Part shown: positions 1 through 46,845 of the stretch, piece by piece | Position numbering within the stretch: the stretch's first letter is position 1 | Layout of the letters: every line of letters begins with the position of its first letter | Assembly: GCA_035685585.1 (NCBI GenBank) | Contig: DASSAH010000346.1 | Span: forward strand, 1 to 46,845 | Reading direction: 5' to 3' | DNA length: 46,845 nucleotides | Source: Coriobacteriia bacterium | GTDB lineage: Bacteria; Actinomycetota; Coriobacteriia; Anaerosomatales; SLCP01 | Made by a program: the position numbers and the translations under genes | The notes under the pieces: generated by a model | What the model saw: only the letters and a program-made list of their open reading frames with translations | The model's database searches: none | Told to the model about the DNA's origin: nothing

Positions 1-141
1 CACGCTGATCGCGATTTCGTCAGCGAGCGGGCCGATCATGCGTTTATCCCCCGCACCGCCATACCGGCCGCGGCGCACGCCTCGCGGAGCCCGCGGCGCC
101 GCTTCTCCTGCGGCGTCAGCGGTCCCGTGTAGCCGGCCGGG
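1..141. repeat. Direct terminal repeat, copy 1 (identical to 46705..46845); overlap of a circular assembly
   Basis: Read directly: bases 1-141 (cacgctgatcgcgatttcgtcagc...gccggccggg) are repeated exactly at the 3' end. The repeat lies inside coding sequence. Confidence 0.95.
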
Positions 142-482
142 AAGGCGTAGCGCCGCAGGCCGTCGGTCCGTCGCGTTGTGGTCGCTTCGCCAGCACTCAC
201 CGCACGGCAGAAAGCGGCGTAGCTCTTGTCACGCGTCAGCCTGCGCCGCCAGCGCTTGTAGCGCGTCCACGAGAAGCGGCGCAGATCGTCCGTGCCCTGC
301 GCGCCAAAAGCGCCCGGGTGCCGGCCCTTGTCGTCGCTCCTGCCAGGCTCCCAGCCCGGCATCTTGCGGGTGCGCCGCTGGAGCATGCCCGACTGCGCCC
401 GCATCGCCTCGGCGAACGCGAGGAGCGCCGCCATCATTCCGCGCGGGCGGAAACTTGTCGCCGGTCTCGATACCTTCTGCAT
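36..482 (-). CDS. Hypothetical basic protein (148 aa)
   Basis: Internal ATG (residue 120) of ORF 36..839, with GGGAGG upstream, starting 6 nt after the helicase stop. The longer N-terminal extension is Arg/Ala-rich and overlaps the helicase gene in another frame. Its stop forms ATGA with the start at 39 (=46743) of the next gene across the circular junction. Confidence 0.6.
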   Translation of the reverse strand: MQKVSRPATSFRPRGMMAALLAFAEAMRAQSGMLQRRTRKMPGWEPGRSDDKGRHPGAFGAQGTDDLRRFSWTRYKRWRRRLTRDKSYAAFCRAVSAGEATTTRRTDGLRRYAFPAGYTGPLTPQEKRRRGLREACAAAGMAVRGINA

Positions 483-487
483 CGTGC

Positions 488-1954
488 CTACCTCCCTACC
501 TCGATCTTGTCCTTGACGTAGCGCCATGCGAACTGCGCCCACTTCCCGCGCTTGTACCCGACCGCCTGCGCCAGCGCGTCGACCACGCGCCGCCCGTCGT
601 CGCTGCCCGCGCGCGCCAGCTCGAACGCTTTCCCGAGCAGCGCTTTCTGCCGCTCCGCCGGCGTCATCGCTTGCGTGCGCGCGATAAACGCCGCGTGCGT
701 CGCCGCGTCGGGTATTCCCGCCTCGACGAGCTCGGCCTCGATCGTCTGCCACGTTTTCTGATCGCGCGGCGCCTGCCCCGCCAGATCGAATCCGCACGAC
801 GGGCAGCGTCGAGGCGTGCCCGGGAACACTCCGTAGCATTTTGGGCAGGTCGTGGTCGTCGGCGCCCGCTCGCCCTTCTCGCGCTTCTGCGAATCAAGCG
901 ACCAGGCGCGGTCCTCGAGCACGTGGCCGTGCAGGTAGTAGTTGCCGACGTGGTCGAGGATCACCGCGCGGTCCTTGCCGGGGAACGGGCGCAGCGCGCG
1001 GCCGACGATCTGGAGATAGAGCGCGAGGCTCATCGTGCGGCGCAGCAGGATCGCGCCGGCGAGCACCGGGACATCGACGCCCTCGTTTATCAGGTCACAG
1101 AACGTGACGACCTGCACGCTGCCGTCGCCGAGTCCTCCAATCGCCGCCTCCCGCTCCTCGCGCGGCATGTCGCCCCAAACGGTCCGGGCCCGGTAGCCGG
1201 CCGCGTCGAACACGGACGCCATGAGGCGCGCGTGCTCGATCGAGACGCACGAGACGATCACCGGCAGGCCGTCGAGGTGCTTGCGGTAGTGGCTAACGAC
1301 GTCGCCGACGATCTTGCGGCCGGACATGACGCGCTGCTGCTCGGCCGTGTCGAAGTCGCCCCGCTTGACGTGATACTCGGCCGTGACCTCCTCGGGCGGG
1401 CGGAAAATTACGGGCGGCGAAAGGTAGCCCTCGGCGACAAGCTGGGAGATCGACGGGCCGACGATCATCTCGGCGAACGTCTCGCCGAGGCCGCGGCCGT
1501 CAAGCCGCGCCGGCGTCGCGCTTACCCCGACGAGTGGCACCTCGCTCCAGTAGCGGATTACGCGGCCCCAGGAGTTGTCCTGCAGGCAGTGGTGCGCCTC
1601 GTCGCACACGATCAGGTCGGGCCGCTTGAGCGCATGCAGGCGGCGCACAATCGTCTGCACCATGCCCGTCTGTATCGTGTCGAGGGTCATCGGGCGGCCT
1701 GGCGCGATCTGACCGGACGTGACGCCGAGGCCGTGAAGCGCGCGGAGCGTCTGCTCGAGGATCTCGCGGCGGTGCACGAGGATGTAGACGCGGTTATGAC
1801 GGGCCGCGGCGCCCCGCGCGATGGTCGCATAGAGCACGGTTTTGCCCGAGCCGGTCGGCGCGACGTAGAGCACGGACGGCACGCGCCGGCGCAGCGCGTC
1901 GCGCAGCGCGTCGAGGCCGGCCTGCTGGTAGGGGCGGAGGGTCAGCGCGGGCAC
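488..1954 (-). CDS. Superfamily-2 DEAH-box DNA helicase with C-terminal zinc ribbon
   Basis: Walker A APTGSGKT, DEAH box VCDEAHH, motif III VSATP, C-terminal CPKC...CPSC. GTG start preceded by GGAGGGGA. Confidence 0.85.
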   Translation of the reverse strand: MPALTLRPYQQAGLDALRDALRRRVPSVLYVAPTGSGKTVLYATIARGAAARHNRVYILVHRREILEQTLRALHGLGVTSGQIAPGRPMTLDTIQTGMVQTIVRRLHALKRPDLIVCDEAHHCLQDNSWGRVIRYWSEVPLVGVSATPARLDGRGLGETFAEMIVGPSISQLVAEGYLSPPVIFRPPEEVTAEYHVKRGDFDTAEQQRVMSGRKIVGDVVSHYRKHLDGLPVIVSCVSIEHARLMASVFDAAGYRARTVWGDMPREEREAAIGGLGDGSVQVVTFCDLINEGVDVPVLAGAILLRRTMSLALYLQIVGRALRPFPGKDRAVILDHVGNYYLHGHVLEDRAWSLDSQKREKGERAPTTTTCPKCYGVFPGTPRRCPSCGFDLAGQAPRDQKTWQTIEAELVEAGIPDAATHAAFIARTQAMTPAERQKALLGKAFELARAGSDDGRRVVDALAQAVGYKRGKWAQFAWRYVKDKIEVGR

Positions 1955-1955
1955 G

Positions 1956-2108
1956 CTATTTCCCCTCCGCGTACAGCCCGTTGACCACGCGCATGACGTG
2001 CTCGATTTCCTTGACCGCGTCGTCCTTGCCGTTGCGCCTGGCGGAGTCGCGCCACTTGCGCAGCAGATCGCAGGCGCGCAGGATGTCGGCGGCGGTTATC
2101 GCAGCCAC
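1956..2108 (-). CDS. Small hypothetical protein (50 aa)
   Basis: GTG at 2108 is preceded by GGGAGGGGAG. The longer ORF 1956..2180 would overlap the upstream gene by 85 nt. Start choice is uncertain. Confidence 0.4.
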   Translation of the reverse strand: MAAITAADILRACDLLRKWRDSARRNGKDDAVKEIEHVMRVVNGLYAEGK

Positions 2109-3331
2109 GGCTCCCCTCCCACATACCGCCATGCCGCCGCGCTCGTGCCCGGCATGCGCTCTCGGATCACCTCGAAGCACCCGGCGTGCTCCGCCATCCA
2201 GTCGTGCTGAAACCGCAACGCGCGGTCTACGCCCGGGCGCTCGAAATACCAGAAGTCCATGAGCACGACGACGGTCTGCCCCGCGATCCAGTGCGGGCCG
2301 AACGTGCGCAGCGCGGGGAGAAACAGGTAGTTGCGCTTGCAGCAGTCGTCGACGTGCAGGGAGATCGGCGGGCCGGCGTAGCGAGCCTTGCGGATGTCGC
2401 CCTTGTGGAGCGTGACGAGCGCGCCGATCTCATGCAGCGTCTCGAACACGCGCCCGCTCGTGTCCTGCCCATCGCGCAGTCGAACTCCATGCGCAGCCGC
2501 TTTCGCGACTTCCCCCGCGCTCGCCTCGAACGCATCGTAGGCGTGCACGACTACGCTCCGCCCGCTGTGCCGCACCCCGAGCGCCATCTGCGCCGTGCCC
2601 GCGCCGAGCCAGCAGCCCAGCTCGACTATCGCGCTCCCGTCCGGGCAGGCGGCGGCCCACTCGCGCAGGTCGCGCCCGATCTCGCGCCCGCCCATGCTCG
2701 GAATCCTCCGCACGGCCTCCGGCACCATGTCGTCGTCAATCGCCCGATGGCGCACGTAGACCAGCTTGAGATAGCTGACCCGCTCCGGCCGCTCCCGCGC
2801 GTCGTCGACGGCCACGACTTCGCCGCCGCACTCGGCAATGAGCGCGAGCAACTCGGGGAGCGTCGCGCCGTAGGGGTCCGTCTCGCTCGACTGCTCGTGC
2901 TCGCTGCCCCACTCGATCACCAGCACGCCGAGCGGAGGTCGCAGGCTGCGCAGCCAATTCGAGACGGCGCGTCGCGGATCCATTGCATGATCGAGGCTGT
3001 TCGAGTAGACGAAATCGGCGACACCCGACCACTCTGGGCGCAGGTCGTGAAAATCCCACTGGATCGTCCGCGGGAACTGCGCAGCGGTCGGCGCGATCTC
3101 GGTGCCGAGCACCTCGCAGCCGGGGAGCAGCTCTGCGAACATAGCCTGCTCGAAGCCGTTGCGCGTGCCGTGACACAGCCCGAAGCGTGGGGCGGCGCCG
3201 ATGAGCTGTTGCACGCGGTCGGCGACGGCGTAGATGTTCGCGGCGCGCGCCCAGGTCGTGCCGATTTTCTCCGCGTTCGCGCGGTACTGCGCGGCCAGGT
3301 AGGCGTCGCGCGTCGGGTAGGTGTAGGTCAT
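2096..3331 (-). CDS. Two-domain SAM-dependent methyltransferase-like protein (N-terminal class I MTase fold plus C-terminal TylF/Methyltransf_24-like domain)
   Basis: N-terminal domain: GLCHGTRNGFEQ...VLGTEI...DFVYSNSLDH. C-terminal domain: IVELGCWLGAGT...VHAYDAFEAS...LHVDD...VVVLMDFWYFE, a paralogue of the 5500..6168 product. ATGA coupling at both ends. Confidence 0.7.
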   Translation of the reverse strand: MTYTYPTRDAYLAAQYRANAEKIGTTWARAANIYAVADRVQQLIGAAPRFGLCHGTRNGFEQAMFAELLPGCEVLGTEIAPTAAQFPRTIQWDFHDLRPEWSGVADFVYSNSLDHAMDPRRAVSNWLRSLRPPLGVLVIEWGSEHEQSSETDPYGATLPELLALIAECGGEVVAVDDARERPERVSYLKLVYVRHRAIDDDMVPEAVRRIPSMGGREIGRDLREWAAACPDGSAIVELGCWLGAGTAQMALGVRHSGRSVVVHAYDAFEASAGEVAKAAAHGVRLRDGQDTSGRVFETLHEIGALVTLHKGDIRKARYAGPPISLHVDDCCKRNYLFLPALRTFGPHWIAGQTVVVLMDFWYFERPGVDRALRFQHDWMAEHAGCFEVIRERMPGTSAAAWRYVGGEPWLR

Positions 3332-4788
3332 GCGTTTGCTCCTGCGAAAAGTGGTAGCTCGTCGTTGACGCGCCGCTCTGCCATCGCCGCGTATTCCGGT
3401 TTGAGCTCGATTCCCACGCCTCGCCGGTTCAGCTTCGCGGCCACGAGTAGCGTCGTGCCGGCGCCCGCGAACGGGTCAAGAACGGCGCAGGGGACGGGAT
3501 CGCCGTCGTGGGAGCAGGAGGGGCGGAAGCCGAGGGTGGTGCGCGTAGGCTCACGGTTGGGTACAAATCCGTCCCGCGTCATGTTCGCAGCGCGCTCCCC
3601 AAATGCACCGAGTCGCCCCTTGTTCGGTGCTGGCGCTCGCTCGGTGGGCGCATACGACTTCTCCACCACGCGCACCCAGGGCGCGCCGCACTCGGGGCAG
3701 CAGCCGCGCTCGCTGGTCCCGGCGCGGATGCAGCGCTCGGCGAGGGCCTCGGGGAACGTGGCAAAGTGGGCTTCGGGGAAGGGCTGCGTTGCGATGGTCC
3801 AGACGGAGCGGGCGTTGCGCGAACGAGGTGCTGTCCCGTTCTCCTCGGTGGCATCCCAGCGGTCGTTGAATCCCACGACGTGATGTGAATTGCCGGGCAT
3901 CTGTGCGGCGGACTCTCTCTGCTTGTCTGTGAAACGGCCGTTTCCTGCTCTCCCATGATCTACCGTGTCCCAGCCGGCCGGGACCTTCTTGCGCTTCCGG
4001 TTCTGCATGTGTCCGGTGTAGCCAACATCGGGGCGGGGGCCGAACGCGAGCAGATCCGGGCGCGTGGTTATTCCTGGCTCTTTGACCGCCTCCGAGTCGT
4101 AGAAGTACCGCGCCGACTTCGACAGCAGGAACACGTACTCATGCGCTTTTGTCGGCCGATCGGTGACGCTCTCCGGCATGGGGTTGGGCTTGTGCCAGAT
4201 GATGTCCGCGCGCAGATACCAGCCGTCGGCCTGCAGCGCGAGCGCGAGCCGCCAGGGGATGCCGCACAGGTCTTTTGGTTTCAGGCTTGCATCGGTAGTG
4301 ATTCCGTGCTTGGAACGCTCACCCTTCTCTCTGCGCTGCCCCTCCTTGCTCCAGTCGCCCATCGGCTGCGCGACAGTTCTCAGTGAGTTGTGCGAGAACA
4401 TGCTTGTAGCGTAGCTATCCCCCATGTTCACCCACACCGTGCCGTCGCTGCGCAGCACCCGGCGCACCTCGCGGAACACGGCGACCATCTTGTCGATGTA
4501 CTCCTCGGGCGTGCGCTCAAGGCCGAGTTGCTGGTCGATCCGGCGGGCGCCGCACTTGCGGCAGATCGAGGCGTCGACGCCCGGGCGCTGGCCTGTCGTG
4601 ATGGCGCCGGGGGCCTTCGTGTCCTCTACCTGCCCGCCTACGCTGTGCTTGCACTCAGGGTCTCCGCCATCCCATGTGCCAGTGCCGTAGTCGCGCAGGC
4701 CCCAGTAGGGCGGGCTCGTGACGACGCAGTGCACGCTCTCGTCGGGCATCGTGCGCAGGATGGTGAGGGCGTCGCCGACGTGGATCAT
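3328..4788 (-). CDS. DNA methyltransferase, beta-class N4/N6 family (SPPY type, probably N4-cytosine)
   Basis: Motif IV TSPPYW near the N-terminus and motif I LDPFAGAGTT near the C-terminus. Cys-rich inserts (CKH...CRKCG; CCPECG). ATGA overlaps on both sides. Confidence 0.85.
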   Translation of the reverse strand: MIHVGDALTILRTMPDESVHCVVTSPPYWGLRDYGTGTWDGGDPECKHSVGGQVEDTKAPGAITTGQRPGVDASICRKCGARRIDQQLGLERTPEEYIDKMVAVFREVRRVLRSDGTVWVNMGDSYATSMFSHNSLRTVAQPMGDWSKEGQRREKGERSKHGITTDASLKPKDLCGIPWRLALALQADGWYLRADIIWHKPNPMPESVTDRPTKAHEYVFLLSKSARYFYDSEAVKEPGITTRPDLLAFGPRPDVGYTGHMQNRKRKKVPAGWDTVDHGRAGNGRFTDKQRESAAQMPGNSHHVVGFNDRWDATEENGTAPRSRNARSVWTIATQPFPEAHFATFPEALAERCIRAGTSERGCCPECGAPWVRVVEKSYAPTERAPAPNKGRLGAFGERAANMTRDGFVPNREPTRTTLGFRPSCSHDGDPVPCAVLDPFAGAGTTLLVAAKLNRRGVGIELKPEYAAMAERRVNDELPLFAGANA

Positions 4789-5510
4789 GCCTCGTGCTCC
4801 GTGAGTTGCGGCTGCTCGTACTCTGTGCGCTCGAACAGGCGCGGGCGGTTAAGCCATGCCGCCTCGATGCGCTTGCACGCGATGTCGAAATACTTGGGCT
4901 CGATCTCGATACCGATGAAGCGGCGGCCGAGGTTGACGCACGCAACGCCCGTCATGCCGCTGCCCATGAAGGGGTCAAGGATGATTTGCGCGTCTGCAAC
5001 AAAACTGAGACACCACTCCATCACCGCAACGGGCTTTTGCGTCGCATGCACCCGCGCCTCACCGCGCTCAGAGTCGCGCAGCATACCGTTCCACATATGG
5101 GCAAGGAGGCGCGCAGGGCCATCAAGGTTCGTCCAAGCCATCTCGCAATCGGCGAAGTCATTGACCGTCGTCCCGCGCCTCTTATCCCATACAAGCCAGC
5201 GCGCGGACTTTGGCAGACGTGCGGCATAGTGATTGCCGCCCCATAGGATTGACGGCACGCCAAGCGCGATAATCGGCGCCGGGTCAAAGTCGGTCTCGTC
5301 GCCACGCACAATGTCCTTGCCGGTGAACCGCTTTTCGTACCGCGAGCCATCACGATCACGACGCCTGATTCCGCCTCCACCGCCGCCGGGCGAATACCCA
5401 ATTCCATACGGCGGGTCCGTGACCACGGCGTCCACCGGCCCCAGCGTCGGGAGCACTTCAAGGCAGTCACCGAGGTACAGCGTGCAGTCGCCGATCTGCT
5501 CAGTACGCAA
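4785..5510 (-). CDS. DNA N6-adenine methyltransferase, beta class (DPPY type)
   Basis: VTDPPYG, HATQKP, LDPFMGSGMTG. TTG start at 5510 preceded by GGGGAGGGGGAAG. The 110 upstream codons of ORF 4785..5840 are Arg/Ser-rich and overlap 5500..6168. Confidence 0.8.
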   Translation of the reverse strand: MRTEQIGDCTLYLGDCLEVLPTLGPVDAVVTDPPYGIGYSPGGGGGGIRRRDRDGSRYEKRFTGKDIVRGDETDFDPAPIIALGVPSILWGGNHYAARLPKSARWLVWDKRRGTTVNDFADCEMAWTNLDGPARLLAHMWNGMLRDSERGEARVHATQKPVAVMEWCLSFVADAQIILDPFMGSGMTGVACVNLGRRFIGIEIEPKYFDIACKRIEAAWLNRPRLFERTEYEQPQLTEHEA

Positions 5511-6168
5511 CGCTTCCCCCTCCCCACTCGAACACCGCCGCCATCCCGTCGCGCTCGACGAACCGGAACGCCCGCGGATTCCGCTCCACAAGACGCCGCT
5601 GGTAGTCGAACGCCTCGCCCGCCTTGCTCTCGTACCAGTAGAAATCCATGAGCACGAGCCGCGCGCCCGATGCGAGGTGCGGGCCGAAGGTGGCAAGTTT
5701 CGCGCGCGTGTAGCGCTCGTCGCAGCCGATGTCGTCGACGAGCAGGCCGATCGGGCCGCCGATATAGGCGGCGTCGAACAGGTCGCCTTTGTTCGCCAGG
5801 ATCGGGGCGCGCATGACCGTCCGCGCGTCCCACTGCGCACCGCCGAGGCCGCCGAGCACCGGGCGGAACGGCGCGAGGTTCGCGATAAATAGCGGCAGCA
5901 GGTCGTCGGGCAACTCCTGGCCGTGATACTGGCGCGCCTTGCCGCGCAGGTCGCAGATCGTCGCGTCCCAGGTGTCGTAGGCGTGGATCTCGCGGTCGGA
6001 ACCGAGAGCGAGGTAGGCCGTCGTGCTCCCGAGATACGGGCCGATGTCGACGATCGCCTGGCCCGGAGGGACAGCGCCCGCGAGGCGGATCAGCGTGTCG
6101 GCGATGCGGCGCCCGCCATGGCCGAGGTCGTGGATTGCGTCGGCGAGAGCGCGGAGGTTTGGTGTCAT
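5500..6168 (-). CDS. TylF/Methyltransf_24-like SAM-dependent methyltransferase-like protein
   Basis: IVDIGPYLGSTT...IHAYDTWDAT...LLVDDIGCDE...RLVLMDFYWYE. Paralogous to the C-terminal domain of 2096..3331. Confidence 0.65.
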   Translation of the reverse strand: MTPNLRALADAIHDLGHGGRRIADTLIRLAGAVPPGQAIVDIGPYLGSTTAYLALGSDREIHAYDTWDATICDLRGKARQYHGQELPDDLLPLFIANLAPFRPVLGGLGGAQWDARTVMRAPILANKGDLFDAAYIGGPIGLLVDDIGCDERYTRAKLATFGPHLASGARLVLMDFYWYESKAGEAFDYQRRLVERNPRAFRFVERDGMAAVFEWGGGSVAY

Positions 6169-6446
6169 GCGGACCTCACGGCTGCGATAGTCAGGCGACG
6201 CGCAAAGTCGAGATTGAATCCAGCCGCGCTAGTCGTCGACGGCCAGTCACACCAGCGCTCCGAGCCCCACATGTGCCACTTGCCGCGGCGTAGCGTCGTA
6301 ATCCGCAGGTGTCGTCGCGGGCCAGTCCAGAATCCAGCGCCGACCTTCCAGCGAAACGCGCGCAGGACTATCGCGCGCGAAGCCGCCGGCCTCTCGAAAG
6401 CTCCGCGCCGCTCGAATCGATTCCGCTCTATCGAAAATCCGCTCAC
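6165..6446 (-). CDS. Hypothetical protein (93 aa)
   Basis: GTG at 6446 overlaps the upstream stop as GTGA and is preceded by GAGGTGAAGG. Its stop overlaps the next start as ATGA. No recognisable family. Confidence 0.5.
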   Translation of the reverse strand: MSGFSIERNRFERRGAFERPAASRAIVLRAFRWKVGAGFWTGPRRHLRITTLRRGKWHMWGSERWCDWPSTTSAAGFNLDFARRLTIAAVRSA

Positions 6447-7012
6447 GCCTTCACCTCGTAAAACCACGTCCATTCCTCGCCGCGCTCGACGCGGTAGGCC
6501 CAGGGCCCGAGAAACGCCGTCACCGCAGCCTGTACCGCGCCCTGGTCCGGCCGCCCGTAGTCGTGCCCGCAGAGCAGACCGCCCGGCCGCACCTTCGGCG
6601 CCCACGCGCGCAGGTCACGCGTCACGCCATCGTAGGAGTGGTCGCCGTCGAGGAAAGCGAAATCGAGCGAGCCGTCGGCCACGCAGCCGGCGGCCGTTAC
6701 GCTGTCCATGTGCAGGATGCAGCGCCGCTCGACCCATGGCGCCGTGCGCCGCTCGGCCTCCATGCGCGCGAGGTCGAACGTCCGCTGCGGGTGCCTCGCC
6801 ATCTGCGCCCCGCTGGCGTAGTAGCTGTCCTCCGGCGGCGGCGCGAGCCAGCGGTCGACCATGTAGAGCCGAAGCCGGGGCCGGGCCGCGAGCAGGCGCT
6901 CCGAGAGGCGGCCCTGCCAGACGCCGACCTCGGCGCCGACGAGCGCGCGGTCTGCGGGCAGGCGGGACAGGATCGCGTCCCAGCGGTGGGCGCGGGGCTC
7001 AGAGCGTGGCAT
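6443..7012 (-). CDS. Class I SAM-dependent methyltransferase (Methyltransf_24-like)
   Basis: VGAEVGVWQGRLS...LYMVDRW...LDFAFLDGDHSYDGV...GGLLCGHDY. ATG at 7012 preceded by GGAGGGAG. Confidence 0.7.
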   Translation of the reverse strand: MPRSEPRAHRWDAILSRLPADRALVGAEVGVWQGRLSERLLAARPRLRLYMVDRWLAPPPEDSYYASGAQMARHPQRTFDLARMEAERRTAPWVERRCILHMDSVTAAGCVADGSLDFAFLDGDHSYDGVTRDLRAWAPKVRPGGLLCGHDYGRPDQGAVQAAVTAFLGPWAYRVERGEEWTWFYEVKA

Positions 7013-7769
7013 CGCGGTACTCCCTCCAGATCCGCGCCGCCTTGCGGAGCTCGGGCGGCAGATCCTCGACCGGCGTCGAGCCAAGCACGGCCCATCGCAG
7101 CGTGCCCTTGACGTGCAACATGCGGCACTCGGGGCCGATGTCCGCCCAGTCGTCCTGGCAGGCGTTCCACTCGCGGCACGGCAGCGCGATCACGCGGGCG
7201 CCGATCTGTGGTAGCTCTTTTTTCACGAGATACCAGAAGCTCGCCTGATTCATCCCGCATGTCGCGCGCCGCCAGGGCTCGTGGAAAACGGGGTCGCGAT
7301 ACATCTGCAGGTCGACCTCGCGCCAGCGGCGGAAAAACGCTTTCGCCGCGGCGGTCGGGCGCACAAAGATGACGCCGCCGTTGATAGGCAGGCGCGGATT
7401 GCTGGTCTGGGTGTAGGCGATGTCCCACGGCTGGTCGATCGGCGTTTCGTAGCCTCCCCACTCGGCGAGGTGGAACGCATCCTCGACGCTCTGCAAGCAC
7501 AGCATGTCGCAGTCGGATAGGATCAGCGGCTCGCCCGCTGCGCGTACCGCCTTCTCCCACTCCCGCAGCTTCGCGTTATTGCTCGTGTACGCCGTGCGCT
7601 TGCCGGGGATTCCGGCGGGCGGGCGCATCTTGATTTCCTCGAACGTGACGCCGGGCATGTTGCGGGCGCACGAGGCGCGGAACACGCGGGAGAGCTCCGC
7701 GTAGGCTCCGGCGTGCGCGCTCGGGGCGCGGCCGTCGTCGTAGTCAAACTCGCAGGTGATGAGTTTCAC
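6999..7769 (-). CDS. GT-A fold nucleotide-sugar glycosyltransferase (GT8-like)
   Basis: DxD-like LILSDCDM, NGGVIFV, GMNQASF and C..WN motifs typical of GT8-type enzymes. GTG start overlaps the upstream stop (GTGA at 7766-7769). Confidence 0.6.
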   Translation of the reverse strand: MKLITCEFDYDDGRAPSAHAGAYAELSRVFRASCARNMPGVTFEEIKMRPPAGIPGKRTAYTSNNAKLREWEKAVRAAGEPLILSDCDMLCLQSVEDAFHLAEWGGYETPIDQPWDIAYTQTSNPRLPINGGVIFVRPTAAAKAFFRRWREVDLQMYRDPVFHEPWRRATCGMNQASFWYLVKKELPQIGARVIALPCREWNACQDDWADIGPECRMLHVKGTLRWAVLGSTPVEDLPPELRKAARIWREYRDATL

Positions 7770-7948
7770 TCGATGACCTCGTAGAGCCGCACCATGTCCT
7801 CCATGCGCACGTCGCACTTGACGAGCTTCAACAGGCATGGCACACAGGTTGCCCGGAGCCCGAGCGTGATTCCGTCCGCTTGATCCTTGAGCTTCGCGCC
7901 GACGATCATCAATGTCCGCTCGCATCCGCAATTTGAACACCGCGTCAT
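7766..7948 (-). CDS. Small zinc-ribbon protein (60 aa)
   Basis: CSNCGC...CVPC cysteine pairs. ATGA/GTGA coupling at both ends. Confidence 0.6.
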   Translation of the reverse strand: MTRCSNCGCERTLMIVGAKLKDQADGITLGLRATCVPCLLKLVKCDVRMEDMVRLYEVIE

Positions 7949-8373
7949 TCTCCTACCTCCACCGGGCTCCCGCCCTTGTCAAACTCGAACGCCCCGCCCT
8001 TCTCGCGCACGACCGTCGAAAACCCGCCCGCCTTGCGCACCTGGGCGAGAAAGTTGATCTGCTCTTTCGTCGTCGTCACGTTCTCTGTTTTCAGTTCACA
8101 AGCACAAAACTGCGCGATCTGTGAGCCGATCATTTCCGCTGTCACCCGCACGCTGCGCCAGCCGATCAGGTCTGACGAGCCCTCGCACAGACCGAACCGG
8201 ATACGGCGCCCGGCAATCTCGTAGATCACCGCCGCGCCCGACCGCGTGCTCGACGGGTAGCTGCGAAGCTCGCGGCCGACGAACCCGACGCCGACGGAGT
8301 TGCGGAAAAGCCGCCAGCCTTGGCGCGTGGACCATAGGAGAAAGCGCTTGAGCAGCGCGGATTCGTGGTTCAT
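7945..8373 (-). CDS. VRR-NUC domain (PD-(D/E)xK) nuclease
   Basis: GSSDLIGW...FCACELKTE...TTKEQINFL matches the VRR-NUC D...E.K...Q pattern. Confidence 0.75.
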   Translation of the reverse strand: MNHESALLKRFLLWSTRQGWRLFRNSVGVGFVGRELRSYPSSTRSGAAVIYEIAGRRIRFGLCEGSSDLIGWRSVRVTAEMIGSQIAQFCACELKTENVTTTKEQINFLAQVRKAGGFSTVVREKGGAFEFDKGGSPVEVGE

Positions 8374-9725
8374 GCGGCCCCCACGGTGCTGAGCGTCAGC
8401 GCACGCGCGAGCCCGGGCGGGACCGCGTTGCCGATCTGACGCACTTGGTCGGTTTTCGTCCCGGCGAAACGGTGCTCGACCGGGAACCCCTGCGCCGCGG
8501 CGAGCTCGTGTGGCTGCAGCATGCGGAACGTGATGTCCAGCGTGTAGGGCTCCCCGTCGACGAGGGCGAAGCGGTCGCGAGTCGTCACGGTGTCGAGCGG
8601 GTCAGCGATCGCGAGCGGCCCGCTGGTGCCGTAGTAGGGGACAATGAACGGGCGCACGAGGCCGTGCCCGTTGCGGGCGCGGATCGCCGGCACTGGATCG
8701 CTCACTCGCCGCGGGGCCCCGGGCGCGTCCTGGTGCAGAATGAACGGCTCGACGAGTCCGAACTTGCCTCCCCCACTTGCGGGGATCGTCGGGCAGGGCT
8801 CGCCGATCGCGTGCGTCCGCGGCTCCTGGCCGTCGCGCTCGCCGTAGTGAGGCACGAGGAAGGACTGCACAAGCCCGACCTCGCCGCGGTGCGCCGCCGT
8901 GACCGTAGCCAGCGGGTCGTCTACCGACTGAACGCGCCCGCCGTGGGTGAGCATGAGCAGGAACGGTTCGGCCCACGCGCCCCAGTACCGGCGGATCCCG
9001 GCCTCGATGCGGCGCAGGGTAGCGGGCGCGAGCGGGCGCTTGCGGTCAAAGATGCTCTGCCCGCGGATGCTCCAGTCGATGATCTCGCCGGCCGAGCGCC
9101 ACGGCTGCGCCCCGAACAGTCCCGGCTCCCGGGCGTGTGTTGGTTCCGGCCAGAGGATGCGGGCCCCGCCACGGGCCGCCTGCAGGAACAGCCGCCGGCG
9201 CGTCGTCGGGTCGCCGTAGTCGGCGGCGCAGAGCACCTGCCACTCGACAGTGTAGCCCATGGCCCGCAGCGCCGCGACGAACGCCTGGAACGTGGCGCCC
9301 TTCTTGGACGCCAGCGGCTTTCCGTCGGCCCCGAGCGGCCCCCACGAGACGAACTCGGGCACGTTCTCGACGATCACCCGGCGCACGTAGAGCTCGCTGA
9401 GCCACTTGAGGATGAGCCAGGCGCTCGCCCGGCTCTGGTCGCTCCGCGGTCGGCCGCCCCGGGCGATGCTATGATGGGTGCACTCTGGTGAGGCCCAGAG
9501 CAGGTCGACGCGGTCCCGGGGCGCGAACACGTCGAGCGGGTTCAGCGTGGCGAGGTCCTGGCAGTAGGACCTCGCGTCGGGGAAGTTGAGCTTGTGCGTC
9601 TCGATGGCGACCAGCCAGTGGTTGACGGCCGCAAGGTCGAGCCGGAGGCCGGCGGAGGCCGCGGCCTGCACGATGCCGCGCGTCTCGCCCCCGCCGCCGC
9701 AGAACAGGTCCGCTATTCGCGTCAC
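8370..9725 (-). CDS. DNA (cytosine-5) methyltransferase
   Basis: Motif I DLFCGGGG, motif IV ASPECTHHS, motif VI ENV, motif VIII TTRRRLF, motif X QIGNAVPP. GTG at 9725 overlaps the primase stop (GTGA), with GGAGGGGG upstream. The 157 upstream codons of ORF 8370..10196 overlap the primase gene. Confidence 0.9.
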   Translation of the reverse strand: MTRIADLFCGGGGETRGIVQAAASAGLRLDLAAVNHWLVAIETHKLNFPDARSYCQDLATLNPLDVFAPRDRVDLLWASPECTHHSIARGGRPRSDQSRASAWLILKWLSELYVRRVIVENVPEFVSWGPLGADGKPLASKKGATFQAFVAALRAMGYTVEWQVLCAADYGDPTTRRRLFLQAARGGARILWPEPTHAREPGLFGAQPWRSAGEIIDWSIRGQSIFDRKRPLAPATLRRIEAGIRRYWGAWAEPFLLMLTHGGRVQSVDDPLATVTAAHRGEVGLVQSFLVPHYGERDGQEPRTHAIGEPCPTIPASGGGKFGLVEPFILHQDAPGAPRRVSDPVPAIRARNGHGLVRPFIVPYYGTSGPLAIADPLDTVTTRDRFALVDGEPYTLDITFRMLQPHELAAAQGFPVEHRFAGTKTDQVRQIGNAVPPGLARALTLSTVGAA

Positions 9726-12265
9726 TCTTCCCCCTCCAGGTACGCTGCCCGAAACTCCGTCCAGCGCAGCAGGCGCGCGCGACGACGGCCCATGAGAAAC
9801 GGCACGATCTTGCCCTCCCCGGCGTTGACGCACAGCTTGTTGCGCCGTAGCTGCGCGTCGTAGCCCATCGCATACGGCGTGTCGGCGAGCACCGTCTGCA
9901 GCCGCTCGCTCTGAGTCGCGACGGCCAGGTGGTCCCTGTAGAACGTGAGCCCGAGCCGCGAGAGCGCGTCGCCGGCCCTGTCGTCCTGCCCGGTCGACGC
10001 GCGCTTGAGCAGTTCCGCGATCGTGCGCGTCGTGTTGTCGTCGAGCCGCACCTGCGCGCCAATGATGTGCTCGATCACGCGGTCCTCGTCCTCGAGCGTC
10101 GCGCCCGTGTCGCCCTCGCTGAGCTGGGCGACGAGCGGAGCCTGCCACGCCATGCCGGCGTCGCTGCAAATCGGCTCGCTCGACTGCACGGCCCACGCCG
10201 CGGCGAGCAGGGGCGCGTACACGTCGCCCTTGCGCTGGTCGCCGACGACGCTCGCGATCCCCTCGCGCAGATACGCGATGTCAGCGAGCACGCGCGGGAG
10301 CGCTCGGAAAATGCGGCGGCGAAACCTTCCGGAGTCGTGCCCGAGCAACGCCCGGTACAACTCCGCCGACCTCCGTATTTTCTCGCGCTCGCCCTCCGCG
10401 GTGCTCCGTTGCATTTCGCAGATCACCCAGCGGCTCGCCTGCGCCGCGTCCGCCTCGGCGACGTTCACGGCAGCCACGCAAAAGCATGAGCGGATCAGGT
10501 ATTGCACAACCCCGTCACCCCGCGCCTGCGTCACGTAGCCGGAGCCGTCGCCGGCGGAGTTGCGCACCAAGCTCAAGAGCCCGCTGATGTTTTCCTTTTC
10601 GCGCTTGTTTCGCGCCTCGGCCTCGTCGAGCACGACCGGGCGAGCGTCGCGGTTCAACGTGCGGCGGATCCCGGCTTGCGTGTCCATGCCGGCGCCTGTG
10701 TGTGCGAACGGGCCCACGACCTCGCGGACGTACTTGAGCAGGCTGCTCTTGCCGACGCCCTTCGGGCCGGTGATCCAGATATTCGGGCGCCAGGAGAGCA
10801 GGCCGCCAAACGGCGCGATGAGCGCCCAGCCGAGCGCGGAGGCCGCCTGCACGGGCGCGCGGAACGCCTGCAGCATAAACAGGCGTCCGAGCGCCTTGCC
10901 GTCCTCGTCGCTGTTCCCGTCGCCCGACATGTCGCCGAATTCGACGCGACCGCTGCTCGCGTAGTACGCCTCGCCCTCGAAGGCATCGTAGGGGATGCGC
11001 GTTCCGTCGCCGAGCACGATCTGTCGCCCGTCGTTTATCACGATTCGCTCGCGGTCAAGCCAGACGCCGACGCCCCGCAGCACCTCGAGGCGGAACGCGC
11101 CGGCCGCAGTGGACTCGGCTATGACGTGGTCCTGCGCGGGCGCGACCTTGATGCTCCCCTGATCGCCGACGAAATTGTTTTGAGACCACCAGGCCAGCGG
11201 CGCAAGCTCGCCAAGCTGGGAAGCTGAGAAGCGGCCCAGCGGGATCTCGAACGGAACGCGCCGGGGGCACAAAAGGAAATGGTGCTCCGCGGCGTCGTGT
11301 CCGAGGCAGATAAACGGGCGCGGCTCGCCGGAGGCAGATGTCTCGGCGGGCGGGGGCGGCAGGTGGCTGTTGATGAAGTCGACGAGGTCGATGCCCTCGG
11401 CCGCGGCGTCTGCGATGTCCCAGCCAGCCGGCTTGTCTGTCGGCGAGGTGAGCACGACAGCCTGCGGGAGCCGCTGCTTGATCGCGCGCGCGGCCTTGGC
11501 ACCCGGCTCGTCGGCGTCCGGCCAGATCGTCACGTTGCGGCCGGCCAGCGGGGACCAGTCGGCCTTTGTGACCGCTGAGCTGCCCGAGGCCCACGTAACG
11601 ACGACGTAGCCCGGCACCGGAACGTCCCCGCACTTCTCCCCTTCCACGACGAGCACGGGCAGGTCCGGCTGCGCCGCGAGGCGGTCGAGCCCGTAGAGCG
11701 GGCGGTCGCTCTCGTAAGCCTGCCCGTTGTGCCACTTGCCGTCCGTGCCGTAGTACCAGGGGAGGATCGCCTTGCCGTGCCCCTCGCGCTCGTACCTGAC
11801 GACGCAAAACAGCACGCGCCCCTCGGCGTCGACGTAGCGCCAGCCCTTGACCGGATGCCCGTGCCGCTCGACGTACCACGCATCGGCGGCGGCGGCGTTT
11901 AGCGATTTCAGGCGATCGGCGGGCACCGGGAGCACCGGCTCGACCTTGGGTTTGCGCGTGCGTTCCCGGCGTGGGGAAACCGCCGAGGGCGCGGAATCTG
12001 CGCCGTCCGGCACGAGGCGGGCGACGGCGTCGGCGACGGTCACGCCCTCGCGCTCGGCGTAGGCGTCGAGCACAGAGCCGCGGAATCCGTCGTCGCCAAA
12101 ATCCTTGACCGCTGGCCCGCCGTCGACCATGTGACAGCTTGGCGTGTGATCGTCCGGCCTGCGGCTCCACCAGTAGTCGGCGCCGCGGAACTCGCCGCCC
12201 GGGAAGTAGCGATCGGGGCTGGCGGCGAGGATGCTTTTTGCGCGCTCGAATCGCGAATCCGGCAC
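9722..12265 (-). CDS. DNA primase/helicase (Toprim domain plus P-loop NTPase, DUF927-like)
   Basis: Toprim-like VLVVEGEKCGD and IWPDADEPG, Walker A ITGPKGVGKSSL, Walker B VVLDEAE. 847 aa. Confidence 0.8.
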   Translation of the reverse strand: MPDSRFERAKSILAASPDRYFPGGEFRGADYWWSRRPDDHTPSCHMVDGGPAVKDFGDDGFRGSVLDAYAEREGVTVADAVARLVPDGADSAPSAVSPRRERTRKPKVEPVLPVPADRLKSLNAAAADAWYVERHGHPVKGWRYVDAEGRVLFCVVRYEREGHGKAILPWYYGTDGKWHNGQAYESDRPLYGLDRLAAQPDLPVLVVEGEKCGDVPVPGYVVVTWASGSSAVTKADWSPLAGRNVTIWPDADEPGAKAARAIKQRLPQAVVLTSPTDKPAGWDIADAAAEGIDLVDFINSHLPPPPAETSASGEPRPFICLGHDAAEHHFLLCPRRVPFEIPLGRFSASQLGELAPLAWWSQNNFVGDQGSIKVAPAQDHVIAESTAAGAFRLEVLRGVGVWLDRERIVINDGRQIVLGDGTRIPYDAFEGEAYYASSGRVEFGDMSGDGNSDEDGKALGRLFMLQAFRAPVQAASALGWALIAPFGGLLSWRPNIWITGPKGVGKSSLLKYVREVVGPFAHTGAGMDTQAGIRRTLNRDARPVVLDEAEARNKREKENISGLLSLVRNSAGDGSGYVTQARGDGVVQYLIRSCFCVAAVNVAEADAAQASRWVICEMQRSTAEGEREKIRRSAELYRALLGHDSGRFRRRIFRALPRVLADIAYLREGIASVVGDQRKGDVYAPLLAAAWAVQSSEPICSDAGMAWQAPLVAQLSEGDTGATLEDEDRVIEHIIGAQVRLDDNTTRTIAELLKRASTGQDDRAGDALSRLGLTFYRDHLAVATQSERLQTVLADTPYAMGYDAQLRRNKLCVNAGEGKIVPFLMGRRRARLLRWTEFRAAYLEGEE

Positions 12266-12280
12266 GTCGATCTGCGCCTA

Positions 12281-13177
12281 TTACTTTGAACTCATCATGG
12301 GCGGCAGAATGACGCGGGTCTTTTTTTGCCCCTTGTTCAGAATGGAAAGTAGCGCGTGCCCGCAGGCTACGTGGTCTGCTCGTGTTGAACCGATGAGCAC
12401 GAATTTGTTGATCTGATGCCGAAGTCCCTCGATCCCGACCGATATCATGTTGTCCAGCGGGAAGCTACGGAAGTCCACGGAAGGATTCATCTGCACGACG
12501 TAGAAGAGTCCCTTCAGTTCCTTGGACGCGATCGGTGTCCCCTGCGCCACCTCTGCCAGGAGTCCGAACGTCTGATCGGCGGCGGCCCTGTTCCTCTGGA
12601 TCATCCAGTAGATTGTTTTGATCGCCGTTGTTTGAAGGCCACGCGGGCTCCCCGGGGCGAACTCGTAGCCGTGCTTCTTGACCAAATCGTCGGCGAGCAT
12701 AGCGATCTCGACTCCCGCGACGCGCGCTCCCTTGTGGTCCTCGTATGCAGAGCAGCGAATGCGAGAAGTGTTGATCTTCCAGAATGCGAGAGCCTCTTCC
12801 TTGGTAGCCCCCATCTGGTAAACCATGCAAGGCAGCTTGTCGATGTCGTCGCGGAGATTGGCGGCCCTCAGCCTGCGCCCGCCCTCAACGACAAAGTAGC
12901 CGTCGACGGTGTCCGCGACATGAAGGGTCCCGAATGCCGGCCACCAGAACTCGCGCGCGATTTCGAGCGTCTTTCCCTTTGCTCTGATTTCGCGCTGGTA
13001 ATTAAGGTCGAGCATCAGATCCTTTTTCGGAATCATCTTGAAGACGCCGGCCTCTTCGAGTTTCTTCCAGTGATAGCGTGCAACCTTGGAGATTCCATTC
13101 CTCCCGTTGACGCCCTCGTTTGATCCGACCGCCCTCAATAGGCTGTCTTCCTTCAATTCCTCAAGAACTCGCTCCAT
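12281..13177 (-). CDS. ParB/sulfiredoxin-like N-terminal domain protein
   Basis: LDLNYQRE...YFVVEGGRRLRAA (ParB GxxR-type motif). ATG at 13177 preceded by GGGGGAA. Visibly lower GC than flanking genes. Confidence 0.6.
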   Translation of the reverse strand: MERVLEELKEDSLLRAVGSNEGVNGRNGISKVARYHWKKLEEAGVFKMIPKKDLMLDLNYQREIRAKGKTLEIAREFWWPAFGTLHVADTVDGYFVVEGGRRLRAANLRDDIDKLPCMVYQMGATKEEALAFWKINTSRIRCSAYEDHKGARVAGVEIAMLADDLVKKHGYEFAPGSPRGLQTTAIKTIYWMIQRNRAAADQTFGLLAEVAQGTPIASKELKGLFYVVQMNPSVDFRSFPLDNMISVGIEGLRHQINKFVLIGSTRADHVACGHALLSILNKGQKKTRVILPPMMSSK

Positions 13178-13185
13178 GTTTCCCC

Positions 13186-13959
13186 CTACAGGCTGTCGCC
13201 CCACGCGGTAAGTTTCTCGACCAGTTCAGAGACGTATCGCTTGATGCTTTTCTTCCTGATCGACTTGAGCCGCCTTGTGATGGTGACGAACATTTCGTCA
13301 ACCACTGTTCCCTCAAGCTCTCTCAGTTCATGGCTAACCTCCTTGCGTCCTACACTGTGGGCGCTCTCCGCCTTCTCTCCTGATAGCACCGCCCTCGCTT
13401 CCTCTGGATTTGTGGCGACAACCGCAGCGGCCTCGTGAACTGCCCTGCGCGTCGGTCCATCTCCGCGAACGATGTGCTGCTCGATCTCTGGTTCTACCGC
13501 CTTCACGATTTCCACGTCCCGCGCGAACGCGGCGTCGCGCTCGATGGTGCGTGAAGTCACGCCGTGTTCAACGGCGAGTCGTTTCGACGTTGGGCCGTCC
13601 ACTACGCCACTTTGTCGGAGTGAGTTCTGCTCGCCCGGCGCCTTCTTCAGCCTGTTGTACCGCCGCCCACGGATCAGGGCTGCTTGGTCGGGCGTCAGGT
13701 TGCGCCGGCCGAGCTGGTGCGCGTCGATCCAATCCTCCGCATCTTCGCGCGAGCGAAGCGATACATGGGCCACTTGAAACTCGACTCCGAGCCGCTGGCA
13801 AATCTCATAGCGGTTGTGGCCGTCGAGAAGGGTATCCTCCTCAAGCCACACGATGAGTGGATCGAGGCATCCGTCTGCCTTGATGCTCTGTTCCAACAGG
13901 CCGCGCTCTTCGTCGCGAATTGGCGGGATCAACGAACGGAAGCCCTCGTCTATCTTCAA
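13186..13959 (-). CDS. ParB-like nuclease domain protein
   Basis: SLIPPIRDEE...DPLIVW...LLDGHNRYEIC...RRNLT. TTG start preceded by GAGGAGGA. Lower GC. Confidence 0.75.
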   Translation of the reverse strand: MKIDEGFRSLIPPIRDEERGLLEQSIKADGCLDPLIVWLEEDTLLDGHNRYEICQRLGVEFQVAHVSLRSREDAEDWIDAHQLGRRNLTPDQAALIRGRRYNRLKKAPGEQNSLRQSGVVDGPTSKRLAVEHGVTSRTIERDAAFARDVEIVKAVEPEIEQHIVRGDGPTRRAVHEAAAVVATNPEEARAVLSGEKAESAHSVGRKEVSHELRELEGTVVDEMFVTITRRLKSIRKKSIKRYVSELVEKLTAWGDSL

Positions 13960-13981
13960 GCCATTCCTCCTCGCCCATCTT

Positions 13982-14012
13982 GCGGCCCGCGGGAATCGGA
14001 CCCGCGACCTGC
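13982..14012 (-). other. tRNA 3'-half-like element (variable loop, T-arm and acceptor 3' strand); not a complete tRNA
   Basis: The minus strand reads AGGTC-GCGGG-TCCGATT-CCCGC-GGGCCGC-A, a T-arm hairpin with a 7-nt loop. No matching D-arm, anticodon arm or 5' acceptor strand lies upstream. Confidence 0.4.
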
Positions 14013-14024
14013 ACCAGCAGCCGT

Positions 14025-14318
14025 CTACCGCTCCAGCCCCATGTGCGCCATCTTCAGGCGATTCCAGACCTCGGACTTGATGTCCGCGAACGTCCCCCTG
14101 AGACAGCGATAGGTGACAGCATCCTCGTCTCGCTGTGATGGCGCGGGTGCGAACCTGCGCTCGATTTCACCCATCAGGTCGTAGGCGCCCCGCAGTTGCG
14201 CCACGTCCTCGTACCGCTTGAGCGACAGCTTTTCTTTCTCCAGCTTGATCTCCGCGATGCTCGCGTCCGCGTTAATGCGCCGGATCTGAGCCCGCTCCAT
14301 TTCGGTCAACTCGGCCAT
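14025..14318 (-). CDS. Nu1/TerS-middle-domain-like coiled-coil protein (97 aa)
   Basis: MERAQIRRINADASIAEIKLEKEKL aligns with KERAEIRRINAQARATEAKLAREAG of the TerS encoded at 20242..20847. It lacks the N-terminal HTH. Confidence 0.55.
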   Translation of the reverse strand: MAELTEMERAQIRRINADASIAEIKLEKEKLSLKRYEDVAQLRGAYDLMGEIERRFAPAPSQRDEDAVTYRCLRGTFADIKSEVWNRLKMAHMGLER

Positions 14319-14336
14319 GTATTTCCTCCCGCGGCC

Positions 14337-14633
14337 TCAGCCGCTAATCGCCCTCACGCTCGCCCGCCCCCACCGCGGCCGGCGCACCTCGTAGACCCGC
14401 CCCTGGTGGCGCAGCCGCACGACGCGGCCACGCTCACGACGCGCCAGGTCGAGCAACGTCGCGGCAGTGAACAGATCGCAGCCCTCGCACACGACATCGG
14501 AGTCGTCGATCTCGGCTACGCTCCTGGGCCGCGGGGGCGGCAGAGGGTCGCCGGAGCCGACCTTGTTTAGCGCGAGTGCGAACAGAAGGCAGAGAATCCA
14601 GACGCCAGCCATGAAAAGCAGAAACGTGCTCAT
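14337..14633 (-). CDS. Membrane-anchored hypothetical protein (98 aa)
   Basis: N-terminal hydrophobic helix FLLFMAGVWILCLLFALAL. Coupled (ATGA) to the upstream gene. Confidence 0.55.
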   Translation of the reverse strand: MSTFLLFMAGVWILCLLFALALNKVGSGDPLPPPRPRSVAEIDDSDVVCEGCDLFTAATLLDLARRERGRVVRLRHQGRVYEVRRPRWGRASVRAISG

Positions 14634-14965
14634 GCGGGCCTCCCGTGGCGCGCGAGCTCGACGGCGGCCTCGACGCGCAGATACAGGCGCGCGACCGGAT
14701 GGTCGGCGCGGTCAGTGATGTTCATGTCGCACAGGCGCGCCCAGAGGTGGTCGCGCACGGCGTCGAGAGTCGCGAGCATTTCGGGGGCAGCGGCGATGAT
14801 CGGGCGATTGTTCGCGCGCACGCTCTCGGCGATCAGGTGCCCGCCGTAGTATTCCGTTTCGTTGTGGCCGGTATTGAGGTACGGCTCGTCAAGCACGATG
14901 TCTGAGACGATCGCGCCGCCGCTTTTCGTGCTCGGCCGCCAAGTGCCTCCCGTGTGTTCGCTCAT
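14630..14965 (-). CDS. Conserved phage protein of unknown function (..GTW..IAxx..AN..IAAAPEML family)
   Basis: GGTWRP...GGAIVSD...IAESVRANNRPIIAAAPEMLATL resembles a widespread prophage family. ATG at 14965 forms ATGA with the upstream stop. Confidence 0.6.
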   Translation of the reverse strand: MSEHTGGTWRPSTKSGGAIVSDIVLDEPYLNTGHNETEYYGGHLIAESVRANNRPIIAAAPEMLATLDAVRDHLWARLCDMNITDRADHPVARLYLRVEAAVELARHGRPA

Positions 14966-15093
14966 GTCCAACTCTCCCAGTCCTCGCGAAACTTGCGCGA
15001 GACCCGCGACGCGACCCAGGCGAGCGCGAGCAGCGCCATGATGAGCACGGCCCACGCGCAATCGCCTGCCCGGCAGAAAAAGCGCCTTACCAT
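14962..15093 (-). CDS. Small membrane protein (43 aa)
   Basis: ATG at 15093 preceded by AGGAGG. Hydrophobic AWAVLIMALLALAWVA. Confidence 0.45.
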   Translation of the reverse strand: MVRRFFCRAGDCAWAVLIMALLALAWVASRVSRKFREDWESWT

Positions 15094-15269
15094 AGCGACG
15101 CCTCCTGGTACTCGACGACGCGCTGGGCCGGGGCCTCTGCTCGCTCGCGCGTGCACTGGCGACAGATCCCCGCCTTGAGCGGTCGCACGATCGAGCAGCC
15201 GGCGCAGCGGCCGTAGGGCGCGCCCTCCCACTCGTAGGGCTCGGGGTCGTGGTAGGCGCGGATGGTCAC
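15087..15269 (-). CDS. Small zinc-ribbon-like protein (60 aa)
   Basis: GTG at 15269 (GTGA overlap, GGGAGG upstream). CAGC...CRQC cysteine pairs. Confidence 0.5.
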   Translation of the reverse strand: MTIRAYHDPEPYEWEGAPYGRCAGCSIVRPLKAGICRQCTRERAEAPAQRVVEYQEASLW

Positions 15270-15424
15270 AGCAGCCTCCCGGTCGCGTAGGCCGCAACGC
15301 CCATGAGCGCGAGCCCGATCCAGTAGCCCGCCCAGCCGAAGTCGCCGCGTTTGATCGCCCGGCCGGCGAACGCGGCGCACATGGGCGGAATCAGGAAAAT
15401 AGCGAGCGACAAGAGGCCTGTCAT
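15266..15424 (-). CDS. Small two-helix membrane protein (52 aa; below the ORF-track size cutoff)
   Basis: Hand translation: MTGLLSLAIFLIPPMCAAFAGRAIKRGDFGWAGYWIGLALMGVAAYATGRLL. ATGA at its start and GTGA at its stop fill the gap between called ORFs. Confidence 0.45.
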   Translation of the reverse strand: MTGLLSLAIFLIPPMCAAFAGRAIKRGDFGWAGYWIGLALMGVAAYATGRLL

Positions 15425-15513
15425 TTCCGGGCCGCCCACACGATCAGGGCAGCCACGGCAACAGACGCCAAGGCGACAAGCGCCTGCGCGAGATTCGGGC
15501 CTATCTCGATCAT
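15421..15513 (-). CDS. Small membrane protein (30 aa; below the ORF-track size cutoff)
   Basis: Hand translation: MIEIGPNLAQALVALASVAVAALIVWAARK. ATGA overlaps at both ends. Confidence 0.4.
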   Translation of the reverse strand: MIEIGPNLAQALVALASVAVAALIVWAARK

Positions 15514-16004
15514 GCCCGCCCTCCCCGCGTGCACTCCCGCTCGCCGAGCGCGGCTATCGCGCTTTTGATCGCCGCCGGGACCGTTGAGCACGCCATGCCG
15601 GGAAACTCGTTATTGATCGTGACGAGGTATCCGTCGCTTCCGTCGGGCATGTCGGCGCGCTCGATATAGAGCCCGTCGTATTCGTCGAGGGCTGTTTCGA
15701 TCGTGCTGATCCGCTCGCCCGGGACACTCTTGCGGTTGAACCGCGTGCGGTACTTCTGGCCTTGCATACCGAGGCGCTTTAGGACGTTGAGCACGGTGCC
15801 CGTCGTGACGCCGACCTTTTCGGCAATCTCCTGCACCGAAACGCGCTTGAGGCGCAGCTCGCGGATCGCCTCGTCGTGGACGCGAGTGCGCCCGTTCTGC
15901 GACCCGTCGTGGTGGCCGCGGTTCTGCCCGTAGTGGCCGTGCTGTTCGCGGCCGACCATAGTGCCGCCGACTGTTCCCATCGGTCCTATCAGTGCCGTGC
16001 TCAT
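15510..16004 (-). CDS. HTH DNA-binding protein
   Basis: VSVQEIAEKVGVTTGTVLNVLKRLG helix-turn-helix. ATG at 16004 (ATGA overlap, GAGGAGG upstream). Confidence 0.6.
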   Translation of the reverse strand: MSTALIGPMGTVGGTMVGREQHGHYGQNRGHHDGSQNGRTRVHDEAIRELRLKRVSVQEIAEKVGVTTGTVLNVLKRLGMQGQKYRTRFNRKSVPGERISTIETALDEYDGLYIERADMPDGSDGYLVTINNEFPGMACSTVPAAIKSAIAALGERECTRGGRA

Positions 16005-16273
16005 GCTCTGACCTCCTCGAGCTGCGCCAGCCCGCACGCCATGCAACAGCCGGCGGCGTCGCGGACCAGCGGCGCGCGGCAGTGGTCGCAGGTCTGGCGG
16101 GCAGGCAGCCTGAAGTGCTTGTCGCGACAGGTTGTGCAGATCCCGTGCGTCACCAGTGGGCCGCCGGGCTTGCTCTCATAGACGTGCGGCGTCGGGGCGT
16201 CGTCGCTGCCGATCACGCTTTGGCACCACGCGCAAACACGGACCATCGGGGCGCTAACATGCACCTGGTTCAC
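16001..16273 (-). CDS. Cys-rich zinc-binding protein (90 aa)
   Basis: CAWC...CTTC...CDHC...CCMAC. GTG start preceded by GGAGGAG. Confidence 0.55.
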   Translation of the reverse strand: MNQVHVSAPMVRVCAWCQSVIGSDDAPTPHVYESKPGGPLVTHGICTTCRDKHFRLPARQTCDHCRAPLVRDAAGCCMACGLAQLEEVRA

Positions 16274-16288
16274 GGCGAACTCCTCCGG

Positions 16289-16951
16289 CTACTCGGGCAG
16301 CCGCTTGCGGTGAATGGCGGACCAGATTTCGATTGCCTGCTCGCGGGTCCAGGGCGGCCGGGAGCCCAGCCGTTCGCCCCAGCGCAGAAAGGTCATGCGC
16401 GAGGCGCCGAGGTATTTCTCCAGCGTCGCGGCGCTGACAGGGAAGGCGGAAGCGACCGAGACCATGAGCGTGTTGCGGCCGCGCTCGTAGGACACCGGCT
16501 GCAGGTAGCCGTGGTGGCCGCGGTAGGGCTGCGCGTGCGGCATGGTGGACTCGGGAAGGGATAGGAGGGCGGGAAGGCCCATGAAGGCGCGGGCCTCGGC
16601 GGGGGTTGCGATTCCAGCCTTGACGGCGCGCTCGCCAACGATCCAGCGGACGGCGAGCGGGTCTGTCGCGGGGGCGGGCTCGTCCAGCGTGATTGCGGGT
16701 TTGCGACGGGCGTTGTCGGCGAGCAGGTCGGCCAGCGTGTTGTTTCCGCCGGCGCGGATAATGGCGAGCGTTTCGGGGAGGTCGAGCATGGCGGGGCGTC
16801 CGTGGCCCGCCTCCGAGAGCTTGAGCGACGCTGACACGATTTCTGGGGCAGCTGACCCGGTAGCCGTGCCAGCCTTTATCCAGTCGCGGACCGTCTGTTC
16901 GCCTACCCCGCACAACTCCGCGATCTGCTTGATGGTCATGCTTTCAGCCAC
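16289..16951 (-). CDS. MerR/excisionase-type HTH DNA-binding protein
   Basis: MTIKQIAELCGVGEQTVRDWIKAG at the N-terminus, with a second HTH-like segment SAATLEKYLGASRMTFLRW. The start may instead be the ATG at 16939. Confidence 0.65.
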   Translation of the reverse strand: MAESMTIKQIAELCGVGEQTVRDWIKAGTATGSAAPEIVSASLKLSEAGHGRPAMLDLPETLAIIRAGGNNTLADLLADNARRKPAITLDEPAPATDPLAVRWIVGERAVKAGIATPAEARAFMGLPALLSLPESTMPHAQPYRGHHGYLQPVSYERGRNTLMVSVASAFPVSAATLEKYLGASRMTFLRWGERLGSRPPWTREQAIEIWSAIHRKRLPE

Positions 16952-17114
16952 GGGCGGCCTCGGTTTCCAGCATCGGGAGGCCCTTCAGGATCGCCTGCTC
17001 GATAGTCCTGTTCCGGCTCCAAACCTTCTCTATGGCGACCTGTTCAACGGCCTTCACGAGCTCGCCAGGAAGCCGAATCGAAAAGGTCGCATAGGCTGTT
17101 TCCGTCGTTTCCAT
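16944..17114 (-). CDS. Ribbon-helix-helix (Arc/CopG-type) regulator, 56 aa (below the ORF-track cutoff)
   Basis: Hand translation: METTETAYATFSIRLPGELVKAVEQVAIEKVWSRNRTIEQAILKGLPMLETEAARG. This is a beta-strand/helix/helix pattern. It is a paralogue of the N-terminus of 17223..17606 and the first gene of the leftward operon. Confidence 0.7.
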   Translation of the reverse strand: METTETAYATFSIRLPGELVKAVEQVAIEKVWSRNRTIEQAILKGLPMLETEAARG

Positions 17115-17120
17115 GCTGCC

Positions 17121-17149
17121 ACCTTACCATGTTTGAACATGTTTGTCAA
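17121..17149 (-). promoter_or_regulatory. Candidate leftward early promoter (-35 TTGACA, 17-nt spacer, -10 TAAGGT)
   Basis: The minus strand reads TTGACA-aacatgttcaaacatgg-TAAGGT-ggcagc-ATG. The transcript would be near-leaderless. Alternatively, AAGGTGG is the Shine-Dalgarno site and the promoter lies elsewhere. Confidence 0.45.
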
Positions 17150-17208
17150 CTCTCAAAAAAACATGTTCGCACCTTGACGCCGATAACAGAAGTGGTTAGA
17201 ATATGTTG
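17128..17208. promoter_or_regulatory. Operator-like CATGTT repeats in the divergent control region
   Basis: CATGTTTG at 17128 and 17138 (10-bp phasing, inside the leftward promoter spacer). The palindrome AACATGTT occurs within GAACATGTTT (17136-17145) and AAACATGTTC (17159-17168). TATGTTG at 17202-17208 follows the rightward -10. Confidence 0.55.
17174..17202 (+). promoter_or_regulatory. Candidate rightward promoter (-35 TTGACG, 17-nt spacer, -10 TAGAAT)
   Basis: TTGACG-ccgataacagaagtggt-TAGAAT, followed by GGAGGG and the ATG at 17223. Confidence 0.6.
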
Positions 17209-17222
17209 CGGAGGGTACAGGG

Positions 17223-17606
17223 ATGGCAGATTCGGATTACAAGAGCTTTTCTGTGAGGCTCCCGCTCTCGCTGCTCGACAAGGTCGGCAGGATCGCCGCG
17301 GGGCGCGAGTGGAGCAACAATAAGGTCATCATCAAGGCTATCGAGCGCGGCCTCCCGATCGTGGCCGAAGCTGATTTGAGTGGCCCGACGCCCCAGGGAC
17401 CACCGCCCGCGCCGGCGCGTCACCGGTCCCGAGCGCCCCGCATCGAGGGCGAGCAGCCGAGCCGCGGCTACAGCGGCACGCTGCCCTTTAAGTCGACTTC
17501 TGATTATACATTATACGAAGCTGGCGCCGACCCCTCCGCACAGATTGGAGAAATTGACCGCCTTATGGAAGAAATTGACCGTTGCGCCGACAGGGACGCC
17601 GCGTGA
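17223..17606 (+). CDS. Ribbon-helix-helix regulator with low-complexity C-terminal tail
   Basis: YKSFSVRLPLSLLDKVGRIAAGREWSNNKVIIKAIERGLPIV aligns residue-for-residue with the 16944..17114 product. SD GGAGGG. Confidence 0.7.
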   Translation: MADSDYKSFSVRLPLSLLDKVGRIAAGREWSNNKVIIKAIERGLPIVAEADLSGPTPQGPPPAPARHRSRAPRIEGEQPSRGYSGTLPFKSTSDYTLYEAGADPSAQIGEIDRLMEEIDRCADRDAA

Positions 17607-17634
17607 CAATGCCCTCCGAAATGGAGGCCCCGCC

Positions 17635-17931
17635 ATGCTCACGATTCACCCGGATATCGGTCTGCACCAACGACCGCGGCCACGGCTCGACAGTTCGCCG
17701 ATGCCGTTCTGCCACTGTACGACGCTCACAGCGATCACGTACCAGCCCGATCTACTGCCGATGCTGCGCTGTCTCGACTGCCCGCGCGTCTACGTCGCCG
17801 TGCCGCTCGACGACTGGAGGGCATTCATGCGGCGGGCGTACATCGACCATGTCAACCAGGTCCACCGCGCCCACGCGGCAGTCCGCCACTTTTGGACGAC
17901 TGCGGCAGAGCCGCATGCTAAACTGTCATAG
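17635..17931 (+). CDS. Hypothetical Cys/His-containing protein (98 aa)
   Basis: ATG at 17635 preceded by GGAGG. FCHC...CLDC. The upstream part of ORF 17380..17931 overlaps the RHH gene. Confidence 0.5.
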   Translation: MLTIHPDIGLHQRPRPRLDSSPMPFCHCTTLTAITYQPDLLPMLRCLDCPRVYVAVPLDDWRAFMRRAYIDHVNQVHRAHAAVRHFWTTAAEPHAKLS

Positions 17932-17941
17932 GAGGCCACGT

Positions 17942-19114
17942 ATGTACCGTATCGGTTCCCTTATCGCTTTCTGTACCATTCTGGTTCTCTTCGCAGCCTG
18001 CGACCCGGCCAGCGACGACGCCGGCCGTCCGGTGCGCGCCGCGGTGACAGACGCTACGGGCCTGTTTCTCCAGACCGCGGGCGCCGGGCGTTCCGCTCGC
18101 GCCGCGTCCCTGGTAGGCGGCGAGCTCGCGAAACTTGCGCCCGGCTACGTCGGCCCGGTCGAGTTTACCGACGCCGAGGGCAAGCCGGTCACGCTGCTCG
18201 TGTCTCAGGCGGCCGAGCTGCGCGCGGATCGCCTGCTCATCGTGCACGACCAGGGCGCAAGCCTCATCGACATGGGGACCGGCGCCATGCTCGACGTGCC
18301 CACGCCCGCGCGGCTGGACCTGGCGCGCACGACCGCCGATCACGTCTATTACGTCGCCGGCAACAGCCTGCACCGGGTCGCGCTTGAGGACGGGGCGGAT
18401 CTGCTCATGTCGGGCGACGCGGATATCCCCGGCCCGTCGCGGCTCTACGTCACGCCGTCGGGCGCCGTGTTCTCGGGGCATGCAACGTCGGTCCCGGCTG
18501 GCCGCCGCTACTGGGTCAGCTACCCGGACGCGACGCCCCCGCTTGACCTATCGAGTGACGGCAACGCAATCCTGTTTTTCGAGGGCCTGGCGGGGTTTGT
18601 GATCGAGCACGCCGGCACGCTCTACCAGATCCGCGACATGGGGATGCAGCTCGGCGCGACGGAGATCACACTCGACCCTGACGGCCCGCTCTATGTGTCG
18701 CCCGGGACCGAGGCCGTCTGCGACTCGGCAGGGCCGTACTACGCCTGGACGCGGCTCGCGGAAAACCTGTACACCGACGATGCGCATATCTACCGCTTCG
18801 CGGGCACCATAATCACCAGCTACCCGCAGACGGCCGAGGTATCAAGTGGCGCGTGGCTGCCGGACGCCAAGGTCGACGGTGATGCGCTATACATCGGGTG
18901 GGACGCGGGGGGCACGCTCAAGGTGCGGGCGCTGGACCTCGCGGCGGCCGGGGCGCAGACGGCGTTGCTCGACGAGCCCGCGGCATCGGACTACGCGGTT
19001 GTCGCCGGGAGCATCTTCTACGTCAAGGCGGACGGAACGTGGAGAAAGGACATCACGACGGGCACGGTCAGCAAGTACTCGGACACGCCGGCGGAGATCG
19101 AGGCGGTGCGGTAG
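17942..19114 (+). CDS. Predicted lipoprotein, repeat-rich (beta-propeller-like?) (390 aa)
   Basis: ATG at 17942 preceded by GGAGG. Signal peptide plus lipobox MYRIGSLIAFCTILVLFAAC. Recurrent ..YYV/LYV/FYV.. strands. The upstream 120 codons of ORF 17582..19114 are Arg/Ser/Thr-rich junk. Confidence 0.65.
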   Translation: MYRIGSLIAFCTILVLFAACDPASDDAGRPVRAAVTDATGLFLQTAGAGRSARAASLVGGELAKLAPGYVGPVEFTDAEGKPVTLLVSQAAELRADRLLIVHDQGASLIDMGTGAMLDVPTPARLDLARTTADHVYYVAGNSLHRVALEDGADLLMSGDADIPGPSRLYVTPSGAVFSGHATSVPAGRRYWVSYPDATPPLDLSSDGNAILFFEGLAGFVIEHAGTLYQIRDMGMQLGATEITLDPDGPLYVSPGTEAVCDSAGPYYAWTRLAENLYTDDAHIYRFAGTIITSYPQTAEVSSGAWLPDAKVDGDALYIGWDAGGTLKVRALDLAAAGAQTALLDEPAASDYAVVAGSIFYVKADGTWRKDITTGTVSKYSDTPAEIEAVR

Positions 19115-19188
19115 CTCTCGCGCCCCAGGGGCTCCCGCAACGCGAGGCGCCGCCGTCCCTGCGGGAAAAAGCAGTAAGGCGCAGGAGC

Positions 19189-19216
19189 AGGCCCCGGCAA
19201 GTGTCGGGGCCTTTTT
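19189..19216 (+). terminator. Rho-independent terminator between convergent genes
   Basis: AGGCCCCG-gcaagtgt-CGGGGCCT followed by TTTTT. Confidence 0.75.
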
Positions 19217-19217
19217 G

Positions 19218-19565
19218 TCAGCGGACACACGAGCAATTACTCCCCCACACCTCCCGCCCAGCAATCTCTGACCAGTGATTGTCGTGCGTCCTGCCGTGGT
19301 GCATCGTCCACGCGCCCAGCACCTGTTCATCAGACCAGTAGCGATCACCATCGTAGGCCCGGATCTCCCGAGCAAACTTTCCGCCCCTGCCAAGCCCAAG
19401 CATCGTTCGCCAGAAGCGAGCCTGCTTGAATCCGGGCCGACACGTCAAGATCATGTAGACGCCACTCTCGTAGGTAACGCGCTGGCCGAGCATCCGCAAG
19501 AGGCGGCCGTTCTCGAAATAGCCCTTGTCGGGCTCCACGTCGGCGCTGCATGGTATCTGTGTCAC
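19218..19565 (-). CDS. Hypothetical 115-aa protein (candidate toxin/effector partner of the upstream RHH)
   Basis: GTG start overlaps the RHH stop (GTGA). Lower GC than the genome average. No family recognised by eye. Confidence 0.55.
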   Translation of the reverse strand: MTQIPCSADVEPDKGYFENGRLLRMLGQRVTYESGVYMILTCRPGFKQARFWRTMLGLGRGGKFAREIRAYDGDRYWSDEQVLGAWTMHHGRTHDNHWSEIAGREVWGSNCSCVR

Positions 19566-19744
19566 GCCTCGGCCTCCTCGCCGCCAAACAGATTGACCGG
19601 CTTCGCCTCCAGTTCTCCGCGCTCGACGCGCGACATGATAGCCGACCGGCAGTAGGCGCTCAAGGCGATCCGCTCCTTTTTTGCGGCAGCCGCTACCCGG
19701 TCACGATCCTCTCCGCTCAGATAGACAAACAACTTTGCTACCAT
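19562..19744 (-). CDS. Ribbon-helix-helix (CopG/antitoxin-like) protein, 60 aa
   Basis: MVAKLFVYLSGEDRDRVAAAAKKERIALSAYCRSAIMSRV is a strand-helix-helix pattern. ATG at 19744 preceded by AAGGGG. Confidence 0.6.
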   Translation of the reverse strand: MVAKLFVYLSGEDRDRVAAAAKKERIALSAYCRSAIMSRVERGELEAKPVNLFGGEEAEA

Positions 19745-19797
19745 TACACACCCCTTTGGCGGCTCTCTACTACCACTATCGCATAACCGCCACAACC

Positions 19798-19826
19798 ATC
19801 ATACACCGGATGCGTCATGCTGTCAA
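19798..19826 (-). promoter_or_regulatory. Near-consensus sigma70-type promoter for the RHH/115-aa module
   Basis: The minus strand reads TTGACA-gcatgacgcatccggtg-TATGAT (17-nt spacer). The 5' UTR contains the inverted repeat TGGCGG...CCGCCA. Confidence 0.6.
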
Positions 19827-19829
19827 ATA

Positions 19830-20241
19830 AGTAGCGTTATGGTAGCGCGTGGGAGCGCCGAGACACCTATATCTACACCCCTGTCTGTGTAAGCCGTGTA
19901 GTTCTGTGCAGCCCCCGCGCGGCCCCACACTCTCACTAACTCCTTTTAATGTATGTATATATATAAGAGGGCGCATGTCCCATCACACTTACACACTTGC
20001 ACAGTACGTAACGTGCGTGTGCGCGCACGCGTGGACGTAGTTCGGCGTGTCATTTGTGCAAGCGACCACTCCTATAGGTGTGCTTGTGCGGCTGATTTGC
20101 TGTGTAGCTGTGCAGAATGCAACTCGCGTGCCAAAAGGTACTGTCCCGGCGCCGCTTTCTCCGAGGGTAGGCGTGTGCCGCTCGGCTGTCGCGCACTGAG
20201 GTTTGACAGTGTTAAGTTAACGGTGCTACAGTTAACGCATT
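19830..20241 (+). promoter_or_regulatory. Non-coding region upstream of terS; candidate cos/packaging-initiation region
   Basis: About 410 bp with no credible ORF, directly upstream of a Nu1-like terS (as in lambda). It contains an AT-rich tract (19945-19968), a 23-nt alternating purine-pyrimidine tract with the palindrome GTGCGCGCAC (20011-20033), repeats GTGTAG(TT)CTGTGCAG (19896-19911 and 20102-20115), repeats AGTTAACG (20215-20222 and 20230-20237), and TTGACA (20203) with TACAGT (20227). Confidence 0.45.
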
Positions 20242-20847
20242 ATGCCTCGCCTTACATCGGCCGCATTTGCGCGCGCGGCCAAGGTTTCCCGGGCCGCCGT
20301 CACCCAGGCTGTACGCCGCGGCCGTCTCGTCGTGGACGCTGGCCTGCTCGACACGGATCAGCCGCAAAATGCCGCCTACCTCGCCAGTTCCGGCGGCAAG
20401 CGAAAGCCGACGCGCGCGGCGACGGCCAGCAAGGATGCGCCGCCAGCGGCACCCTTCGGCTTTCACGGCCTCGATCCCGCCGACGCCGGAAAGGCGCTCG
20501 AAGCGCTCGTGGGCCTGATCGGCCCCAAGGAGCGCGCCGAGATCCGGCGGATCAACGCGCAGGCCCGGGCGACGGAGGCGAAACTCGCCCGCGAGGCCGG
20601 CCGCGTGATCGAGCGCTCGAAGGTGCAGGCAGCGCTCGGACGCCTCGGCGCCGCCTACCAGGACCGCCTGCTAACGCTCGGCACCCGGCTCGCGCCGAAA
20701 CTCGAGGCCGTGTTCGACACGGGCGGCCGTGCGCCGCAGATCCGTGCGGTGCTCGACGCAGAGCTGGCAGACGCAATCCGCGCGCTCAAGCAGGCCGCGG
20801 TTGCCGAGGGCTTGACCACCGAGCGCGCCATGGGGCAGACGGCGTGA
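20242..20847 (+). CDS. terS: Terminase small subunit (Nu1-like, N-terminal HTH)
   Basis: N-terminal HTH LTSAAFARAAKVSRAAVTQAVRRGRL and a coiled-coil middle domain. It sits immediately upstream of the gpA-like TerL, with a GTGA overlap. Confidence 0.8.
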   Translation: MPRLTSAAFARAAKVSRAAVTQAVRRGRLVVDAGLLDTDQPQNAAYLASSGGKRKPTRAATASKDAPPAAPFGFHGLDPADAGKALEALVGLIGPKERAEIRRINAQARATEAKLAREAGRVIERSKVQAALGRLGAAYQDRLLTLGTRLAPKLEAVFDTGGRAPQIRAVLDAELADAIRALKQAAVAEGLTTERAMGQTA

Positions 20848-22838
20848 CTGCAGCGCTCGCGGAGCTCGCTGATCAGGAAGCGCTATACGAGGACGTGTTC
20901 GGCCCCGAGCGCGCCCGCATGGACCTCGAGCTCGCAGAGGACATCGCGGCGCTGCTGCCCGAGCGGATCCCGGACCTGCTCGTCTCCGACTGGGCGGCCG
21001 AGCACAGGATCCTCCGCTCGGGCGTGACGCCGCTCCCTGGACCCTACCGCTGGGAGGTAACGCCGTACCTGCGCGAGATCGCCGACTGCTTGAGCGCGAC
21101 GAGTCCTGTGCAGACCGTCGTCGTGATGAAGGGATCGCGAATCGGCGCCACGGTCGGGATCGCCGAAAACTGGTTCGGCTACATCATCGACGTGGCCCCA
21201 GGACCGACGCTGTTTATGAGCGCCGACAAGGAGATGGCGCAGAGCGTCCTCGAGACGCGCGTTGACGCTATGATCGAGAGCGCCGGCCTTGCGCACAAAA
21301 TCAGCGCGCAGAGCATCAAGGCGCACGGGAAGAAAACCGGCGACACGAAGGCGCGCAAGGACTTCCCGGGCGGCTTCCTCATGGCGGTCGGCCCCCGCGT
21401 CTCGGCGAAACTGCGGACGTATGGTATCCGGTATTTCTACGGCGACGAGATCGACGACATGCCGGCCGAGGTCGGCAAGCAGGGCGACCCGCTGACGCTC
21501 GGCATCAAGCGAACGTCCGACTATGAGCTGACGCGCAAGATCCTGCTGACCAGCTCCCCCACTCTCGCCGAAACGTCCCGCGTCGCCCCAGCGTTCCGCC
21601 GCGGCGACCAGCGCTACTACTACGTGCCATGCAAGCACTGCGGGCACATGCAGCCGCTTCGCTGGCGCTACGAGCGGGACGGCGAGACGGTCTACGCCCT
21701 CAAGTTTGAGCGCGACGAAATGGGGCGCCTGATCCGCGAGAGCGTGCACTACGAATGCGAGAAGTGCGGCGGCGCCTGGACGAATGCCGACAAATCTTGG
21801 TTTCTCCCGCGCGGCGAGTGGCGCGCGACTGCCGAGGCCGAGGAGCCCAATTACCGCAGTTACCACGTCTCGGCGCTTTACAGCCCGATCGGCATGATGA
21901 GCTGGGAGGCGATCTGCCGCGAGTGGATCACGGCCGGGCACGACCCGCTGAAAGAGCAGGCGTTCGTCAACACCGTCCTGGGCGAGACGTGGGAGCAGCG
22001 CGGAGTGTCGATCCGGCCCGAAATCATCGAGGCGCGCAAGGAGGGCTACGAGCGCGGGACGCTACCGAAAGACGCGCGCCCGCTGCTCGTCACGCTTGGC
22101 GTTGACGTGCAGGCCGACCGCATCGAGGCGGAGATCGTGGCCTGGGGCCGGGATTTTGAGAGCTGGAGTCTCGACCACCGCGCGTTTCCCGGCGACACGC
22201 TCGACGGCGATTCGGTCGCGTGGAAAGCGCTCGCGGGTCTGCTCGCCGAGGAGCGCAAGCGGGGGATGCCGCGATTCGCGCTGGTCAACTCAGGCTACAA
22301 CACGCCGACGGTCTACGGATTTTGCGAGCGGCAAAACGGCGTGATGGCGGTCGCGGGCAACGTGCGCCTGCGCCGCGGCGTGCACGAGGCCGCCGCCGTC
22401 GAGGAGGCGGGCCAGGGTCCGCGCCTGTTCTATCGGGTCAACAACCTGCCTGGCTACACGTCGCAACGCGCGGACATCGACACGGACCATTTCAAGACGC
22501 TGCTGCGCCGATACCTCGCGATCGGCAAGCCGAGCGACCAGTGGACCGGCCCACTCCCCGGCTTCTGCCACTGGCCTGTCGACTACGGCGCCGAGTTTTT
22601 CCGCCAGCTCGCCGCAGAGGAGCTTGTGAGCATCAAGCTCGCCAACGGCCGCGTTACCCGCGGCTGGCGCAAGATCAAGGGCCGCCGCAACGAGGCGCTC
22701 GACTGTCGCGTCTACGCTCTCGCCGCCGTCCACGTCCTGCACGGCCTGCTCGCCGAAGAGGCGCGCAAAAAGCAGATCCCGATCTACCCCTGGTCCCGCT
22801 TTTGGGATGAGCTCTCGGGATTACGCACACCGATTTGA
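20844..22838 (+). CDS. terL: Terminase large subunit (lambda gpA family)
   Basis: GTG at 20844 overlaps the terS stop. VVVMKGSRIGATVG (Walker A-like), FYGDEIDD, and the zinc-finger-like YYVPCKHCGH...YECEKCG typical of gpA-type terminases. The 297 upstream codons of ORF 19953..22838 are rejected. Confidence 0.9.
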   Translation: MTAALAELADQEALYEDVFGPERARMDLELAEDIAALLPERIPDLLVSDWAAEHRILRSGVTPLPGPYRWEVTPYLREIADCLSATSPVQTVVVMKGSRIGATVGIAENWFGYIIDVAPGPTLFMSADKEMAQSVLETRVDAMIESAGLAHKISAQSIKAHGKKTGDTKARKDFPGGFLMAVGPRVSAKLRTYGIRYFYGDEIDDMPAEVGKQGDPLTLGIKRTSDYELTRKILLTSSPTLAETSRVAPAFRRGDQRYYYVPCKHCGHMQPLRWRYERDGETVYALKFERDEMGRLIRESVHYECEKCGGAWTNADKSWFLPRGEWRATAEAEEPNYRSYHVSALYSPIGMMSWEAICREWITAGHDPLKEQAFVNTVLGETWEQRGVSIRPEIIEARKEGYERGTLPKDARPLLVTLGVDVQADRIEAEIVAWGRDFESWSLDHRAFPGDTLDGDSVAWKALAGLLAEERKRGMPRFALVNSGYNTPTVYGFCERQNGVMAVAGNVRLRRGVHEAAAVEEAGQGPRLFYRVNNLPGYTSQRADIDTDHFKTLLRRYLAIGKPSDQWTGPLPGFCHWPVDYGAEFFRQLAAEELVSIKLANGRVTRGWRKIKGRRNEALDCRVYALAAVHVLHGLLAEEARKKQIPIYPWSRFWDELSGLRTPI

Positions 22839-22864
22839 CAGAACAGCGAAAACCGTAGTAGACT
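22835..22864 (+). promoter_or_regulatory. Promoter-like element overlapping the terL stop (-35 TTGACA, 18 nt, -10 TAGACT)
   Basis: TTGACA-gaacagcgaaaaccgtag-TAGACT, read directly. Function untested. Confidence 0.3.
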
Positions 22865-22924
22865 GTCCGTAGATGCAGGGCAACGCGACCGATAGGCCGC
22901 GCCTCCTGCGTCCGGACAACCCGG

Positions 22925-22954
22925 GCGAGCGTGCATGTAAGGCCGCTCGCTTTT
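22925..22954 (+). terminator. Hairpin plus T-run (terminator/attenuator-like) in the terL-gpW gap
   Basis: GCGAGCG-(12 nt)-CGCTCGC followed by TTTT. Confidence 0.4.
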
Positions 22955-23009
22955 GGTGTCTCCTCCACGTCGAACTCCCCTTTTTTGACGCGCTGCGGTT
23001 CTCGGTCCC

Positions 23010-23042
23010 GCCCCGGTCTCGCTCAGGCCGGGGCCTCTTTTT
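23010..23042 (+). terminator. Hairpin plus T-run (terminator/attenuator-like) just upstream of the gpW-like gene
   Basis: GCCCCGG-(11 nt)-CCGGGGC followed by CTCTTTTT. Confidence 0.45.
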
Positions 23043-23057
23043 GTCCGGGGGCTGCGC

Positions 23058-23303
23058 ATGAGCCTCCGCACGTCGAACGAGATACAGGCCGACCTGGTCG
23101 CCGCGCGCGCCGCTCGGCTCAAGGCGCTCACGGCGCAACAGTACAACATAAACACCGGGCAGACCTCGCACGGTGTCATGCGGCCCTACCTCAACCTCAT
23201 CAACGAGACAATCCACGACCTCGAGAGCGAGCTTGACGAGGCTCTCGCGCGGGAGCGCGGCGATACCGGCGTCATCCACCTGCAGCTACGGAGGGGCGGA
23301 TGA
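23058..23303 (+). CDS. Head-tail joining protein (lambda gpW-like)
   Basis: 81 aa, positioned between terL and the portal gene as in lambda. The pattern ..DLVAARAARLKAL....I.DLESEL resembles gpW. Confidence 0.6.
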   Translation: MSLRTSNEIQADLVAARAARLKALTAQQYNINTGQTSHGVMRPYLNLINETIHDLESELDEALARERGDTGVIHLQLRRGG

Positions 23304-24958
23304 GCCTGCTGTCGCGCCTTTTCCCGCCCCGCGTGGCCCGCCCCGCCGCTGACCCTGTGCGCCTGCAGGCTCGGCTCGACCTCATGCAGTCGGCCATGGG
23401 ATCGCTCTGGTCCTGGCAGGGCGGCTACTCCGGAACCGGCTGGCGCGGCGACAAGTTTTCTGGCGCCCTCTCCTACCCTTCCGGCTGGAGCTTCGATCAC
23501 TACGAGCTGCGCCGACGCGCGCGCATAGCGAAATGGGACAGCGTGCAGGCCCGCGCTCTTGGCGACCGCCTCGAGACAAACGCCGTCGGGACCGGGCTCC
23601 GCCTCGAATCGACGCCCGCCTGGGGCATTCTCGGCGAGCGCAGCGAGGAAGAAAAACAGCGGTGGACCCGCGATGTCGAAACGCGCTGGCACCTGTGGGC
23701 GCGGAGCAAAGAGGCAGACTCAACGGGCCGCCTGTCGCTCTACGGCCTGACCTCGCTCGTGTTCCGCACAGCGTTTGACGACGGAGAGCTTTTCCCAGTA
23801 CTCCGCTACTCGGCCGACCGCGGCCGTATGTCGCCGCTCTCGATCCAGCTCGTCGACGCCGACGCGATCCAGCAGCCGCCGAAAATCCGCAAAGGCGCCC
23901 GCATCGTCGACGGCATCGAGCTCAACGAGATGGGCGCCGAGATCGCCTACCACGTGCTCGACGCCGAGACCGCGAAATACACCCGCGTCCCGAAATACGG
24001 CGCCGCCTCCGGCCGTCTTTTCATGCTCCACGTCGGCGCGCCCGACAGGCCCGGCGAGGTCCGCGCGATCTCCCGCCTCGCGCCGATAATCCACGAGCTG
24101 CAAAAACTCACCGACTATCAGGTCGCCGAGATCGAGGCGGCTGTCATCAACGCCAGCTTCGCGGCGTCGATCGAGACGGACCCGGAGGGCGATGCGGGCA
24201 GCGTGCTCCAGGGCGTCGTCGAGCGCGGCAGCTCGCAGGCCGAGACCGACGCCGGAGACACGCGCACCGCGCCACCGTCGTTCGGCTGGTTCAACAAACC
24301 GGGCATCTTCCTCGAGCGGCTGAAAAAGGGCCAGAAGCTCGTCGCGCACGACACGAAACGGCCCAACGTTAATTTCGAGCAGTTCGTCAAGGCGTGGCTC
24401 CGCGGCCTGTCCGCGTCGCTCGGCATCCCCGTCGAAGTGCTCGAGATGAGTTTCAACGCCAACTACAGCGCGAGCCGCGCGAGCCTGATCCTGTTCTGGC
24501 GCACGATCGAGAAAATGCGCGCGCAGCTCGCCGAGGATTTCCTCAACCCCGTTTTCGAGGCGTGGCTCGGCGAGGAAGTCGCGGCAGCCCGCATCATGGC
24601 GCCCGGCTGGGAAACGCCTCTGTTCCGCGCCGCCTGGGTCAATTGCGACTGGATCGGGAGCCCGCAGCCGAACATCGACCCGCGCGCCGAGGCCGACGCC
24701 GCCGAGAAAAACATCGCGCTCGGTCTGACCACGCGGGCCCGCGAGGCGAGCGCGCTCAACGGCAGCGATTTCGCCGACAACGTCTCGCGGCTCAAGGTCG
24801 AAAACGACGCGCTGGCCGCGGCGCAGGAGAGCCTGCAGCCGCCGTCGCCGGAGCCGCCAATAGACGCGCGCGTTGCCGCGCGATTCGAGCAACTCGAGTT
24901 TGCGCTCGAGGAATTGCGGGCAGGTCATAACGACATAGCAGCTGGGGTGCCGTCCTGA
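23300..24958 (+). CDS. Portal protein (lambda gpB family)
   Basis: 552 aa, correct position and size. Sequence character of lambda-family portals (…DHYELRRRARIAKWDSVQARAL…). Confidence 0.85.
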   Translation: MSLLSRLFPPRVARPAADPVRLQARLDLMQSAMGSLWSWQGGYSGTGWRGDKFSGALSYPSGWSFDHYELRRRARIAKWDSVQARALGDRLETNAVGTGLRLESTPAWGILGERSEEEKQRWTRDVETRWHLWARSKEADSTGRLSLYGLTSLVFRTAFDDGELFPVLRYSADRGRMSPLSIQLVDADAIQQPPKIRKGARIVDGIELNEMGAEIAYHVLDAETAKYTRVPKYGAASGRLFMLHVGAPDRPGEVRAISRLAPIIHELQKLTDYQVAEIEAAVINASFAASIETDPEGDAGSVLQGVVERGSSQAETDAGDTRTAPPSFGWFNKPGIFLERLKKGQKLVAHDTKRPNVNFEQFVKAWLRGLSASLGIPVEVLEMSFNANYSASRASLILFWRTIEKMRAQLAEDFLNPVFEAWLGEEVAAARIMAPGWETPLFRAAWVNCDWIGSPQPNIDPRAEADAAEKNIALGLTTRAREASALNGSDFADNVSRLKVENDALAAAQESLQPPSPEPPIDARVAARFEQLEFALEELRAGHNDIAAGVPS

Positions 24959-25266
24959 TGGACATCCACCTGCTTATAGCGATCCTTTCTGGCCTTGCGA
25001 GTCTGACGGCAATCTCGGCGTTTGTCACAACCCGGAGGCGAGCAGCGATGGAAGAGGGCAAGCGCAACGAGCAGATCGAGCAGCTCAAGCGCGACCTCGC
25101 GCGCGCCCATGACCGCGTCGAGGCGCTCGAGCACCGTCTCGGAGAGCGGGATATCGACGTGGGGAAAATCGTCACGAAACTGAGCGCGCTTCTCAAAGCC
25201 GTCGACGGGATGTCCGCGAAGATAGACCGGCACCTCGAGGCGCATGCCGCGGAGGCGAGAGGATGA
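24958..25266 (+). CDS. Type II membrane protein with coiled-coil (102 aa)
   Basis: N-terminal TM helix LLIAILSGLASLTAISAFV, then a heptad-rich EQLKRDLARAHDRVEALEHRL segment. Confidence 0.6.
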   Translation: MDIHLLIAILSGLASLTAISAFVTTRRRAAMEEGKRNEQIEQLKRDLARAHDRVEALEHRLGERDIDVGKIVTKLSALLKAVDGMSAKIDRHLEAHAAEARG

Positions 25267-25754
25267 GCGAGCGGATCCTGCAGACCGACCCGCGCCTCGA
25301 GAAGCCCGCGCCCGGATTTGGACGCTACGGCTGCAACGCGCGCTCGACGCTCGGCCTCGTGGAGTCTTTTGTGGGCGCGCCGCTCACCCTCGATCAACTC
25401 GTCGAAGCGCTCGCGCAGATGCGGGATCTGGTCAGCACCGAATGGGCAATGAACCAGGAGCGCAGTTTTCGCGACACGATCGCGATAGCGGCGCGCCTTT
25501 TTTCACGCCCCCGCGTGCGCGGCGAGCAGGTCGGAAAAGTCTACATCGACGAGCACGGGCTGACGCGCCTCATGCTGTGGGGCGGCTGGGGATCGTGGAC
25601 CGCGAGCATCCTGCACTACAACTCGCAGGGCGACGACGGCCACTACATCGAGGGCGACCGATGGCTGCGCGTCGTGTTCGACCCGGCGCCCGAGACTCGG
25701 ATCACGACGATCCGCGAAGTCCTTTTGTATCGACTGTGGGAGGAAGCCGCATGA
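25263..25754 (+). CDS. Hypothetical protein (163 aa); possible Cys/His peptidase and lysis-enzyme candidate
   Basis: The GRYGCNARS cysteine and DDGHYIEGD histidine are in an arrangement compatible with a papain/NlpC-like fold. It sits directly upstream of a holin-like gene (ATGA coupling). Assignment is weak. Confidence 0.3.
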   Translation: MSERILQTDPRLEKPAPGFGRYGCNARSTLGLVESFVGAPLTLDQLVEALAQMRDLVSTEWAMNQERSFRDTIAIAARLFSRPRVRGEQVGKVYIDEHGLTRLMLWGGWGSWTASILHYNSQGDDGHYIEGDRWLRVVFDPAPETRITTIREVLLYRLWEEAA

Positions 25755-26020
25755 ACTGGGAGCTTGTGACCGTCGGCGTTTTCGTCGTCGTCGGCCTGAT
25801 CGAGTACGTCAAGGGATTCTTTCCGCAGGCGAGCGCGAGCACCTGGCGCGTGGCGATCGTGCCCGCGTCGTTTCTCGCCGCCGCGGTCGGGCAGATCGCT
25901 ACTCTGCAGCCGGTCTGGCCCGGCGTGCTCCTGCACGGACTCGTGATCCTCTCGGCCTCGCAACTCGGCTACCAGGTCGTCGTCGAGGCGGTCAAGCGCA
26001 GGCTCGGGGGCGTGGCGTGA
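25751..26020 (+). CDS. Holin-like membrane protein (89 aa, three predicted TM helices)
   Basis: MNWELVTVGVFVVVGLIEYVK..., two further hydrophobic helices, and a charged C-terminus EAVKRRLGG. Confidence 0.55.
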   Translation: MNWELVTVGVFVVVGLIEYVKGFFPQASASTWRVAIVPASFLAAAVGQIATLQPVWPGVLLHGLVILSASQLGYQVVVEAVKRRLGGVA

Positions 26021-27048
26021 AAATCATCCCGATTTCCGGCGTGATCGGGCTCGACGTGTCGCCAGGCGACATTCGTGCCGCACTTGTCGACGCTGGCGAC
26101 ATCGACATCGAGATTTCCTCGCCGGGCGGCCTGATATTTCCCGCGCTGGAGATTTTCAACCTGCTGCGCAATCACCGCGGCAAGGTTACGGCGCACGTGC
26201 TCGGCATCTGCGCGTCTGCCGCGTCGTACATCGCGATGGCTGCCTCGCACGTTCGCGGCGAGCGCGGGACCATCTGGGCGATCCACAACGCGCAGGGATT
26301 CGCGGCCGGCGACCACAACGCGATGCGCAAGACTGCCGGGATCTTTGAGGGAATGTCTCGCCTGCTCGCGCGCGAGTACGTCGCCAAAACCAAAAAGACC
26401 GACGCCGAGATCCGCGCCGCCATGGACAAAGAAACGTGGCTGTTCGGCGCGGAGGCCAGGGACTACGGGCTCGTCGACGAGATCGTCGGCCCAGAGTCCG
26501 ATGGCGACAGAGAGGCGAAGGTCGCCGAGGCGCGCCTCGCCGTGGCCGCTTGCGCAAAGACGGTCGCCGACCTCGAGACGGAAAGCGATATCGCGAAAGC
26601 GGTCGCTCTCATCGAAACGATCAAGCCCGGCGTTGCCGGGACCGCTGCCGCTGATCAGGCGGCACACATACACGAGGAGGGACAGAGAATGACTCTGGAC
26701 CAGCTCAAGAAGGAGCACCCCGAAGTGTACGCCGCAGCCAAGATGGAAATCGAGGCGGCGGCGGAGGATCGGGGCGTCAACAGGGAGCGCTCGCGCGTGA
26801 ACAGCCTGCGCAGGTGGAACAAGCCCGCGTGCGCTGACATCGTCTCGGGTGCGATCGTGAGCGGAGCGACCGAGGGAGACGTGCTGCCGCAGCTCATGGC
26901 CGCCATGGGCCCGCAGGCGAACGACACGCCGCCGCCGGTCAACCCGAAGAAGCCGGACAACGGCGCGGGCGCCGAGGGCGAGGCTCTGACCGAGGAGAAG
27001 GTCGTCGCCGAGATGCACGCCCTGCTCGGCAAAAAGGGAGGCAAGTAA
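26017..27048 (+). CDS. Prohead protease (ClpP/S49-type) fused to a C-terminal scaffold domain
   Basis: IEISSPGGLIFP...GICASAASYIAMA...DYGLVDEIV, followed by a long helical charged C-terminal half. Confidence 0.85.
   Translation: MKIIPISGVIGLDVSPGDIRAALVDAGDIDIEISSPGGLIFPALEIFNLLRNHRGKVTAHVLGICASAASYIAMAASHVRGERGTIWAIHNAQGFAAGDHNAMRKTAGIFEGMSRLLAREYVAKTKKTDAEIRAAMDKETWLFGAEARDYGLVDEIVGPESDGDREAKVAEARLAVAACAKTVADLETESDIAKAVALIETIKPGVAGTAAADQAAHIHEEGQRMTLDQLKKEHPEVYAAAKMEIEAAAEDRGVNRERSRVNSLRRWNKPACADIVSGAIVSGATEGDVLPQLMAAMGPQANDTPPPVNPKKPDNGAGAEGEALTEEKVVAEMHALLGKKGGK
26689..27048 (+). CDS. Nested in-frame scaffold protein (Nu3-like internal start)
   Basis: In-frame ATG at 26689 preceded by GAGGAGGG at canonical spacing. 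Analogous to lambda C/Nu3. Confidence 0.5.
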   Translation: MTLDQLKKEHPEVYAAAKMEIEAAAEDRGVNRERSRVNSLRRWNKPACADIVSGAIVSGATEGDVLPQLMAAMGPQANDTPPPVNPKKPDNGAGAEGEALTEEKVVAEMHALLGKKGGK

Positions 27049-27049
27049 C

Positions 27050-27451
27050 ATGCCTATCATCAACAGCTTTCTCGACAACCGGCCGATCGTGCTGCGCGGG
27101 GACGCCTACGAAACACGCATGCTGACCGCGGCCCAGGGCGACCTCGTCATCGGCACCGTGCTCGGCGTCGTGACCGCGACCGGCAACCTGCGCGTCTGCG
27201 GCATCGGCAACGGCGACGGCTCGCAGGTCGCGCGCATGGTGCTCGCGCAGGACGCGCCGAACGCGGCCGGGACGCAGAACGTGCGCGTGCTCATCGCGGG
27301 CATGGTCGACGGCGATCAGCTCACGTTCTCCGGCGTGGAGACCCAGTTCTCCGTCGTGGCCGCCACCAACCTGACCCACCGCGACAGCCTCCGGGCCAAC
27401 GGGATCACCGCCATGCACGGCGACGATCTGCTCGCCTGGGACAACACCTAA
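27050..27451 (+). CDS. Head decoration protein (lambda gpD-like)
   Basis: 133 aa, immediately upstream of a gpE-like capsid gene. Gly/Val-rich beta character. Confidence 0.7.
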   Translation: MPIINSFLDNRPIVLRGDAYETRMLTAAQGDLVIGTVLGVVTATGNLRVCGIGNGDGSQVARMVLAQDAPNAAGTQNVRVLIAGMVDGDQLTFSGVETQFSVVAATNLTHRDSLRANGITAMHGDDLLAWDNT

Positions 27452-27467
27452 GGAGGGGTGAAAAAAC

Positions 27468-28544
27468 ATGGCTGACCTTTTCCGCCGTGCGATGGCGCCT
27501 GCTTTCGACGAGCTCGTCAAGCAGGACGTCACGAGGCCCCGCTTTCTGCAGGGCTACTTCGGCAAAAACCCTGGCGAAATCGTGCGCAGCGAGACGGAGC
27601 GCATCGAGTTCGACAGCCTGCGCGTGACCCGGGCGATCGCGTCCGACGTGGCCCGCGGCTCCGGTGATTTCCACAAGAACACCGTGGGTGTCTACACCAA
27701 CAAGGACATCCTGGTGCCGCTCTACAACGAGAAGGCGCCCGTCACCGCGAGCATGCTCAAGAAAAGGATCCCCGGCGTCGAGCCCTTCGCTGCGGTGTCC
27801 GACATGGCCGCGCGCGCCTACTGGTGCGCTCACGTCGCCGCGCTCCAGGCGCTCAAGATTTTCCGCGCCATGGAGCTGCAGGCCGCGCAGGCGCTCACGA
27901 CCGGCATCATCCTGCTCAGCAACGGCGTGTCCCTTGACTGGGGCAAGGTCGCGAGCCACGCGATCACCCCGGCCGTCAAGTGGGACGTTGGCGGAAGCAA
28001 CCCGATCAACGACATCGAGGCCGCCTGCGACATCAACCGCGCTGATGGGTTCGCTGGCTACGCCGTCGACGTCATCATGGGGCAGACCGCGTTTAACGTG
28101 TTCATCAACAACGCGGCCGTGATCGCTTACATGAATGGGCGCTACATCGAGCCAGGCCGCATGGCCCCCGGCACGCTCCGCGATGGCGCGCGCGCGTGGG
28201 GCTCGCTCGGGATCGGCCCGTACATGGTGACGGTCTACGTCTACAACGACAGCTACGTCACCGGAGGCGTCGACACCCCGTACCTCACCACGGACACGGT
28301 CATCGTCATGGATCCGAACGCGCACCTGGTCAAAGGGTTCGCGGCGGTCGAGATGCTCCAGGAGGTCGCGGAAATGTACCGCACCTTCGGGATGCCCGCG
28401 ATCCCGCAGGCCGAGGTCGGCGACGTCGTGCCCTACGCCTACCCCGAGTGGCCCGGGACTCTGTGGGCCGGCGTGCAGTCCGCTCCGGTGATGGCGCCGG
28501 CGGCGATCGACACGATCAGCACGCTCGTCAACGTCGACACGTAG
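27468..28544 (+). CDS. Major capsid protein (lambda gpE family)
   Basis: 358 aa, AGGAGG SD. Position and sequence character of the Phage_cap_E family. Confidence 0.85.
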   Translation: MADLFRRAMAPAFDELVKQDVTRPRFLQGYFGKNPGEIVRSETERIEFDSLRVTRAIASDVARGSGDFHKNTVGVYTNKDILVPLYNEKAPVTASMLKKRIPGVEPFAAVSDMAARAYWCAHVAALQALKIFRAMELQAAQALTTGIILLSNGVSLDWGKVASHAITPAVKWDVGGSNPINDIEAACDINRADGFAGYAVDVIMGQTAFNVFINNAAVIAYMNGRYIEPGRMAPGTLRDGARAWGSLGIGPYMVTVYVYNDSYVTGGVDTPYLTTDTVIVMDPNAHLVKGFAAVEMLQEVAEMYRTFGMPAIPQAEVGDVVPYAYPEWPGTLWAGVQSAPVMAPAAIDTISTLVNVDT

Positions 28545-28556
28545 GAGGCAGGAATC

Positions 28557-28862
28557 GTGAAGCCGACCAACGACTACGTTGCCGTCCGCGCTATCACGAT
28601 CAAGCGTCGTTCGTTCCCGGTCGGTAAGCCCTTCCCGGCTGCCGACCTGGGAATCGACGAGCGGTCGTTTGACTCGCTGGTGCGCGACGGCGTGCTGATC
28701 CCGCACGCGAAGTTCAAGGCGCCCGATCCTGAGAAGCCGGACGGGCTCGAGAAGTGGCCGCGGCTGAAGCTGATCGGCCGTGCCAGTGAGCTTGGGATCA
28801 TGGGCGTCGAGGCGCTCAGCAAGAGCGAGTTGATCCGCGAGATCAGGAGCCGCAGAAAGTGA
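28557..28862 (+). CDS. Hypothetical head-associated protein with Rho_N/SAP-like C-terminal motif
   Basis: C-terminal LKLIGRASELGIMGVEALSKSELIREI. GTG start with AGGAGG. Confidence 0.55.
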   Translation: MKPTNDYVAVRAITIKRRSFPVGKPFPAADLGIDERSFDSLVRDGVLIPHAKFKAPDPEKPDGLEKWPRLKLIGRASELGIMGVEALSKSELIREIRSRRK

Positions 28863-29197
28863 GCCTGCTCGAGGACGTCGAGGCCGACAACGCGATCCTG
28901 GTCGAGGGCGACCTCGCGCGGACGGTTACGCTCACCGATCCGGCCGGCCCGGTGTACTCAGTGCTCGGGATCGTGGCGCGCATCGGCGCGAGCATCGACC
29001 CCGGTACGGGTCTGCGCGTGCCTGGGGCGCAGACGGAAATCACGGTGCGACTTTCGGCTCTCGGTGTAGGGATTGTCCCGGCCGAGGGCTGGGAGGTCGC
29101 GACGACGGATGTCACGGGCGGCGCCGTGACTGGCAAGATCAAGGGCGTCATGCTCGACCGGATGGCCGGTCGGGCGACGTTCTACGTGAGGGCGTGA
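28859..29197 (+). CDS. Structural protein in the head-tail connector region (112 aa)
   Basis: GTGA-coupled, positioned between the capsid and sheath genes. No specific family asserted. Confidence 0.55.
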   Translation: MSLLEDVEADNAILVEGDLARTVTLTDPAGPVYSVLGIVARIGASIDPGTGLRVPGAQTEITVRLSALGVGIVPAEGWEVATTDVTGGAVTGKIKGVMLDRMAGRATFYVRA

Positions 29198-29198
29198 C

Positions 29199-29795
29199 GT
29201 GGCGGACATCGCGCGCGACTTTCCCGACACGCTGCTCGACTCGATCGTCGCGGCGCTCTCTGCGTTCTCTCTCTCGCAGACTGCGGCCGTTCGGTTTAAC
29301 GCCGAGCGCGACCGCAGCCGCCCGCTCGACCGGGGCGACCTGCCGCACGTCAACGTCTGGACGCCCGACGAGCGGCCCGAGGATGGGCGCAGCGCGCGTC
29401 AAGTGCACGCGGCGCTTGTGGTCACGGTCAACGTCGATTGCGTTACCGGCATGGAGGCGGGCGACACCGACGAGAGCGACGTCGCCGCCGCGACCCGGCT
29501 GCACTACCTGCGCGCGCAGGTGCGGCATGCGATCTACAAACTCGCCAACGCCGATTTCGGGTACGCCGCAGGCGTCATCGCGTCGAAGTCCTGGCCGCGC
29601 TGGCAGCAGTTCCCGGTCGATGGCGACGCGAAACACGAGGAGCAAATCATCGGCGGCCTGCTGAGCTTCGACGTCGAATACGCCTGGCAGCCGCAAGATA
29701 TCGACCACGATCCCCTTACAAGCGTGAGGGTCAGCGACGACACGGCGGACATGTGGGCCGCCTACTTCGACACTCTTCCCGGAGGTGACACGTGA
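29199..29795 (+). CDS. Structural protein in the neck/tail-completion region (198 aa)
   Basis: Immediately upstream of the sheath gene, with a GTGA overlap at its 3' end. Confidence 0.55.
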   Translation: MADIARDFPDTLLDSIVAALSAFSLSQTAAVRFNAERDRSRPLDRGDLPHVNVWTPDERPEDGRSARQVHAALVVTVNVDCVTGMEAGDTDESDVAAATRLHYLRAQVRHAIYKLANADFGYAAGVIASKSWPRWQQFPVDGDAKHEEQIIGGLLSFDVEYAWQPQDIDHDPLTSVRVSDDTADMWAAYFDTLPGGDT

Positions 29796-31285
29796 GCGTT
29801 CAGTTTAGCTTGGTCGACCCGACCGCCAAGGCGTCGCGGGTATTCGTCGAGGAGCAGGCGGTCCGCAACTCCCTCGGCGGTCTGCTTATCCCGCACCGGA
29901 TCCTCGTGTTTGGTCAGTACAACGCGGGCAAGACGCCGACCGACAACGTGCCGCAGCTCATCCTGTCGCGCGACGACGGGGCGAACCGGTACGGCTACGG
30001 CTCGCTGCTCGACCTGCAGCTACAGGCCGTGTTCAAGGGCGCCGGGTCCGTTCCCGTCTACGCCTGCCCGCTCGCGAATGCCGGCGGGAGCGCCGCGGCT
30101 GTCGGTTCGATCAACGTCGACGGCAACGCGACGAGCGCCGGGACGATCGCGCTCTACATCGCCGGCAAGCGCGTCGCGATCGCGGTCGCAAACGGCGCGC
30201 TTGTGGCGACAATCGAGGCGGCCATCATCGCGGCGATCAACGCCGACCCGACGCTGCCCGTAACGGCCGCGGCCGACTCCGGCGACATCCTGCTGACCGC
30301 GAAATGGAATGGCCTCTCGGGCAACCAGATCACCATCGAGCAGGATCTCGCGGCGAGCGACGCCGGCGCGGAGCCTACGGGCGCGACGCTGACCATCGCG
30401 CCGATGGCGCTCGGCTCGGGCGACCCGCTCATGGCGACCGCCCTCGGGGCCCTCGGCGACGACTGGTACACCTGGATCGTCAGCCCGTACAACGCCGACG
30501 CGAGCCTCGACGAGCTGGAGACTGCCGGCGCCGCGCGCTCGCACCCGGCCGTCAATCGCCGATTCCTCGCGGTGGCCGGCTACACCGACACGCGAGCGAA
30601 CCTGCTGACCGCGCTGGCGAGCCGCAACAGTAACAGCACGAGTCTCATGCCGGTCGACGGCTCCCCGAACCATCCCGCGGAGATCGCTGCCGCGACGGTC
30701 GGCGTGTGCGCCGCGCGCGCTCAGGTGACGCCCGGGCGCCCGTACCGCGGGCTTGTGCTCCCGGACATCTGGCCGGGCTCCGCGCGCTGGACCTACAGCG
30801 AGCGCGACGCCGTGGTCAAGGCGGGCGGCTCTACCTACCGCGTCACCCCGAGCGACACGATCGCCGTCGAGGACATGTGCACCACTCGCACGCTCAACGA
30901 CCTCGCGGCAGCCGACTATGACTGGCTGTTCGCCGAGACGGTCGCGAACGTCCAGGCCAAGGTCTACTCGCTCGAGCAGGTTTTCCTGTCCGAGCCCTTC
31001 ATCGCCGGCGTGATCGTGGACGACGCGAGCACCACGAGCGCCAACTACGCGATCCGGCCGAAAACGGTCAAGGCGTACCTGGTGCAGCTCATCGACGAGC
31101 TCTGGGTGCCCTTCGCGCTGACAAAGGAGCGCGACGCCGTGGTCGCCGGGATCGTGACGGAGATCGACGGAGGCAACCCGAACCGGATCAACGCGATGGT
31201 GCCCGACGTGCTCGCGGCCGGGCTCAAGATCATCGCGGTGCTCGATCGCTTCAGCTTCTACGCGCCCGTAGGCGCGGCTGCGTAA
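29792..31285 (+). CDS. Contractile tail sheath protein (Mu gpL-like)
   Basis: 497 aa, followed by tube, chaperone and tape-measure genes. Sequence character of sheath proteins. Confidence 0.85.
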   Translation: MSVQFSLVDPTAKASRVFVEEQAVRNSLGGLLIPHRILVFGQYNAGKTPTDNVPQLILSRDDGANRYGYGSLLDLQLQAVFKGAGSVPVYACPLANAGGSAAAVGSINVDGNATSAGTIALYIAGKRVAIAVANGALVATIEAAIIAAINADPTLPVTAAADSGDILLTAKWNGLSGNQITIEQDLAASDAGAEPTGATLTIAPMALGSGDPLMATALGALGDDWYTWIVSPYNADASLDELETAGAARSHPAVNRRFLAVAGYTDTRANLLTALASRNSNSTSLMPVDGSPNHPAEIAAATVGVCAARAQVTPGRPYRGLVLPDIWPGSARWTYSERDAVVKAGGSTYRVTPSDTIAVEDMCTTRTLNDLAAADYDWLFAETVANVQAKVYSLEQVFLSEPFIAGVIVDDASTTSANYAIRPKTVKAYLVQLIDELWVPFALTKERDAVVAGIVTEIDGGNPNRINAMVPDVLAAGLKIIAVLDRFSFYAPVGAAA

Positions 31286-31297
31286 GGGAGGTAGCGC

Positions 31298-31684
31298 ATG
31301 GCGCAGGTAAGGGGCGGTGACATCCGGGGTTTCACCTGGTACGGCCGCAGTTTCGACCCGGCGGGAGGCGACGGAAACGTCAATATCGACCTCGGCGGCT
31401 ACACCAACGAGGCGGCCCCCACGGGCAACGGCGCGCTGCACGTCAACCAGCGGCGCAAGCTCGCGGGCTTCTCGGACTTCGCGATCTCCGTCGACGACGC
31501 CAGGCAGGACATCGAGTTCTTGCAGGGCAAGGCAAACGCTGGCGTCCCGGGCCCGTGCACGCTTACGCTCGCGAGCGGGATCGTCTACTCGGGCAACCTG
31601 CTGCCGATCGGCGATCTCGCCAAGGCGGGCGGTGACGGCCGCGCGACGCTCGAGGGCCGCGGAATCAAGTTCGAGCAGATATGA
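31298..31684 (+). CDS. Tail tube protein
   Basis: 128 aa, directly after the sheath gene, GGGAGG SD. Confidence 0.75.
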   Translation: MAQVRGGDIRGFTWYGRSFDPAGGDGNVNIDLGGYTNEAAPTGNGALHVNQRRKLAGFSDFAISVDDARQDIEFLQGKANAGVPGPCTLTLASGIVYSGNLLPIGDLAKAGGDGRATLEGRGIKFEQI

Positions 31685-32067
31685 CGGAGCCGAAGGTCGC
31701 GCGCGAGGTGGCGGAGTCGGAGGTGTCGCGCTGGGCGGAGTTGATGGAGGCCGATCCCTCGGCCTCCGATCGCGGCAACGTCGCGCGCGCCATTATGTCG
31801 GGGCGGCTGTCTCTCGACGAGGGTGCTGAGACGTTCCTGCTGCGGCTCCGCCACCCAATCAAGCTCGAGAACAAGGCGGAGTTCGACACGCTCACGGTGC
31901 GGGCGCCGACATTCCGGGAGTCGTGCGACGCGGCCAAGGGCAAAAACGATTCCGACACGACGCTGCGCCTGCTCGGCGCGATCACGGAGCAGCCGATCGG
32001 AATACTCGAACGGCTCCCGCAGAAGGAAATAAACCTGCTGGGGTCGCTGCTCTCTTTTTTCGGATAA
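31681..32067 (+). CDS. Tail assembly chaperone (gpG / P2 gpE-like)
   Basis: 128 aa, ends ...LLGSLLSFFG on a T-rich slippery sequence just before the tape-measure gene. Confidence 0.75.
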   Translation: MTEPKVAREVAESEVSRWAELMEADPSASDRGNVARAIMSGRLSLDEGAETFLLRLRHPIKLENKAEFDTLTVRAPTFRESCDAAKGKNDSDTTLRLLGAITEQPIGILERLPQKEINLLGSLLSFFG

Positions 32068-32198
32068 GGCCCAAGATGATTTGGGCCGTCGCGGCTCGTT
32101 ACGGATTCTCTGAGGCGGAAATGCTCGATATGCCCGCGCATCGCCTGCGCTTCTGGTACATGGGGCACCTGAAGATGTGGGAAGAGAAGGGCGAATAG
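31681..32198 (+). CDS. Tail assembly chaperone -1 frameshift product (gpGT / E+E'-like)
   Basis: A -1 slip on T_TTT_TTC (32055-32061) joins frame 1 to the ORF ending at 32198 (...FFRIRPKMIWAVAARYGFSEAEML...EEKGE), which abuts the tape-measure start at 32199. Confidence 0.65.
32055..32061 (+). promoter_or_regulatory. Programmed -1 ribosomal frameshift slippery heptamer T_TTT_TTC
   Basis: X_XXY_YYZ heptamer in the zero frame of the chaperone gene, 4 nt before its stop. The -1 frame is open for 45 more codons. Confidence 0.65.
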
Positions 32199-33695
32199 AT
32201 GGCGACGGCGCTTACGCTACAGACGATTTTCTCCGCCGTCGACCGGCTCACCGGCCCCGCGAGAACCATCTTTGGCAGGGTCGACAAAGACGCCAAGTCT
32301 GCGACCGCCCGCTTTAGAAAGATGGCGGACGTCGCCGCCGGCTTCTTGGCGGCGAACGTCATTCAGCGCGGCATCACCAAGATTGCCGAGATCGCGCGCG
32401 AAAGCCTGAAACTATCCACCGACCTGATTGAAGTCCAGAACGTCGTCGATACGACCTTCGGTGGCATGAGCGCCACAATCAACGAGTGGGCTAACGGCGC
32501 CCTGCAGCAGTTCGGGCTCACCGAGCTGCAGGCAAAGCAATTTTCCGGCACGATGGGCGCGATGCTCAAGAGTTCCGGCCTATCCGGCGACCAAATGGTC
32601 AGAATGTCAACCGACCTCTCCGGCCTCGCCGGCGACTTCGCCAGTTTCTACAATCTCGACCACGAGGAAGCGTTCACAAAAATCCGCTCCGGTATCTCCG
32701 GAGAGACGGAGCCGCTCAAGCAGCTCGGCATCAACATGAGCGTCGCCAATATGCAGGCGTTCGCGCTTGCGCGGGGCGTGCGAAAGCAGTGGGCCGCCAT
32801 GTCTCAGAGCGAGCAGACGCTTCTGCGCTACGAGTACCTCATGGAGAAAGCCGCCGACGCGCAGGGCGACTTCGCGAAAACCTCACGAACGAGCCTTGCC
32901 AATCAGCAACGCCTGCTAAACAGCAACGTCCTGCAGATCACCTCGCGCTTTCTAAGTGCATTCCAGCCTCTCCTGCTCGCCTATGTCACGAAGCTGAACG
33001 ACGCGATCCCGAAACTGGCGGCATGGGTCGAGGCCAATAAGGATCTGATCGCGACTCGCGTCGACGAGTTCGTCAAGCGCGTCGGTGAGTTTGCCGAGAA
33101 CGCCTGGAATACCTACAACAAACTCAACGATACGTTTGACGGAAAGCTCATCCCCACCATTTTCAAGGTCATCCTCGCATGGAAAGCGCTCCGCCTCGCC
33201 ATCGACGCGGCGAAGATTGCGCAGATAGCCTACAACACAGTCGCGGGACTTGGCGCAGGCGGTGCTGCGGCGAAAGTAGCGGGCGTAGCCAGCGGGGCTA
33301 CGGGCACGGGCACGGCGCTGGGCGGAGCGATGGCGGCCCCCTTGCTCGGCGCGGGCGTCGCGATGGGCGCCGGAGTGCTTCCTCTCGTCACCAACTCCAA
33401 GGGGTTTTTCGCATCCGCGCGCTCTGGTGAGAACATGCAGGGCGGCAACTTCATCACGAACATCCTTTCGCGCCTCGCGGGAGCTGGCCTTAGCATCAAC
33501 GACAGGCTGAGTGGCCGTGCGCCGATGGCCCCTGCGGGCGGCGGGACGGAAAATATCTCCCGCTCTGCGGTCGACGTCAATTTCAACAACCCGCCCCCTG
33601 GGACGGCAATCAGGCAGAGGGGACACTCCCCTGATGTCAACGTCGCCGTCGGTAGCGCCTTCCATCGCGGCGGCCTTCTCGGGAGGGCGTACTAA
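32199..33695 (+). CDS. Tail tape measure protein
   Basis: 498 aa, helical and Gly/Ala-rich, located after the chaperone pair. Lower GC than its neighbours. Confidence 0.85.
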   Translation: MATALTLQTIFSAVDRLTGPARTIFGRVDKDAKSATARFRKMADVAAGFLAANVIQRGITKIAEIARESLKLSTDLIEVQNVVDTTFGGMSATINEWANGALQQFGLTELQAKQFSGTMGAMLKSSGLSGDQMVRMSTDLSGLAGDFASFYNLDHEEAFTKIRSGISGETEPLKQLGINMSVANMQAFALARGVRKQWAAMSQSEQTLLRYEYLMEKAADAQGDFAKTSRTSLANQQRLLNSNVLQITSRFLSAFQPLLLAYVTKLNDAIPKLAAWVEANKDLIATRVDEFVKRVGEFAENAWNTYNKLNDTFDGKLIPTIFKVILAWKALRLAIDAAKIAQIAYNTVAGLGAGGAAAKVAGVASGATGTGTALGGAMAAPLLGAGVAMGAGVLPLVTNSKGFFASARSGENMQGGNFITNILSRLAGAGLSINDRLSGRAPMAPAGGGTENISRSAVDVNFNNPPPGTAIRQRGHSPDVNVAVGSAFHRGGLLGRAY

Positions 33696-34906
33696 TGCCC
33701 TACGCCGACCGCCTGCGTACAGCCCGCTACCGCAGCCCGAGCGGCTCCGAAATCACATTCTCTTTCCGCGAGCTCCAGCGGTCGAGTGGACACAAGGGCG
33801 GCCCGCACGAGGCCCCGCAGTCTGACGATGCGATCGTCCAAGACCTCGGCGTCAGCGCGCTGCACTTCTCGGTCGAGGCGACGATTCACGGCCCCGACTA
33901 CGACCAGGACGCCGACCGCTTTTTCGATATGCTCCGCGAGTCCGGCTATGGCGTGCTCCTGCACCCGCGCTGGGGCGACATCAACGTCCTGCCGGTCACG
34001 TTCCTGCAGCGCGAGGCTTTCGTCGACGGCGCCGGGTCCGCGCAGTTTGACATCGACTTTGTGCGCGTTCCCGACGTTCAGATCCCCGCGACCAGCGGGG
34101 CCGCTGCTCTTGCCGACGACGCCGAGACTGCCGCCGCGGCGGCGAGCGAGCAGTGCGCCGTCGCCCCGAGCACCGCCGCGCAGGTCGCCGCCGTCACGCA
34201 GAGTTTCACTGCGCAGGTGGTCGAGTTCCGCGGGCGCGTGACGACGATGCTCGCGCGAGCGGGCAGCCTCGCGACTGATTTTGAGAGCGCGTACACCGCG
34301 TTTACCGACACGCTCGGGACGCTGCTGCTCGACCCCGTGGCGCTCGCGGACGCCTATATCGCGCTCGTGCGGATCCCTGCGCAGGCGATTATCTCGATTC
34401 CGACCAAGGCGCGCGCCTACACGGACACGCTGCTCGCCATGACCGCATCGGCGCTGACGGTAGGCGCGTCCGAGCCGGAGGCCGCCGCCCGCGTGCTCCA
34501 GTACCTCGCGACGCTCATCGGTCTGGCCGAGAGCGTGATCGAGGGCGACCTGTCCACGCGCACCGACGCGCTCACCGTCGTCGACGTGCTGGTCGACGCG
34601 CTCGAGGCCGCGCTCGCCGCGATCGAGGCCGACGAGGCCGCGACCGGCTACGTCGCCACAGCCGAGGTCGTGACGCGGGCCCGCTCGCTCGTCGCTCAGG
34701 CGCAGGCGCTCATGCTCGCGCGGTCGTTCGGTCTGGCCGTCGAGCGCCGCATCGTGCTTACCGAGGACGCGACGCCGCTCGATCTCGTCTGGCAGTTCTA
34801 CGCCGACCTCGAGCGGCTCGACGAGTTTATCGCGCACAACGCGCTCGCCGACGACGAGATCTGGCTGATCCCGCGCGGCCGGGAGGTCCGGTACTATGCC
34901 GCGTAA
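33695..34906 (+). CDS. DNA circularisation protein N-like tail/baseplate protein (Mu gpN family)
   Basis: The N-terminus MPYADRLRTARYRSPSGSEITFSF is characteristic of the DNA_circ_N family. Located after the tape-measure gene. Confidence 0.75.
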   Translation: MPYADRLRTARYRSPSGSEITFSFRELQRSSGHKGGPHEAPQSDDAIVQDLGVSALHFSVEATIHGPDYDQDADRFFDMLRESGYGVLLHPRWGDINVLPVTFLQREAFVDGAGSAQFDIDFVRVPDVQIPATSGAAALADDAETAAAAASEQCAVAPSTAAQVAAVTQSFTAQVVEFRGRVTTMLARAGSLATDFESAYTAFTDTLGTLLLDPVALADAYIALVRIPAQAIISIPTKARAYTDTLLAMTASALTVGASEPEAAARVLQYLATLIGLAESVIEGDLSTRTDALTVVDVLVDALEAALAAIEADEAATGYVATAEVVTRARSLVAQAQALMLARSFGLAVERRIVLTEDATPLDLVWQFYADLERLDEFIAHNALADDEIWLIPRGREVRYYAA

Positions 34907-35951
34907 CGACAAAATCCGCCTCGTGCTCGGCACGCGCGATGTCGTGGGCTGGACCGGCGCCTCGGTCGAGATGGCGATTGACCAGGTCGCCGACGCCTGC
35001 GCGTTCACATTCCCGCTCGACCTGCGCCTCTCGAATCTGCGCGACGTGTTTGTCCCGTTCGAGTACCAGCCGCTCAAGGTCTACATCGACGACGAAATCC
35101 TGCTGACGGGGCGCGCCGAAAAGCTCGCTCCGAAAACCGATGCGGGCGAGACGACGCTCGAGCTCCAGGGCCGCGCGCTCCCGGGCTCCCTGGTCGACTG
35201 CGCCGTCGTCGGTGCTCTCGAGTTCACCGGCCTCGCGTTCTCCACAATCTGCAAACAGGTCTGCCGCCCGTTTGGCGTAGACGTTCGCGCCGACAACGAC
35301 ACAGACCCGATCGACCTTGCCCGCGCCTCCTACGGCCAGCGGGCGGCGGACTTTCTTCTCGACCTCGCGCGCCCGCGTAACCTTTTTCTCAATTCCAGCT
35401 ATGACGGCAAGCTCGTCATTTCCTGGGGCCACGATCTCGTGCGCCGCCCCGTGGTAGCGTCGCTCGTCGAGGGCGAGCACCCGCTGCTGTCGGTCGCCGC
35501 GTCGTTTGACGGGACCGGCCGCTTCTCGCGCTACATCGCAGCGACCCAGTTTGCGGGCGAGTCGAGCATCGCGAGCGAGGTCGCGGACCCCGGCGTGCCG
35601 ATCTACCGCCCGCAGGCGCTTGCCGTCAAAGACGTGTCCACGAAAGCCGTCGAAGGCGGCGCGGTCGAGCCGGACGCCTGCCTCGCGGCGCGTCAGGCGA
35701 TGGTCGCCGCGATCGCTGGCTCCGTGCAGGTGTCCGCGACCGTCTCGGGCTGGAGCCGCCCGGACGGCGAGCGATGGGCCGAGCGGCAAATGGTCACGCT
35801 CCGCGCCCCCGGCGCGATGCTCCCCGTCGAGCGCAAATGGCTCATCGCCGGCGCGTCGTTCCGGCTCGAGGCCGGCTCGCAGACCGTCGACCTGCGCCTC
35901 GTGATGCCCGAGACATACGCGGGGCAGGCGCCCGAGGTGCTACCGTGGTAG
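34896..35951 (+). CDS. Baseplate hub protein (Mu gpP / gp44-like)
   Basis: 351 aa, synteny N-P-gp45-gp46-gp47-gp48. Confidence 0.75.
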   Translation: MPRNDKIRLVLGTRDVVGWTGASVEMAIDQVADACAFTFPLDLRLSNLRDVFVPFEYQPLKVYIDDEILLTGRAEKLAPKTDAGETTLELQGRALPGSLVDCAVVGALEFTGLAFSTICKQVCRPFGVDVRADNDTDPIDLARASYGQRAADFLLDLARPRNLFLNSSYDGKLVISWGHDLVRRPVVASLVEGEHPLLSVAASFDGTGRFSRYIAATQFAGESSIASEVADPGVPIYRPQALAVKDVSTKAVEGGAVEPDACLAARQAMVAAIAGSVQVSATVSGWSRPDGERWAERQMVTLRAPGAMLPVERKWLIAGASFRLEAGSQTVDLRLVMPETYAGQAPEVLPW

Positions 35952-36439
35952 CCGAGTTGCTCAAGTTCGCGCGCACGACGATCTCGCGTTACCACAGCGC
36001 GCCGGGGAACGTCGTCAACGCGAACGGCACCGGGATCGGCGGCGTCTCGCACGACGCGGAAATGTACAGCGTCCCGGGCGTGTTTTCGCGCCCGCGCCCC
36101 GGGGCTCGTGGAGTACTCGTCGAGGTCGGCCGCGGCCTGATCGTGGTCGCGACGCACGACTACCGGGTCAACATCAACATCAGCGAAGGCGAGACGGCGA
36201 TCTACTCGCAGGCCGCAGACGGCAGCGTGCAGGCGCGCATCGACCTCGACGCGGCCGGAAAAGTCGGCGTGTCGAACGCGGCGGGCAAGGATCTCAAGGT
36301 GATTCTGACCGCGCTGATCCAGCACATACGCGACCTCGTGACGACAAACTGCGCCGTCGGCGCTCCGGTCAACCTATCGCCGGCGACGATCGCGACGCTG
36401 AACGCGGATATCGTGGAGTTGGGGGCCATCCTGAAATGA
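35945..36439 (+). CDS. Baseplate spike/assembly protein (Mu gp45-like)
   Basis: GTG at 35945, in frame with ORF 35774..36439. Synteny. The start is uncertain by a few codons. Confidence 0.65.
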   Translation: MVAELLKFARTTISRYHSAPGNVVNANGTGIGGVSHDAEMYSVPGVFSRPRPGARGVLVEVGRGLIVVATHDYRVNINISEGETAIYSQAADGSVQARIDLDAAGKVGVSNAAGKDLKVILTALIQHIRDLVTTNCAVGAPVNLSPATIATLNADIVELGAILK

Positions 36440-36867
36440 CCTACGACGGCGACCTGCTGCTGACCATGACCGAGGACGGCGCGGACATAGACGTTGTCGC
36501 CGGGCAGCCAGGAATGGACGGCGGCCTGAGCACGGCGGTCCTGCTCTCGCTGTGGACGCTCCCTGGCTGGTGGGGCGACGCGCTGACCGACGACCCCGCC
36601 GAGAAGGGCGGCTGTGATCTTGAGACCGCGCTACAGGGCACGCTCTCCGTGCAGACGATGCTGGATGCCGAGGAATCCGTGCGCAAAGCCCTCGCGTGGC
36701 TCGTGACCGCCGGGATCGCCGCGCGCGTGACGGTCGCCGGGCAGATCCCGCGGGCCGACGTGCTGTATCTGACGATCACGATAGACGAGCCGTCCGGGAC
36801 CGCCGCGAGCCTGCGCTACTCGCTCAACTGGCGCAATCAGAGCGCGCGACTGGAGGCGCTGACGTGA
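36436..36867 (+). CDS. Baseplate protein (Mu gp46 family)
   Basis: MTYDGDLLLT...DIDVVAGQP...GGLSTAVLLSLWT is typical of the GP46 family. Confidence 0.75.
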   Translation: MTYDGDLLLTMTEDGADIDVVAGQPGMDGGLSTAVLLSLWTLPGWWGDALTDDPAEKGGCDLETALQGTLSVQTMLDAEESVRKALAWLVTAGIAARVTVAGQIPRADVLYLTITIDEPSGTAASLRYSLNWRNQSARLEALT

Positions 36868-36868
36868 G
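36852..36868 (+). repeat. Duplicated gene-junction sequence, copy 1 (ggaggcGctgacgtgaG)
   Basis: 15/17 identical to 37121..37137. Both copies encode ...EALT-stop overlapping a GTG start. Confidence 0.8.
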
Positions 36869-37136
36869 CCGTTGGCATGTCGGGTTCTACCCTGATGGCT
36901 CGTGGTGGACGCTCCAACTCTGGCGCTTGGAGTTCACGTATCGGCCATGCACGCTCGTGCACAAGCGGCACCCCCAAGTCAGCGAGGCCCCCGGCGTGTG
37001 GATCTTCGAGTGGGGTTACTGGCATGTCTGCTGGTGGCGGCGCTGGATCGTTTGGAAAGACCACGAGTGCCGGTGGGCGAACATCAAGCGATATGACCAA
37101 TTCGGCACGTTCGCAAGAGCGGAGGCCCTGACGTGA
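36864..37136 (+). CDS. Trp-rich hypothetical protein (90 aa, 12 Trp) inserted between gp46-like and gp47-like genes
   Basis: GTGA overlaps at both ends. VSRWHVGFYPDGSWWTLQLWRLEF...WIFEWGYWHVCWWRRWIVWK. Flanked by a duplicated junction sequence. Confidence 0.55.
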   Translation: MSRWHVGFYPDGSWWTLQLWRLEFTYRPCTLVHKRHPQVSEAPGVWIFEWGYWHVCWWRRWIVWKDHECRWANIKRYDQFGTFARAEALT

Positions 37137-37137
37137 C
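37121..37137 (+). repeat. Duplicated gene-junction sequence, copy 2 (ggaggcCctgacgtgaC)
   Basis: See 36852..36868. Confidence 0.8.
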
Positions 37138-38221
37138 CATTCCCACAACCGCCGCAATCAAGGCGCAGATCATCGCGGACATCGAGGCGGCGCTCGGGCA
37201 GACGACGCCGATCCTCCCCAAAGCCGCATGGCGCGTGCTCGCTGGCGCTCTCGCGGGACAGCAATCCCTCGGCTACCGCTTCGCGCTCTGGGCTTACCGC
37301 CAGATTTTCGCCGCAACCGCCGACGAGGCTGCGCTGCTCGCCCGCGGCGCGCAGTACGGGCTCTCGCCCTCCCCCGCCGTCGCCGCGATCCTCACCGCCG
37401 ACGCGACCGGCACGACCGGCGTCACGATCCCCGCCGGGACGCTCTGGGCCGCCGGGACGCTGGTCTACTCGCAGACCGCCGACGTCGAGATCCTCGCTGG
37501 CGTCGCGACCGTCGAGGTCGAGTGCCTGACCGCCGGCGGCGCGGGCAATCTGACCAACGGCGAGACGATCAGCCTCGCGAGCCCGATCGCGGGCGTCGAC
37601 GCCGAGGCCACGATCGCGAGCACGGTCACGACGGGCGAGGACGAGGAGGACATCGAAAGTTTCCGCGCCCAGGTCCAGGAGCGCGAGGCCCGCAGGCCGC
37701 AGGGCGGGGCCGCCGCCGACTATGTGCAGTGGGCGCTCGAGGTGCCCGGCATTGTCAAGGCGTTCGCGCACAGGATCACGCCGGGTTACGCGACCGTCTA
37801 CCCGCTCGTCGCGCTCACGGGGGCCGTCGGCGACCGCCTGCCGGACGCGAGCAAAATCGCCGAGGTGCTCGCGTACCTGTCCGACCTGCACCGCAAGCCG
37901 CTGCAGAGCACGCCGATCGTGGTCGCCATGACCGAGGTCGAGTTTGACGTCACGATCACCGGCCTCTCGCCCGACACGCCCGCGCTCCGATCGGCCATCG
38001 AGGACGCGCTCGAAGCGTACCTGCTCACGCGCTACCCGAAACAGTACCCCGACGAGACGGCGCCGACCGATGTTGTGAGCACCGCGGCGCTCTCGGGCGT
38101 CGCTGTTGACGCCGGAATGCAGAGCGGCGTGCTCACGATGGAGGTCGCGGCCGTGCCGCTGGCGACGCAGACGCTTGCCGCCGGCGAGCTTGCGATCCTC
38201 GGGACGGTGACATGGGCATAG
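37133..38221 (+). CDS. Baseplate J-like protein (Mu gp47 family)
   Basis: 362 aa, synteny and Baseplate_J-like sequence character. Confidence 0.8.
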   Translation: MTIPTTAAIKAQIIADIEAALGQTTPILPKAAWRVLAGALAGQQSLGYRFALWAYRQIFAATADEAALLARGAQYGLSPSPAVAAILTADATGTTGVTIPAGTLWAAGTLVYSQTADVEILAGVATVEVECLTAGGAGNLTNGETISLASPIAGVDAEATIASTVTTGEDEEDIESFRAQVQEREARRPQGGAAADYVQWALEVPGIVKAFAHRITPGYATVYPLVALTGAVGDRLPDASKIAEVLAYLSDLHRKPLQSTPIVVAMTEVEFDVTITGLSPDTPALRSAIEDALEAYLLTRYPKQYPDETAPTDVVSTAALSGVAVDAGMQSGVLTMEVAAVPLATQTLAAGELAILGTVTWA

Positions 38222-38817
38222 TGAGCCGATCGCTCCACCTGCTTTTCCCTCGCGGTCTCGCGCACCGCCTGCCGGGCCAGCTCGGCGCCCTCGTCGACGC
38301 GCTCGCGCTCTCGGTCAACCGCTGGCGGCTGTTCTCCCGCGGCGCGATCACGGAGAGCCTGCCGGGCACCGCCGACGAGACGCTGCCCGACTGGTACGCG
38401 GGCGCCGACGTGCCGTATGACGCTACGCTACCGCTCGCGACGCGGCAGGCGCGAATCGCGGCGGTGTACACGGCGACCGGCGGGCAGAGTTTCGGCTACC
38501 TGCAGGACCAACTACAGGCGGAGCTGCCGGACCTGTATCTGCAGGAGGCCGCGATAGAGGACCCGGGCGTCTCTGCAACATCTGGAGTCGGGCGCGCGGG
38601 GCTCATGCGCGCAGGGGCCGGGAATCCACTGCACAGCTTCTCGGTGCTCGGTTTCGTCGACACGACCGAGGAATACAACCGGATGCTCGCGATCATCGCG
38701 CGCATTTTCCCGTTGCACCTTTGGCCTGTGTTCGGCGTGTCGATCACGTCGCTACTCGGGCTCGCGCGTGCGGGTATCGCCAAGGCCGGCGTCATGCGCG
38801 CCGGCAACACTGGATAG
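38212..38817 (+). CDS. Tail protein (Mu gp48 / DUF2313-like)
   Basis: 201 aa, directly after the J-like gene. The ..LFPRG........L pattern matches this family. Confidence 0.7.
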   Translation: MGIVSRSLHLLFPRGLAHRLPGQLGALVDALALSVNRWRLFSRGAITESLPGTADETLPDWYAGADVPYDATLPLATRQARIAAVYTATGGQSFGYLQDQLQAELPDLYLQEAAIEDPGVSATSGVGRAGLMRAGAGNPLHSFSVLGFVDTTEEYNRMLAIIARIFPLHLWPVFGVSITSLLGLARAGIAKAGVMRAGNTG

Positions 38818-38838
38818 AGCGAGAGAAGGAGGCGCACG

Positions 38839-39879
38839 ATGAGGCGCACGACAGGAGCCGGGCACGTCGCGAATGAGTTTGTCGACGAGGTTCCCGGAGT
38901 TTCGCAGGGCACGACGGTAGACGCTCCCTGGCTCAATCCGGTACAGGAGGAGCTCTGCGCCGTCGTCGAGAGCGAGGGCGAATCGCTCGACGGGACCGGA
39001 GCGATCACCGATCAGGTCTGGAAAGCGATTGCCAAGCGCGTCGCGCAGCGCAGCAAGCCGCTCGGCGAGCTGTTTTTCCTCCAGGACCACCGCGCGGTCA
39101 GCGAGTGGAACGACGCCGACCCGGACGCCTATTTCGCCGGCGTCTGTCTCGACGACGGGGACAAGGACATCGCGGTCGCGAACTATCCCGACCTCGTGCC
39201 GTACCTGCTCACGCGCGTTCTCACCTACAAAGAGGGCGTCGCCGGCGAGCAGAGCACGCACAACGTCACGACATGGGCCGTCGCGGGCGGCGTGGCAACG
39301 CTGACATTCGCGAACCTCGCGCCCGAGATCGCCGTGCTCACCGCGCTCCTCGAGGACAAAGAGGTCCACGGCGGCTATGCGTCGTGGCGCTCGATCACGC
39401 TCGCGGGCGCAATCGGCAACATCCTCGCCGGGACCTACGCGATCACCGAAGTCAACGCTGTTGCGCGCACGGTCAAGTTTGCGGCAGTCGTCGGGAACGG
39501 CGGTGCGGGCGGTGCGTGGACGGTGCAGTTTTTCACGCACAAGGTAGCGGGCTCCGCTACAGCGCGCGTGTTCCAGCGGGCAGGCGGCGCGATCATGTCG
39601 GCGAACGACCCCGATAACGAGGCGGTTCCGGGGCTGCGGCGGAGAGACCGCGGGCAGGGGCACGCGCACTACGTTCGGACGAATAACTCCGCGGGAGCAG
39701 TCCTTGGCATTGCCGGCAGCGGAGCCGGGTCAACGGAGGCGGCTATCAATTTTACCATCAACCGGGCGCTGGACGTTACCACCGACGGCACCAACGGCAC
39801 GCCCCGCACCGGCAAGAGCACCGACCCGCGCAACATCACCGCGCACCTGTACGTCTGGGCGCGAACGTACATCGCATAA
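38839..39879 (+). CDS. Tail fibre / receptor-binding protein
   Basis: 346 aa, AGGAGG SD. N-terminal conserved baseplate-attachment-like segment. The C-terminal ...GKSTDPRNITAHLYVWA resembles a tail-collar motif. Confidence 0.7.
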   Translation: MRRTTGAGHVANEFVDEVPGVSQGTTVDAPWLNPVQEELCAVVESEGESLDGTGAITDQVWKAIAKRVAQRSKPLGELFFLQDHRAVSEWNDADPDAYFAGVCLDDGDKDIAVANYPDLVPYLLTRVLTYKEGVAGEQSTHNVTTWAVAGGVATLTFANLAPEIAVLTALLEDKEVHGGYASWRSITLAGAIGNILAGTYAITEVNAVARTVKFAAVVGNGGAGGAWTVQFFTHKVAGSATARVFQRAGGAIMSANDPDNEAVPGLRRRDRGQGHAHYVRTNNSAGAVLGIAGSGAGSTEAAINFTINRALDVTTDGTNGTPRTGKSTDPRNITAHLYVWARTYIA

Positions 39880-39890
39880 GGAGTCAGATC

Positions 39891-40124
39891 ATGGCCGAGC
39901 TTCGCACAGTCCTTTCCGTCGACAAGCCCGCCCCCGTCAGGGAGCCCGCCGCGATCATCGTAGGCGGCGTGCGCTATCTCACTGCCGACGCGCCGGACGG
40001 GTACGGAGGCCTGCTGTACCGCGCGCGCCTGACCGTCGAGAGCCACAACCGCGAGATCGCCGAGGGCCGCGCCGAGGGCGAGCCGTGGAGCGTCGAGGAG
40101 GAGGCCGCCGATGAGCCGAAATAG
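39891..40124 (+). CDS. Hypothetical protein (77 aa) sharing the ARLTVESHN module with the next gene
   Basis: AAGGAG SD. C-terminal LLYRARLTVESHNREIAEGRAEGEPW. Confidence 0.55.
   Translation: MAELRTVLSVDKPAPVREPAAIIVGGVRYLTADAPDGYGGLLYRARLTVESHNREIAEGRAEGEPWSVEEEAADEPK
40023..40049 (+). repeat. 27-bp perfect direct repeat, copy 1 (gcgcgcctgaccgtcgagagccacaac)
   Basis: Identical to 40369..40395. Encodes ARLTVESHN in both genes. Confidence 0.9.
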
Positions 40125-40446
40125 CGTGCTCCTGCTCGCGCTCGTCGCGCTCGTCTACGCCTGCGTGCAGCCGCCCGAGATAATCGTCGAGGCTGCCGCC
40201 GCGACCGAGCCCGAGGCGCCCGTCGTCCCGCCCGTCGTCGAGCCGGAGCCCGAGCCAGTCCCGATGCCCGCGCCCGGCCACATCTGGATCCTCGACGCGA
40301 GCGACGCGCTACTCTACGACTGCGAGGCTGGCGATTGGGCGGGCGCATACGACCAGCTCGTGCGGGCTGCGCGCCTGACCGTCGAGAGCCACAACGGCGA
40401 TTTCCCAGCCGACCCGTGGCACTACGTCGAGGGAGGCCCCGCGTGA
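40111..40446 (+). CDS. Putative lipoprotein with Pro/Glu-rich linker (111 aa)
   Basis: Signal/lipobox-like MSRNSVLLLALVALVYAC, a PEPEPVPMP linker, and a C-terminal LVRAARLTVESHNGDFPADPW module. GGAGGAGG SD. Confidence 0.55.
   Translation: MSRNSVLLLALVALVYACVQPPEIIVEAAAATEPEAPVVPPVVEPEPEPVPMPAPGHIWILDASDALLYDCEAGDWAGAYDQLVRAARLTVESHNGDFPADPWHYVEGGPA
40369..40395 (+). repeat. 27-bp perfect direct repeat, copy 2
   Basis: Identical to 40023..40049. Confidence 0.9.
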
Positions 40447-40718
40447 GCTATTCGCTGATCGTAACCGGAATTGCCGCCGTCGCGGCAGTTGTCGCCTATT
40501 TCGCGCTGAAACACGCCGCCGCGCAGGGCCGACGTGCGCAGATTGCCGAGGCTGCGGTAAAACAGCGCGAGCATCTGATCCACGCCATGCAGGAGGTAGA
40601 CCGTGAGGCCGCCGAACAGAGCCGCAAGATACATACTGGCAGCGCTGACGATCGCTTTGACGCTTCTCTCGACGTCATGCGCAACGACCCCGCTCGCCCC
40701 GGTAAGCCTGGCGCTTGA
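40443..40718 (+). CDS. i-spanin-like protein (N-terminal TM plus coiled-coil, 91 aa)
   Basis: GTG at 40443 (GTGA overlap, GGGAGG upstream). TM helix LIVTGIAAVAAVVAYFAL followed by a charged helical region. Confidence 0.55.
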   Translation: MSYSLIVTGIAAVAAVVAYFALKHAAAQGRRAQIAEAAVKQREHLIHAMQEVDREAAEQSRKIHTGSADDRFDASLDVMRNDPARPGKPGA

Positions 40719-40929
40719 CTGGCCGGTCGCCCCCGACGCGACGGGGCAGGTGTCGAAGCTCCCCGACGAGGCGACGGTGACGTTCGCCGACGGGACCGCG
40801 GCTCTCCTGCCCGCCGACACCGTGGTCATGCCGCTTGACTACTGGCTCGCGCTCGTCGACTACGTGATCGGCGTGCGTCGCGTGCAGGCGCTACTGGCGG
40901 CGGTTCACGGGCCCGTGATCGTCGAATGA
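40603..40929 (+). CDS. o-spanin-like lipoprotein, overlapping the i-spanin gene out of frame
   Basis: GTG at 40603 preceded by AGGAGG. Signal plus Cys ARYILAALTIALTLLSTSC, Pro-rich mature N-terminus. It starts inside and ends beyond the i-spanin gene (overlapped architecture). Confidence 0.5.
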   Translation: MRPPNRAARYILAALTIALTLLSTSCATTPLAPVSLALDWPVAPDATGQVSKLPDEATVTFADGTAALLPADTVVMPLDYWLALVDYVIGVRRVQALLAAVHGPVIVE

Positions 40930-41576
40930 TCTCCGCCGTCCCGCAGACCGCCGCCTGGCGCCGTCAGCTCGATCGCGCCGCAAAGGACGCGCTCCCCCGC
41001 GCCCGCGTGGCCACGGTCAACGCGCTCGCCCGAGCGAGCCTGAGCGGTCAGCGTCGCGAGCTGGCGAAAATGACGCTGCGCAACCGATACACCGAGGGCA
41101 GCCTCCGAATCTCGCTCGCCAAGGTGCGCAGCTCGGGCGCGGCTGGCAACGCGATCATCGGGACTGTGAGCCCGTACCTGCCCCTGCAGGAGCGCGGCGG
41201 AATCCGGCGGCCGGTGCGCGGGCGGCTCGTTCCCGTGCCGACGCGTGGCGCCCGCGGTGGCAACTGGCGTGCTCCTGTCCCGCGTCGGCTCGCGCTCGGC
41301 CCGCAGGTGCGGTTCGGTGAGACGAAGCGCAGCGGGAAGAAAGGCCGCAGTCGCGCTCGATCTTTTTTCGTGCTCGTCTCCGGCCCGCGGATGCGTCGCC
41401 CTGGCGTGTTTCTCCGCGAGGGGCGCCGGCTGCTGAAAATCCGCACGCTCATGCCGCGCTATCACGTCGAGGCGACGCGCTGGCACACCGGGCCCGTGCG
41501 CAAGTACGCGACGCACAGCCTCGCCGCGCAGGTGTTCATCCGCGAGGCGAAAAAGCTGCTTGGGCAGATCCGGTGA
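40926..41576 (+). CDS. Hypothetical basic protein (216 aa), possibly virion-morphogenesis related
   Basis: ATGA-coupled, Arg-rich. No confident family. Confidence 0.45.
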   Translation: MISAVPQTAAWRRQLDRAAKDALPRARVATVNALARASLSGQRRELAKMTLRNRYTEGSLRISLAKVRSSGAAGNAIIGTVSPYLPLQERGGIRRPVRGRLVPVPTRGARGGNWRAPVPRRLALGPQVRFGETKRSGKKGRSRARSFFVLVSGPRMRRPGVFLREGRRLLKIRTLMPRYHVEATRWHTGPVRKYATHSLAAQVFIREAKKLLGQIR

Positions 41577-42130
41577 CGCACCGTATCATCGCCATCGCCG
41601 GCCACAAGCGCAGCGGTAAGTCAACCGTCGCGGTGCACCTCCGCGACCGCTACGGATTCCAAGTCCGCGCGCTCGCGGATCCGATCAAGGCGGCGTGCCG
41701 CGAGATTTTCGGCTGGACCATAGAGCACACCGACGGCGCGCTCAAGGAAACCATCGACGAGCGCTACGGCCTGAGCCCGCGGCAGGCGATGCAACACCTC
41801 GGCACCGAGTGGGGGCAGTTCGGCCTGTCGGGCGAGTTCCCGCGCTTCGCCGAGCGCACCGAGCGCGGCCTCTGGGTGCGCCGCCTCCTCGCGGGGATCT
41901 CGGGAGACGTTGTCGTGCCGGACGTGCGCTTTCTCCACGAGGCCGGCGCGCTCGGGGAGTGTGGCGCGGTGATCTGGCGCATCTGTCGGCCCGACTGCCG
42001 GGGCGACGCGCACGCGAGCGAGGCCGAGGTCGACCGGATCGACGCCGACGCGATGATCGAAAACTGCGGGACGCTGGCCGATCTCGAGGCCCGCGTCGAC
42101 GAGCTTATGCGACAAGTGAGGCAACAGTGA
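41573..42130 (+). CDS. Deoxynucleoside monophosphate kinase-like P-loop kinase
   Basis: IIAIAGHKRSGKST (Walker A), DPIK, RQAMQHLGTEWG, VVPDVRFLHE. Resembles phage dNMP kinases. Confidence 0.7.
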   Translation: MTHRIIAIAGHKRSGKSTVAVHLRDRYGFQVRALADPIKAACREIFGWTIEHTDGALKETIDERYGLSPRQAMQHLGTEWGQFGLSGEFPRFAERTERGLWVRRLLAGISGDVVVPDVRFLHEAGALGECGAVIWRICRPDCRGDAHASEAEVDRIDADAMIENCGTLADLEARVDELMRQVRQQ

Positions 42131-42924
42131 TCCGCATTCTCGACGAGGGCGACTACCACTGCGGCGACGTGTTCGGGCTCGGCAATCCGGACCACTGGCC
42201 GACCCGCAAGCGCCGGGCCGCGGAGCTCGTCTGGTCGTGGCGGCGCGAGCGCCTGCGCGAGATCGGCCGCGTCGACGTGCACTTGCTCGGGGGCGACCTG
42301 GTGCACGGGCTGCCAGACCGACACAACGCGCTCGGGGTGCTCACGGCCGACCTTGACGAGCAGGTCGAAATGGCGCAAGAGGCGGTCGCCGAGGTCAAGG
42401 CGACGCATCGCTACTTCGCCTGGGGCACGCCGCGGCACACGGCAGACGGCAACATGCGCCTCGAGGGGCTCGTCGCCGGCGCGTTCGACCAGCACCCGCA
42501 CGACGAGATCGCTCTCGGTCCGCTGCACGGCGTGCGCCTGCTCGACAGGCACGTAGTCGGGCGCTCGGACATCCCCTACGGGCAAGGCACGCCGCTATGG
42601 CGTGAGTGGGTCCGCGACCAGCTCCGCGCGATCATGGAGGACTACAAGGCGGCCGACGTTCACGTGCGGCATCACGTACACTACTATTTCCGCGTCGAGA
42701 CGGACCGCGGGCAGGCGATCACGTGCCCCTGCTGGGAGCTGCCTCGCGCCCGCGGGATCGACGGAGCGCCCTACCCGCTGACGCTGCGCACGCAATACTA
42801 CACGGTCGGGATGCTACTGATCGAGATCGACCGCACGGGCGAGGTCTACGTGCGCCCGCAGATCATGCCGCTCAAGCTGACGGGGCCAAGGGAGTACCTG
42901 TGTCCGAAAATAGAAAAAGCCTGA
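42127..42924 (+). CDS. Calcineurin-like metallophosphoesterase
   Basis: GTG at 42127 (GTGA overlap). DEGDYHCGD (DxH), LLGGDLVHG (GD), WGTPRH, VRHHVH. Confidence 0.55.
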   Translation: MIRILDEGDYHCGDVFGLGNPDHWPTRKRRAAELVWSWRRERLREIGRVDVHLLGGDLVHGLPDRHNALGVLTADLDEQVEMAQEAVAEVKATHRYFAWGTPRHTADGNMRLEGLVAGAFDQHPHDEIALGPLHGVRLLDRHVVGRSDIPYGQGTPLWREWVRDQLRAIMEDYKAADVHVRHHVHYYFRVETDRGQAITCPCWELPRARGIDGAPYPLTLRTQYYTVGMLLIEIDRTGEVYVRPQIMPLKLTGPREYLCPKIEKA

Positions 42925-43157
42925 CCCGGCCAGCGCCCGTGAAGCTGGACGCTGCGAAACTGGCGGCCCTCGAGGCCGCGTTCGAGGCTCTGCCGAAATC
43001 CTACGGCGGGAGTAAGCGGACGCCGACGCCCGAGCAGGCCGAAATGCTGCGGCGCTACTGGGCGTCGGGCAAGAGCCGGGACGGTATGGCGCGAGCGCTC
43101 GGCGTGGCCGAGGGCACAATGCGTAAGTGGGCGCGGGCGCTGGGGCTCGCCGGGTAG
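42900..43157 (+). CDS. Small HTH DNA-binding protein (85 aa)
   Basis: GTG at 42900 preceded by AGGGAG. C-terminal HTH GMARALGVAEGTMRKWARALGL. Confidence 0.5.
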   Translation: MSENRKSLTRPAPVKLDAAKLAALEAAFEALPKSYGGSKRTPTPEQAEMLRRYWASGKSRDGMARALGVAEGTMRKWARALGLAG

Positions 43158-43544
43158 CTACGCCGCCGCCCTACTGCGCGCCCTCTGCGCCGCCCCGGGC
43201 TGGTCGGCCGCCGCGAGGATCTTGTTTATCTCGCGCTCTGCCTGCTCTTGGAGCCTGCCGGCGGCCTCGCGCAGCATCGTCGCCGCCGCGAGGGCCTGCG
43301 CAGTGGCGCTCCTGGCGCGGTCGCCGGCATCCTCGCCAGACTGCTCTGCGCGCTCGAGCGCTGCCGCCAGCTCGGCTATACGCCCGGCCCGCTCCGCGAG
43401 CTTGCGCGCGGCGGTCTGGTCCCTCACGGCGGCGCCCCGGGAGTGCCCGGCCGCGTAGGCCAGCACGAGCAGCCCGGCGACGGTCCCGACGGCGATCGCC
43501 GCGCCTGAGATCACCTGCCAGACGGACAGCTCGAGGTAACTCAT
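43158..43544 (-). CDS. Membrane-anchored coiled-coil protein (128 aa); last gene of the leftward operon
   Basis: ATG at 43544 (ATGA overlap). TM helix VISGAAIAVGTVAGLLVLAYAA, then an Ala/Glu/Arg-rich helix. Confidence 0.55.
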   Translation of the reverse strand: MSYLELSVWQVISGAAIAVGTVAGLLVLAYAAGHSRGAAVRDQTAARKLAERAGRIAELAAALERAEQSGEDAGDRARSATAQALAAATMLREAAGRLQEQAEREINKILAAADQPGAAQRARSRAAA

Positions 43545-43816
43545 GCCTTGGCCGCCGGGTCGAGTGTCGCCGCCTCGATTTCGTGCCCCTCTGCCGTGTT
43601 TCCCCATATGGGGCGGCCGGTCTGGAGGATGCGGGCGATTATCCGCTCGACCACAGGTGTCAGCACGTCCTCGGCCGTTTTCGCGAGCCTCTTCTTGTGC
43701 CTGCCAGCATCGGCCAGGGCGGCCCGGCGAATGTATGGCGCGAGCTTTTCGCCGCCGGCGGCAAGCCGCAAGAGTGCGGCCTGCTCGTCGTCAAACGTGA
43801 CTTTGATCTCCGGCAT
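43541..43816 (-). CDS. Ribbon-helix-helix-like protein (91 aa)
   Basis: MPEIKVTFDDEQAALLRLAAGGEKLAPYIRRAAL is a strand-helix-helix pattern. The ATG shares a base with the recT stop (TAATG). Confidence 0.5.
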   Translation of the reverse strand: MPEIKVTFDDEQAALLRLAAGGEKLAPYIRRAALADAGRHKKRLAKTAEDVLTPVVERIIARILQTGRPIWGNTAEGHEIEAATLDPAAKA

Positions 43817-44742
43817 TAGAACAGCTCCTTGGGTCCGCTCCCGCTCGCGGGGGCCGCTGTGGCGGGCTGGGCCTCGGCGGCCGGCTGCTGCTCCGGCTCC
43901 GCGGCTGGCTCGGGCGACGTGCCCGGGCCGACGGTCTCCGCCGCCCGGGCGAGGCGGTCGACGCTGCGCTCGGTCACGTCGCGCATCGGCAGGGCTGGCT
44001 CGCGGTCGGGGGCGCCGTCGGAGTCGAGGCTGTCGAGCATGGCGAGCCCTTCGCTCTCGCGGACCACGTCGCGCAGCATCCACTTGATCGCCGTCTTTTC
44101 GTCCATTTCGTCTGGGCTCTTTTTGTAGGCGGGTGAGTCCAGCCCGTAGGCGCCCTCGATCGCCTTGACCTTCGACTGCAGGATGTGCCGCACGATCTTG
44201 CGGCCGTCTTTGTACTCAAGCACCATGAAGTAGCCGACGAGTTTCCCGCGATCTGCGAAGGGCTGGTACTTGTGCTCATACGTGCGCGCTGCGTCGTCGA
44301 GGCGGAACTCGTCCTTGTCGTAGACCTTCTGGAGCTCGGGCCACTTCGCCAGGAGCGCCCCTGGGCCGTAGGTCGACGTGAACAGGTAGCCGTCTTTCGT
44401 CGGCATCATCACGGCCCTTCCGGACTTCGGGACGAAATAGGCGTGCGGGAACTGGCCGCCGATCTGCAGGCCCATGACGGCCGCCTTGGACAGCCCCTGG
44501 TAGATCGACAGCATCCCGTGCGGCTCGGCGATGATCGGCTTGAGCGCGTCGCTCGTCGTGATCTCGACAAAAGCGCGCATCTTCCACACGTCGAAGTCGC
44601 CCGCGACGTTCGGAGCAGCGATAGTGCGCAGCTCGTCGGCCATCGCCGTGAGCATCTTCTCGACGCCCTGGCGCCCGCGCCCCCACTGCAGCGCAAGCTC
44701 CTGCCCGGTCTGATTCTGTGCGGTCTGTGTTTCCTTACCCAC
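43816..44742 (-). CDS. recT: RecT-family single-strand annealing protein
   Basis: ...GLQIGGQFPHAYFVPKSG...KDGY... core, acidic/Pro-rich C-terminal tail. GTG start with AGGAGG. A YqaJ exonuclease is encoded upstream. Confidence 0.8.
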   Translation of the reverse strand: MGKETQTAQNQTGQELALQWGRGRQGVEKMLTAMADELRTIAAPNVAGDFDVWKMRAFVEITTSDALKPIIAEPHGMLSIYQGLSKAAVMGLQIGGQFPHAYFVPKSGRAVMMPTKDGYLFTSTYGPGALLAKWPELQKVYDKDEFRLDDAARTYEHKYQPFADRGKLVGYFMVLEYKDGRKIVRHILQSKVKAIEGAYGLDSPAYKKSPDEMDEKTAIKWMLRDVVRESEGLAMLDSLDSDGAPDREPALPMRDVTERSVDRLARAAETVGPGTSPEPAAEPEQQPAAEAQPATAAPASGSGPKELF

Positions 44743-44983
44743 GCGGGGCCTCCTGTCTATTCGTTACGGTCGCGTGCGCGACCGCTTTTGTTGCGTGCCG
44801 CACCCATGCCTGCTGCCCGCCCTCCCATCGCTCGCGGTGCTTGCGCGCCGGTCCCTGCCAGCCGAGCCGCGCGAGGGCACGCGCCCACCACGGCGGGCGG
44901 TAGGCCCGGCGATGCTTGCGGTCAAGTTGGCGCAAGTAGGGGCGCATATCGGAGCGGGCGTGCTTCCAGCGGCGGGCGCTCAC
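44735..44983 (-). CDS. Small basic hypothetical protein (82 aa)
   Basis: GTGA overlap with the upstream stop. Arg/Trp-rich. The coding call rests mainly on coupling geometry. Confidence 0.4.
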   Translation of the reverse strand: MSARRWKHARSDMRPYLRQLDRKHRRAYRPPWWARALARLGWQGPARKHRERWEGGQQAWVRHATKAVAHATVTNRQEAPRG

Positions 44984-45270
44984 GGGTATCGCTCCAGAAC
45001 TGCTCGCCGTCCATTTTCCAGCGCCTCGCGAACATCACCGCTCAGGCGATGCGGCGGGAGCTTGGCAACGGCGCGCTCGCAGGCACTCAGGTCGCTCGCG
45101 TCCGATGGCATCTCGGACTTGTCGGGAGCGCGGCCCCCATAAGCCAGCCTCACGATAGCGTTGCTCGAAATACCAACCTCGCGATCGCGGTCGCCGAAAT
45201 TGCAGTACCCGGCTTGCATGGCCCTGCCGAGCAGGTACGCGATGTCGGCCTGCGCCTCTTCTATCGTCAC
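44980..45270 (-). CDS. Hypothetical protein (96 aa)
   Basis: GTG at 45270 overlaps the exonuclease stop (GTGA), with GGAGGGAG upstream. Confidence 0.5.
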   Translation of the reverse strand: MTIEEAQADIAYLLGRAMQAGYCNFGDRDREVGISSNAIVRLAYGGRAPDKSEMPSDASDLSACERAVAKLPPHRLSGDVREALENGRRAVLERYP

Positions 45271-46295
45271 CGCAACTCCCTCCATTCCGCCCGCTTTACG
45301 AGGCCGGCCCCCACAACCGCCTCGTGCAAGTCGGGCAACTTCCGCAGCGCCGCGATGTCCACAGTCTCGCGGCTCCTACCGTAAGAGCGGGCCAACAGTT
45401 CCCCCTCCGCGTTCGCGAGCACGGCGTTTTCGCCGATCATCAGCCCAAGCGCGTTTTTCAGGTCGTCGAGCTCGGCCTTGATCTCTGCCTCGCGGGCGCG
45501 CAGTTTGCGCCGCCGTTCGAGCATTTCGCGCGCCGCCTGCTCCTGCTCGCCAGCGACCATCGCCGTCGTCTGGCGAGGGATCGGGAACAGGCTGCAGACA
45601 TCCTCCCACGTCGCGGGCTGCGGCGGCTTGTCGTGCTCGACGTGCCACCAGAAGCGCTCCGCGAGCGCGAGGCTCGACTCCTGGACCTTGCGGTCGGGCG
45701 TAACGGGGCCATAGACGCGGTAATCGTTCGTGTTTATGAGGGCCGCGACCTCCACGCTCGGCGCGTCGTAGCAGAGCAGTTGCCACTGGACCTGCAGAAA
45801 CACGGCGGCGGGCAGTCCGTTAGCGCTGTGGTCGTCGGGGCTGTAGCCGAAGTCGGGATCATCGCCACGCATCGACGCGTGCAGGCTGTGGGATTTCGCC
45901 TCGACGAGTTGCGTTCCAGCCTCGTAGCCGCAGTCGCGCACAAGGTCAGCGTGTGCGAGGGCGAACGGGTAGCGCGGGTGCCAGCACTCGGTAAGCACGT
46001 GCAGGCCATATGCGGGTCGGATTTCCGTAGCCAGCTCGACACGGAACCGCGCAGCCACCTCCTCGCCCAGCGCGTCCCGCACCCAGCGATAGAGCACCGC
46101 CTGCTCGTGGACGTGCCCCCACCAGGTCGCGTCGTTGCCCGCCCACGGCGCGTCACGCCCGGTTTTCACGCGCCAGAGCGAGAGCGGCGTGTCGCCGTAG
46201 CGCACGTTCAGGCCGGCAAGCGTCGGGATGTCGGACGCGCCGACGCCCCGCCGGCGGGAGCCGTGGAAGTCTGTTATTCGGGTGTAGGGGTTCAC
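45267..46295 (-). CDS. YqaJ-like viral recombinase exonuclease (PD-(D/E)xK)
   Basis: GVGASDIPTLAG...HADLV...LVEAKS motifs. C-terminal coiled-coil extension. Partner of recT. Confidence 0.8.
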   Translation of the reverse strand: MNPYTRITDFHGSRRRGVGASDIPTLAGLNVRYGDTPLSLWRVKTGRDAPWAGNDATWWGHVHEQAVLYRWVRDALGEEVAARFRVELATEIRPAYGLHVLTECWHPRYPFALAHADLVRDCGYEAGTQLVEAKSHSLHASMRGDDPDFGYSPDDHSANGLPAAVFLQVQWQLLCYDAPSVEVAALINTNDYRVYGPVTPDRKVQESSLALAERFWWHVEHDKPPQPATWEDVCSLFPIPRQTTAMVAGEQEQAAREMLERRRKLRAREAEIKAELDDLKNALGLMIGENAVLANAEGELLARSYGRSRETVDIAALRKLPDLHEAVVGAGLVKRAEWRELR

Positions 46296-46489
46296 AGTTG
46301 GGCCGCCTGCTCGCGGTCGGTGAACTTGAGCGAGTGGTAGCTCAAGTCTACGAAAGACAGCGTACCGCTTTCGCCCTCTACCATCGCGCCATTCCGGCCA
46401 TCGTGAATCACGAAGCCGTGGAAGAAGCCGCGATAGAAAACGTTGTGGCTGCTCACGTCCACGGGTCGTCCGTCCATCTTAGCGCTCAC
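46292..46489 (-). CDS. Hypothetical protein (65 aa)
   Basis: GTGA overlaps at both ends. Confidence 0.45.
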   Translation of the reverse strand: MSAKMDGRPVDVSSHNVFYRGFFHGFVIHDGRNGAMVEGESGTLSFVDLSYHSLKFTDREQAAQL

Positions 46490-46743
46490 GCGTCACACTC
46501 CTCCGCCATCTGCTCCGGCGGCCCGCCGCGATACTCCCGCACGCCCTCTCTCCCAACCAGTCCGCCGCAGGCGCACACGCCGGCGACCGCGTGCTTGCAG
46601 AGCGGGCGAGGCCCGCACGTGCACATTCCGCCGCGACAGTAGACGCACGGGCTCGCCGGGTCGAATGCCGCGCGCTGCTCGCAGGCCGTGCGCTCGCTGC
46701 GCCGCACGCTGATCGCGATTTCGTCAGCGAGCGGGCCGATCAT
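46486..46743 (-). CDS. Cys-rich hypothetical protein (85 aa)
   Basis: ATG at 46743 (=39) forms ATGA with the stop of the 36..482 gene across the circular junction. CVYC...CTC...CKH...CAC. Confidence 0.5.
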   Translation of the reverse strand: MIGPLADEIAISVRRSERTACEQRAAFDPASPCVYCRGGMCTCGPRPLCKHAVAGVCACGGLVGREGVREYRGGPPEQMAEECDA

Positions 46744-46845
46744 GCGTTTATCCCCCGCACCGCCATACCGGCCGCGGCGCACGCCTCGCGGAGCCCGCGG
46801 CGCCGCTTCTCCTGCGGCGTCAGCGGTCCCGTGTAGCCGGCCGGG
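46705..46845. repeat. Direct terminal repeat, copy 2 (identical to 1..141)
   Basis: Exact 141/141 identity read directly. Confidence 0.95.

Follow-up and report, generated by a model that had tools for sequence, protein, structure and literature searches.

The window, that is, the whole analysed stretch of 46,845 nucleotides, carries on its minus strand a single translationally coupled gene string (2096-9725), which takes up 7630 of the 46845 bases (16%). It encodes C5-cytosine, SPPY and DPPY DNA methyltransferases, a VRR-NUC nuclease, a GT-A glycosyltransferase (GT) and four more methyltransferase-fold domains. An earlier sequence-only reading had described a coupled island with seven such domains and a GT, and Pfam matches, paralogy and junction overlaps confirm it; the count of seven depends on the paralogy of a 222-aa protein with a 411-aa protein's C-terminal domain. 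From the primase-helicase gene down to the 411-aa gene, nine of the ten junctions are ATGA/GTGA overlaps or overlaps of 11-14 nt, and the DPPY-SPPY junction, the tenth, is ATGA as well. The two contig ends share a 141-bp overlap, which implies a circular, complete assembly (the 46.7-kb genome of an uncultured phage).

All genes described below for this string and its flanks lie on the minus strand. Upstream stands a primase-helicase (9722..12265), recognised by Toprim and P-loop motifs in its translation and with a syntenic 844-aa gene in the closest syntenic relative, L004. Downstream is a DEAD/ResIII superfamily-2 helicase (488..1954); its L004 counterpart, to which it is 75% identical, matches PF00270, PF04851 and PF00271. 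The VRR-NUC gene, previously placed outside the island, lies inside it, with the C5 methyltransferase and zinc-ribbon genes as neighbours. Its 142-aa product (7945..8373) is 54% identical to the L004 orthologue and matches PHROG 93 endonuclease (E 8e-10); with PF08774 it scores 22.1 bits (E 1.6e-4), slightly under the cutoff of 23.8. Two ParB-like genes are also found in the replication operon, and the dNMP-kinase-like gene reported at 41573 is present (41573-42130).

Three small reading frames complete the string. A 60-aa Cys-rich protein (7766..7948; CxxCxC ... CxxC), read from its sequence as a putative zinc ribbon, has coding-type GC3 (0.82); profile scans gave no family match and related loci no homologue. 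A coupled 50-aa frame (1956..2108), whose GTG start overlaps the upstream TAA, connects the 411-aa gene with that of the helicase; its family scan gave no match, and the enclosing frame 1956-2180 has a GC3 of 0.81. The very basic 93-aa frame at 6165..6446 (pI 12) is indeed coupled, by GTGA and ATGA overlaps at its two ends, as the earlier description held. Whether it encodes a protein is doubtful, because its codon-position GC is atypical (0.59/0.65/0.71 against ~0.7/0.5/0.85 in neighbours) and homologues are missing both from related loci and from the small frames adjoining the cassette there. The enclosing frame 6165-6605 has no family match.

The three DNA methyltransferases are readily recognized. 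The C5 enzyme (8370..9725, 451 aa) matches PF00145 (E 3.5e-26), TIGR00675 and PHROG 116 (E 1e-75); its GTG start, at which the motif DLFCGGGG lies, overlaps the primase-helicase stop (GTGA). The SPPY enzyme (3328..4788, 486 aa) and the DPPY enzyme (4785..5510, 241 aa) are N6_N4 methyltransferases, with E values of 5e-45 and 3.2e-21 for PF01555 and 1e-70 and 7e-49 for PHROG 67, respectively. The DPPY gene begins with TTG, 11 nt within the upstream gene. All three look like ordinary orphan methylases, separate from the glycan cassette described below, and the earlier judgement to this effect stands. They would methylate phage DNA and thus provide ordinary anti-restriction protection.

The sole glycosyltransferase of this phage genome (6999..7769, 256 aa) belongs to a GT8/GT34/GT77-like clade and forms the core of the cassette. 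It was called GT8-like before, rightly so: PF03407 is matched with 30.5 bits (cutoff 22), and Foldseek links the AF2 model (pLDDT 92.4) to GT8 and GT34 structures with E ~1e-7. Glycogenin is its top match in the PDB, and PBCV-1 A64R (TM 0.69), UGGT, GlyE and Skp1 alpha-GalT match too; TarP and T4 beta-GT are both missing from the top 50. Across 25 homologues, DxD (D86, D88), N130/G132, H163 and H219 are invariant and K221 is nearly so, the latter two forming an 'H-x-K-G' motif. H219 may be the equivalent of glycogenin His212, the C-terminal metal ligand of the GT8 'HxxGxxKPW' type. A tblastn search with the GT over 50,697 GenBank phage records came back empty at E 1e-3, hence no cultured phage with it, and among 185,579 species genomes of cells its family occurs at 6 loci. 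IMG/VR holds 77 loci that encode it.

The GT gene overlaps by 14 nt that of a Methyltransf_24 protein (6443..7012, 189 aa), a putative sugar O-methyltransferase. PF13578 matches with E 6.7e-15 (56.3 bits, cutoff 26.3), and the best PDB sequence match is M. hassiacum MeT1 (6g7d, E 0.003). Its viral matches are confined to cyanophages, one Thermobifida phage and one Lokiarchaeota virus. The 222-aa protein (5500..6168) was previously labelled TylF-like, for which Pfam gives no support: its Pfam scan is empty, as is the search of all cassette methyltransferases for PF05711 (TylF). It is instead a Methyltransf_24-like paralogue, a link made by paralogy alone, through 35% identity over 170 aa to the 411-aa protein's C-terminal domain (BLASTP E 4e-18); PHROG 2675 is matched with E 5e-5. 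G47, D65, D145 and D146 are invariant in its family. In the 411-aa protein itself (2096..3331), aa 55-132 match Methyltransf_11 (E 3.8e-4) and aa 236-329 match Methyltransf_24 (E 3.3e-6; PF13578 28.4 bits, cutoff 26.3); its AF2 model (pLDDT 91) shows two class-I Rossmann methyltransferase folds. The N-terminal domain has the motifs HGxRxG, E78 and D93, and in the C-terminal one E237, G239, G243, D266 and D328 are at least 84% conserved. The original calls for the C5, SPPY, DPPY, Methyltransf_24 and two-domain enzymes thus all have Pfam matches.

In Foldseek, the 411-aa model matches MeT1 (TM 0.71), SpnH and TcaB9, and its top 50 matches include no DNA methyltransferase. The structural comparison that the sequence-only reading had proposed speaks for sugar transfer and sugar methylation, with glycogenin and A64R for the GT and MeT1 and SpnH for the 411-aa protein, and not for a likeness to DNA enzymes. 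With the Methyltransf_24/TylF-MycF clan (MeT1 6G7D, SpnH 4CE0) the cassette methyltransferases have in common the class-I fold, motif I ExGxxxG, an acidic motif II and a DD/DxDH motif at beta-4. TM is ~0.64-0.71 to the 411-aa C-terminal domain; in contrast, identity is 16-20%, a TylF Pfam match is missing and the 222-aa protein falls under Pfam detection. A sugar hydroxyl is the putative methyl acceptor, as suggested by these nearest structures and, further below, by GT-methyltransferase fusions and by homologues in polysaccharide clusters. Cassette proteins are neutral to acidic here (pI 5.7-7.8) and the DNA enzymes basic (pI 8.7-9.7), a weak argument because basic proteins prevail in the wider GT family (median pI 9.1).

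These structural relatives bring up one possible product, a soluble one. A glycogenin-like GT could prime itself or take a small-molecule acceptor, and the methyltransferases would then turn the product into a methylated glycoside or a polymethylated oligo- or polysaccharide of the cytoplasm, comparable to MMP/MGLP of mycobacteria and with a metabolic or anti-defence role. Self-glucosylating glycogenin is the top structural match of the GT, the best methyltransferase match is MeT1 of methylmannose-polysaccharide synthesis, and one GT for four methyltransferase domains suggests heavy methylation. However, the structural likeness is at the level of fold family only (TM 0.5-0.7, 12-20% identity), such a product has no phage precedent, and it leaves unexplained the recurrent position of the genes in relatives between portal, capsid and decoration genes. 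We regard this explanation as highly improbable.

That position becomes apparent from the relatives. The GT, Methyltransf_24, 222-aa and 411-aa genes constitute a cassette which recurs, free of DNA methylases, in ~80 uncultured phage contigs. Methyltransf_24 partners the GT most often (near it in 36 of 66 loci); the 222-aa family or C-terminal domain is near it in 14 of 66. Of 58 non-duplicate loci, 28 have the cassette no more than two genes away from a recognised head gene, compared with 15% for the other genes of these loci; its usual place is the head module, among portal, capsid and decoration genes. For example, one relative (L084) has contiguous genes for the GT, a 222-aa-like protein, an orthologue of the two-domain methyltransferase (57% identity) and Methyltransf_24. 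These genes stand, translationally packed, between those for portal and head-morphogenesis/capsid proteins, with UDP-glucose dehydrogenase ahead of them, and the DNA methyltransferases of this phage (Dam, MT-A70) are located away from them. In another (L001), GT, GT2 and Methyltransf_24 genes stand between a Mu-gpT-like capsid gene and an SU10 adaptor. The further companions of the cassette are glycan genes, namely UDP-Glc dehydrogenase, APS kinase, TupA ATP-grasp, GT2, MT_23, TOD1 GT and PEP mutase, and Sulfotransfer_2 joins it in L004; the dehydrogenase, APS kinase, sulfotransferase and additional GTs are often present. The GT is also found fused to the N-terminal (L038) or C-terminal (L025) methyltransferase domain. 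In the present phage and in L004, the cassette occupies the early/replication operon beside DNA enzymes.

Conserved neighbours, GT-methyltransferase fusions and nearest structural relatives that are sugar O-methyltransferases support the GT and the non-DNA methyltransferases as one unit for sugar transfer and sugar methylation. Gene content, folds, conserved motifs, recurrence of the cassette, fusions and the head-module setting in relatives are what the analysis shows; both the chemistry and the acceptor are what we infer. The best explanation of the interval is a composite of two unrelated gene sets, which would have accumulated at a single hotspot for accessory genes within the replication operon, between VRR-NUC and the helicase. 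One set would be the orphan DNA methylases. In the other, a soluble, Mn-dependent GT8-like GT-A enzyme would attach at least one sugar from a nucleotide sugar to a non-DNA acceptor, and four class-I SAM methyltransferase domains (Methyltransf_24, 222-aa and two of the 411-aa protein) would then O-methylate different hydroxyls of this sugar. The likeliest acceptor would be a head or decoration protein, resulting in a methylated-glycan coat on the virion. Taken as a whole, an O-methylated glycan whose acceptor is not DNA but most probably virion proteins, as gene association in relatives suggests, has in our estimate about an even chance of being correct. Virion proteins and a host glycan had both been put forward before; the comparative evidence favours the former, and the latter ranks lower. 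What speaks against virion proteins is that the capsid, decoration, sheath and tube proteins of this phage show no Ser/Thr-rich extension, and that in this phage and in L004 the cassette is, as mentioned, placed beside DNA enzymes.

Two known systems parallel the proposed coat. Firstly, in mycobacteriophage virion glycosylation (Che8 gp110, Corndog gp38), phage GTs are clustered with an O-methyltransferase, as here. These genes can be situated outside the structural module, and capsid and tail tube are decorated (Freeman et al. 2023, as cited in PMC11600133 and PMC12363180). Unlike them, our GT, by tblastn over the 50,697 GenBank phages, has no detectable sequence homology to these systems; it is a single GT with four methyltransferase domains, the host is probably diderm and the acceptor is a presumed one. 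Secondly, capsid glycans of PBCV-1 are methylated by A064R and A061L (PMC9614988). A064R (GT-GT-MT) and A061L combine a GT-A domain with DxD and fused or adjacent class-I SAM methyltransferases, which O-methylate the terminal sugar of the glycan on the major capsid protein (PMC9614988). A64R-D1 ranks second among the PDB structural matches of our GT, whose family also includes GT-methyltransferase fusions; sequence identity, in contrast, is ~12%. Further, PBCV-1 is a eukaryotic giant virus with an N-linked nonasaccharide and several GTs, whereas here we deal with a tailed phage, a single GT and a presumed acceptor.

The DNA enzymes around the cassette recall a different kind of cluster, and the sequence-only reading had taken the island for a candidate DNA hypermodification system. 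The C5 methyltransferase or another enzyme would make a precursor base, the GT would glycosylate it, and the methyltransferases would methylate the DNA-linked sugar, all against restriction. The C5 gene lies three genes upstream of the GT, the replication operon that holds both also includes VRR-NUC, helicase and two ParB-like genes, and a dNMP kinase is encoded in the genome. In known sugar-hypermodification clusters (C5-MT/5mYOX/GT; T4 alpha/beta-GT), the GT is likewise near a C5 methyltransferase, nucleases, helicases and ParB-like genes. Published 5mYOX/GT clusters come with C5 and N6 methyltransferases, endonucleases, ParB and O-methyltransferases, and their profile list includes PF13578 and PF08774. 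Pyle et al. (bioRxiv 10.1101/2023.12.21.572611) describe in such clusters a GT8-like, A64R-like subclass (GT14I, GT43I), GT-A enzymes that act as secondary GTs extending 5hmC glycans. They also report hypermodification clusters near structural genes, and both findings count against the virion reading.

Nevertheless, ~50 ORFs from across the complete genome were scanned against Pfam and PHROG, and none matched TET/JBP, a ThyS-type hydroxymethylase or another enzyme that could form the precursor, in agreement with the earlier remark that no hydroxymethylase or thymidylate-synthase homologue is visible. The genome thus differs from those clusters in having neither 5mYOX nor a ThyS-type enzyme, and its only GT falls outside the JGT/TarP and T4 beta-GT classes of primary GTs. 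L004 has the GT cassette and no C5 methyltransferase at the equivalent position, in most relatives the cassette lies in head modules, free of DNA methyltransferases, and the methyltransferase folds match enzymes of sugars and small molecules rather than of DNA. Neither TET_JBP nor ThyS figures in the top families to which 128 representatives of the neighbouring genes in the relatives' loci belong. The proposal of DNA hypermodification is not supported by these results, and we consider it very unlikely. A methylated-sugar DNA modification that dispenses with TET/JBP and ThyS-type hydroxymethylase, for instance on a base supplied by the host or by an unrecognised phage enzyme, seems a shade less probable still. 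If true, such hydroxymethylase-free sugar modification of phage DNA would be a new hypermodification chemistry. To our knowledge, a methylated sugar on DNA has never yet been seen.

The glycan could also belong to the host. Prophage TarP modifies wall teichoic acid, and a cytoplasmic GT with methyltransferases might similarly modify undecaprenyl-linked O-antigen, EPS or teichoic-acid intermediates during infection, so that the altered cell surface excludes superinfection or does not trap the progeny. Standalone versions of the 411-aa N-terminal domain occur in bacterial polysaccharide clusters with Wzx flippase, GT4s and a sulfotransferase; the LPS core transferases WaaJ and WaaO belong to GT8; and Asgard-virus homologues of the methyltransferases have been read as acting on virion glycans or the host surface. 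Our scans, on the other hand, find no flippase, polymerase or Gtr-type membrane component, and no cassette protein has a TM segment. The genes are coupled within lytic-cycle operons (replication here, head assembly elsewhere), unlike the independently expressed morons of lysogenic conversion, and the GT family, as noted, is nearly missing from cellular genomes. Remodelling of the envelope is therefore rather unlikely in our opinion, and modification of virion proteins remains the explanation we prefer.

As to the host itself, NCBI labels the source 'Coriobacteriia bacterium', yet the relatives of the sheath and capsid all infect Gram-negative hosts. The phage also encodes a Pro-rich lipoprotein resembling an o-spanin (40111-40446), and its host is probably diderm.

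The island at 2096-9725 lies within a single tightly packed operon on the minus strand (488-12265). With family assignments from Pfam, PHROG and NCBIfam, the order of transcription is primase-helicase (9722-12265), C5 MTase (8370-9725), VRR-NUC (7945-8373), a 60-aa Cys-rich protein (7766-7948), a GT-A glycosyltransferase (GT, 6999-7769), a Methyltransf_24 protein (MT24, 6443-7012), a 93-aa ORF (6165-6446), a 222-aa protein (p222, 5500-6168), a DPPY MTase (4785-5510), an SPPY MTase (3328-4788), a 411-aa two-domain methyltransferase (2096-3331), a 50-aa ORF (1956-2108) and a DEAD-type helicase (488-1954). From the primase-helicase to the 411-aa gene, junctions are ATGA/GTGA overlaps or overlaps of 11-14 nt following a GGAGG-like site, and codon-position GC is coding-like throughout the operon genes, the 93-aa ORF excepted. 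Family assignments, overlapping junctions and codon-position GC thus bear out the translationally coupled gene string that a sequence-only reading had described at 2096-9725. Two details of that reading had to be corrected. VRR-NUC, which it placed outside the island, sits inside the interval; and p222, called TylF-like, has no Pfam TylF membership and is instead paralogous, at E 4e-18, to the 411-aa protein's C-terminal domain.

We propose that the interval is composite. Firstly, the three orphan DNA methyltransferases would perform ordinary anti-restriction methylation. Secondly, a mobile four-gene glycan cassette (GT, MT24, p222 and the 411-aa protein) would modify something other than DNA: the soluble GT8-like glycosyltransferase would move a sugar from a nucleotide sugar onto a non-DNA acceptor, and four SAM-dependent domains would next O-methylate the attached sugar. 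We hold it likely, with good confidence, that the cassette transfers and methylates sugars as one unit and does so independently of the DNA methylases.

The small ORFs deserve separate mention. The 93-aa ORF, listed earlier as a protein, is present, but its coding status is doubtful: codon-position GC is non-coding-like, and the product has pI 12, is rich in Arg and Trp and is without homologues. It overlaps its neighbours MT24 and p222 at both ends (GTGA, ATGA) and may encode a small, rapidly evolving protein or simply be a spacer. The 50-aa ORF, missing from the earlier list, has a GTG start overlapping the 411-aa gene stop and a 3' end adjoining the start of the helicase; the ORF that encloses it, 1956-2180, has a coding-like GC3 of 0.81. 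Neither these two nor the 60-aa ORF has homologues among cassette-adjacent small ORFs in related loci. The possibility that a small ORF conserved beside the GT encodes a partner or acceptor was considered and rejected, as no small-ORF family occurs in more than four loci.

The closest contextual relative (L004-L006) shares the backbone of the window, with GT 55%, helicase 75% and VRR-NUC 54% identical. Its order is primase-helicase, 114-aa protein, VRR-NUC, 73-aa protein, GT, 68-aa protein, MT24, 154-aa protein, MT_23, GT2-like protein, another unknown, Sulfotransfer_2, 59-aa protein, N6_N4 MTase and helicase. From the comparison of gene content we conclude that the stretch from VRR-NUC to helicase is an accessory-gene hotspot of this lineage, which, judging from gene order, houses a variable glycan cassette beside orphan DNA methylases. 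The C5 MTase is absent from the L004-L006 locus; the adjacency of C5 MTase and GT, which prompted the idea of DNA hypermodification, is therefore not conserved.

Residues D86-x-D88, N130/G132, H163 and H219 are invariant across 25 GT homologues. An AlphaFold2 model built on the alignment of these homologues (pLDDT 92.4) has as its best PDB matches glycogenin-1/-2, a PBCV-1 A64R domain (TM 0.69), the UGGT catalytic domain, GlyE and Skp1 alpha-galactosyltransferase, the last also picked weakly by a GT profile search of PDB sequences (E 0.026). The modelled fold places the GT in the GT8/GT34-like retaining branch of GT-A. Single-sequence PDB searches with the GT, 222-aa and 411-aa proteins returned nothing meaningful, only chordin and a de novo protein. 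In comparisons with predicted viral structures, the GT falls closest to uncharacterised glycosyltransferases encoded by uncultured phages, by cyanophages and by giant viruses, A064R orthologues among them. A tblastn search of 50,697 GenBank phage records gave zero matches; the family was found at 6 loci in cellular genomes (185,579 species genomes), at 77 loci in IMG/VR and in 572 clusters at 50% identity (E <= 1e-30; 1.84 billion representatives). By these searches, the family is found almost exclusively in uncultured phages. Some members carry two or three tandem GT domains per polypeptide (P0146, 822 aa; P0153, 991 aa; P0147, 494 aa). A Vicinamibacteria MAG contig, the single 5.1-Mb chromosome CBDFGD010000002.1, holds two near-identical prophage-like regions (L091 and L092, at ~3.05 and ~5.04 Mb), each with TerL and a GT-family match. 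Charge was tried as an indicator of DNA binding and judged weak: the cassette proteins are acidic or neutral in the window, and the GT family overall is basic.

Among the companion methyltransferases, the 411-aa model (pLDDT 91) consists of two class-I methyltransferase folds, which as single domains best match Mycobacterium hassiacum MeT1, a methylmannose polysaccharide 1-O-methyltransferase (TM 0.71), SpnH (spinosyn rhamnosyl 4'-O-methyltransferase) and TcaB9 (sugar C-methyltransferase); DNA methyltransferases are absent among its best 50 structural matches. MeT1 is the only PDB sequence match of MT24 and stands on top, non-significantly, for the p222/C-domain profile. A soluble methylated saccharide as the product, for which the MeT1 likeness might speak, we regard as very improbable. 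SAM-binding motifs are conserved in both 411-aa domains and in the p222 family. Methyltransf_24 homologues carry the label 'DNA methyltransferase' in PHROG 2675 and in RefSeq entries of Synechococcus phage ACG-2014f (NC_047713.1 29162-29665; NC_047712.1). Fold and context suggest that these are sugar O-methyltransferases and the label is a probable propagated misannotation.

In all fetched loci, ORFs were called and labelled with domain HMMs. MT24 accompanies the GT in 36 of 66 loci, p222/C-domain proteins in 14/66 and the N-domain in 5/66. Fusions of GT to the N-domain (L038) and to the C-domain (L025) place both types of methyltransferase in one pathway with the GT. The 48-kb phage L084/L085 contains, on the same strand and with stop and start codons that overlap, TerL, portal, UDP-glucose dehydrogenase, GT, two small ORFs, a p222-like gene, a two-domain methyltransferase 57% identical to the 411-aa protein, a small ORF, MT24, another small ORF, head morphogenesis and capsid; its DNA methylases, Dam and MT-A70, are several kb upstream. 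In L001, GT, GT2 and MT24 are flanked by a Mu-gpT-like capsid gene and an SU10 adaptor. Many IMG/VR loci run from TerL, portal, head morphogenesis, capsid and decoration through the cassette to connector and tail genes, the cassette here comprising at least one GT, MT_23, MT24, TupA ATP-grasp, UDP-Glc dehydrogenase and APS kinase; a second group has a ~520-aa GT fusion flanked by portal and a capsid-protease fusion gene. Of 58 non-duplicate loci, 28 have the cassette no more than two genes away from a recognised head gene, compared with 15% for other genes of the same loci. Among 128 representatives of unlabelled neighbours surveyed with Pfam, capsid, portal, terminase, Clp protease and decoration families predominate, with further methyltransferases, TOD1 GT and PEP mutase also present.

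The tailoring genes of relatives encode Sulfotransfer_2, APS kinase/cytidylyltransferase, UDP-glucose dehydrogenase, TupA-like ATP-grasp and, in a single instance, PEP mutase (examples in L004-L006, L004 12103-12729; L013 8472-9326; L064 12991-13755; L024 7656-8489). They imply sulfated, uronic-acid, amino-acid-substituted or phosphonate-bearing glycans that differ between phages.

We suggest a virion protein as the most likely acceptor, at roughly even chances, because cassette genes are recurrently embedded among portal, capsid and decoration genes, because tailoring enzymes vary between close relatives, and because there are two experimentally established precedents. In mycobacteriophages, capsid and tail tube are glycosylated by phage GTs adjoining an O-methyltransferase (Freeman et al. 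2023, as described in PMC11600133 and PMC12363180); the other precedent is the A064R/A061L system of PBCV-1 (PMC9614988). Ser/Thr-rich extensions, candidate O-glycosylation sites, were not seen in the capsid, decoration, sheath, tube and fibre proteins of the window. Remodelling of a host-envelope glycan is the other option named, along with virion glycans, by the authors who described homologous sugar O-methyltransferases of Asgard viruses. Standalone N-domain homologues are common, and one (L086) has as neighbours a Wzx flippase, GT4 transferases and a sulfotransferase of a bacterial cluster for surface polysaccharide. We find host-envelope remodelling unlikely.

The sequence-only reading had considered glycosylation of DNA. 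Known phage DNA glycosylation requires a hydroxymethyl-pyrimidine, made by a ThyS-like hydroxymethylase or by C5 MTase plus TET/JBP dioxygenase, and a primary GT of the JGT/TarP-like GT-A or T4 beta-GT-like GT-B class (bioRxiv 10.1101/2023.12.21.572611; bioRxiv 10.1101/2025.08.14.668559). In published systems, GT8/A64R-like enzymes are only secondary and extend a glycan already on 5hmC (bioRxiv 10.1101/2023.12.21.572611); the sole GT of the window is of this class. The reading's remark that no hydroxymethylase or thymidylate-synthase homologue is visible holds: neither such an enzyme nor a dioxygenase was found in the ~50 ORFs of the complete genome scanned with Pfam and/or PHROGs, and TET_JBP and thymidylate-synthase are absent among the 25 families listed in the neighbour census. 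MTases, endonucleases, ParB and O-methyltransferases do occur in association with DNA-glycosylation clusters; several window ORFs, among them 25244-26020, 41764-42585 and 43127-43819, still lack annotation; and the cassette is placed in an early operon. Weighing these against the missing precursor enzyme, the secondary GT class and the unconserved C5 MTase-GT adjacency, we deem DNA glycosylation by the cassette highly unlikely.

The mode of action of the cassette probably resembles that of the mycobacteriophage and chlorovirus systems. The cassette proteins belong to the GT-A GT8/GT34/GT77-like clade and the Methyltransf_24 clan. GT-MT fusions in its family parallel the GT-GT-MT protein A064R (PMC9614988), but the window GT is only ~12% identical to A64R, whose domain glycosylates the chlorovirus major capsid protein. 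Clustering of GT and O-methyltransferase is shared with the mycobacteriophage system, without a GT sequence match in GenBank phages. By sequence, for these two reasons, the cassette belongs to neither system. It represents a newly defined, uncharacterised and widespread phage-specific cassette of uncultured phages, with a PF03407-type GT, up to four sugar-methyltransferase domains and variable tailoring (sulfation, uronic acid, phosphonate, ATP-grasp). To our knowledge, mycobacteriophages are the only phages in which virion glycosylation by enzymes of the phage is demonstrated to date; there it makes antibody recognition less effective. If the cassette decorates capsids, virions with a glycan coat would be common among environmental phages, some of them probable phages of diderm hosts, and this would bear on the stability of particles, on adsorption, on recognition by immunity or defence and on phage engineering. 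Heterologous expression of the cassette makes capsid glycosylation outside actinobacteriophages directly testable.

The ends of the window, 1-141 and 46705-46845, are identical, so that the contig is a circular assembly of a complete phage genome of ~46.7 kb (GC 68%). Its gene content is that of a contractile-tailed phage, with a lambda-like head module (protease 26017-27048, decoration protein 27050-27451, major capsid 27468-28544), sheath (29792-31285) and baseplate genes, a dNMP kinase (41573-42130) and RecE/RecT-like genes (43816-46295). The only near-identical DNA among GenBank phages is a 206-bp MTase fragment of Bordetella phage PHB04. Two small ORFs (40111-40446 and 40603-40929) have lipoprotein-type signal peptides, the former being strongly Pro-rich (PPVVEPEPEPVPMPAP) and o-spanin-like; all relatives of capsid and sheath come from phages of Gram-negative hosts. 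Taken together, these features suggest that the NCBI label 'Coriobacteriia bacterium' may be an artefact of binning. Immediately upstream of the primase-helicase, a lower-GC stretch (59-61%) contains two adjacent ORFs (12281-13204 and 13186-13959) with ParB-like nuclease domains undetected by Pfam (motifs DGHNRY / GGRRLRAA); the idea that these ORFs at 12281-13959 are dioxygenases was rejected on the DGHNRY motif. Another lower-GC segment, between regulatory genes and terminase, holds a 510-aa ORF without family match (17582-19114), in which an internal Met is followed by a lipoprotein signal with lipobox (MYRIGSLIAFCTILVLFAAC); it may be a moron for a surface lipoprotein.

Follow-up and report, generated by a model that had tools for sequence, protein, structure and literature searches.

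Our results suggest that the main transcriptional control region of this phage would consist of two autoregulated ribbon-helix-helix (RHH) modules placed back to back, the paralogous products of which probably cross-regulate each other (we put the probability of this reading at roughly 0.55). DNA binding, the assignment of each protein to its sites, the transcription starts and the cross-talk are what we infer here from the sequence. The analysed window, 46,845 nt, contains the complete genome (46,704 bp; 46.7 kb) of an uncultured soil phage of the myovirus type; the two ends of the contig share a 141-nt direct repeat, which is what a circular, complete genome would give. Its TerL is at most 38% identical to that of any deposited phage, and the lineage has no cultured relatives. 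The genes of the early arm, a leftward replication/recombination arm of about 20 kb, all lie on the minus strand downstream of the leftward promoter, P_L, and run across the circular junction. The features of the region are as follows:

16289–16951, minus strand: second leftward gene, 220 aa, with an N-terminal helix-turn-helix (HTH; HTH_23/HTH_17), an excisionase-like DNA-binding domain
16944–17114, minus strand: RHH-L, 56-aa ribbon-helix-helix protein, first gene of the leftward (early) arm
17121–17149, minus strand: P_L, -35 TTGACA (17149–17144), 17-nt spacer, -10 TAAGGT (17126–17121)
17126–17133, no strand: box 1, ACCATGTT, in the part of the P_L spacer nearest the -10, centred 10 bp from the centre of box 2
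17135–17144, no strand: box 2, GAACATGTTT, with the core AACATGTT at 17136–17143, abutting the P_L -35
17159–17168, no strand: box 3, AAACATGTTC, with the core AACATGTT at 17160–17167, between the two -35 hexamers
17174–17202, plus strand: P_R, the rightward promoter, TTGACG (17174–17179), 17-nt spacer, TAGAAT (17197–17202), 10/12 consensus positions, predicted start near 17208–17210
17184–17198, no strand: O_R candidate, TAACAGAAGTGGTTA, TAAC-N7-GTTA in the P_R spacer, reaching into the -10
17200–17207, no strand: box 4, AATATGTT, one mismatch, over the P_R -10/+1
17210–17215, plus strand: Shine-Dalgarno GGAGGG of RHH-R, within a 13-nt leader segment
17223–17606, plus strand: RHH-R, 127 aa, N-terminal RHH domain, Pro-rich linker and low-confidence predicted C-terminal helix
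17635–17931, plus strand: Cys-rich protein, 98 aa, CxC...CxxC, second operon gene, Shine-Dalgarno GGAGG at 17623–17627
17942–19114, plus strand: predicted lipoprotein, 390 aa (MYRIGSLIAFCTILVLFAAC...), third operon gene
19189–19217, plus strand: intrinsic terminator, 10-bp stem with 8 G-C pairs, then TTTTTG

The initial annotation had pointed to an unlisted 56-aa ORF as a paralogue of the first rightward gene, and each of the elements it listed was present where it had placed it. In support of the paralogy, BLASTP aligned RHH-L and RHH-R with an E of 2e-12 and 18 of 45 residues identical (40% over 45 aa); no alternative start exists upstream in the RHH-L ORF. As judged by the family profile, both proteins belong to the ribbon-helix-helix (MetJ/Arc/CopG) superfamily. 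This profile, built from 28 family members, matched the solved RHH structures of EndoAI (4.2e-5), AmrZ (4e-4), CopG, Arc, VapB26 and MazE6, the best 24 of 26 matches all being RHH proteins. Pfam RHH_1 was matched by 13 of the 28 members (best 1.8e-8) and Arc by five, while the direct Pfam matches of RHH-L alone and RHH-R alone fell under the cut-off and neither matched PF03869 (the Arc family) at E <= 1. The two proteins matched PHROG 582, 'Arc-like repressor', weakly (E 0.0038 and 0.083). RHH-L also reached 23.8 bits (E 3.4e-5) against NF041551 (YlcI/YnfO, NCBIfam), under the curated cut-off of 30, and RHH-R gave no match to this model. The YlcI/YnfO family comprises small proteins of E. coli cryptic prophages.

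AF2 monomer models were used for secondary structure only. That of RHH-L (pLDDT only 62) has an extended N-terminus followed by helices 17–29 and 36–43, and that of RHH-R (pLDDT only 48) has a strand at 11–13, helices 15–27 and 34–41, and a low-confidence C-terminal helix at 104–126; Foldseek searches of the PDB with these models returned nothing. In both low-confidence models the two helices fall where an RHH fold would have them. We infer that the β-strand contact positions of RHH-L are T10, S12 and R14. The corresponding residues of RHH-R are S, S and R, the same pattern (S/T, S, R).

P_L has a perfect -35 hexamer and a -10, TAAGGT, that agrees with TATAAT at only 3/6 positions, preceded by an extended -10 TG (TGGTAAGGT). 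The description of the two promoters as back-to-back and near-consensus holds for their positions, their orientation and the rightward 10/12 match, but not for this leftward -10. The two -35 hexamers do not overlap and are 24 bp apart. In the whole genome, the pattern TTGAC-N17-19-TAnnnT gave five matches, against 0.38 ± 0.57 expected (300 dinucleotide shuffles, none reaching five); the sigma-70-type promoter model behind this count is an assumption. The matches lie 5' of gene starts and outside the gene models used, two of the five fall in the 108-bp spacer between the two RHH genes, and, for the early arm, no strong-pattern match other than P_L was found.

Since only six nucleotides (GGCAGC) separate the P_L -10 from the ATG at 17114, the RHH-L mRNA is predicted to be leaderless, as the initial annotation had thought possible. 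Comparison strongly supports this prediction: TTGACA, a -10 (weak in L009) and an in-frame ATG 6 to 9 nt past it are kept in eight independent loci (this phage, L001, L003, L005, L007, L009, L010 and L011), and in most of those loci the start chosen by the gene caller for RHH-L is the leaderless ATG. Note that the sequence AAGGTGG, 5' of the RHH-L ATG, was considered as a Shine-Dalgarno and rejected: it shares bases with the -10, is separated from the ATG by 4 nt and lacks a consistently conserved counterpart in the seven relatives.

The second leftward gene meets or overlaps the stop codon of RHH-L and is kept downstream of RHH-L in L005, L007 and L010. The genes 3' of RHH-L encode this HTH protein, a zinc-ribbon-like protein and another HTH protein. 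No antirepressor family was matched among them (Pfam, PHROGs, NCBIfam, PADLOC), the HTH protein at 16289–16951 matched no toxin family, and PADLOC, which recognised no defence or toxin-antitoxin system in the RHH proteins or their partners, matched just the two HTH neighbours, at the HTH level (mad1, REase_II).

The palindrome AACATGTT, reported initially as occurring twice, does so: exact copies are found at 17136 and 17160 only, with 0.07 expected in 46.8 kb. Allowing up to one mismatch, the genome contains seven, four of which fall within 82 bp (17126–17207), namely ACCATGTT at 17126, AACATGTT at 17136 and 17160, and AATATGTT at 17200. The earlier count of four repeats, two of them 10 bp apart, stands with one correction, the fourth, over the rightward -10/+1, being a one-mismatch box. 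Copies of CATGTTTG at 17128 and 17138 are also 10 bp apart. Box 3 repeats box 2 perfectly in inverted orientation, with 24 bp between the two centres, the 10-nt arms GAACATGTTT and AAACATGTTC being perfectly complementary. An RNA hairpin or terminator was rejected as the explanation of this inverted repeat, which lies upstream of both predicted starts and so would be transcribed from neither promoter. Restriction or methylation-avoidance islands were likewise rejected for the CATG boxes, because the genome has no shortage of CATG (182 observed, 143 expected). Note that the TG of box 1 is also the extended -10 TG of P_L, and where the P_L box overlaps it, conservation may come partly from the promoter and not from an operator.

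Box 2 is a conserved operator candidate for RHH-L. The box adjoining the P_L -35 is conserved in six closer loci (L001, L003, L005, L007, L011 and this phage), and in four of them (L003, L005, L007 and L011) the P_L box is present and RHH-R is absent, which argues that the box belongs to RHH-L. Moreover, the box covaries with the first contact residue, T-F-S-x-R going with ACATGT and A-L-S-x-R with ATATGT or ATATAT. Most likely, RHH-L autorepresses, and its autoregulation, rather than competition between two proteins, would be the simplest reading of the P_L box pattern. In the mechanism that we propose, P_L transcription would start at the A of the RHH-L ATG, giving a leaderless mRNA, and RHH-L dimers would bind the 8-bp palindromic AACATGTT boxes. 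Boxes 1 and 2, 10 bp apart, would fill the P_L spacer, where a dimer of dimers would block RNA polymerase and thus place the early arm under negative feedback.

On the other side, P_R would drive a short operon encoding RHH-R, the Cys-rich protein and the lipoprotein. A strong terminator at 19189–19212 ends this rightward unit, which is a terminator-bounded three-gene operon and not the lytic or late arm; the Rfam search matched no family. The Cys-rich protein (17635–17931) matched no family either, and its similarity to the product of 720–974 (minus strand) of L001 is weak and marginal (E 0.001 over 17 aa). The L001 equivalent of P_R reads TTGACG-18-TATAAT. The O_R element has one match in the genome and is conserved in L001 as TAACAGGAGTAGTTA, in a comparison of two sequences only, and RHH-R probably autoregulates through this TAAC-N7-GTTA in the P_R spacer. 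L001 does not have the 13-nt leader segment, and RHH-R is predicted to be leaderless there.

The context loci were obtained by an exhaustive HMMER search followed by a profile re-search; a word-indexed protein search gave one close homologue. RHH-R was found only in this phage and in one other, where the divergent pair recurs with a common TAAC-N7-GTTA element in the rightward promoter. Over 115 aa, RHH-R and P0070 share 35% identity. The divergent module of RHH-L, RHH-R and Cys-rich protein is found again in L001 and L008, where the surrounding genes differ. In L011 and L012, an orthologue of the lipoprotein gene is directly divergent from RHH-L, without RHH-R, and in L007 a different lipoprotein gene occupies this position. 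Similarity to L011 begins just upstream of the lipoprotein Shine-Dalgarno, and the RHH-R/Cys-rich cassette sits just 5' of it. RHH-R looks like an accessory cassette, with its own promoter, the TAAC-N7-GTTA element and the Cys-rich gene, placed between the control region and a lipoprotein gene.

The cassette could also be read as an antitoxin/toxin-like or regulator/co-regulator pair, that is, an addiction or defence moron and not a developmental regulator, in which the RHH domain would bind DNA and a disordered C-terminal tail would bind the partner. Many type II antitoxins share the layout of RHH-R, in which the N-terminal RHH domain is followed by a long linker, modelled at low confidence, and a C-terminal helix; in ParD, for example, an ordered domain binds DNA and a disordered tail neutralises the toxin (PMC8251345). 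The RHH-R and Cys-rich genes are adjacent in both phages, with a one-base overlap in L001, and behave as an insertable cassette. However, neither protein matches a toxin or defence family (Pfam, NCBIfam, PADLOC), the similarity between the Cys-rich proteins of the two phages is marginal, and gene order and protein sizes are not diagnostic, so we regard this explanation as very improbable.

Part of the comparative pattern would suit two independent autoregulators lying side by side, RHH-L at P_L through AACATGTT and RHH-R in its own cassette through TAAC-N7-GTTA, with no meaningful cross-talk and no switch. The P_L box accompanies RHH-L in loci without RHH-R, the P_R motif is present only alongside RHH-R, the RHH-R/Cys-rich cassette sits where the L011 similarity starts, just 5' of the lipoprotein Shine-Dalgarno, and L001 is without boxes 3 and 4. 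Nevertheless, we consider such independence somewhat unlikely: the divergent pair stays together in two otherwise different phage backgrounds, the β-strand contact residues are the same in both paralogues, the -35 of P_R follows a perfect box (box 3) at a distance of 6 bp, and its -10/+1 is overlain by a near-box.

We return to two autoregulated modules whose products would communicate. The RHH-L-like contact residues of RHH-R, together with boxes 3 and 4 near P_R, suggest that the paralogues probably cross-regulate, and by analogy with Arc and Mnt of P22 such cross-regulation would be plausible. Box 3 was found only in this phage (it is missing from L001, L003, L005, L007 and L011), and box 4 is similar to the form that the P_L box takes in L007, AATATGTT. 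L001 does not keep boxes 3 and 4, so cross-regulation may be confined to this phage or may not occur at all.

Alternatively, the two RHH paralogues alone would form a bistable switch deciding between lysis and lysogeny (or a carrier state), RHH-R being the maintenance repressor that closes P_L and with it the whole early arm, the lipoprotein providing superinfection exclusion and RHH-L acting as a Cro-like counter-repressor of P_R. Several observations are in line with it: apart from P_L, the early arm gave no strong-pattern promoter match, four boxes of differing quality are spread across both promoters, and the RHH-R operon is short, terminator-insulated and contains a lipoprotein gene, like many temperate repressor operons (lambda rex and P22 sie are examples). 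Moreover, RHH-R diverges much faster than RHH-L (35% versus 71% identity between the two phages with both genes), and immunity repressors tend to diverge fast. No CI/Cro-type HTH-peptidase repressor (HTH_3/Peptidase_S24) was present among the scanned ORFs. The scans covered every ORF of at least 250 aa with Pfam, PHROGs or both, and the control-region proteins additionally with NCBIfam and PADLOC. These same scans weaken the switch. They revealed no integrase, recombinase or transposase, in agreement with the initial annotation as regards the integrase, and neither a partition ATPase nor a protelomerase was detected in the genome scans, the ParB-like match being weak. A search of 185,579 reference genomes gave no relative, and thus none was seen as a prophage. 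One relative has the orthologous lipoprotein gene and the P_L module with RHH-R missing altogether. Further DNA-binding proteins are also encoded close to the control region, two HTH proteins (16289–16951 and 15510–16046) and a third RHH protein (19562–19744), and the qualification 'RHH-only' is not supported. On balance a lysis/lysogeny or carrier-state switch of this kind seems decidedly unlikely to us; the RHH-only switch proposed in the initial annotation is unproven as a bistable device, and the comparative data point partly against it. We hold it equally doubtful that the four AACATGTT-type boxes are common to both paralogues, as homodimers or possibly RHH-L/RHH-R heterodimers, and would form a self-contained RHH-only bistable switch that, in a phage without integrase, turns the entire early arm of 20 kb on or off. 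Were such shared operators real, they would imply episomal or carrier-state lysogeny with the lipoprotein as exclusion factor.

Searches for further copies added little to the comparison. The region, RHH-L and the HTH neighbour had no match among 50,697 phage records (megablast, tblastn), and back-translated pattern scans with three alignments of IMG/VR, the GTDB genome representatives and JGI metagenomes gave one distant Ruminococcaceae locus only. The contigs of a second run (X2) contained tiny fragments only, and none of the RNA runs contained the sequence.

Nearly all textbook phage switches use helix-turn-helix repressors, and most of what is known of RHH pairs comes from P22, from its secondary immI region. 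The control region described here looks like a variant of this known Arc/Mnt-style phage control module, and the label 'Arc/Mnt-like' given initially was apt: a short RHH protein and a longer paralogue with a C-terminal extension are divergently transcribed. As in P22 immI (Arc/Mnt, Pant/Pmnt), the pair consists of homologous RHH proteins (predicted repressors here) with some 40% identity in the RHH domain, a minimal one (Arc, 53 aa; RHH-L, 56 aa) and a longer one extended at the C-terminus (Mnt; RHH-R). In Mnt this extension serves oligomerisation; in RHH-R, which resembles Mnt in having a linker after the RHH domain, a C-terminal helix is predicted at low confidence. Divergent transcription from a compact promoter region with adjacent operators, seen here at the sequence level only, is common to both, and the short RHH gene is the first of its own operon. 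The mnt-arc-ant organisation of P22 has been described (PMC8022706), and Mnt has a third helix (PMC6294495). Unlike in P22, no antirepressor (ant) gene lies 3' of the short RHH gene, and the module heads the whole early arm, whereas that of P22 is a secondary immunity region inside the late operon. The Arc/Mnt operators, according to the operator details credited to Sauer and colleagues, are reportedly 21-bp sites; the candidate operators here are 8-bp palindromic boxes. In addition, no CI/Cro-type primary immunity region was found in this phage, its leftward mRNA is predicted to be leaderless, and the similarity between the two systems is at the RHH-superfamily level only.

In this phage, the Arc/Mnt-like pair stands at the sole strong-pattern promoter found for the early arm, in a lineage without cultured relatives. 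Its leaderless first gene and its short palindromic boxes are evident from the sequence itself. If the cross-regulation is real, the region would be a very small, portable regulatory cassette of two proteins and four boxes, about 660 bp, bearing on the control of early transcription in phages without CI/Cro or an integrase and usable as a compact synthetic-biology part. If it is not, this would be an ordinary pair of autoregulated RHH modules.

With lambda CI/Cro the region shares divergent promoters and a short stretch between them with several related boxes of unequal quality, one unit leading to early/replication genes and the other being a short operon with a repressor-like and an accessory gene. 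In contrast to lambda, the proteins are RHH and not HTH, they have no LexA-like cleavage domain (the RecA-sensitive S24 peptidase of CI), and the promoters are back to back, with the 24 bp between their non-overlapping -35 hexamers. Short repeated boxes about one helical turn apart and overlapping the promoter are also known for CopG (pMV158), Reg576 (p576), MetJ and omega, in which the RHH gene is the first of the operon that it represses and two dimers bind cooperatively; the RHH-L family profile matches CopG structures. These are, however, plasmid or chromosomal regulators, and the AACATGTT box and leaderless arrangement are specific to the RHH-L family. To our knowledge, none of the four has a divergent paralogue. 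Cooperative binding by two dimers has been reported for Reg576 (PMC6294495).

The archaeal fusellovirus SSV1 encodes F55, a 55-aa RHH carrier-state regulator that binds repeated short sites in its own and early promoters (PMC9608457). Like the proteins studied here, F55 is a small RHH protein that governs the early transcription of its virus, no CI-type HTH repressor being involved, a role that for RHH-L and RHH-R is predicted; however, it is a single protein acting on archaeal promoters, with an 11-nt direct-repeat site and coupling to the host RadA, and is related to RHH-L and RHH-R by fold only, not by sequence. Finally, the RHH-L/RHH-R family includes single-chain tandem RHH-RHH proteins (P0005, P0011, P0012 and P0027), so pairing of diverged RHH domains is possible there.

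As the initial annotation had proposed, the two divergent operons open with paralogues: RHH-L (56 aa, ORF 16944-17114, minus strand) and RHH-R (127 aa, ORF 17223-17606, plus strand) are identical at 18 of 45 positions (E 2e-12). Taken singly, they gave sub-threshold matches to the PHROG 'transcriptional repressor', CopG-like and Arc-like families (E 5e-4 to 0.08), and RHH-L alone reached RHH_1 (E 0.022, sub-threshold) and NCBIfam YlcI/YnfO (E 3.4e-5, under its cut-off). An exhaustive HMMER search recovered 90 relatives, and a profile of 28 of these hit solved ribbon-helix-helix (RHH) structures almost exclusively (EndoAI, 4e-5; AmrZ, 4e-4; CopG; Arc; VapB26; MazE6); 13 of the 28 members match Pfam RHH_1 and 5 match Arc. 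The AF2 monomers of both proteins have the strand-helix-helix order expected for RHH at low confidence, as is expected when an obligate intertwined dimer is modelled as a monomer from shallow alignments, and Foldseek found no match with these models. On the profile evidence, we accept both proteins as members of the RHH superfamily, with a predicted fold. Note that four homologues (P0005, P0011, P0012 and P0027) carry two tandem RHH domains per chain and would form pseudo-dimers; within this family, diverged RHH domains can thus pair with one another.

The 108-bp spacer between the two genes contains the predicted leftward (P_L) and rightward (P_R) promoters and four 8-bp palindrome-type boxes:

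17149-17121, minus strand: P_L, TTGACA-17-TAAGGT; perfect -35, weak -10 (3/6) with an extended -10 TG ahead
17174-17202, plus strand: P_R, TTGACG-17-TAGAAT, recovered by a consensus scan
17126-17133: box 1, ACCATGTT, P_L spacer, adjoining the -10
17136-17143: box 2, AACATGTT, P_L spacer, abutting the -35
17160-17167: box 3, AACATGTT, between the P_L and P_R -35 hexamers
17200-17207: box 4, AATATGTT, covering the P_R -10/+1

Both promoters initially described as near-consensus are present, the leftward one falling short at its -10. The four repeats also held up, two of them 10 bp apart (boxes 1 and 2), with the fourth imperfect. The palindrome said to occur twice does so: AACATGTT has 2 copies genome-wide, both in the spacer (0.07 expected), and 4 of the 7 genomic sites with at most one mismatch lie inside 17126-17207. 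Boxes 2 and 3 extend into perfectly complementary 10-mers. With a pattern looser than the consensus scan, TTGAC-N17-19-TAnnnT, the genome gives five matches, compared with 0.38 +/- 0.57 expected (300 dinucleotide shuffles), always 5' of gene starts and outside the gene models used: P_L, P_R, 19826>19798 (minus), 20203>20232 (plus) and 22835>22864 (plus).

Genomic context was obtained for 7 independent loci besides the window, and the DNA ahead of every RHH-L homologue was read in gene orientation.

Upstream regions of RHH-L homologues: -35, spacer, -10, gap, start
Window: TTGACA, AACATGTTCAAACATGG, TAAGGT, GGCAGC, ATG
L001/L008: TTGACA, CACATGTTATTGCATGT, TAGAAT, TGCTAC, ATG
L003/L004: TTGACA, AACATGTTTAACTGCGT, GATACT, GGACTC, ATG
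L005/L006: TTGACA, AACATGTTTGCGCGTGT, TAGACT, GCTGACC, ATG
L007: TTGACA, AATATGTTTTAAGCTG, TATAAT, GGGGTAC, ATG
L011/L012: TTGACA, GATATATTTTTAGGTG, TATACT, GGAGTAC, ATG
L010: TTGACA, AGTCATTCCGGGTGTGC, TACCTT, GTGACCC, ATG
L009: TTGACA, CAGTGTGTTCTTCTGTG, TCACAG (weak), TGCGCACCC, ATG

Since an in-frame ATG lies 6-9 nt 3' of the -10 in all eight loci (L009 having a weak -10 and the longest gap), no consistently conserved Shine-Dalgarno (SD) sequence precedes it across them, and an independent gene caller picked the same ATG in most, the RHH-L mRNA is predicted to be leaderless. This earlier suggestion thus gains strong comparative support.

All six closer loci keep the palindromic box that abuts the -35, and its sequence co-varies with the residue at the first of the predicted DNA-contact positions in the beta-strand: ACATGT accompanies T-F-S-x-R, ATATGT or ATATAT accompanies A-L-S-x-R, and the N and H variants occur with unrelated sequences. 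With hmmsearch over all six-frame ORFs of the loci, a second, divergent RHH was found in the window and L001/L008 only. Since promoter and box persist in L003, L005, L007 and L011 although RHH-R is missing there, RHH-L is the best candidate to act at the box and would autoregulate.

The divergent pair recurs in L001, whose sequence was also obtained as L008 from a different sample. Its RHH-L (63 aa) is 71% identical to that of the window; its RHH-R (128 aa) shows 35% identity across 115 aa and likewise consists of RHH domain, linker and tail. Behind that RHH-R lies a Cys-rich gene of weak similarity, and further genes differ. Comparison of these two sequences revealed TTGACG in both P_R, together with a common spacer element, TAACAG(A/G)AGT(G/A)GTTA, extending into the -10; this is O_R, the candidate RHH-R operator. 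In L001, TATAAT-7 nt-ATG (1361-1367) predicts a leaderless RHH-R, whereas the window has 13 extra nt in 17203-17222, carrying GGAGGG; one indel would have switched RHH-R between leaderless and SD-led translation.

We favor two autoregulated RHH modules placed back-to-back, at slightly better than even odds (about 0.55). RHH-L dimers on boxes 1 and 2, which are spaced by one helical turn, would occlude P_L and put the early arm under negative feedback, in the manner of CopG or Reg576 (PMC6294495), and RHH-R would bind its own O_R. Cross-regulation is plausible because the paralogues share the predicted contact positions (T/S, S, R), a perfect box lies 6 bp 5' of the P_R -35 with a near-box covering its -10/+1, and the pair stays together in two different backgrounds. 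However, L001 does not conserve boxes 3 and 4, and O_R is drawn from two sequences. Two independent autoregulators with no cross-talk are a less probable alternative.

In L011/L012, RHH-L and a clear orthologue of the window lipoprotein are divergent neighbours separated by 78 bp, and both RHH-R and the Cys-rich gene are absent; similarity to the window starts just 5' of the lipoprotein SD. Thus, P_R/O_R, RHH-R and the Cys-rich gene behave as a cassette, apparently inserted between control region and lipoprotein gene. In the place next to RHH-L where L011/L012 carry the orthologue, L007 has a different lipoprotein gene, similar to the window's only in its signal peptide. That RHH-R and the Cys-rich protein form an antitoxin-like pair fits the architecture (PMC8251345) but is very unlikely; neither matches a toxin family in Pfam, NCBIfam or PADLOC.

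The window, from a soil metagenome (67% GC), carries an exact 141-nt direct repeat at its ends (1-141 and 46705-46845), as a complete circular genome would; such a genome would measure 46,704 bp. GC3 gene calls with PHROG/Pfam scans describe a contractile-tailed phage whose two arms flank a 3-kb control region holding the RHH pair:

17114 down to 488, then over the junction to about 43158, all minus strand: early arm (HTH proteins, ParB-like protein, primase, about five DNA methyltransferases, VRR-NUC, helicase, RecE-like exonuclease, RecT)
488-1954 (helicase) and 43816-46295 (RecE/RecT): early arm on both sides of the circular junction
2096-3331, 3328-4788, 4785-5840, 6443-7084 and 8370-about 9721, minus strand: methyltransferase-like genes
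6999-7940, minus strand: nucleotide-sugar transferase-like ORF among them (2096-9721)
17223-19114, plus strand: rightward operon (RHH-R, Cys-rich, lipoprotein)
19189-19212: strong terminator closing it, AGGCCCCGGC-AAGT-GTCGGGGCCT
19218-19565, minus strand: 115-aa ORF, no assigned family, start overlapped by the stop of the next
19562-19744, minus strand: third RHH-like ORF, 60 aa, MVAKLFVYLSGEDRDRV..., weak NikA-like and ORF56 copy-control matches
20203-20244, plus strand: late-operon promoter, TTGACA-18-TACAGT; first late ATG at 20242, 9 nt past the -10
20242-42130, rightward: late arm (terminase, portal, protease, capsid, sheath, tape measure, baseplate, fibres, dNMP kinase)

The lambda-type TerL shares no more than 38% identity with that of any deposited phage, and a nucleotide search of the phage collection gave no match to the window. 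Since the rightward operon is separated from the late promoter by the terminator, a convergent leftward gene pair and a non-coding stretch of about 500 bp, it is not the lytic or late arm.

An RHH-only bistable lysis/lysogeny switch, the more exciting reading, is a minority possibility and improbable. P_L heads the early arm, a putative repressor and a lipoprotein share one operon, RHH-R diverges fast and no CI/Cro was found among the scanned ORFs, all of which would suit it. Against it, neither a partition system nor an integrase (already noted as missing) was found among the scanned ORFs, none of the relatives was seen as a prophage, RHH-R is missing from relatives and further DNA-binding proteins lie close by.

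Functionally, the closest known system to our back-to-back modules is the Arc/Mnt module of P22. There, in the immI region (PMC8022706), Arc and Mnt cross-regulate. The pair is not an immI member because it comes with no antirepressor gene and sequence places neither protein in the Arc family. In SSV1, a single small RHH, F55, can hold a virus in a carrier state (PMC9608457). Here, an Arc/Mnt-like RHH pair sits at the one strong-pattern promoter that the scan gave for the early arm, in a phage lineage that is novel; the transcripts are predicted to be leaderless, the boxes are 8-bp palindromes, and the anatomy is clean and directly testable.

For a phage of 46.7 kb, about five methyltransferase-like genes plus the nucleotide-sugar transferase-like ORF make an unusually heavy load of anti-restriction functions. 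The early-arm ParB-like protein (12281-13204, minus strand; PHROG 1033, E 2e-8, no Pfam match) lies in a lower-GC patch (60%) with no ParA partner seen, and a weak ParB_N protein follows RHH-L in L003/L004 (L003 1550-2308). In L005, at about 895-925 and in unrelated context, P_L is preceded at a distance of about 45 bp by a hairpin (GGCCCCGGC-TTAG-GTCGGGGCC) near-identical to the window terminator; the P_L/RHH-L module may travel together with it.

The 19218-19826 pair, convergent with the lipoprotein operon, has its own promoter (TTGACA-17-TATGAT, 19826>19798) and could encode a regulator and partner or a TA-like pair. The genome's 2 GTTAAC palindromes (20216 and 20231, 15 bp apart) both lie at the late promoter, one in its spacer and the other just past the -10, and look like an operator for a late-gene regulator. 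Just 5' of the terminase genes lies a candidate for a cos or origin region, 19745-20200: a non-coding, low-GC stretch about 450 bp long, whose core is AT-rich (TGTATGTATATATATAAGAGGG) and which has many runs of GTGTG/CACAC.

Follow-up and report, generated by a model that had tools for sequence, protein, structure and literature searches.

Organization of a two-gene unit beside the terminase genes

The two-gene module described here lies on the minus strand of a 46.8-kb sequence (the window, i.e. the whole stretch of DNA that was analysed), between a lipoprotein gene and the genes of the packaging machinery. The first gene of the module (positions 19562-19744; 60 codons, ATG start; product MVAKLFVYLSGEDRDRVAAAAKKERIALSAYCRSAIM...) encodes a probable ribbon-helix-helix (RHH) protein, and the second (19218-19565; GTG start) encodes a protein of 115 aa. 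An earlier reading made from the sequence alone (the sequence-only reading) had described the module as oriented against both of its neighbours and adjoining the packaging genes. This is indeed the case: it is convergent with the lipoprotein gene on its left (17942-19114, plus strand; 390 aa, lipobox LFAAC) and divergent from terS on its right (20242-20847, plus strand). terS is followed, all on the plus strand, by a lambda-type GpA terL gene, a lambda-type portal gene, the tail sheath gene and the rest of the late operon.

The module is headed by a sigma-70-type promoter, TTGACA-17-TATGAT (19798-19826, minus strand), which was located exactly as previously described. It matches the consensus at 11 of 12 positions and is the best of the only four sites in the whole genome that match at 10 or more positions; three of these four sites head transcription units around this region (at 17174 on the plus strand, at 19826 on the minus strand and at 20203 on the plus strand). 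The transcription start is placed near position 19791, so that the leader comprises about 47 nt. Three sister phages (L001, L003 and L004; TTGACA-17-TATACT) retain both hexamers and the distance of 17 nt between them, the spacer and the leader having diverged.

The sequence GGGG is found 7 nt 5' of the ATG of the RHH gene, and a Shine-Dalgarno sequence, GAGGAGG, 7 nt 5' of the GTG of the 115-aa gene. This GTG overlaps the stop codon of the RHH gene in the tetranucleotide GTGA (at 19565), in agreement with the coupling of the two genes that had been proposed. The tight gene junction is kept in the sister phages, as an overlap in L001 and as a 3-nt gap in L004. The unit is closed by a GC-rich hairpin terminator (19189-19212), which starts 5 nt past the stop codon of the 115-aa gene and is common to the module and the convergent lipoprotein gene. 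Its T-run is present on the plus strand only; on the minus strand an A-tract comes before the hairpin. The hairpin is kept in L001 and L004, with changes in the loop only. The module thus has its own promoter and terminator, as expected of the autonomous unit that had been claimed, and its GC content (0.61, compared with 0.672 for the genome) is lower, as had also been noted.

The two reading frames are distinguished from the overlapping ones by their GC content at the third codon position (0.76 for the 115-aa gene and 0.73 for the RHH gene), combined with a low GC content at the second position. Comparison of the 115-aa gene with its counterparts in the sister contigs yielded dN/dS values of 0.12-0.20. 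For the RHH gene, the value was 0.075 between two sister lineages and 0.45 between the window and L004, the latter being the sole window-versus-sister pair for which it was computable. These values indicate that purifying selection acts on the products of both genes.

The window is a circular assembly with a terminal overlap of 141 nt, which indicates that it represents a complete genome of about 46.7 kb. The best reading of its carrier is a novel cos-packaging, myovirus-like phage of soil. The closest cultured phage shows at most 38% identity in TerL, and no match to the window was found at the DNA level. The sequence is held by one DNA run, derived from a soil metagenome, and no RNA run containing it was found. 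The minus-strand arm of the genome encodes HTH regulators, ParB-like proteins, a primase, a VRR-NUC nuclease, a helicase and RecE/RecT, together with at least five DNA methyltransferases. Neither an integrase, nor a CI-type/S24 repressor, nor ParA was found in a scan of every ORF outside the structural block that has GC3 support, and of several ORFs within this block, and no lysogeny or plasmid-maintenance functions are evident in the genome. With no integrase or CI-type repressor found, the timing of expression of the operon cannot be argued from the lifestyle of the phage. Rfam and tRNA scans of the region returned nothing at threshold.

Between the module promoter and terS there is a non-coding block (approx. 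19880-19990) which is near-invariant among the sister phages, unlike their genes, which differ by 25-50%. Two of the sister contigs stop inside this block, which is probably the cos site. The module is situated about 130 bp from it and about 420 bp from terS. In phage lambda, packaging begins on the side of terS, and the right end, which is packaged last, goes into the cell first. By analogy, the module would be placed some 130-730 bp from the right cohesive end and would enter the cell with approximately the first 0.75 kb of DNA.

The 60-aa protein and its candidate operators

The peptide quoted in the sequence-only reading, where it had been classified as an RHH protein, is encoded by the first gene of the module, and the 60-aa product (RHH60) is probably a DNA-binding protein of this type. 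Its profile matches are all to RHH families: a NikA-like family (E=0.004, 17.7 bits; cut-off 27), the NCBIfam family ORF56 (E=0.001, 19.1 bits; cut-off 50), and, again below the cut-offs, the RelB antitoxin (E=0.04, 14.2 bits) and MbpA (12.3 bits). Two of the sister orthologues matched the NikA-like family with E=2e-4 and 21.7-21.9 bits. The best match among solved structures was ORF56 of pRN1 (PDB 2k9i, E=0.022), with residues 4-43 aligned residue for residue. Since every score lies under the curated thresholds, the assignment is probable rather than proven.

The sequence of RHH60 shows the pattern of an RHH domain (an N-terminal beta-strand of alternating residues and then two helices with a short loop, within about 45 residues), which can be followed through the segments KLFVYLS, GEDRDRVAAAAKKE, RIALS and AYCRSAIMSRV; the segment SAYCRSAIM, in helix B, shows no variation among three lineages. 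The core (approx. residues 4-43) is followed by an acidic tail of about 17 aa, in which the motif (K/R)P-x-x-(I/L)-(F/P)-G is kept in all lineages. The pI of the RHH proteins is 5.1-6.2. Pure RHH regulators are of similar length (Arc, 53 aa; CopG, 45 aa; ORF56, 56 aa), whereas the usual RHH antitoxins (RelB, ParD, CcdA and DinJ) are larger, at 72-90 aa. The size of RHH60 is therefore that of the pure regulators and not that of RelB, ParD or CcdA.

Four candidate operator boxes were distinguished around the promoter. Box a (TTATGGTAGC; 19837-19846, plus strand) is inverted, is placed just upstream of the -35 hexamer and has one mismatch to the pattern TRRTGGTWGY. The remaining three boxes, all on the minus strand, match this pattern exactly: box b (TGATGGTTGT; 19792-19801) lies over the -10 hexamer and the transcription start, box c (TAGTGGTAGT; 19769-19778) in the leader, and box d (TAATGGTAGC; 19737-19746) over the ATG of the RHH gene. 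Boxes a and d together form an 11-nt inverted repeat with 91% complementarity. The three exact matches are the only ones in 46.8 kb (0.26 expected), and all of them are found on the coding strand between the -10 hexamer and the ATG; this statistic is only indicative, because these very sites served, post hoc, to define the pattern. The shorter motif TGGTAG occurs in three copies within 108 bp here, out of 20 in the whole window. No TGGTAG-type box was found at the other promoters of the genome, which suggests that RHH60 may be a dedicated autoregulator.

The sister phages carry a different box, CGTGCAY, at the same four places (upstream of the -35 hexamer, after the -10 hexamer, in the leader and at the start codon). 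The N-terminal beta-strand of their RHH proteins also differs from that of the window (GRVVSYLS and AKLFVYLS, respectively), and in the RHH fold it is this strand that reads the DNA. The two changes, taken as a pair, would be consistent with a shift in repressor and operator specificity, and we infer that they support autoregulation.

An autoregulatory role had previously been ascribed to another element, the inverted repeat TGGCGG-N24-CCGCCA in the leader (19757-19792). The repeat is present, but the role proposed for it did not withstand examination: at least one match of this type appeared in 30 of 100 shuffles of the window, the fold of the leader RNA was no more than marginally better than that of shuffled sequences (z = -1.95), and the repeat is absent from the leaders of the sister phages. 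Being neither significant nor conserved, it was dropped as an operator, and the TGGTAG boxes are the better candidates.

A second RHH-type gene, encoding a protein of 127 aa (RHH127), is located 2 kb away, where it precedes the lipoprotein gene in the window and has its own promoter at 17174. RHH127 gave a weak Arc-like match (E=0.08), and its orthologue in L004 passes the threshold of Pfam RHH_1. As this protein heads the lipoprotein operon, the RHH-first gene order is, in this genome, not specific to toxin-antitoxin pairs.

These features recall the Pant-arc-ant operon of the immI region of phage P22, in which an RHH repressor gene likewise comes first in a short, strongly promoted operon and is followed by an effector gene; P22 Arc represses its own promoter. 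An Arc-Ant-like (or Cro-CII-like) module, in which RHH60 would act as a repressor of the Arc type and the 115-aa protein would steer phage development as a small antirepressor or transcription factor, could also explain the second RHH gene nearby and the divergent orientation with respect to the terS promoter, and the basic, Arg-rich nature of the 115-aa protein is compatible with nucleic-acid binding. We nevertheless regard this explanation as improbable. The 115-aa protein matched no ANT, KilA-N, Bro or HTH profile; it is far smaller than Ant, to which it bears no resemblance, and the operator sequence is unrelated to that of P22. Furthermore, no CI-type repressor or integrase was found that could be the target of an antirepressor, and the absence of TGGTAG boxes from the other promoters likewise counts against this explanation.

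The 115-aa protein and its distribution

The product of the second gene had been described as a protein that could not be assigned to any family, and profile and structure searches had been proposed as the means of checking this; all of them ended without a match. Searches of Pfam, PHROGs, PADLOC and NCBIfam gave nothing at E<=1, and in particular no profile of a recognised toxin, defence or anti-defence protein (including the anti-CRISPR families in PHROG and Pfam). The toxin folds and families without a match include RelE/ParE, MazF/CcdB, PIN, HicA, Doc/Fic, GNAT, zeta, RES and HEPN. AlphaFold2 predictions for two targets, the window protein and its relative P0002 (each based on a 3-sequence alignment), reached a pLDDT of only 42.5 and 41.6, and the models were discarded; used as Foldseek queries against the PDB, these low-confidence models retrieved nothing below E=3.5. 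A profile search of the PDB returned sushi-domain and Fab entries, which were considered chance matches.

Relatives of the 115-aa protein are found in sister phages only. A word-indexed search of 5.8 billion clustered proteins identified two of them (74% and 70% identity), and a further, near-identical copy (L024) was reached via the RHH gene, so that the known relatives are P0002, P0003 and L024 (70-77% identity). An exhaustive HMMER profile search of 1.84 billion representatives revealed no relative besides P0003. The long tandem-repeat proteins (of the HYR, sushi and Kazal types) that it also returned, with 4-12 weak stretches each, were rejected as artefacts. Pattern and tblastn scans of IMG/VR, the JGI metagenomes and the GTDB genomes detected no relatives (a single match in Arthrobacter proved to be a 25-residue stretch in a non-coding frame), and tblastn found no match among GenBank phages or PLSDB plasmids either. 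No family can be assigned to the 115-aa protein, which is a true ORFan.

The protein is basic (pI 8.8-9.7) and rich in Arg and Trp. Its invariant positions include eight Arg and nine aromatic residues (four of them Trp), as well as N96. This composition hints at the binding of nucleic acids or of other proteins. The only invariant Cys and His residues are C42 and H90, and a nuclease of the HNH, beta-beta-alpha-metal or zinc-finger type can therefore be excluded.

The last observation bears on the possibility, already named in the sequence-only reading as one that would contradict it, that the 115-aa protein is a packaging accessory nuclease; the single invariant His and single invariant Cys leave no room for an HNH-type motif. 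In its broader form, this explanation holds that the protein is a cos-associated nuclease or DNA-binding factor, similar to the HNH endonucleases, which acts together with the terminase. Such a role is suggested by the short distance between the module and both the probable cos block and terS. On the other hand, the module is transcribed away from the packaging operon, on the strand opposite to terS and terL and from its own host-type promoter; no HNH profile was matched; neither a beta-beta-alpha-metal nor a zinc-finger motif is possible; and distant phages with the same type of terminase are without the module. We consider this explanation to be largely refuted.

The same arrangement (the RHH gene, a gene for a protein of 109-115 aa and then the convergent lipoprotein gene) was observed at all four sister loci. 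In comparisons of the window with its sisters, identity amounts to 70-77% for the 115-aa protein, 51-61% for the RHH protein and 71-79% for the lipoprotein. The module and the flanking lipoprotein gene have thus diverged together, an indication of vertical inheritance. No copy of the module was found in bacterial genomes, in plasmids or in unrelated phages. Two of the distant phages mentioned above (L012 and L016) carry other, co-directional genes upstream of terS and are therefore uninformative with regard to the module.

Comparison with known systems and the possible role of the module

The module shares many features with the type II toxin-antitoxin (TA) systems RelBE, ParDE, CcdAB and FitAB: a small RHH gene comes first, the overlapping second gene encodes a basic partner of about 100 aa, the promoter is strong and bears repeats, and the whole forms an autonomous unit on a mobile element. 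It might therefore be a genuine type II TA (or abortive-infection) pair, in which the 115-aa protein represents a new toxin family, neutralised by the tail of RHH60, and the complex of both proteins autoregulates the promoter. This would account for the antitoxin-first order with its GTGA overlap and for the retention of a tight junction in the sisters. Two small genes lie side by side and are co-transcribed, the first of them carrying a (probable) DNA-binding domain, and both the sizes of the products (60 and 115 aa) and the pairing of an acidic RHH protein with a basic partner are those of a TA pair. The weak match to the RelB antitoxin profile, the tail of the RHH protein (which is under purifying selection and keeps its short motif) and the GC content of the module, below that of the rest of the genome, point in the same direction. 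In addition, the defence cargo found beside cos in P2-like phages and P4 satellites includes a TA-like system (PMC9122126).

Several observations argue against this explanation, which we regard as possible, although unlikely. The 115-aa protein belongs to no toxin superfamily, and no known toxin profile was matched even at E<=1. TA families are normally widespread and mobile, whereas this family has no homologue in the bacterial genomes, plasmids and unrelated phages searched, and the pair appears to have been inherited vertically together with its neighbour. RHH60, with its 60 aa, is shorter than the antitoxins of the four systems (72-95 aa), and its tail of about 17 aa is short in comparison with those of the RelB, ParD and CcdA type. 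The RHH-first order is, as shown by RHH127, non-specific, and no lysogeny or plasmid-maintenance functions were found which could give the pair a role in addiction. The TA-like architecture recognised in the sequence-only reading is thus confirmed and permits such a role, but the search for toxin and defence profiles added nothing to it, and support for the TA reading ends with the architecture.

Another group of systems with which the module may be compared comprises anti-defence operons. Strong promoters of such operons may be controlled by RHH autorepressors, as in the case of Aca14 (PMC13551039). Operons of the Aca14 type resemble the module in the presence of repeats over the -10 hexamer of a strong promoter and in the co-transcription of an RHH gene with small, fast-evolving and narrowly distributed genes, whose expression is expected to be early (PMC13551039). 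There are also differences: in acr-aca operons the regulator gene is the last one, while in the module it is the first. The 115-aa protein gave no match to any anti-defence protein known so far, and it is basic, a property which sets it apart from the many acidic ones among them.

The location of the module is reminiscent of the accessory hotspots that adjoin cos in P2-like phages and P4 satellites and harbour old, tin and gop-beta-cII (PMC9122126). In these hotspots, too, non-essential, oppositely oriented cargo of lower GC content is placed directly beside cos (a site which in our phage is a probable one). However, the cargo of the P2 and P4 hotspots varies among related phages, whereas the same module is present in all four sister contigs, and phages with hotspots of this type are temperate. 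As regards the regulator itself, CopG and pRN1 ORF56, which autorepress a bicistronic operon, are the closest to RHH60: they are of the same size and include its best sequence matches (below the family cut-offs). The gene downstream of the regulator encodes a replication protein in the CopG and ORF56 systems, but an ORFan of 115 aa in the module. Judging from these comparisons, the module would combine an RHH-headed, putatively autoregulated bicistron, which is of a known kind, with an unclassifiable effector, which is new.

The explanation that we tentatively prefer is that the module constitutes an autonomous accessory operon ("moron-type" or immediate-early), autorepressed by its RHH protein and encoding a lineage-specific basic effector. 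According to this model, the RNA polymerase of the host would initiate at the strongest sigma-70 promoter of the phage genome. A dimer of the 60-aa RHH protein would then bind the four TGGTAG boxes and thereby throttle the operon; both the binding and the autorepression are predicted from the arrangement of the boxes. The basic, Arg/Trp-rich 115-aa protein, translationally coupled to RHH60, would be the effector. Any activity of this protein is presumed, as is its target, which might be nucleic-acid-related and belong either to the host or to a rival phage; the effector could accordingly serve host take-over, counter-defence or exclusion. In our opinion, it is not a type II toxin of the classical mobile kind. 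The motif conserved in the tail of RHH60 may serve either for contact with the effector or for the oligomerisation of RHH60 itself. The model agrees with the length of RHH60, with the boxes around the promoter and their counterparts in the sister phages, with the second RHH-first operon and with the narrow distribution of the 115-aa family, and it has precedents in the Aca14 repressors (PMC13551039) and in the accessory hotspots of P2 and P4 (PMC9122126). Several points stand against it: the regulator-first order is the reverse of that in acr-aca operons and usual in type II TA systems, the combination of an acidic RHH protein with a basic partner also fits the latter, and the 115-aa protein lacks the acidic character of many anti-defence proteins. 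The sub-threshold scores of all RHH matches and the post hoc definition of the box pattern also count against it.

A more far-reaching claim, which is at present doubtful, is that the 115-aa protein represents a new effector family (a toxin of type II, an abortive-infection protein, or a factor of counter-defence or host take-over), held in check by a minimal 60-aa RHH protein with a conserved tail motif, confined so far to one clade of uncultured soil phages and expressed from that end of the genome which probably enters the cell first. Should the 115-aa protein prove to be toxic or to block defence, its fold or family would lie outside all current databases, and it would be paired with one of the smallest RHH partners known. 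Otherwise, the module would be one among many small, lineage-specific accessory operons of phages. The paired change of the boxes and of the RHH strand between the sister phages may, in turn, provide a compact natural example of shifting repressor specificity.

A probable cos site between two promoters

Comparison with sister phages revealed a near-invariant non-coding block at 19880-19990, reaching towards 20050, which contains the sequences CTTATATATATACATACATTAAAAGGAGTTAGTGAGAGTGTGGGG and CTGCACAGAACTACACGGCTTACACAGAC and is almost unchanged across these phages; their genes diverge by 25-50%. Two of the sister-phage contigs, L003 and L004, terminate within the block, at about 19950 and 19967, respectively. 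The block is probably the cos site, and the repeats found between it and the small terminase gene terS (20242-20847, + strand), namely GCYGTGTAGYTSTG, CTGTGCAG and GTGCKTGTGCG, could serve as terminase-binding sites.

Sigma-70-like promoters with at least 10 of 12 matches to the hexamers occur at only four positions in the genome (17174, 19826, 20203 and 22835). Three of these, including that of terS, flank the cos region, and the fourth is placed at the end of terL. A promoter such as the one preceding terS (TTGACA-18-TACAGT, with a TG upstream) would not be expected to drive late packaging genes.

RHH-headed units and a profile-search artefact

We observed another RHH-headed unit at 17174-19114 (+ strand), headed by the promoter TTGACG-17-TAGAAT (17174, +). 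It comprises genes for a 127-aa protein whose N-terminus is RHH-like (17223-17606, +) and for a lipoprotein of 390 aa carrying the lipobox LFAAC (17942-19114, +), for which no family match was found. The sister contig L004 carries the RHH gene in the opposite orientation to that of the lipoprotein gene. The lipoprotein may act in superinfection exclusion or receptor masking.

When the 115-aa protein of the operon under study was submitted to the exhaustive profile search, the matches included long proteins built of tandem repeats of the HYR-like, sushi/CCP and Kazal-like types (P0004-P0008), with E-values down to 1e-14. These were rejected as relatives, since their scores are sums of many weak per-repeat matches, which fall on the VTYESGVYMILTCRPGF segment. 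Such summed tandem-repeat scores are an artefact to be watched for when exhaustive profile searches are interpreted.

Genome, lineage and gene content of the phage

The termini of the window (1-141 and 46705-46845) are identical over 141 nt; the assembly is therefore circular and represents a complete genome of approximately 46.7 kb. The sequence originates from a soil metagenome. Its TerL shares at most 38% identity with those of cultured phages and no DNA-level match was found among GenBank phages; judged by these sequence comparisons, the phage represents a new lineage.

The late operon ends with a dNMP kinase gene (41573-42130, +), and the early arm encodes a RecE-like exonuclease, a RecT-like annealase and a VRR-NUC nuclease (43816-46295 and 7945-8373, −). 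None of the scanned ORFs of the window could be recognised as encoding an integrase, a CI/S24 repressor, ParA, an endolysin or a holin.

At least five DNA methyltransferase-like genes (2096-3331, 3328-4788, 4785-5840, 5500-6168/6443-7084 and 8370-10196) are packed unusually densely into 2096-10196 (−), and a nucleotide-sugar transferase-like gene (6999-7940, −) lies among them. This gene content suggests that the phage invests heavily in anti-restriction DNA modification.
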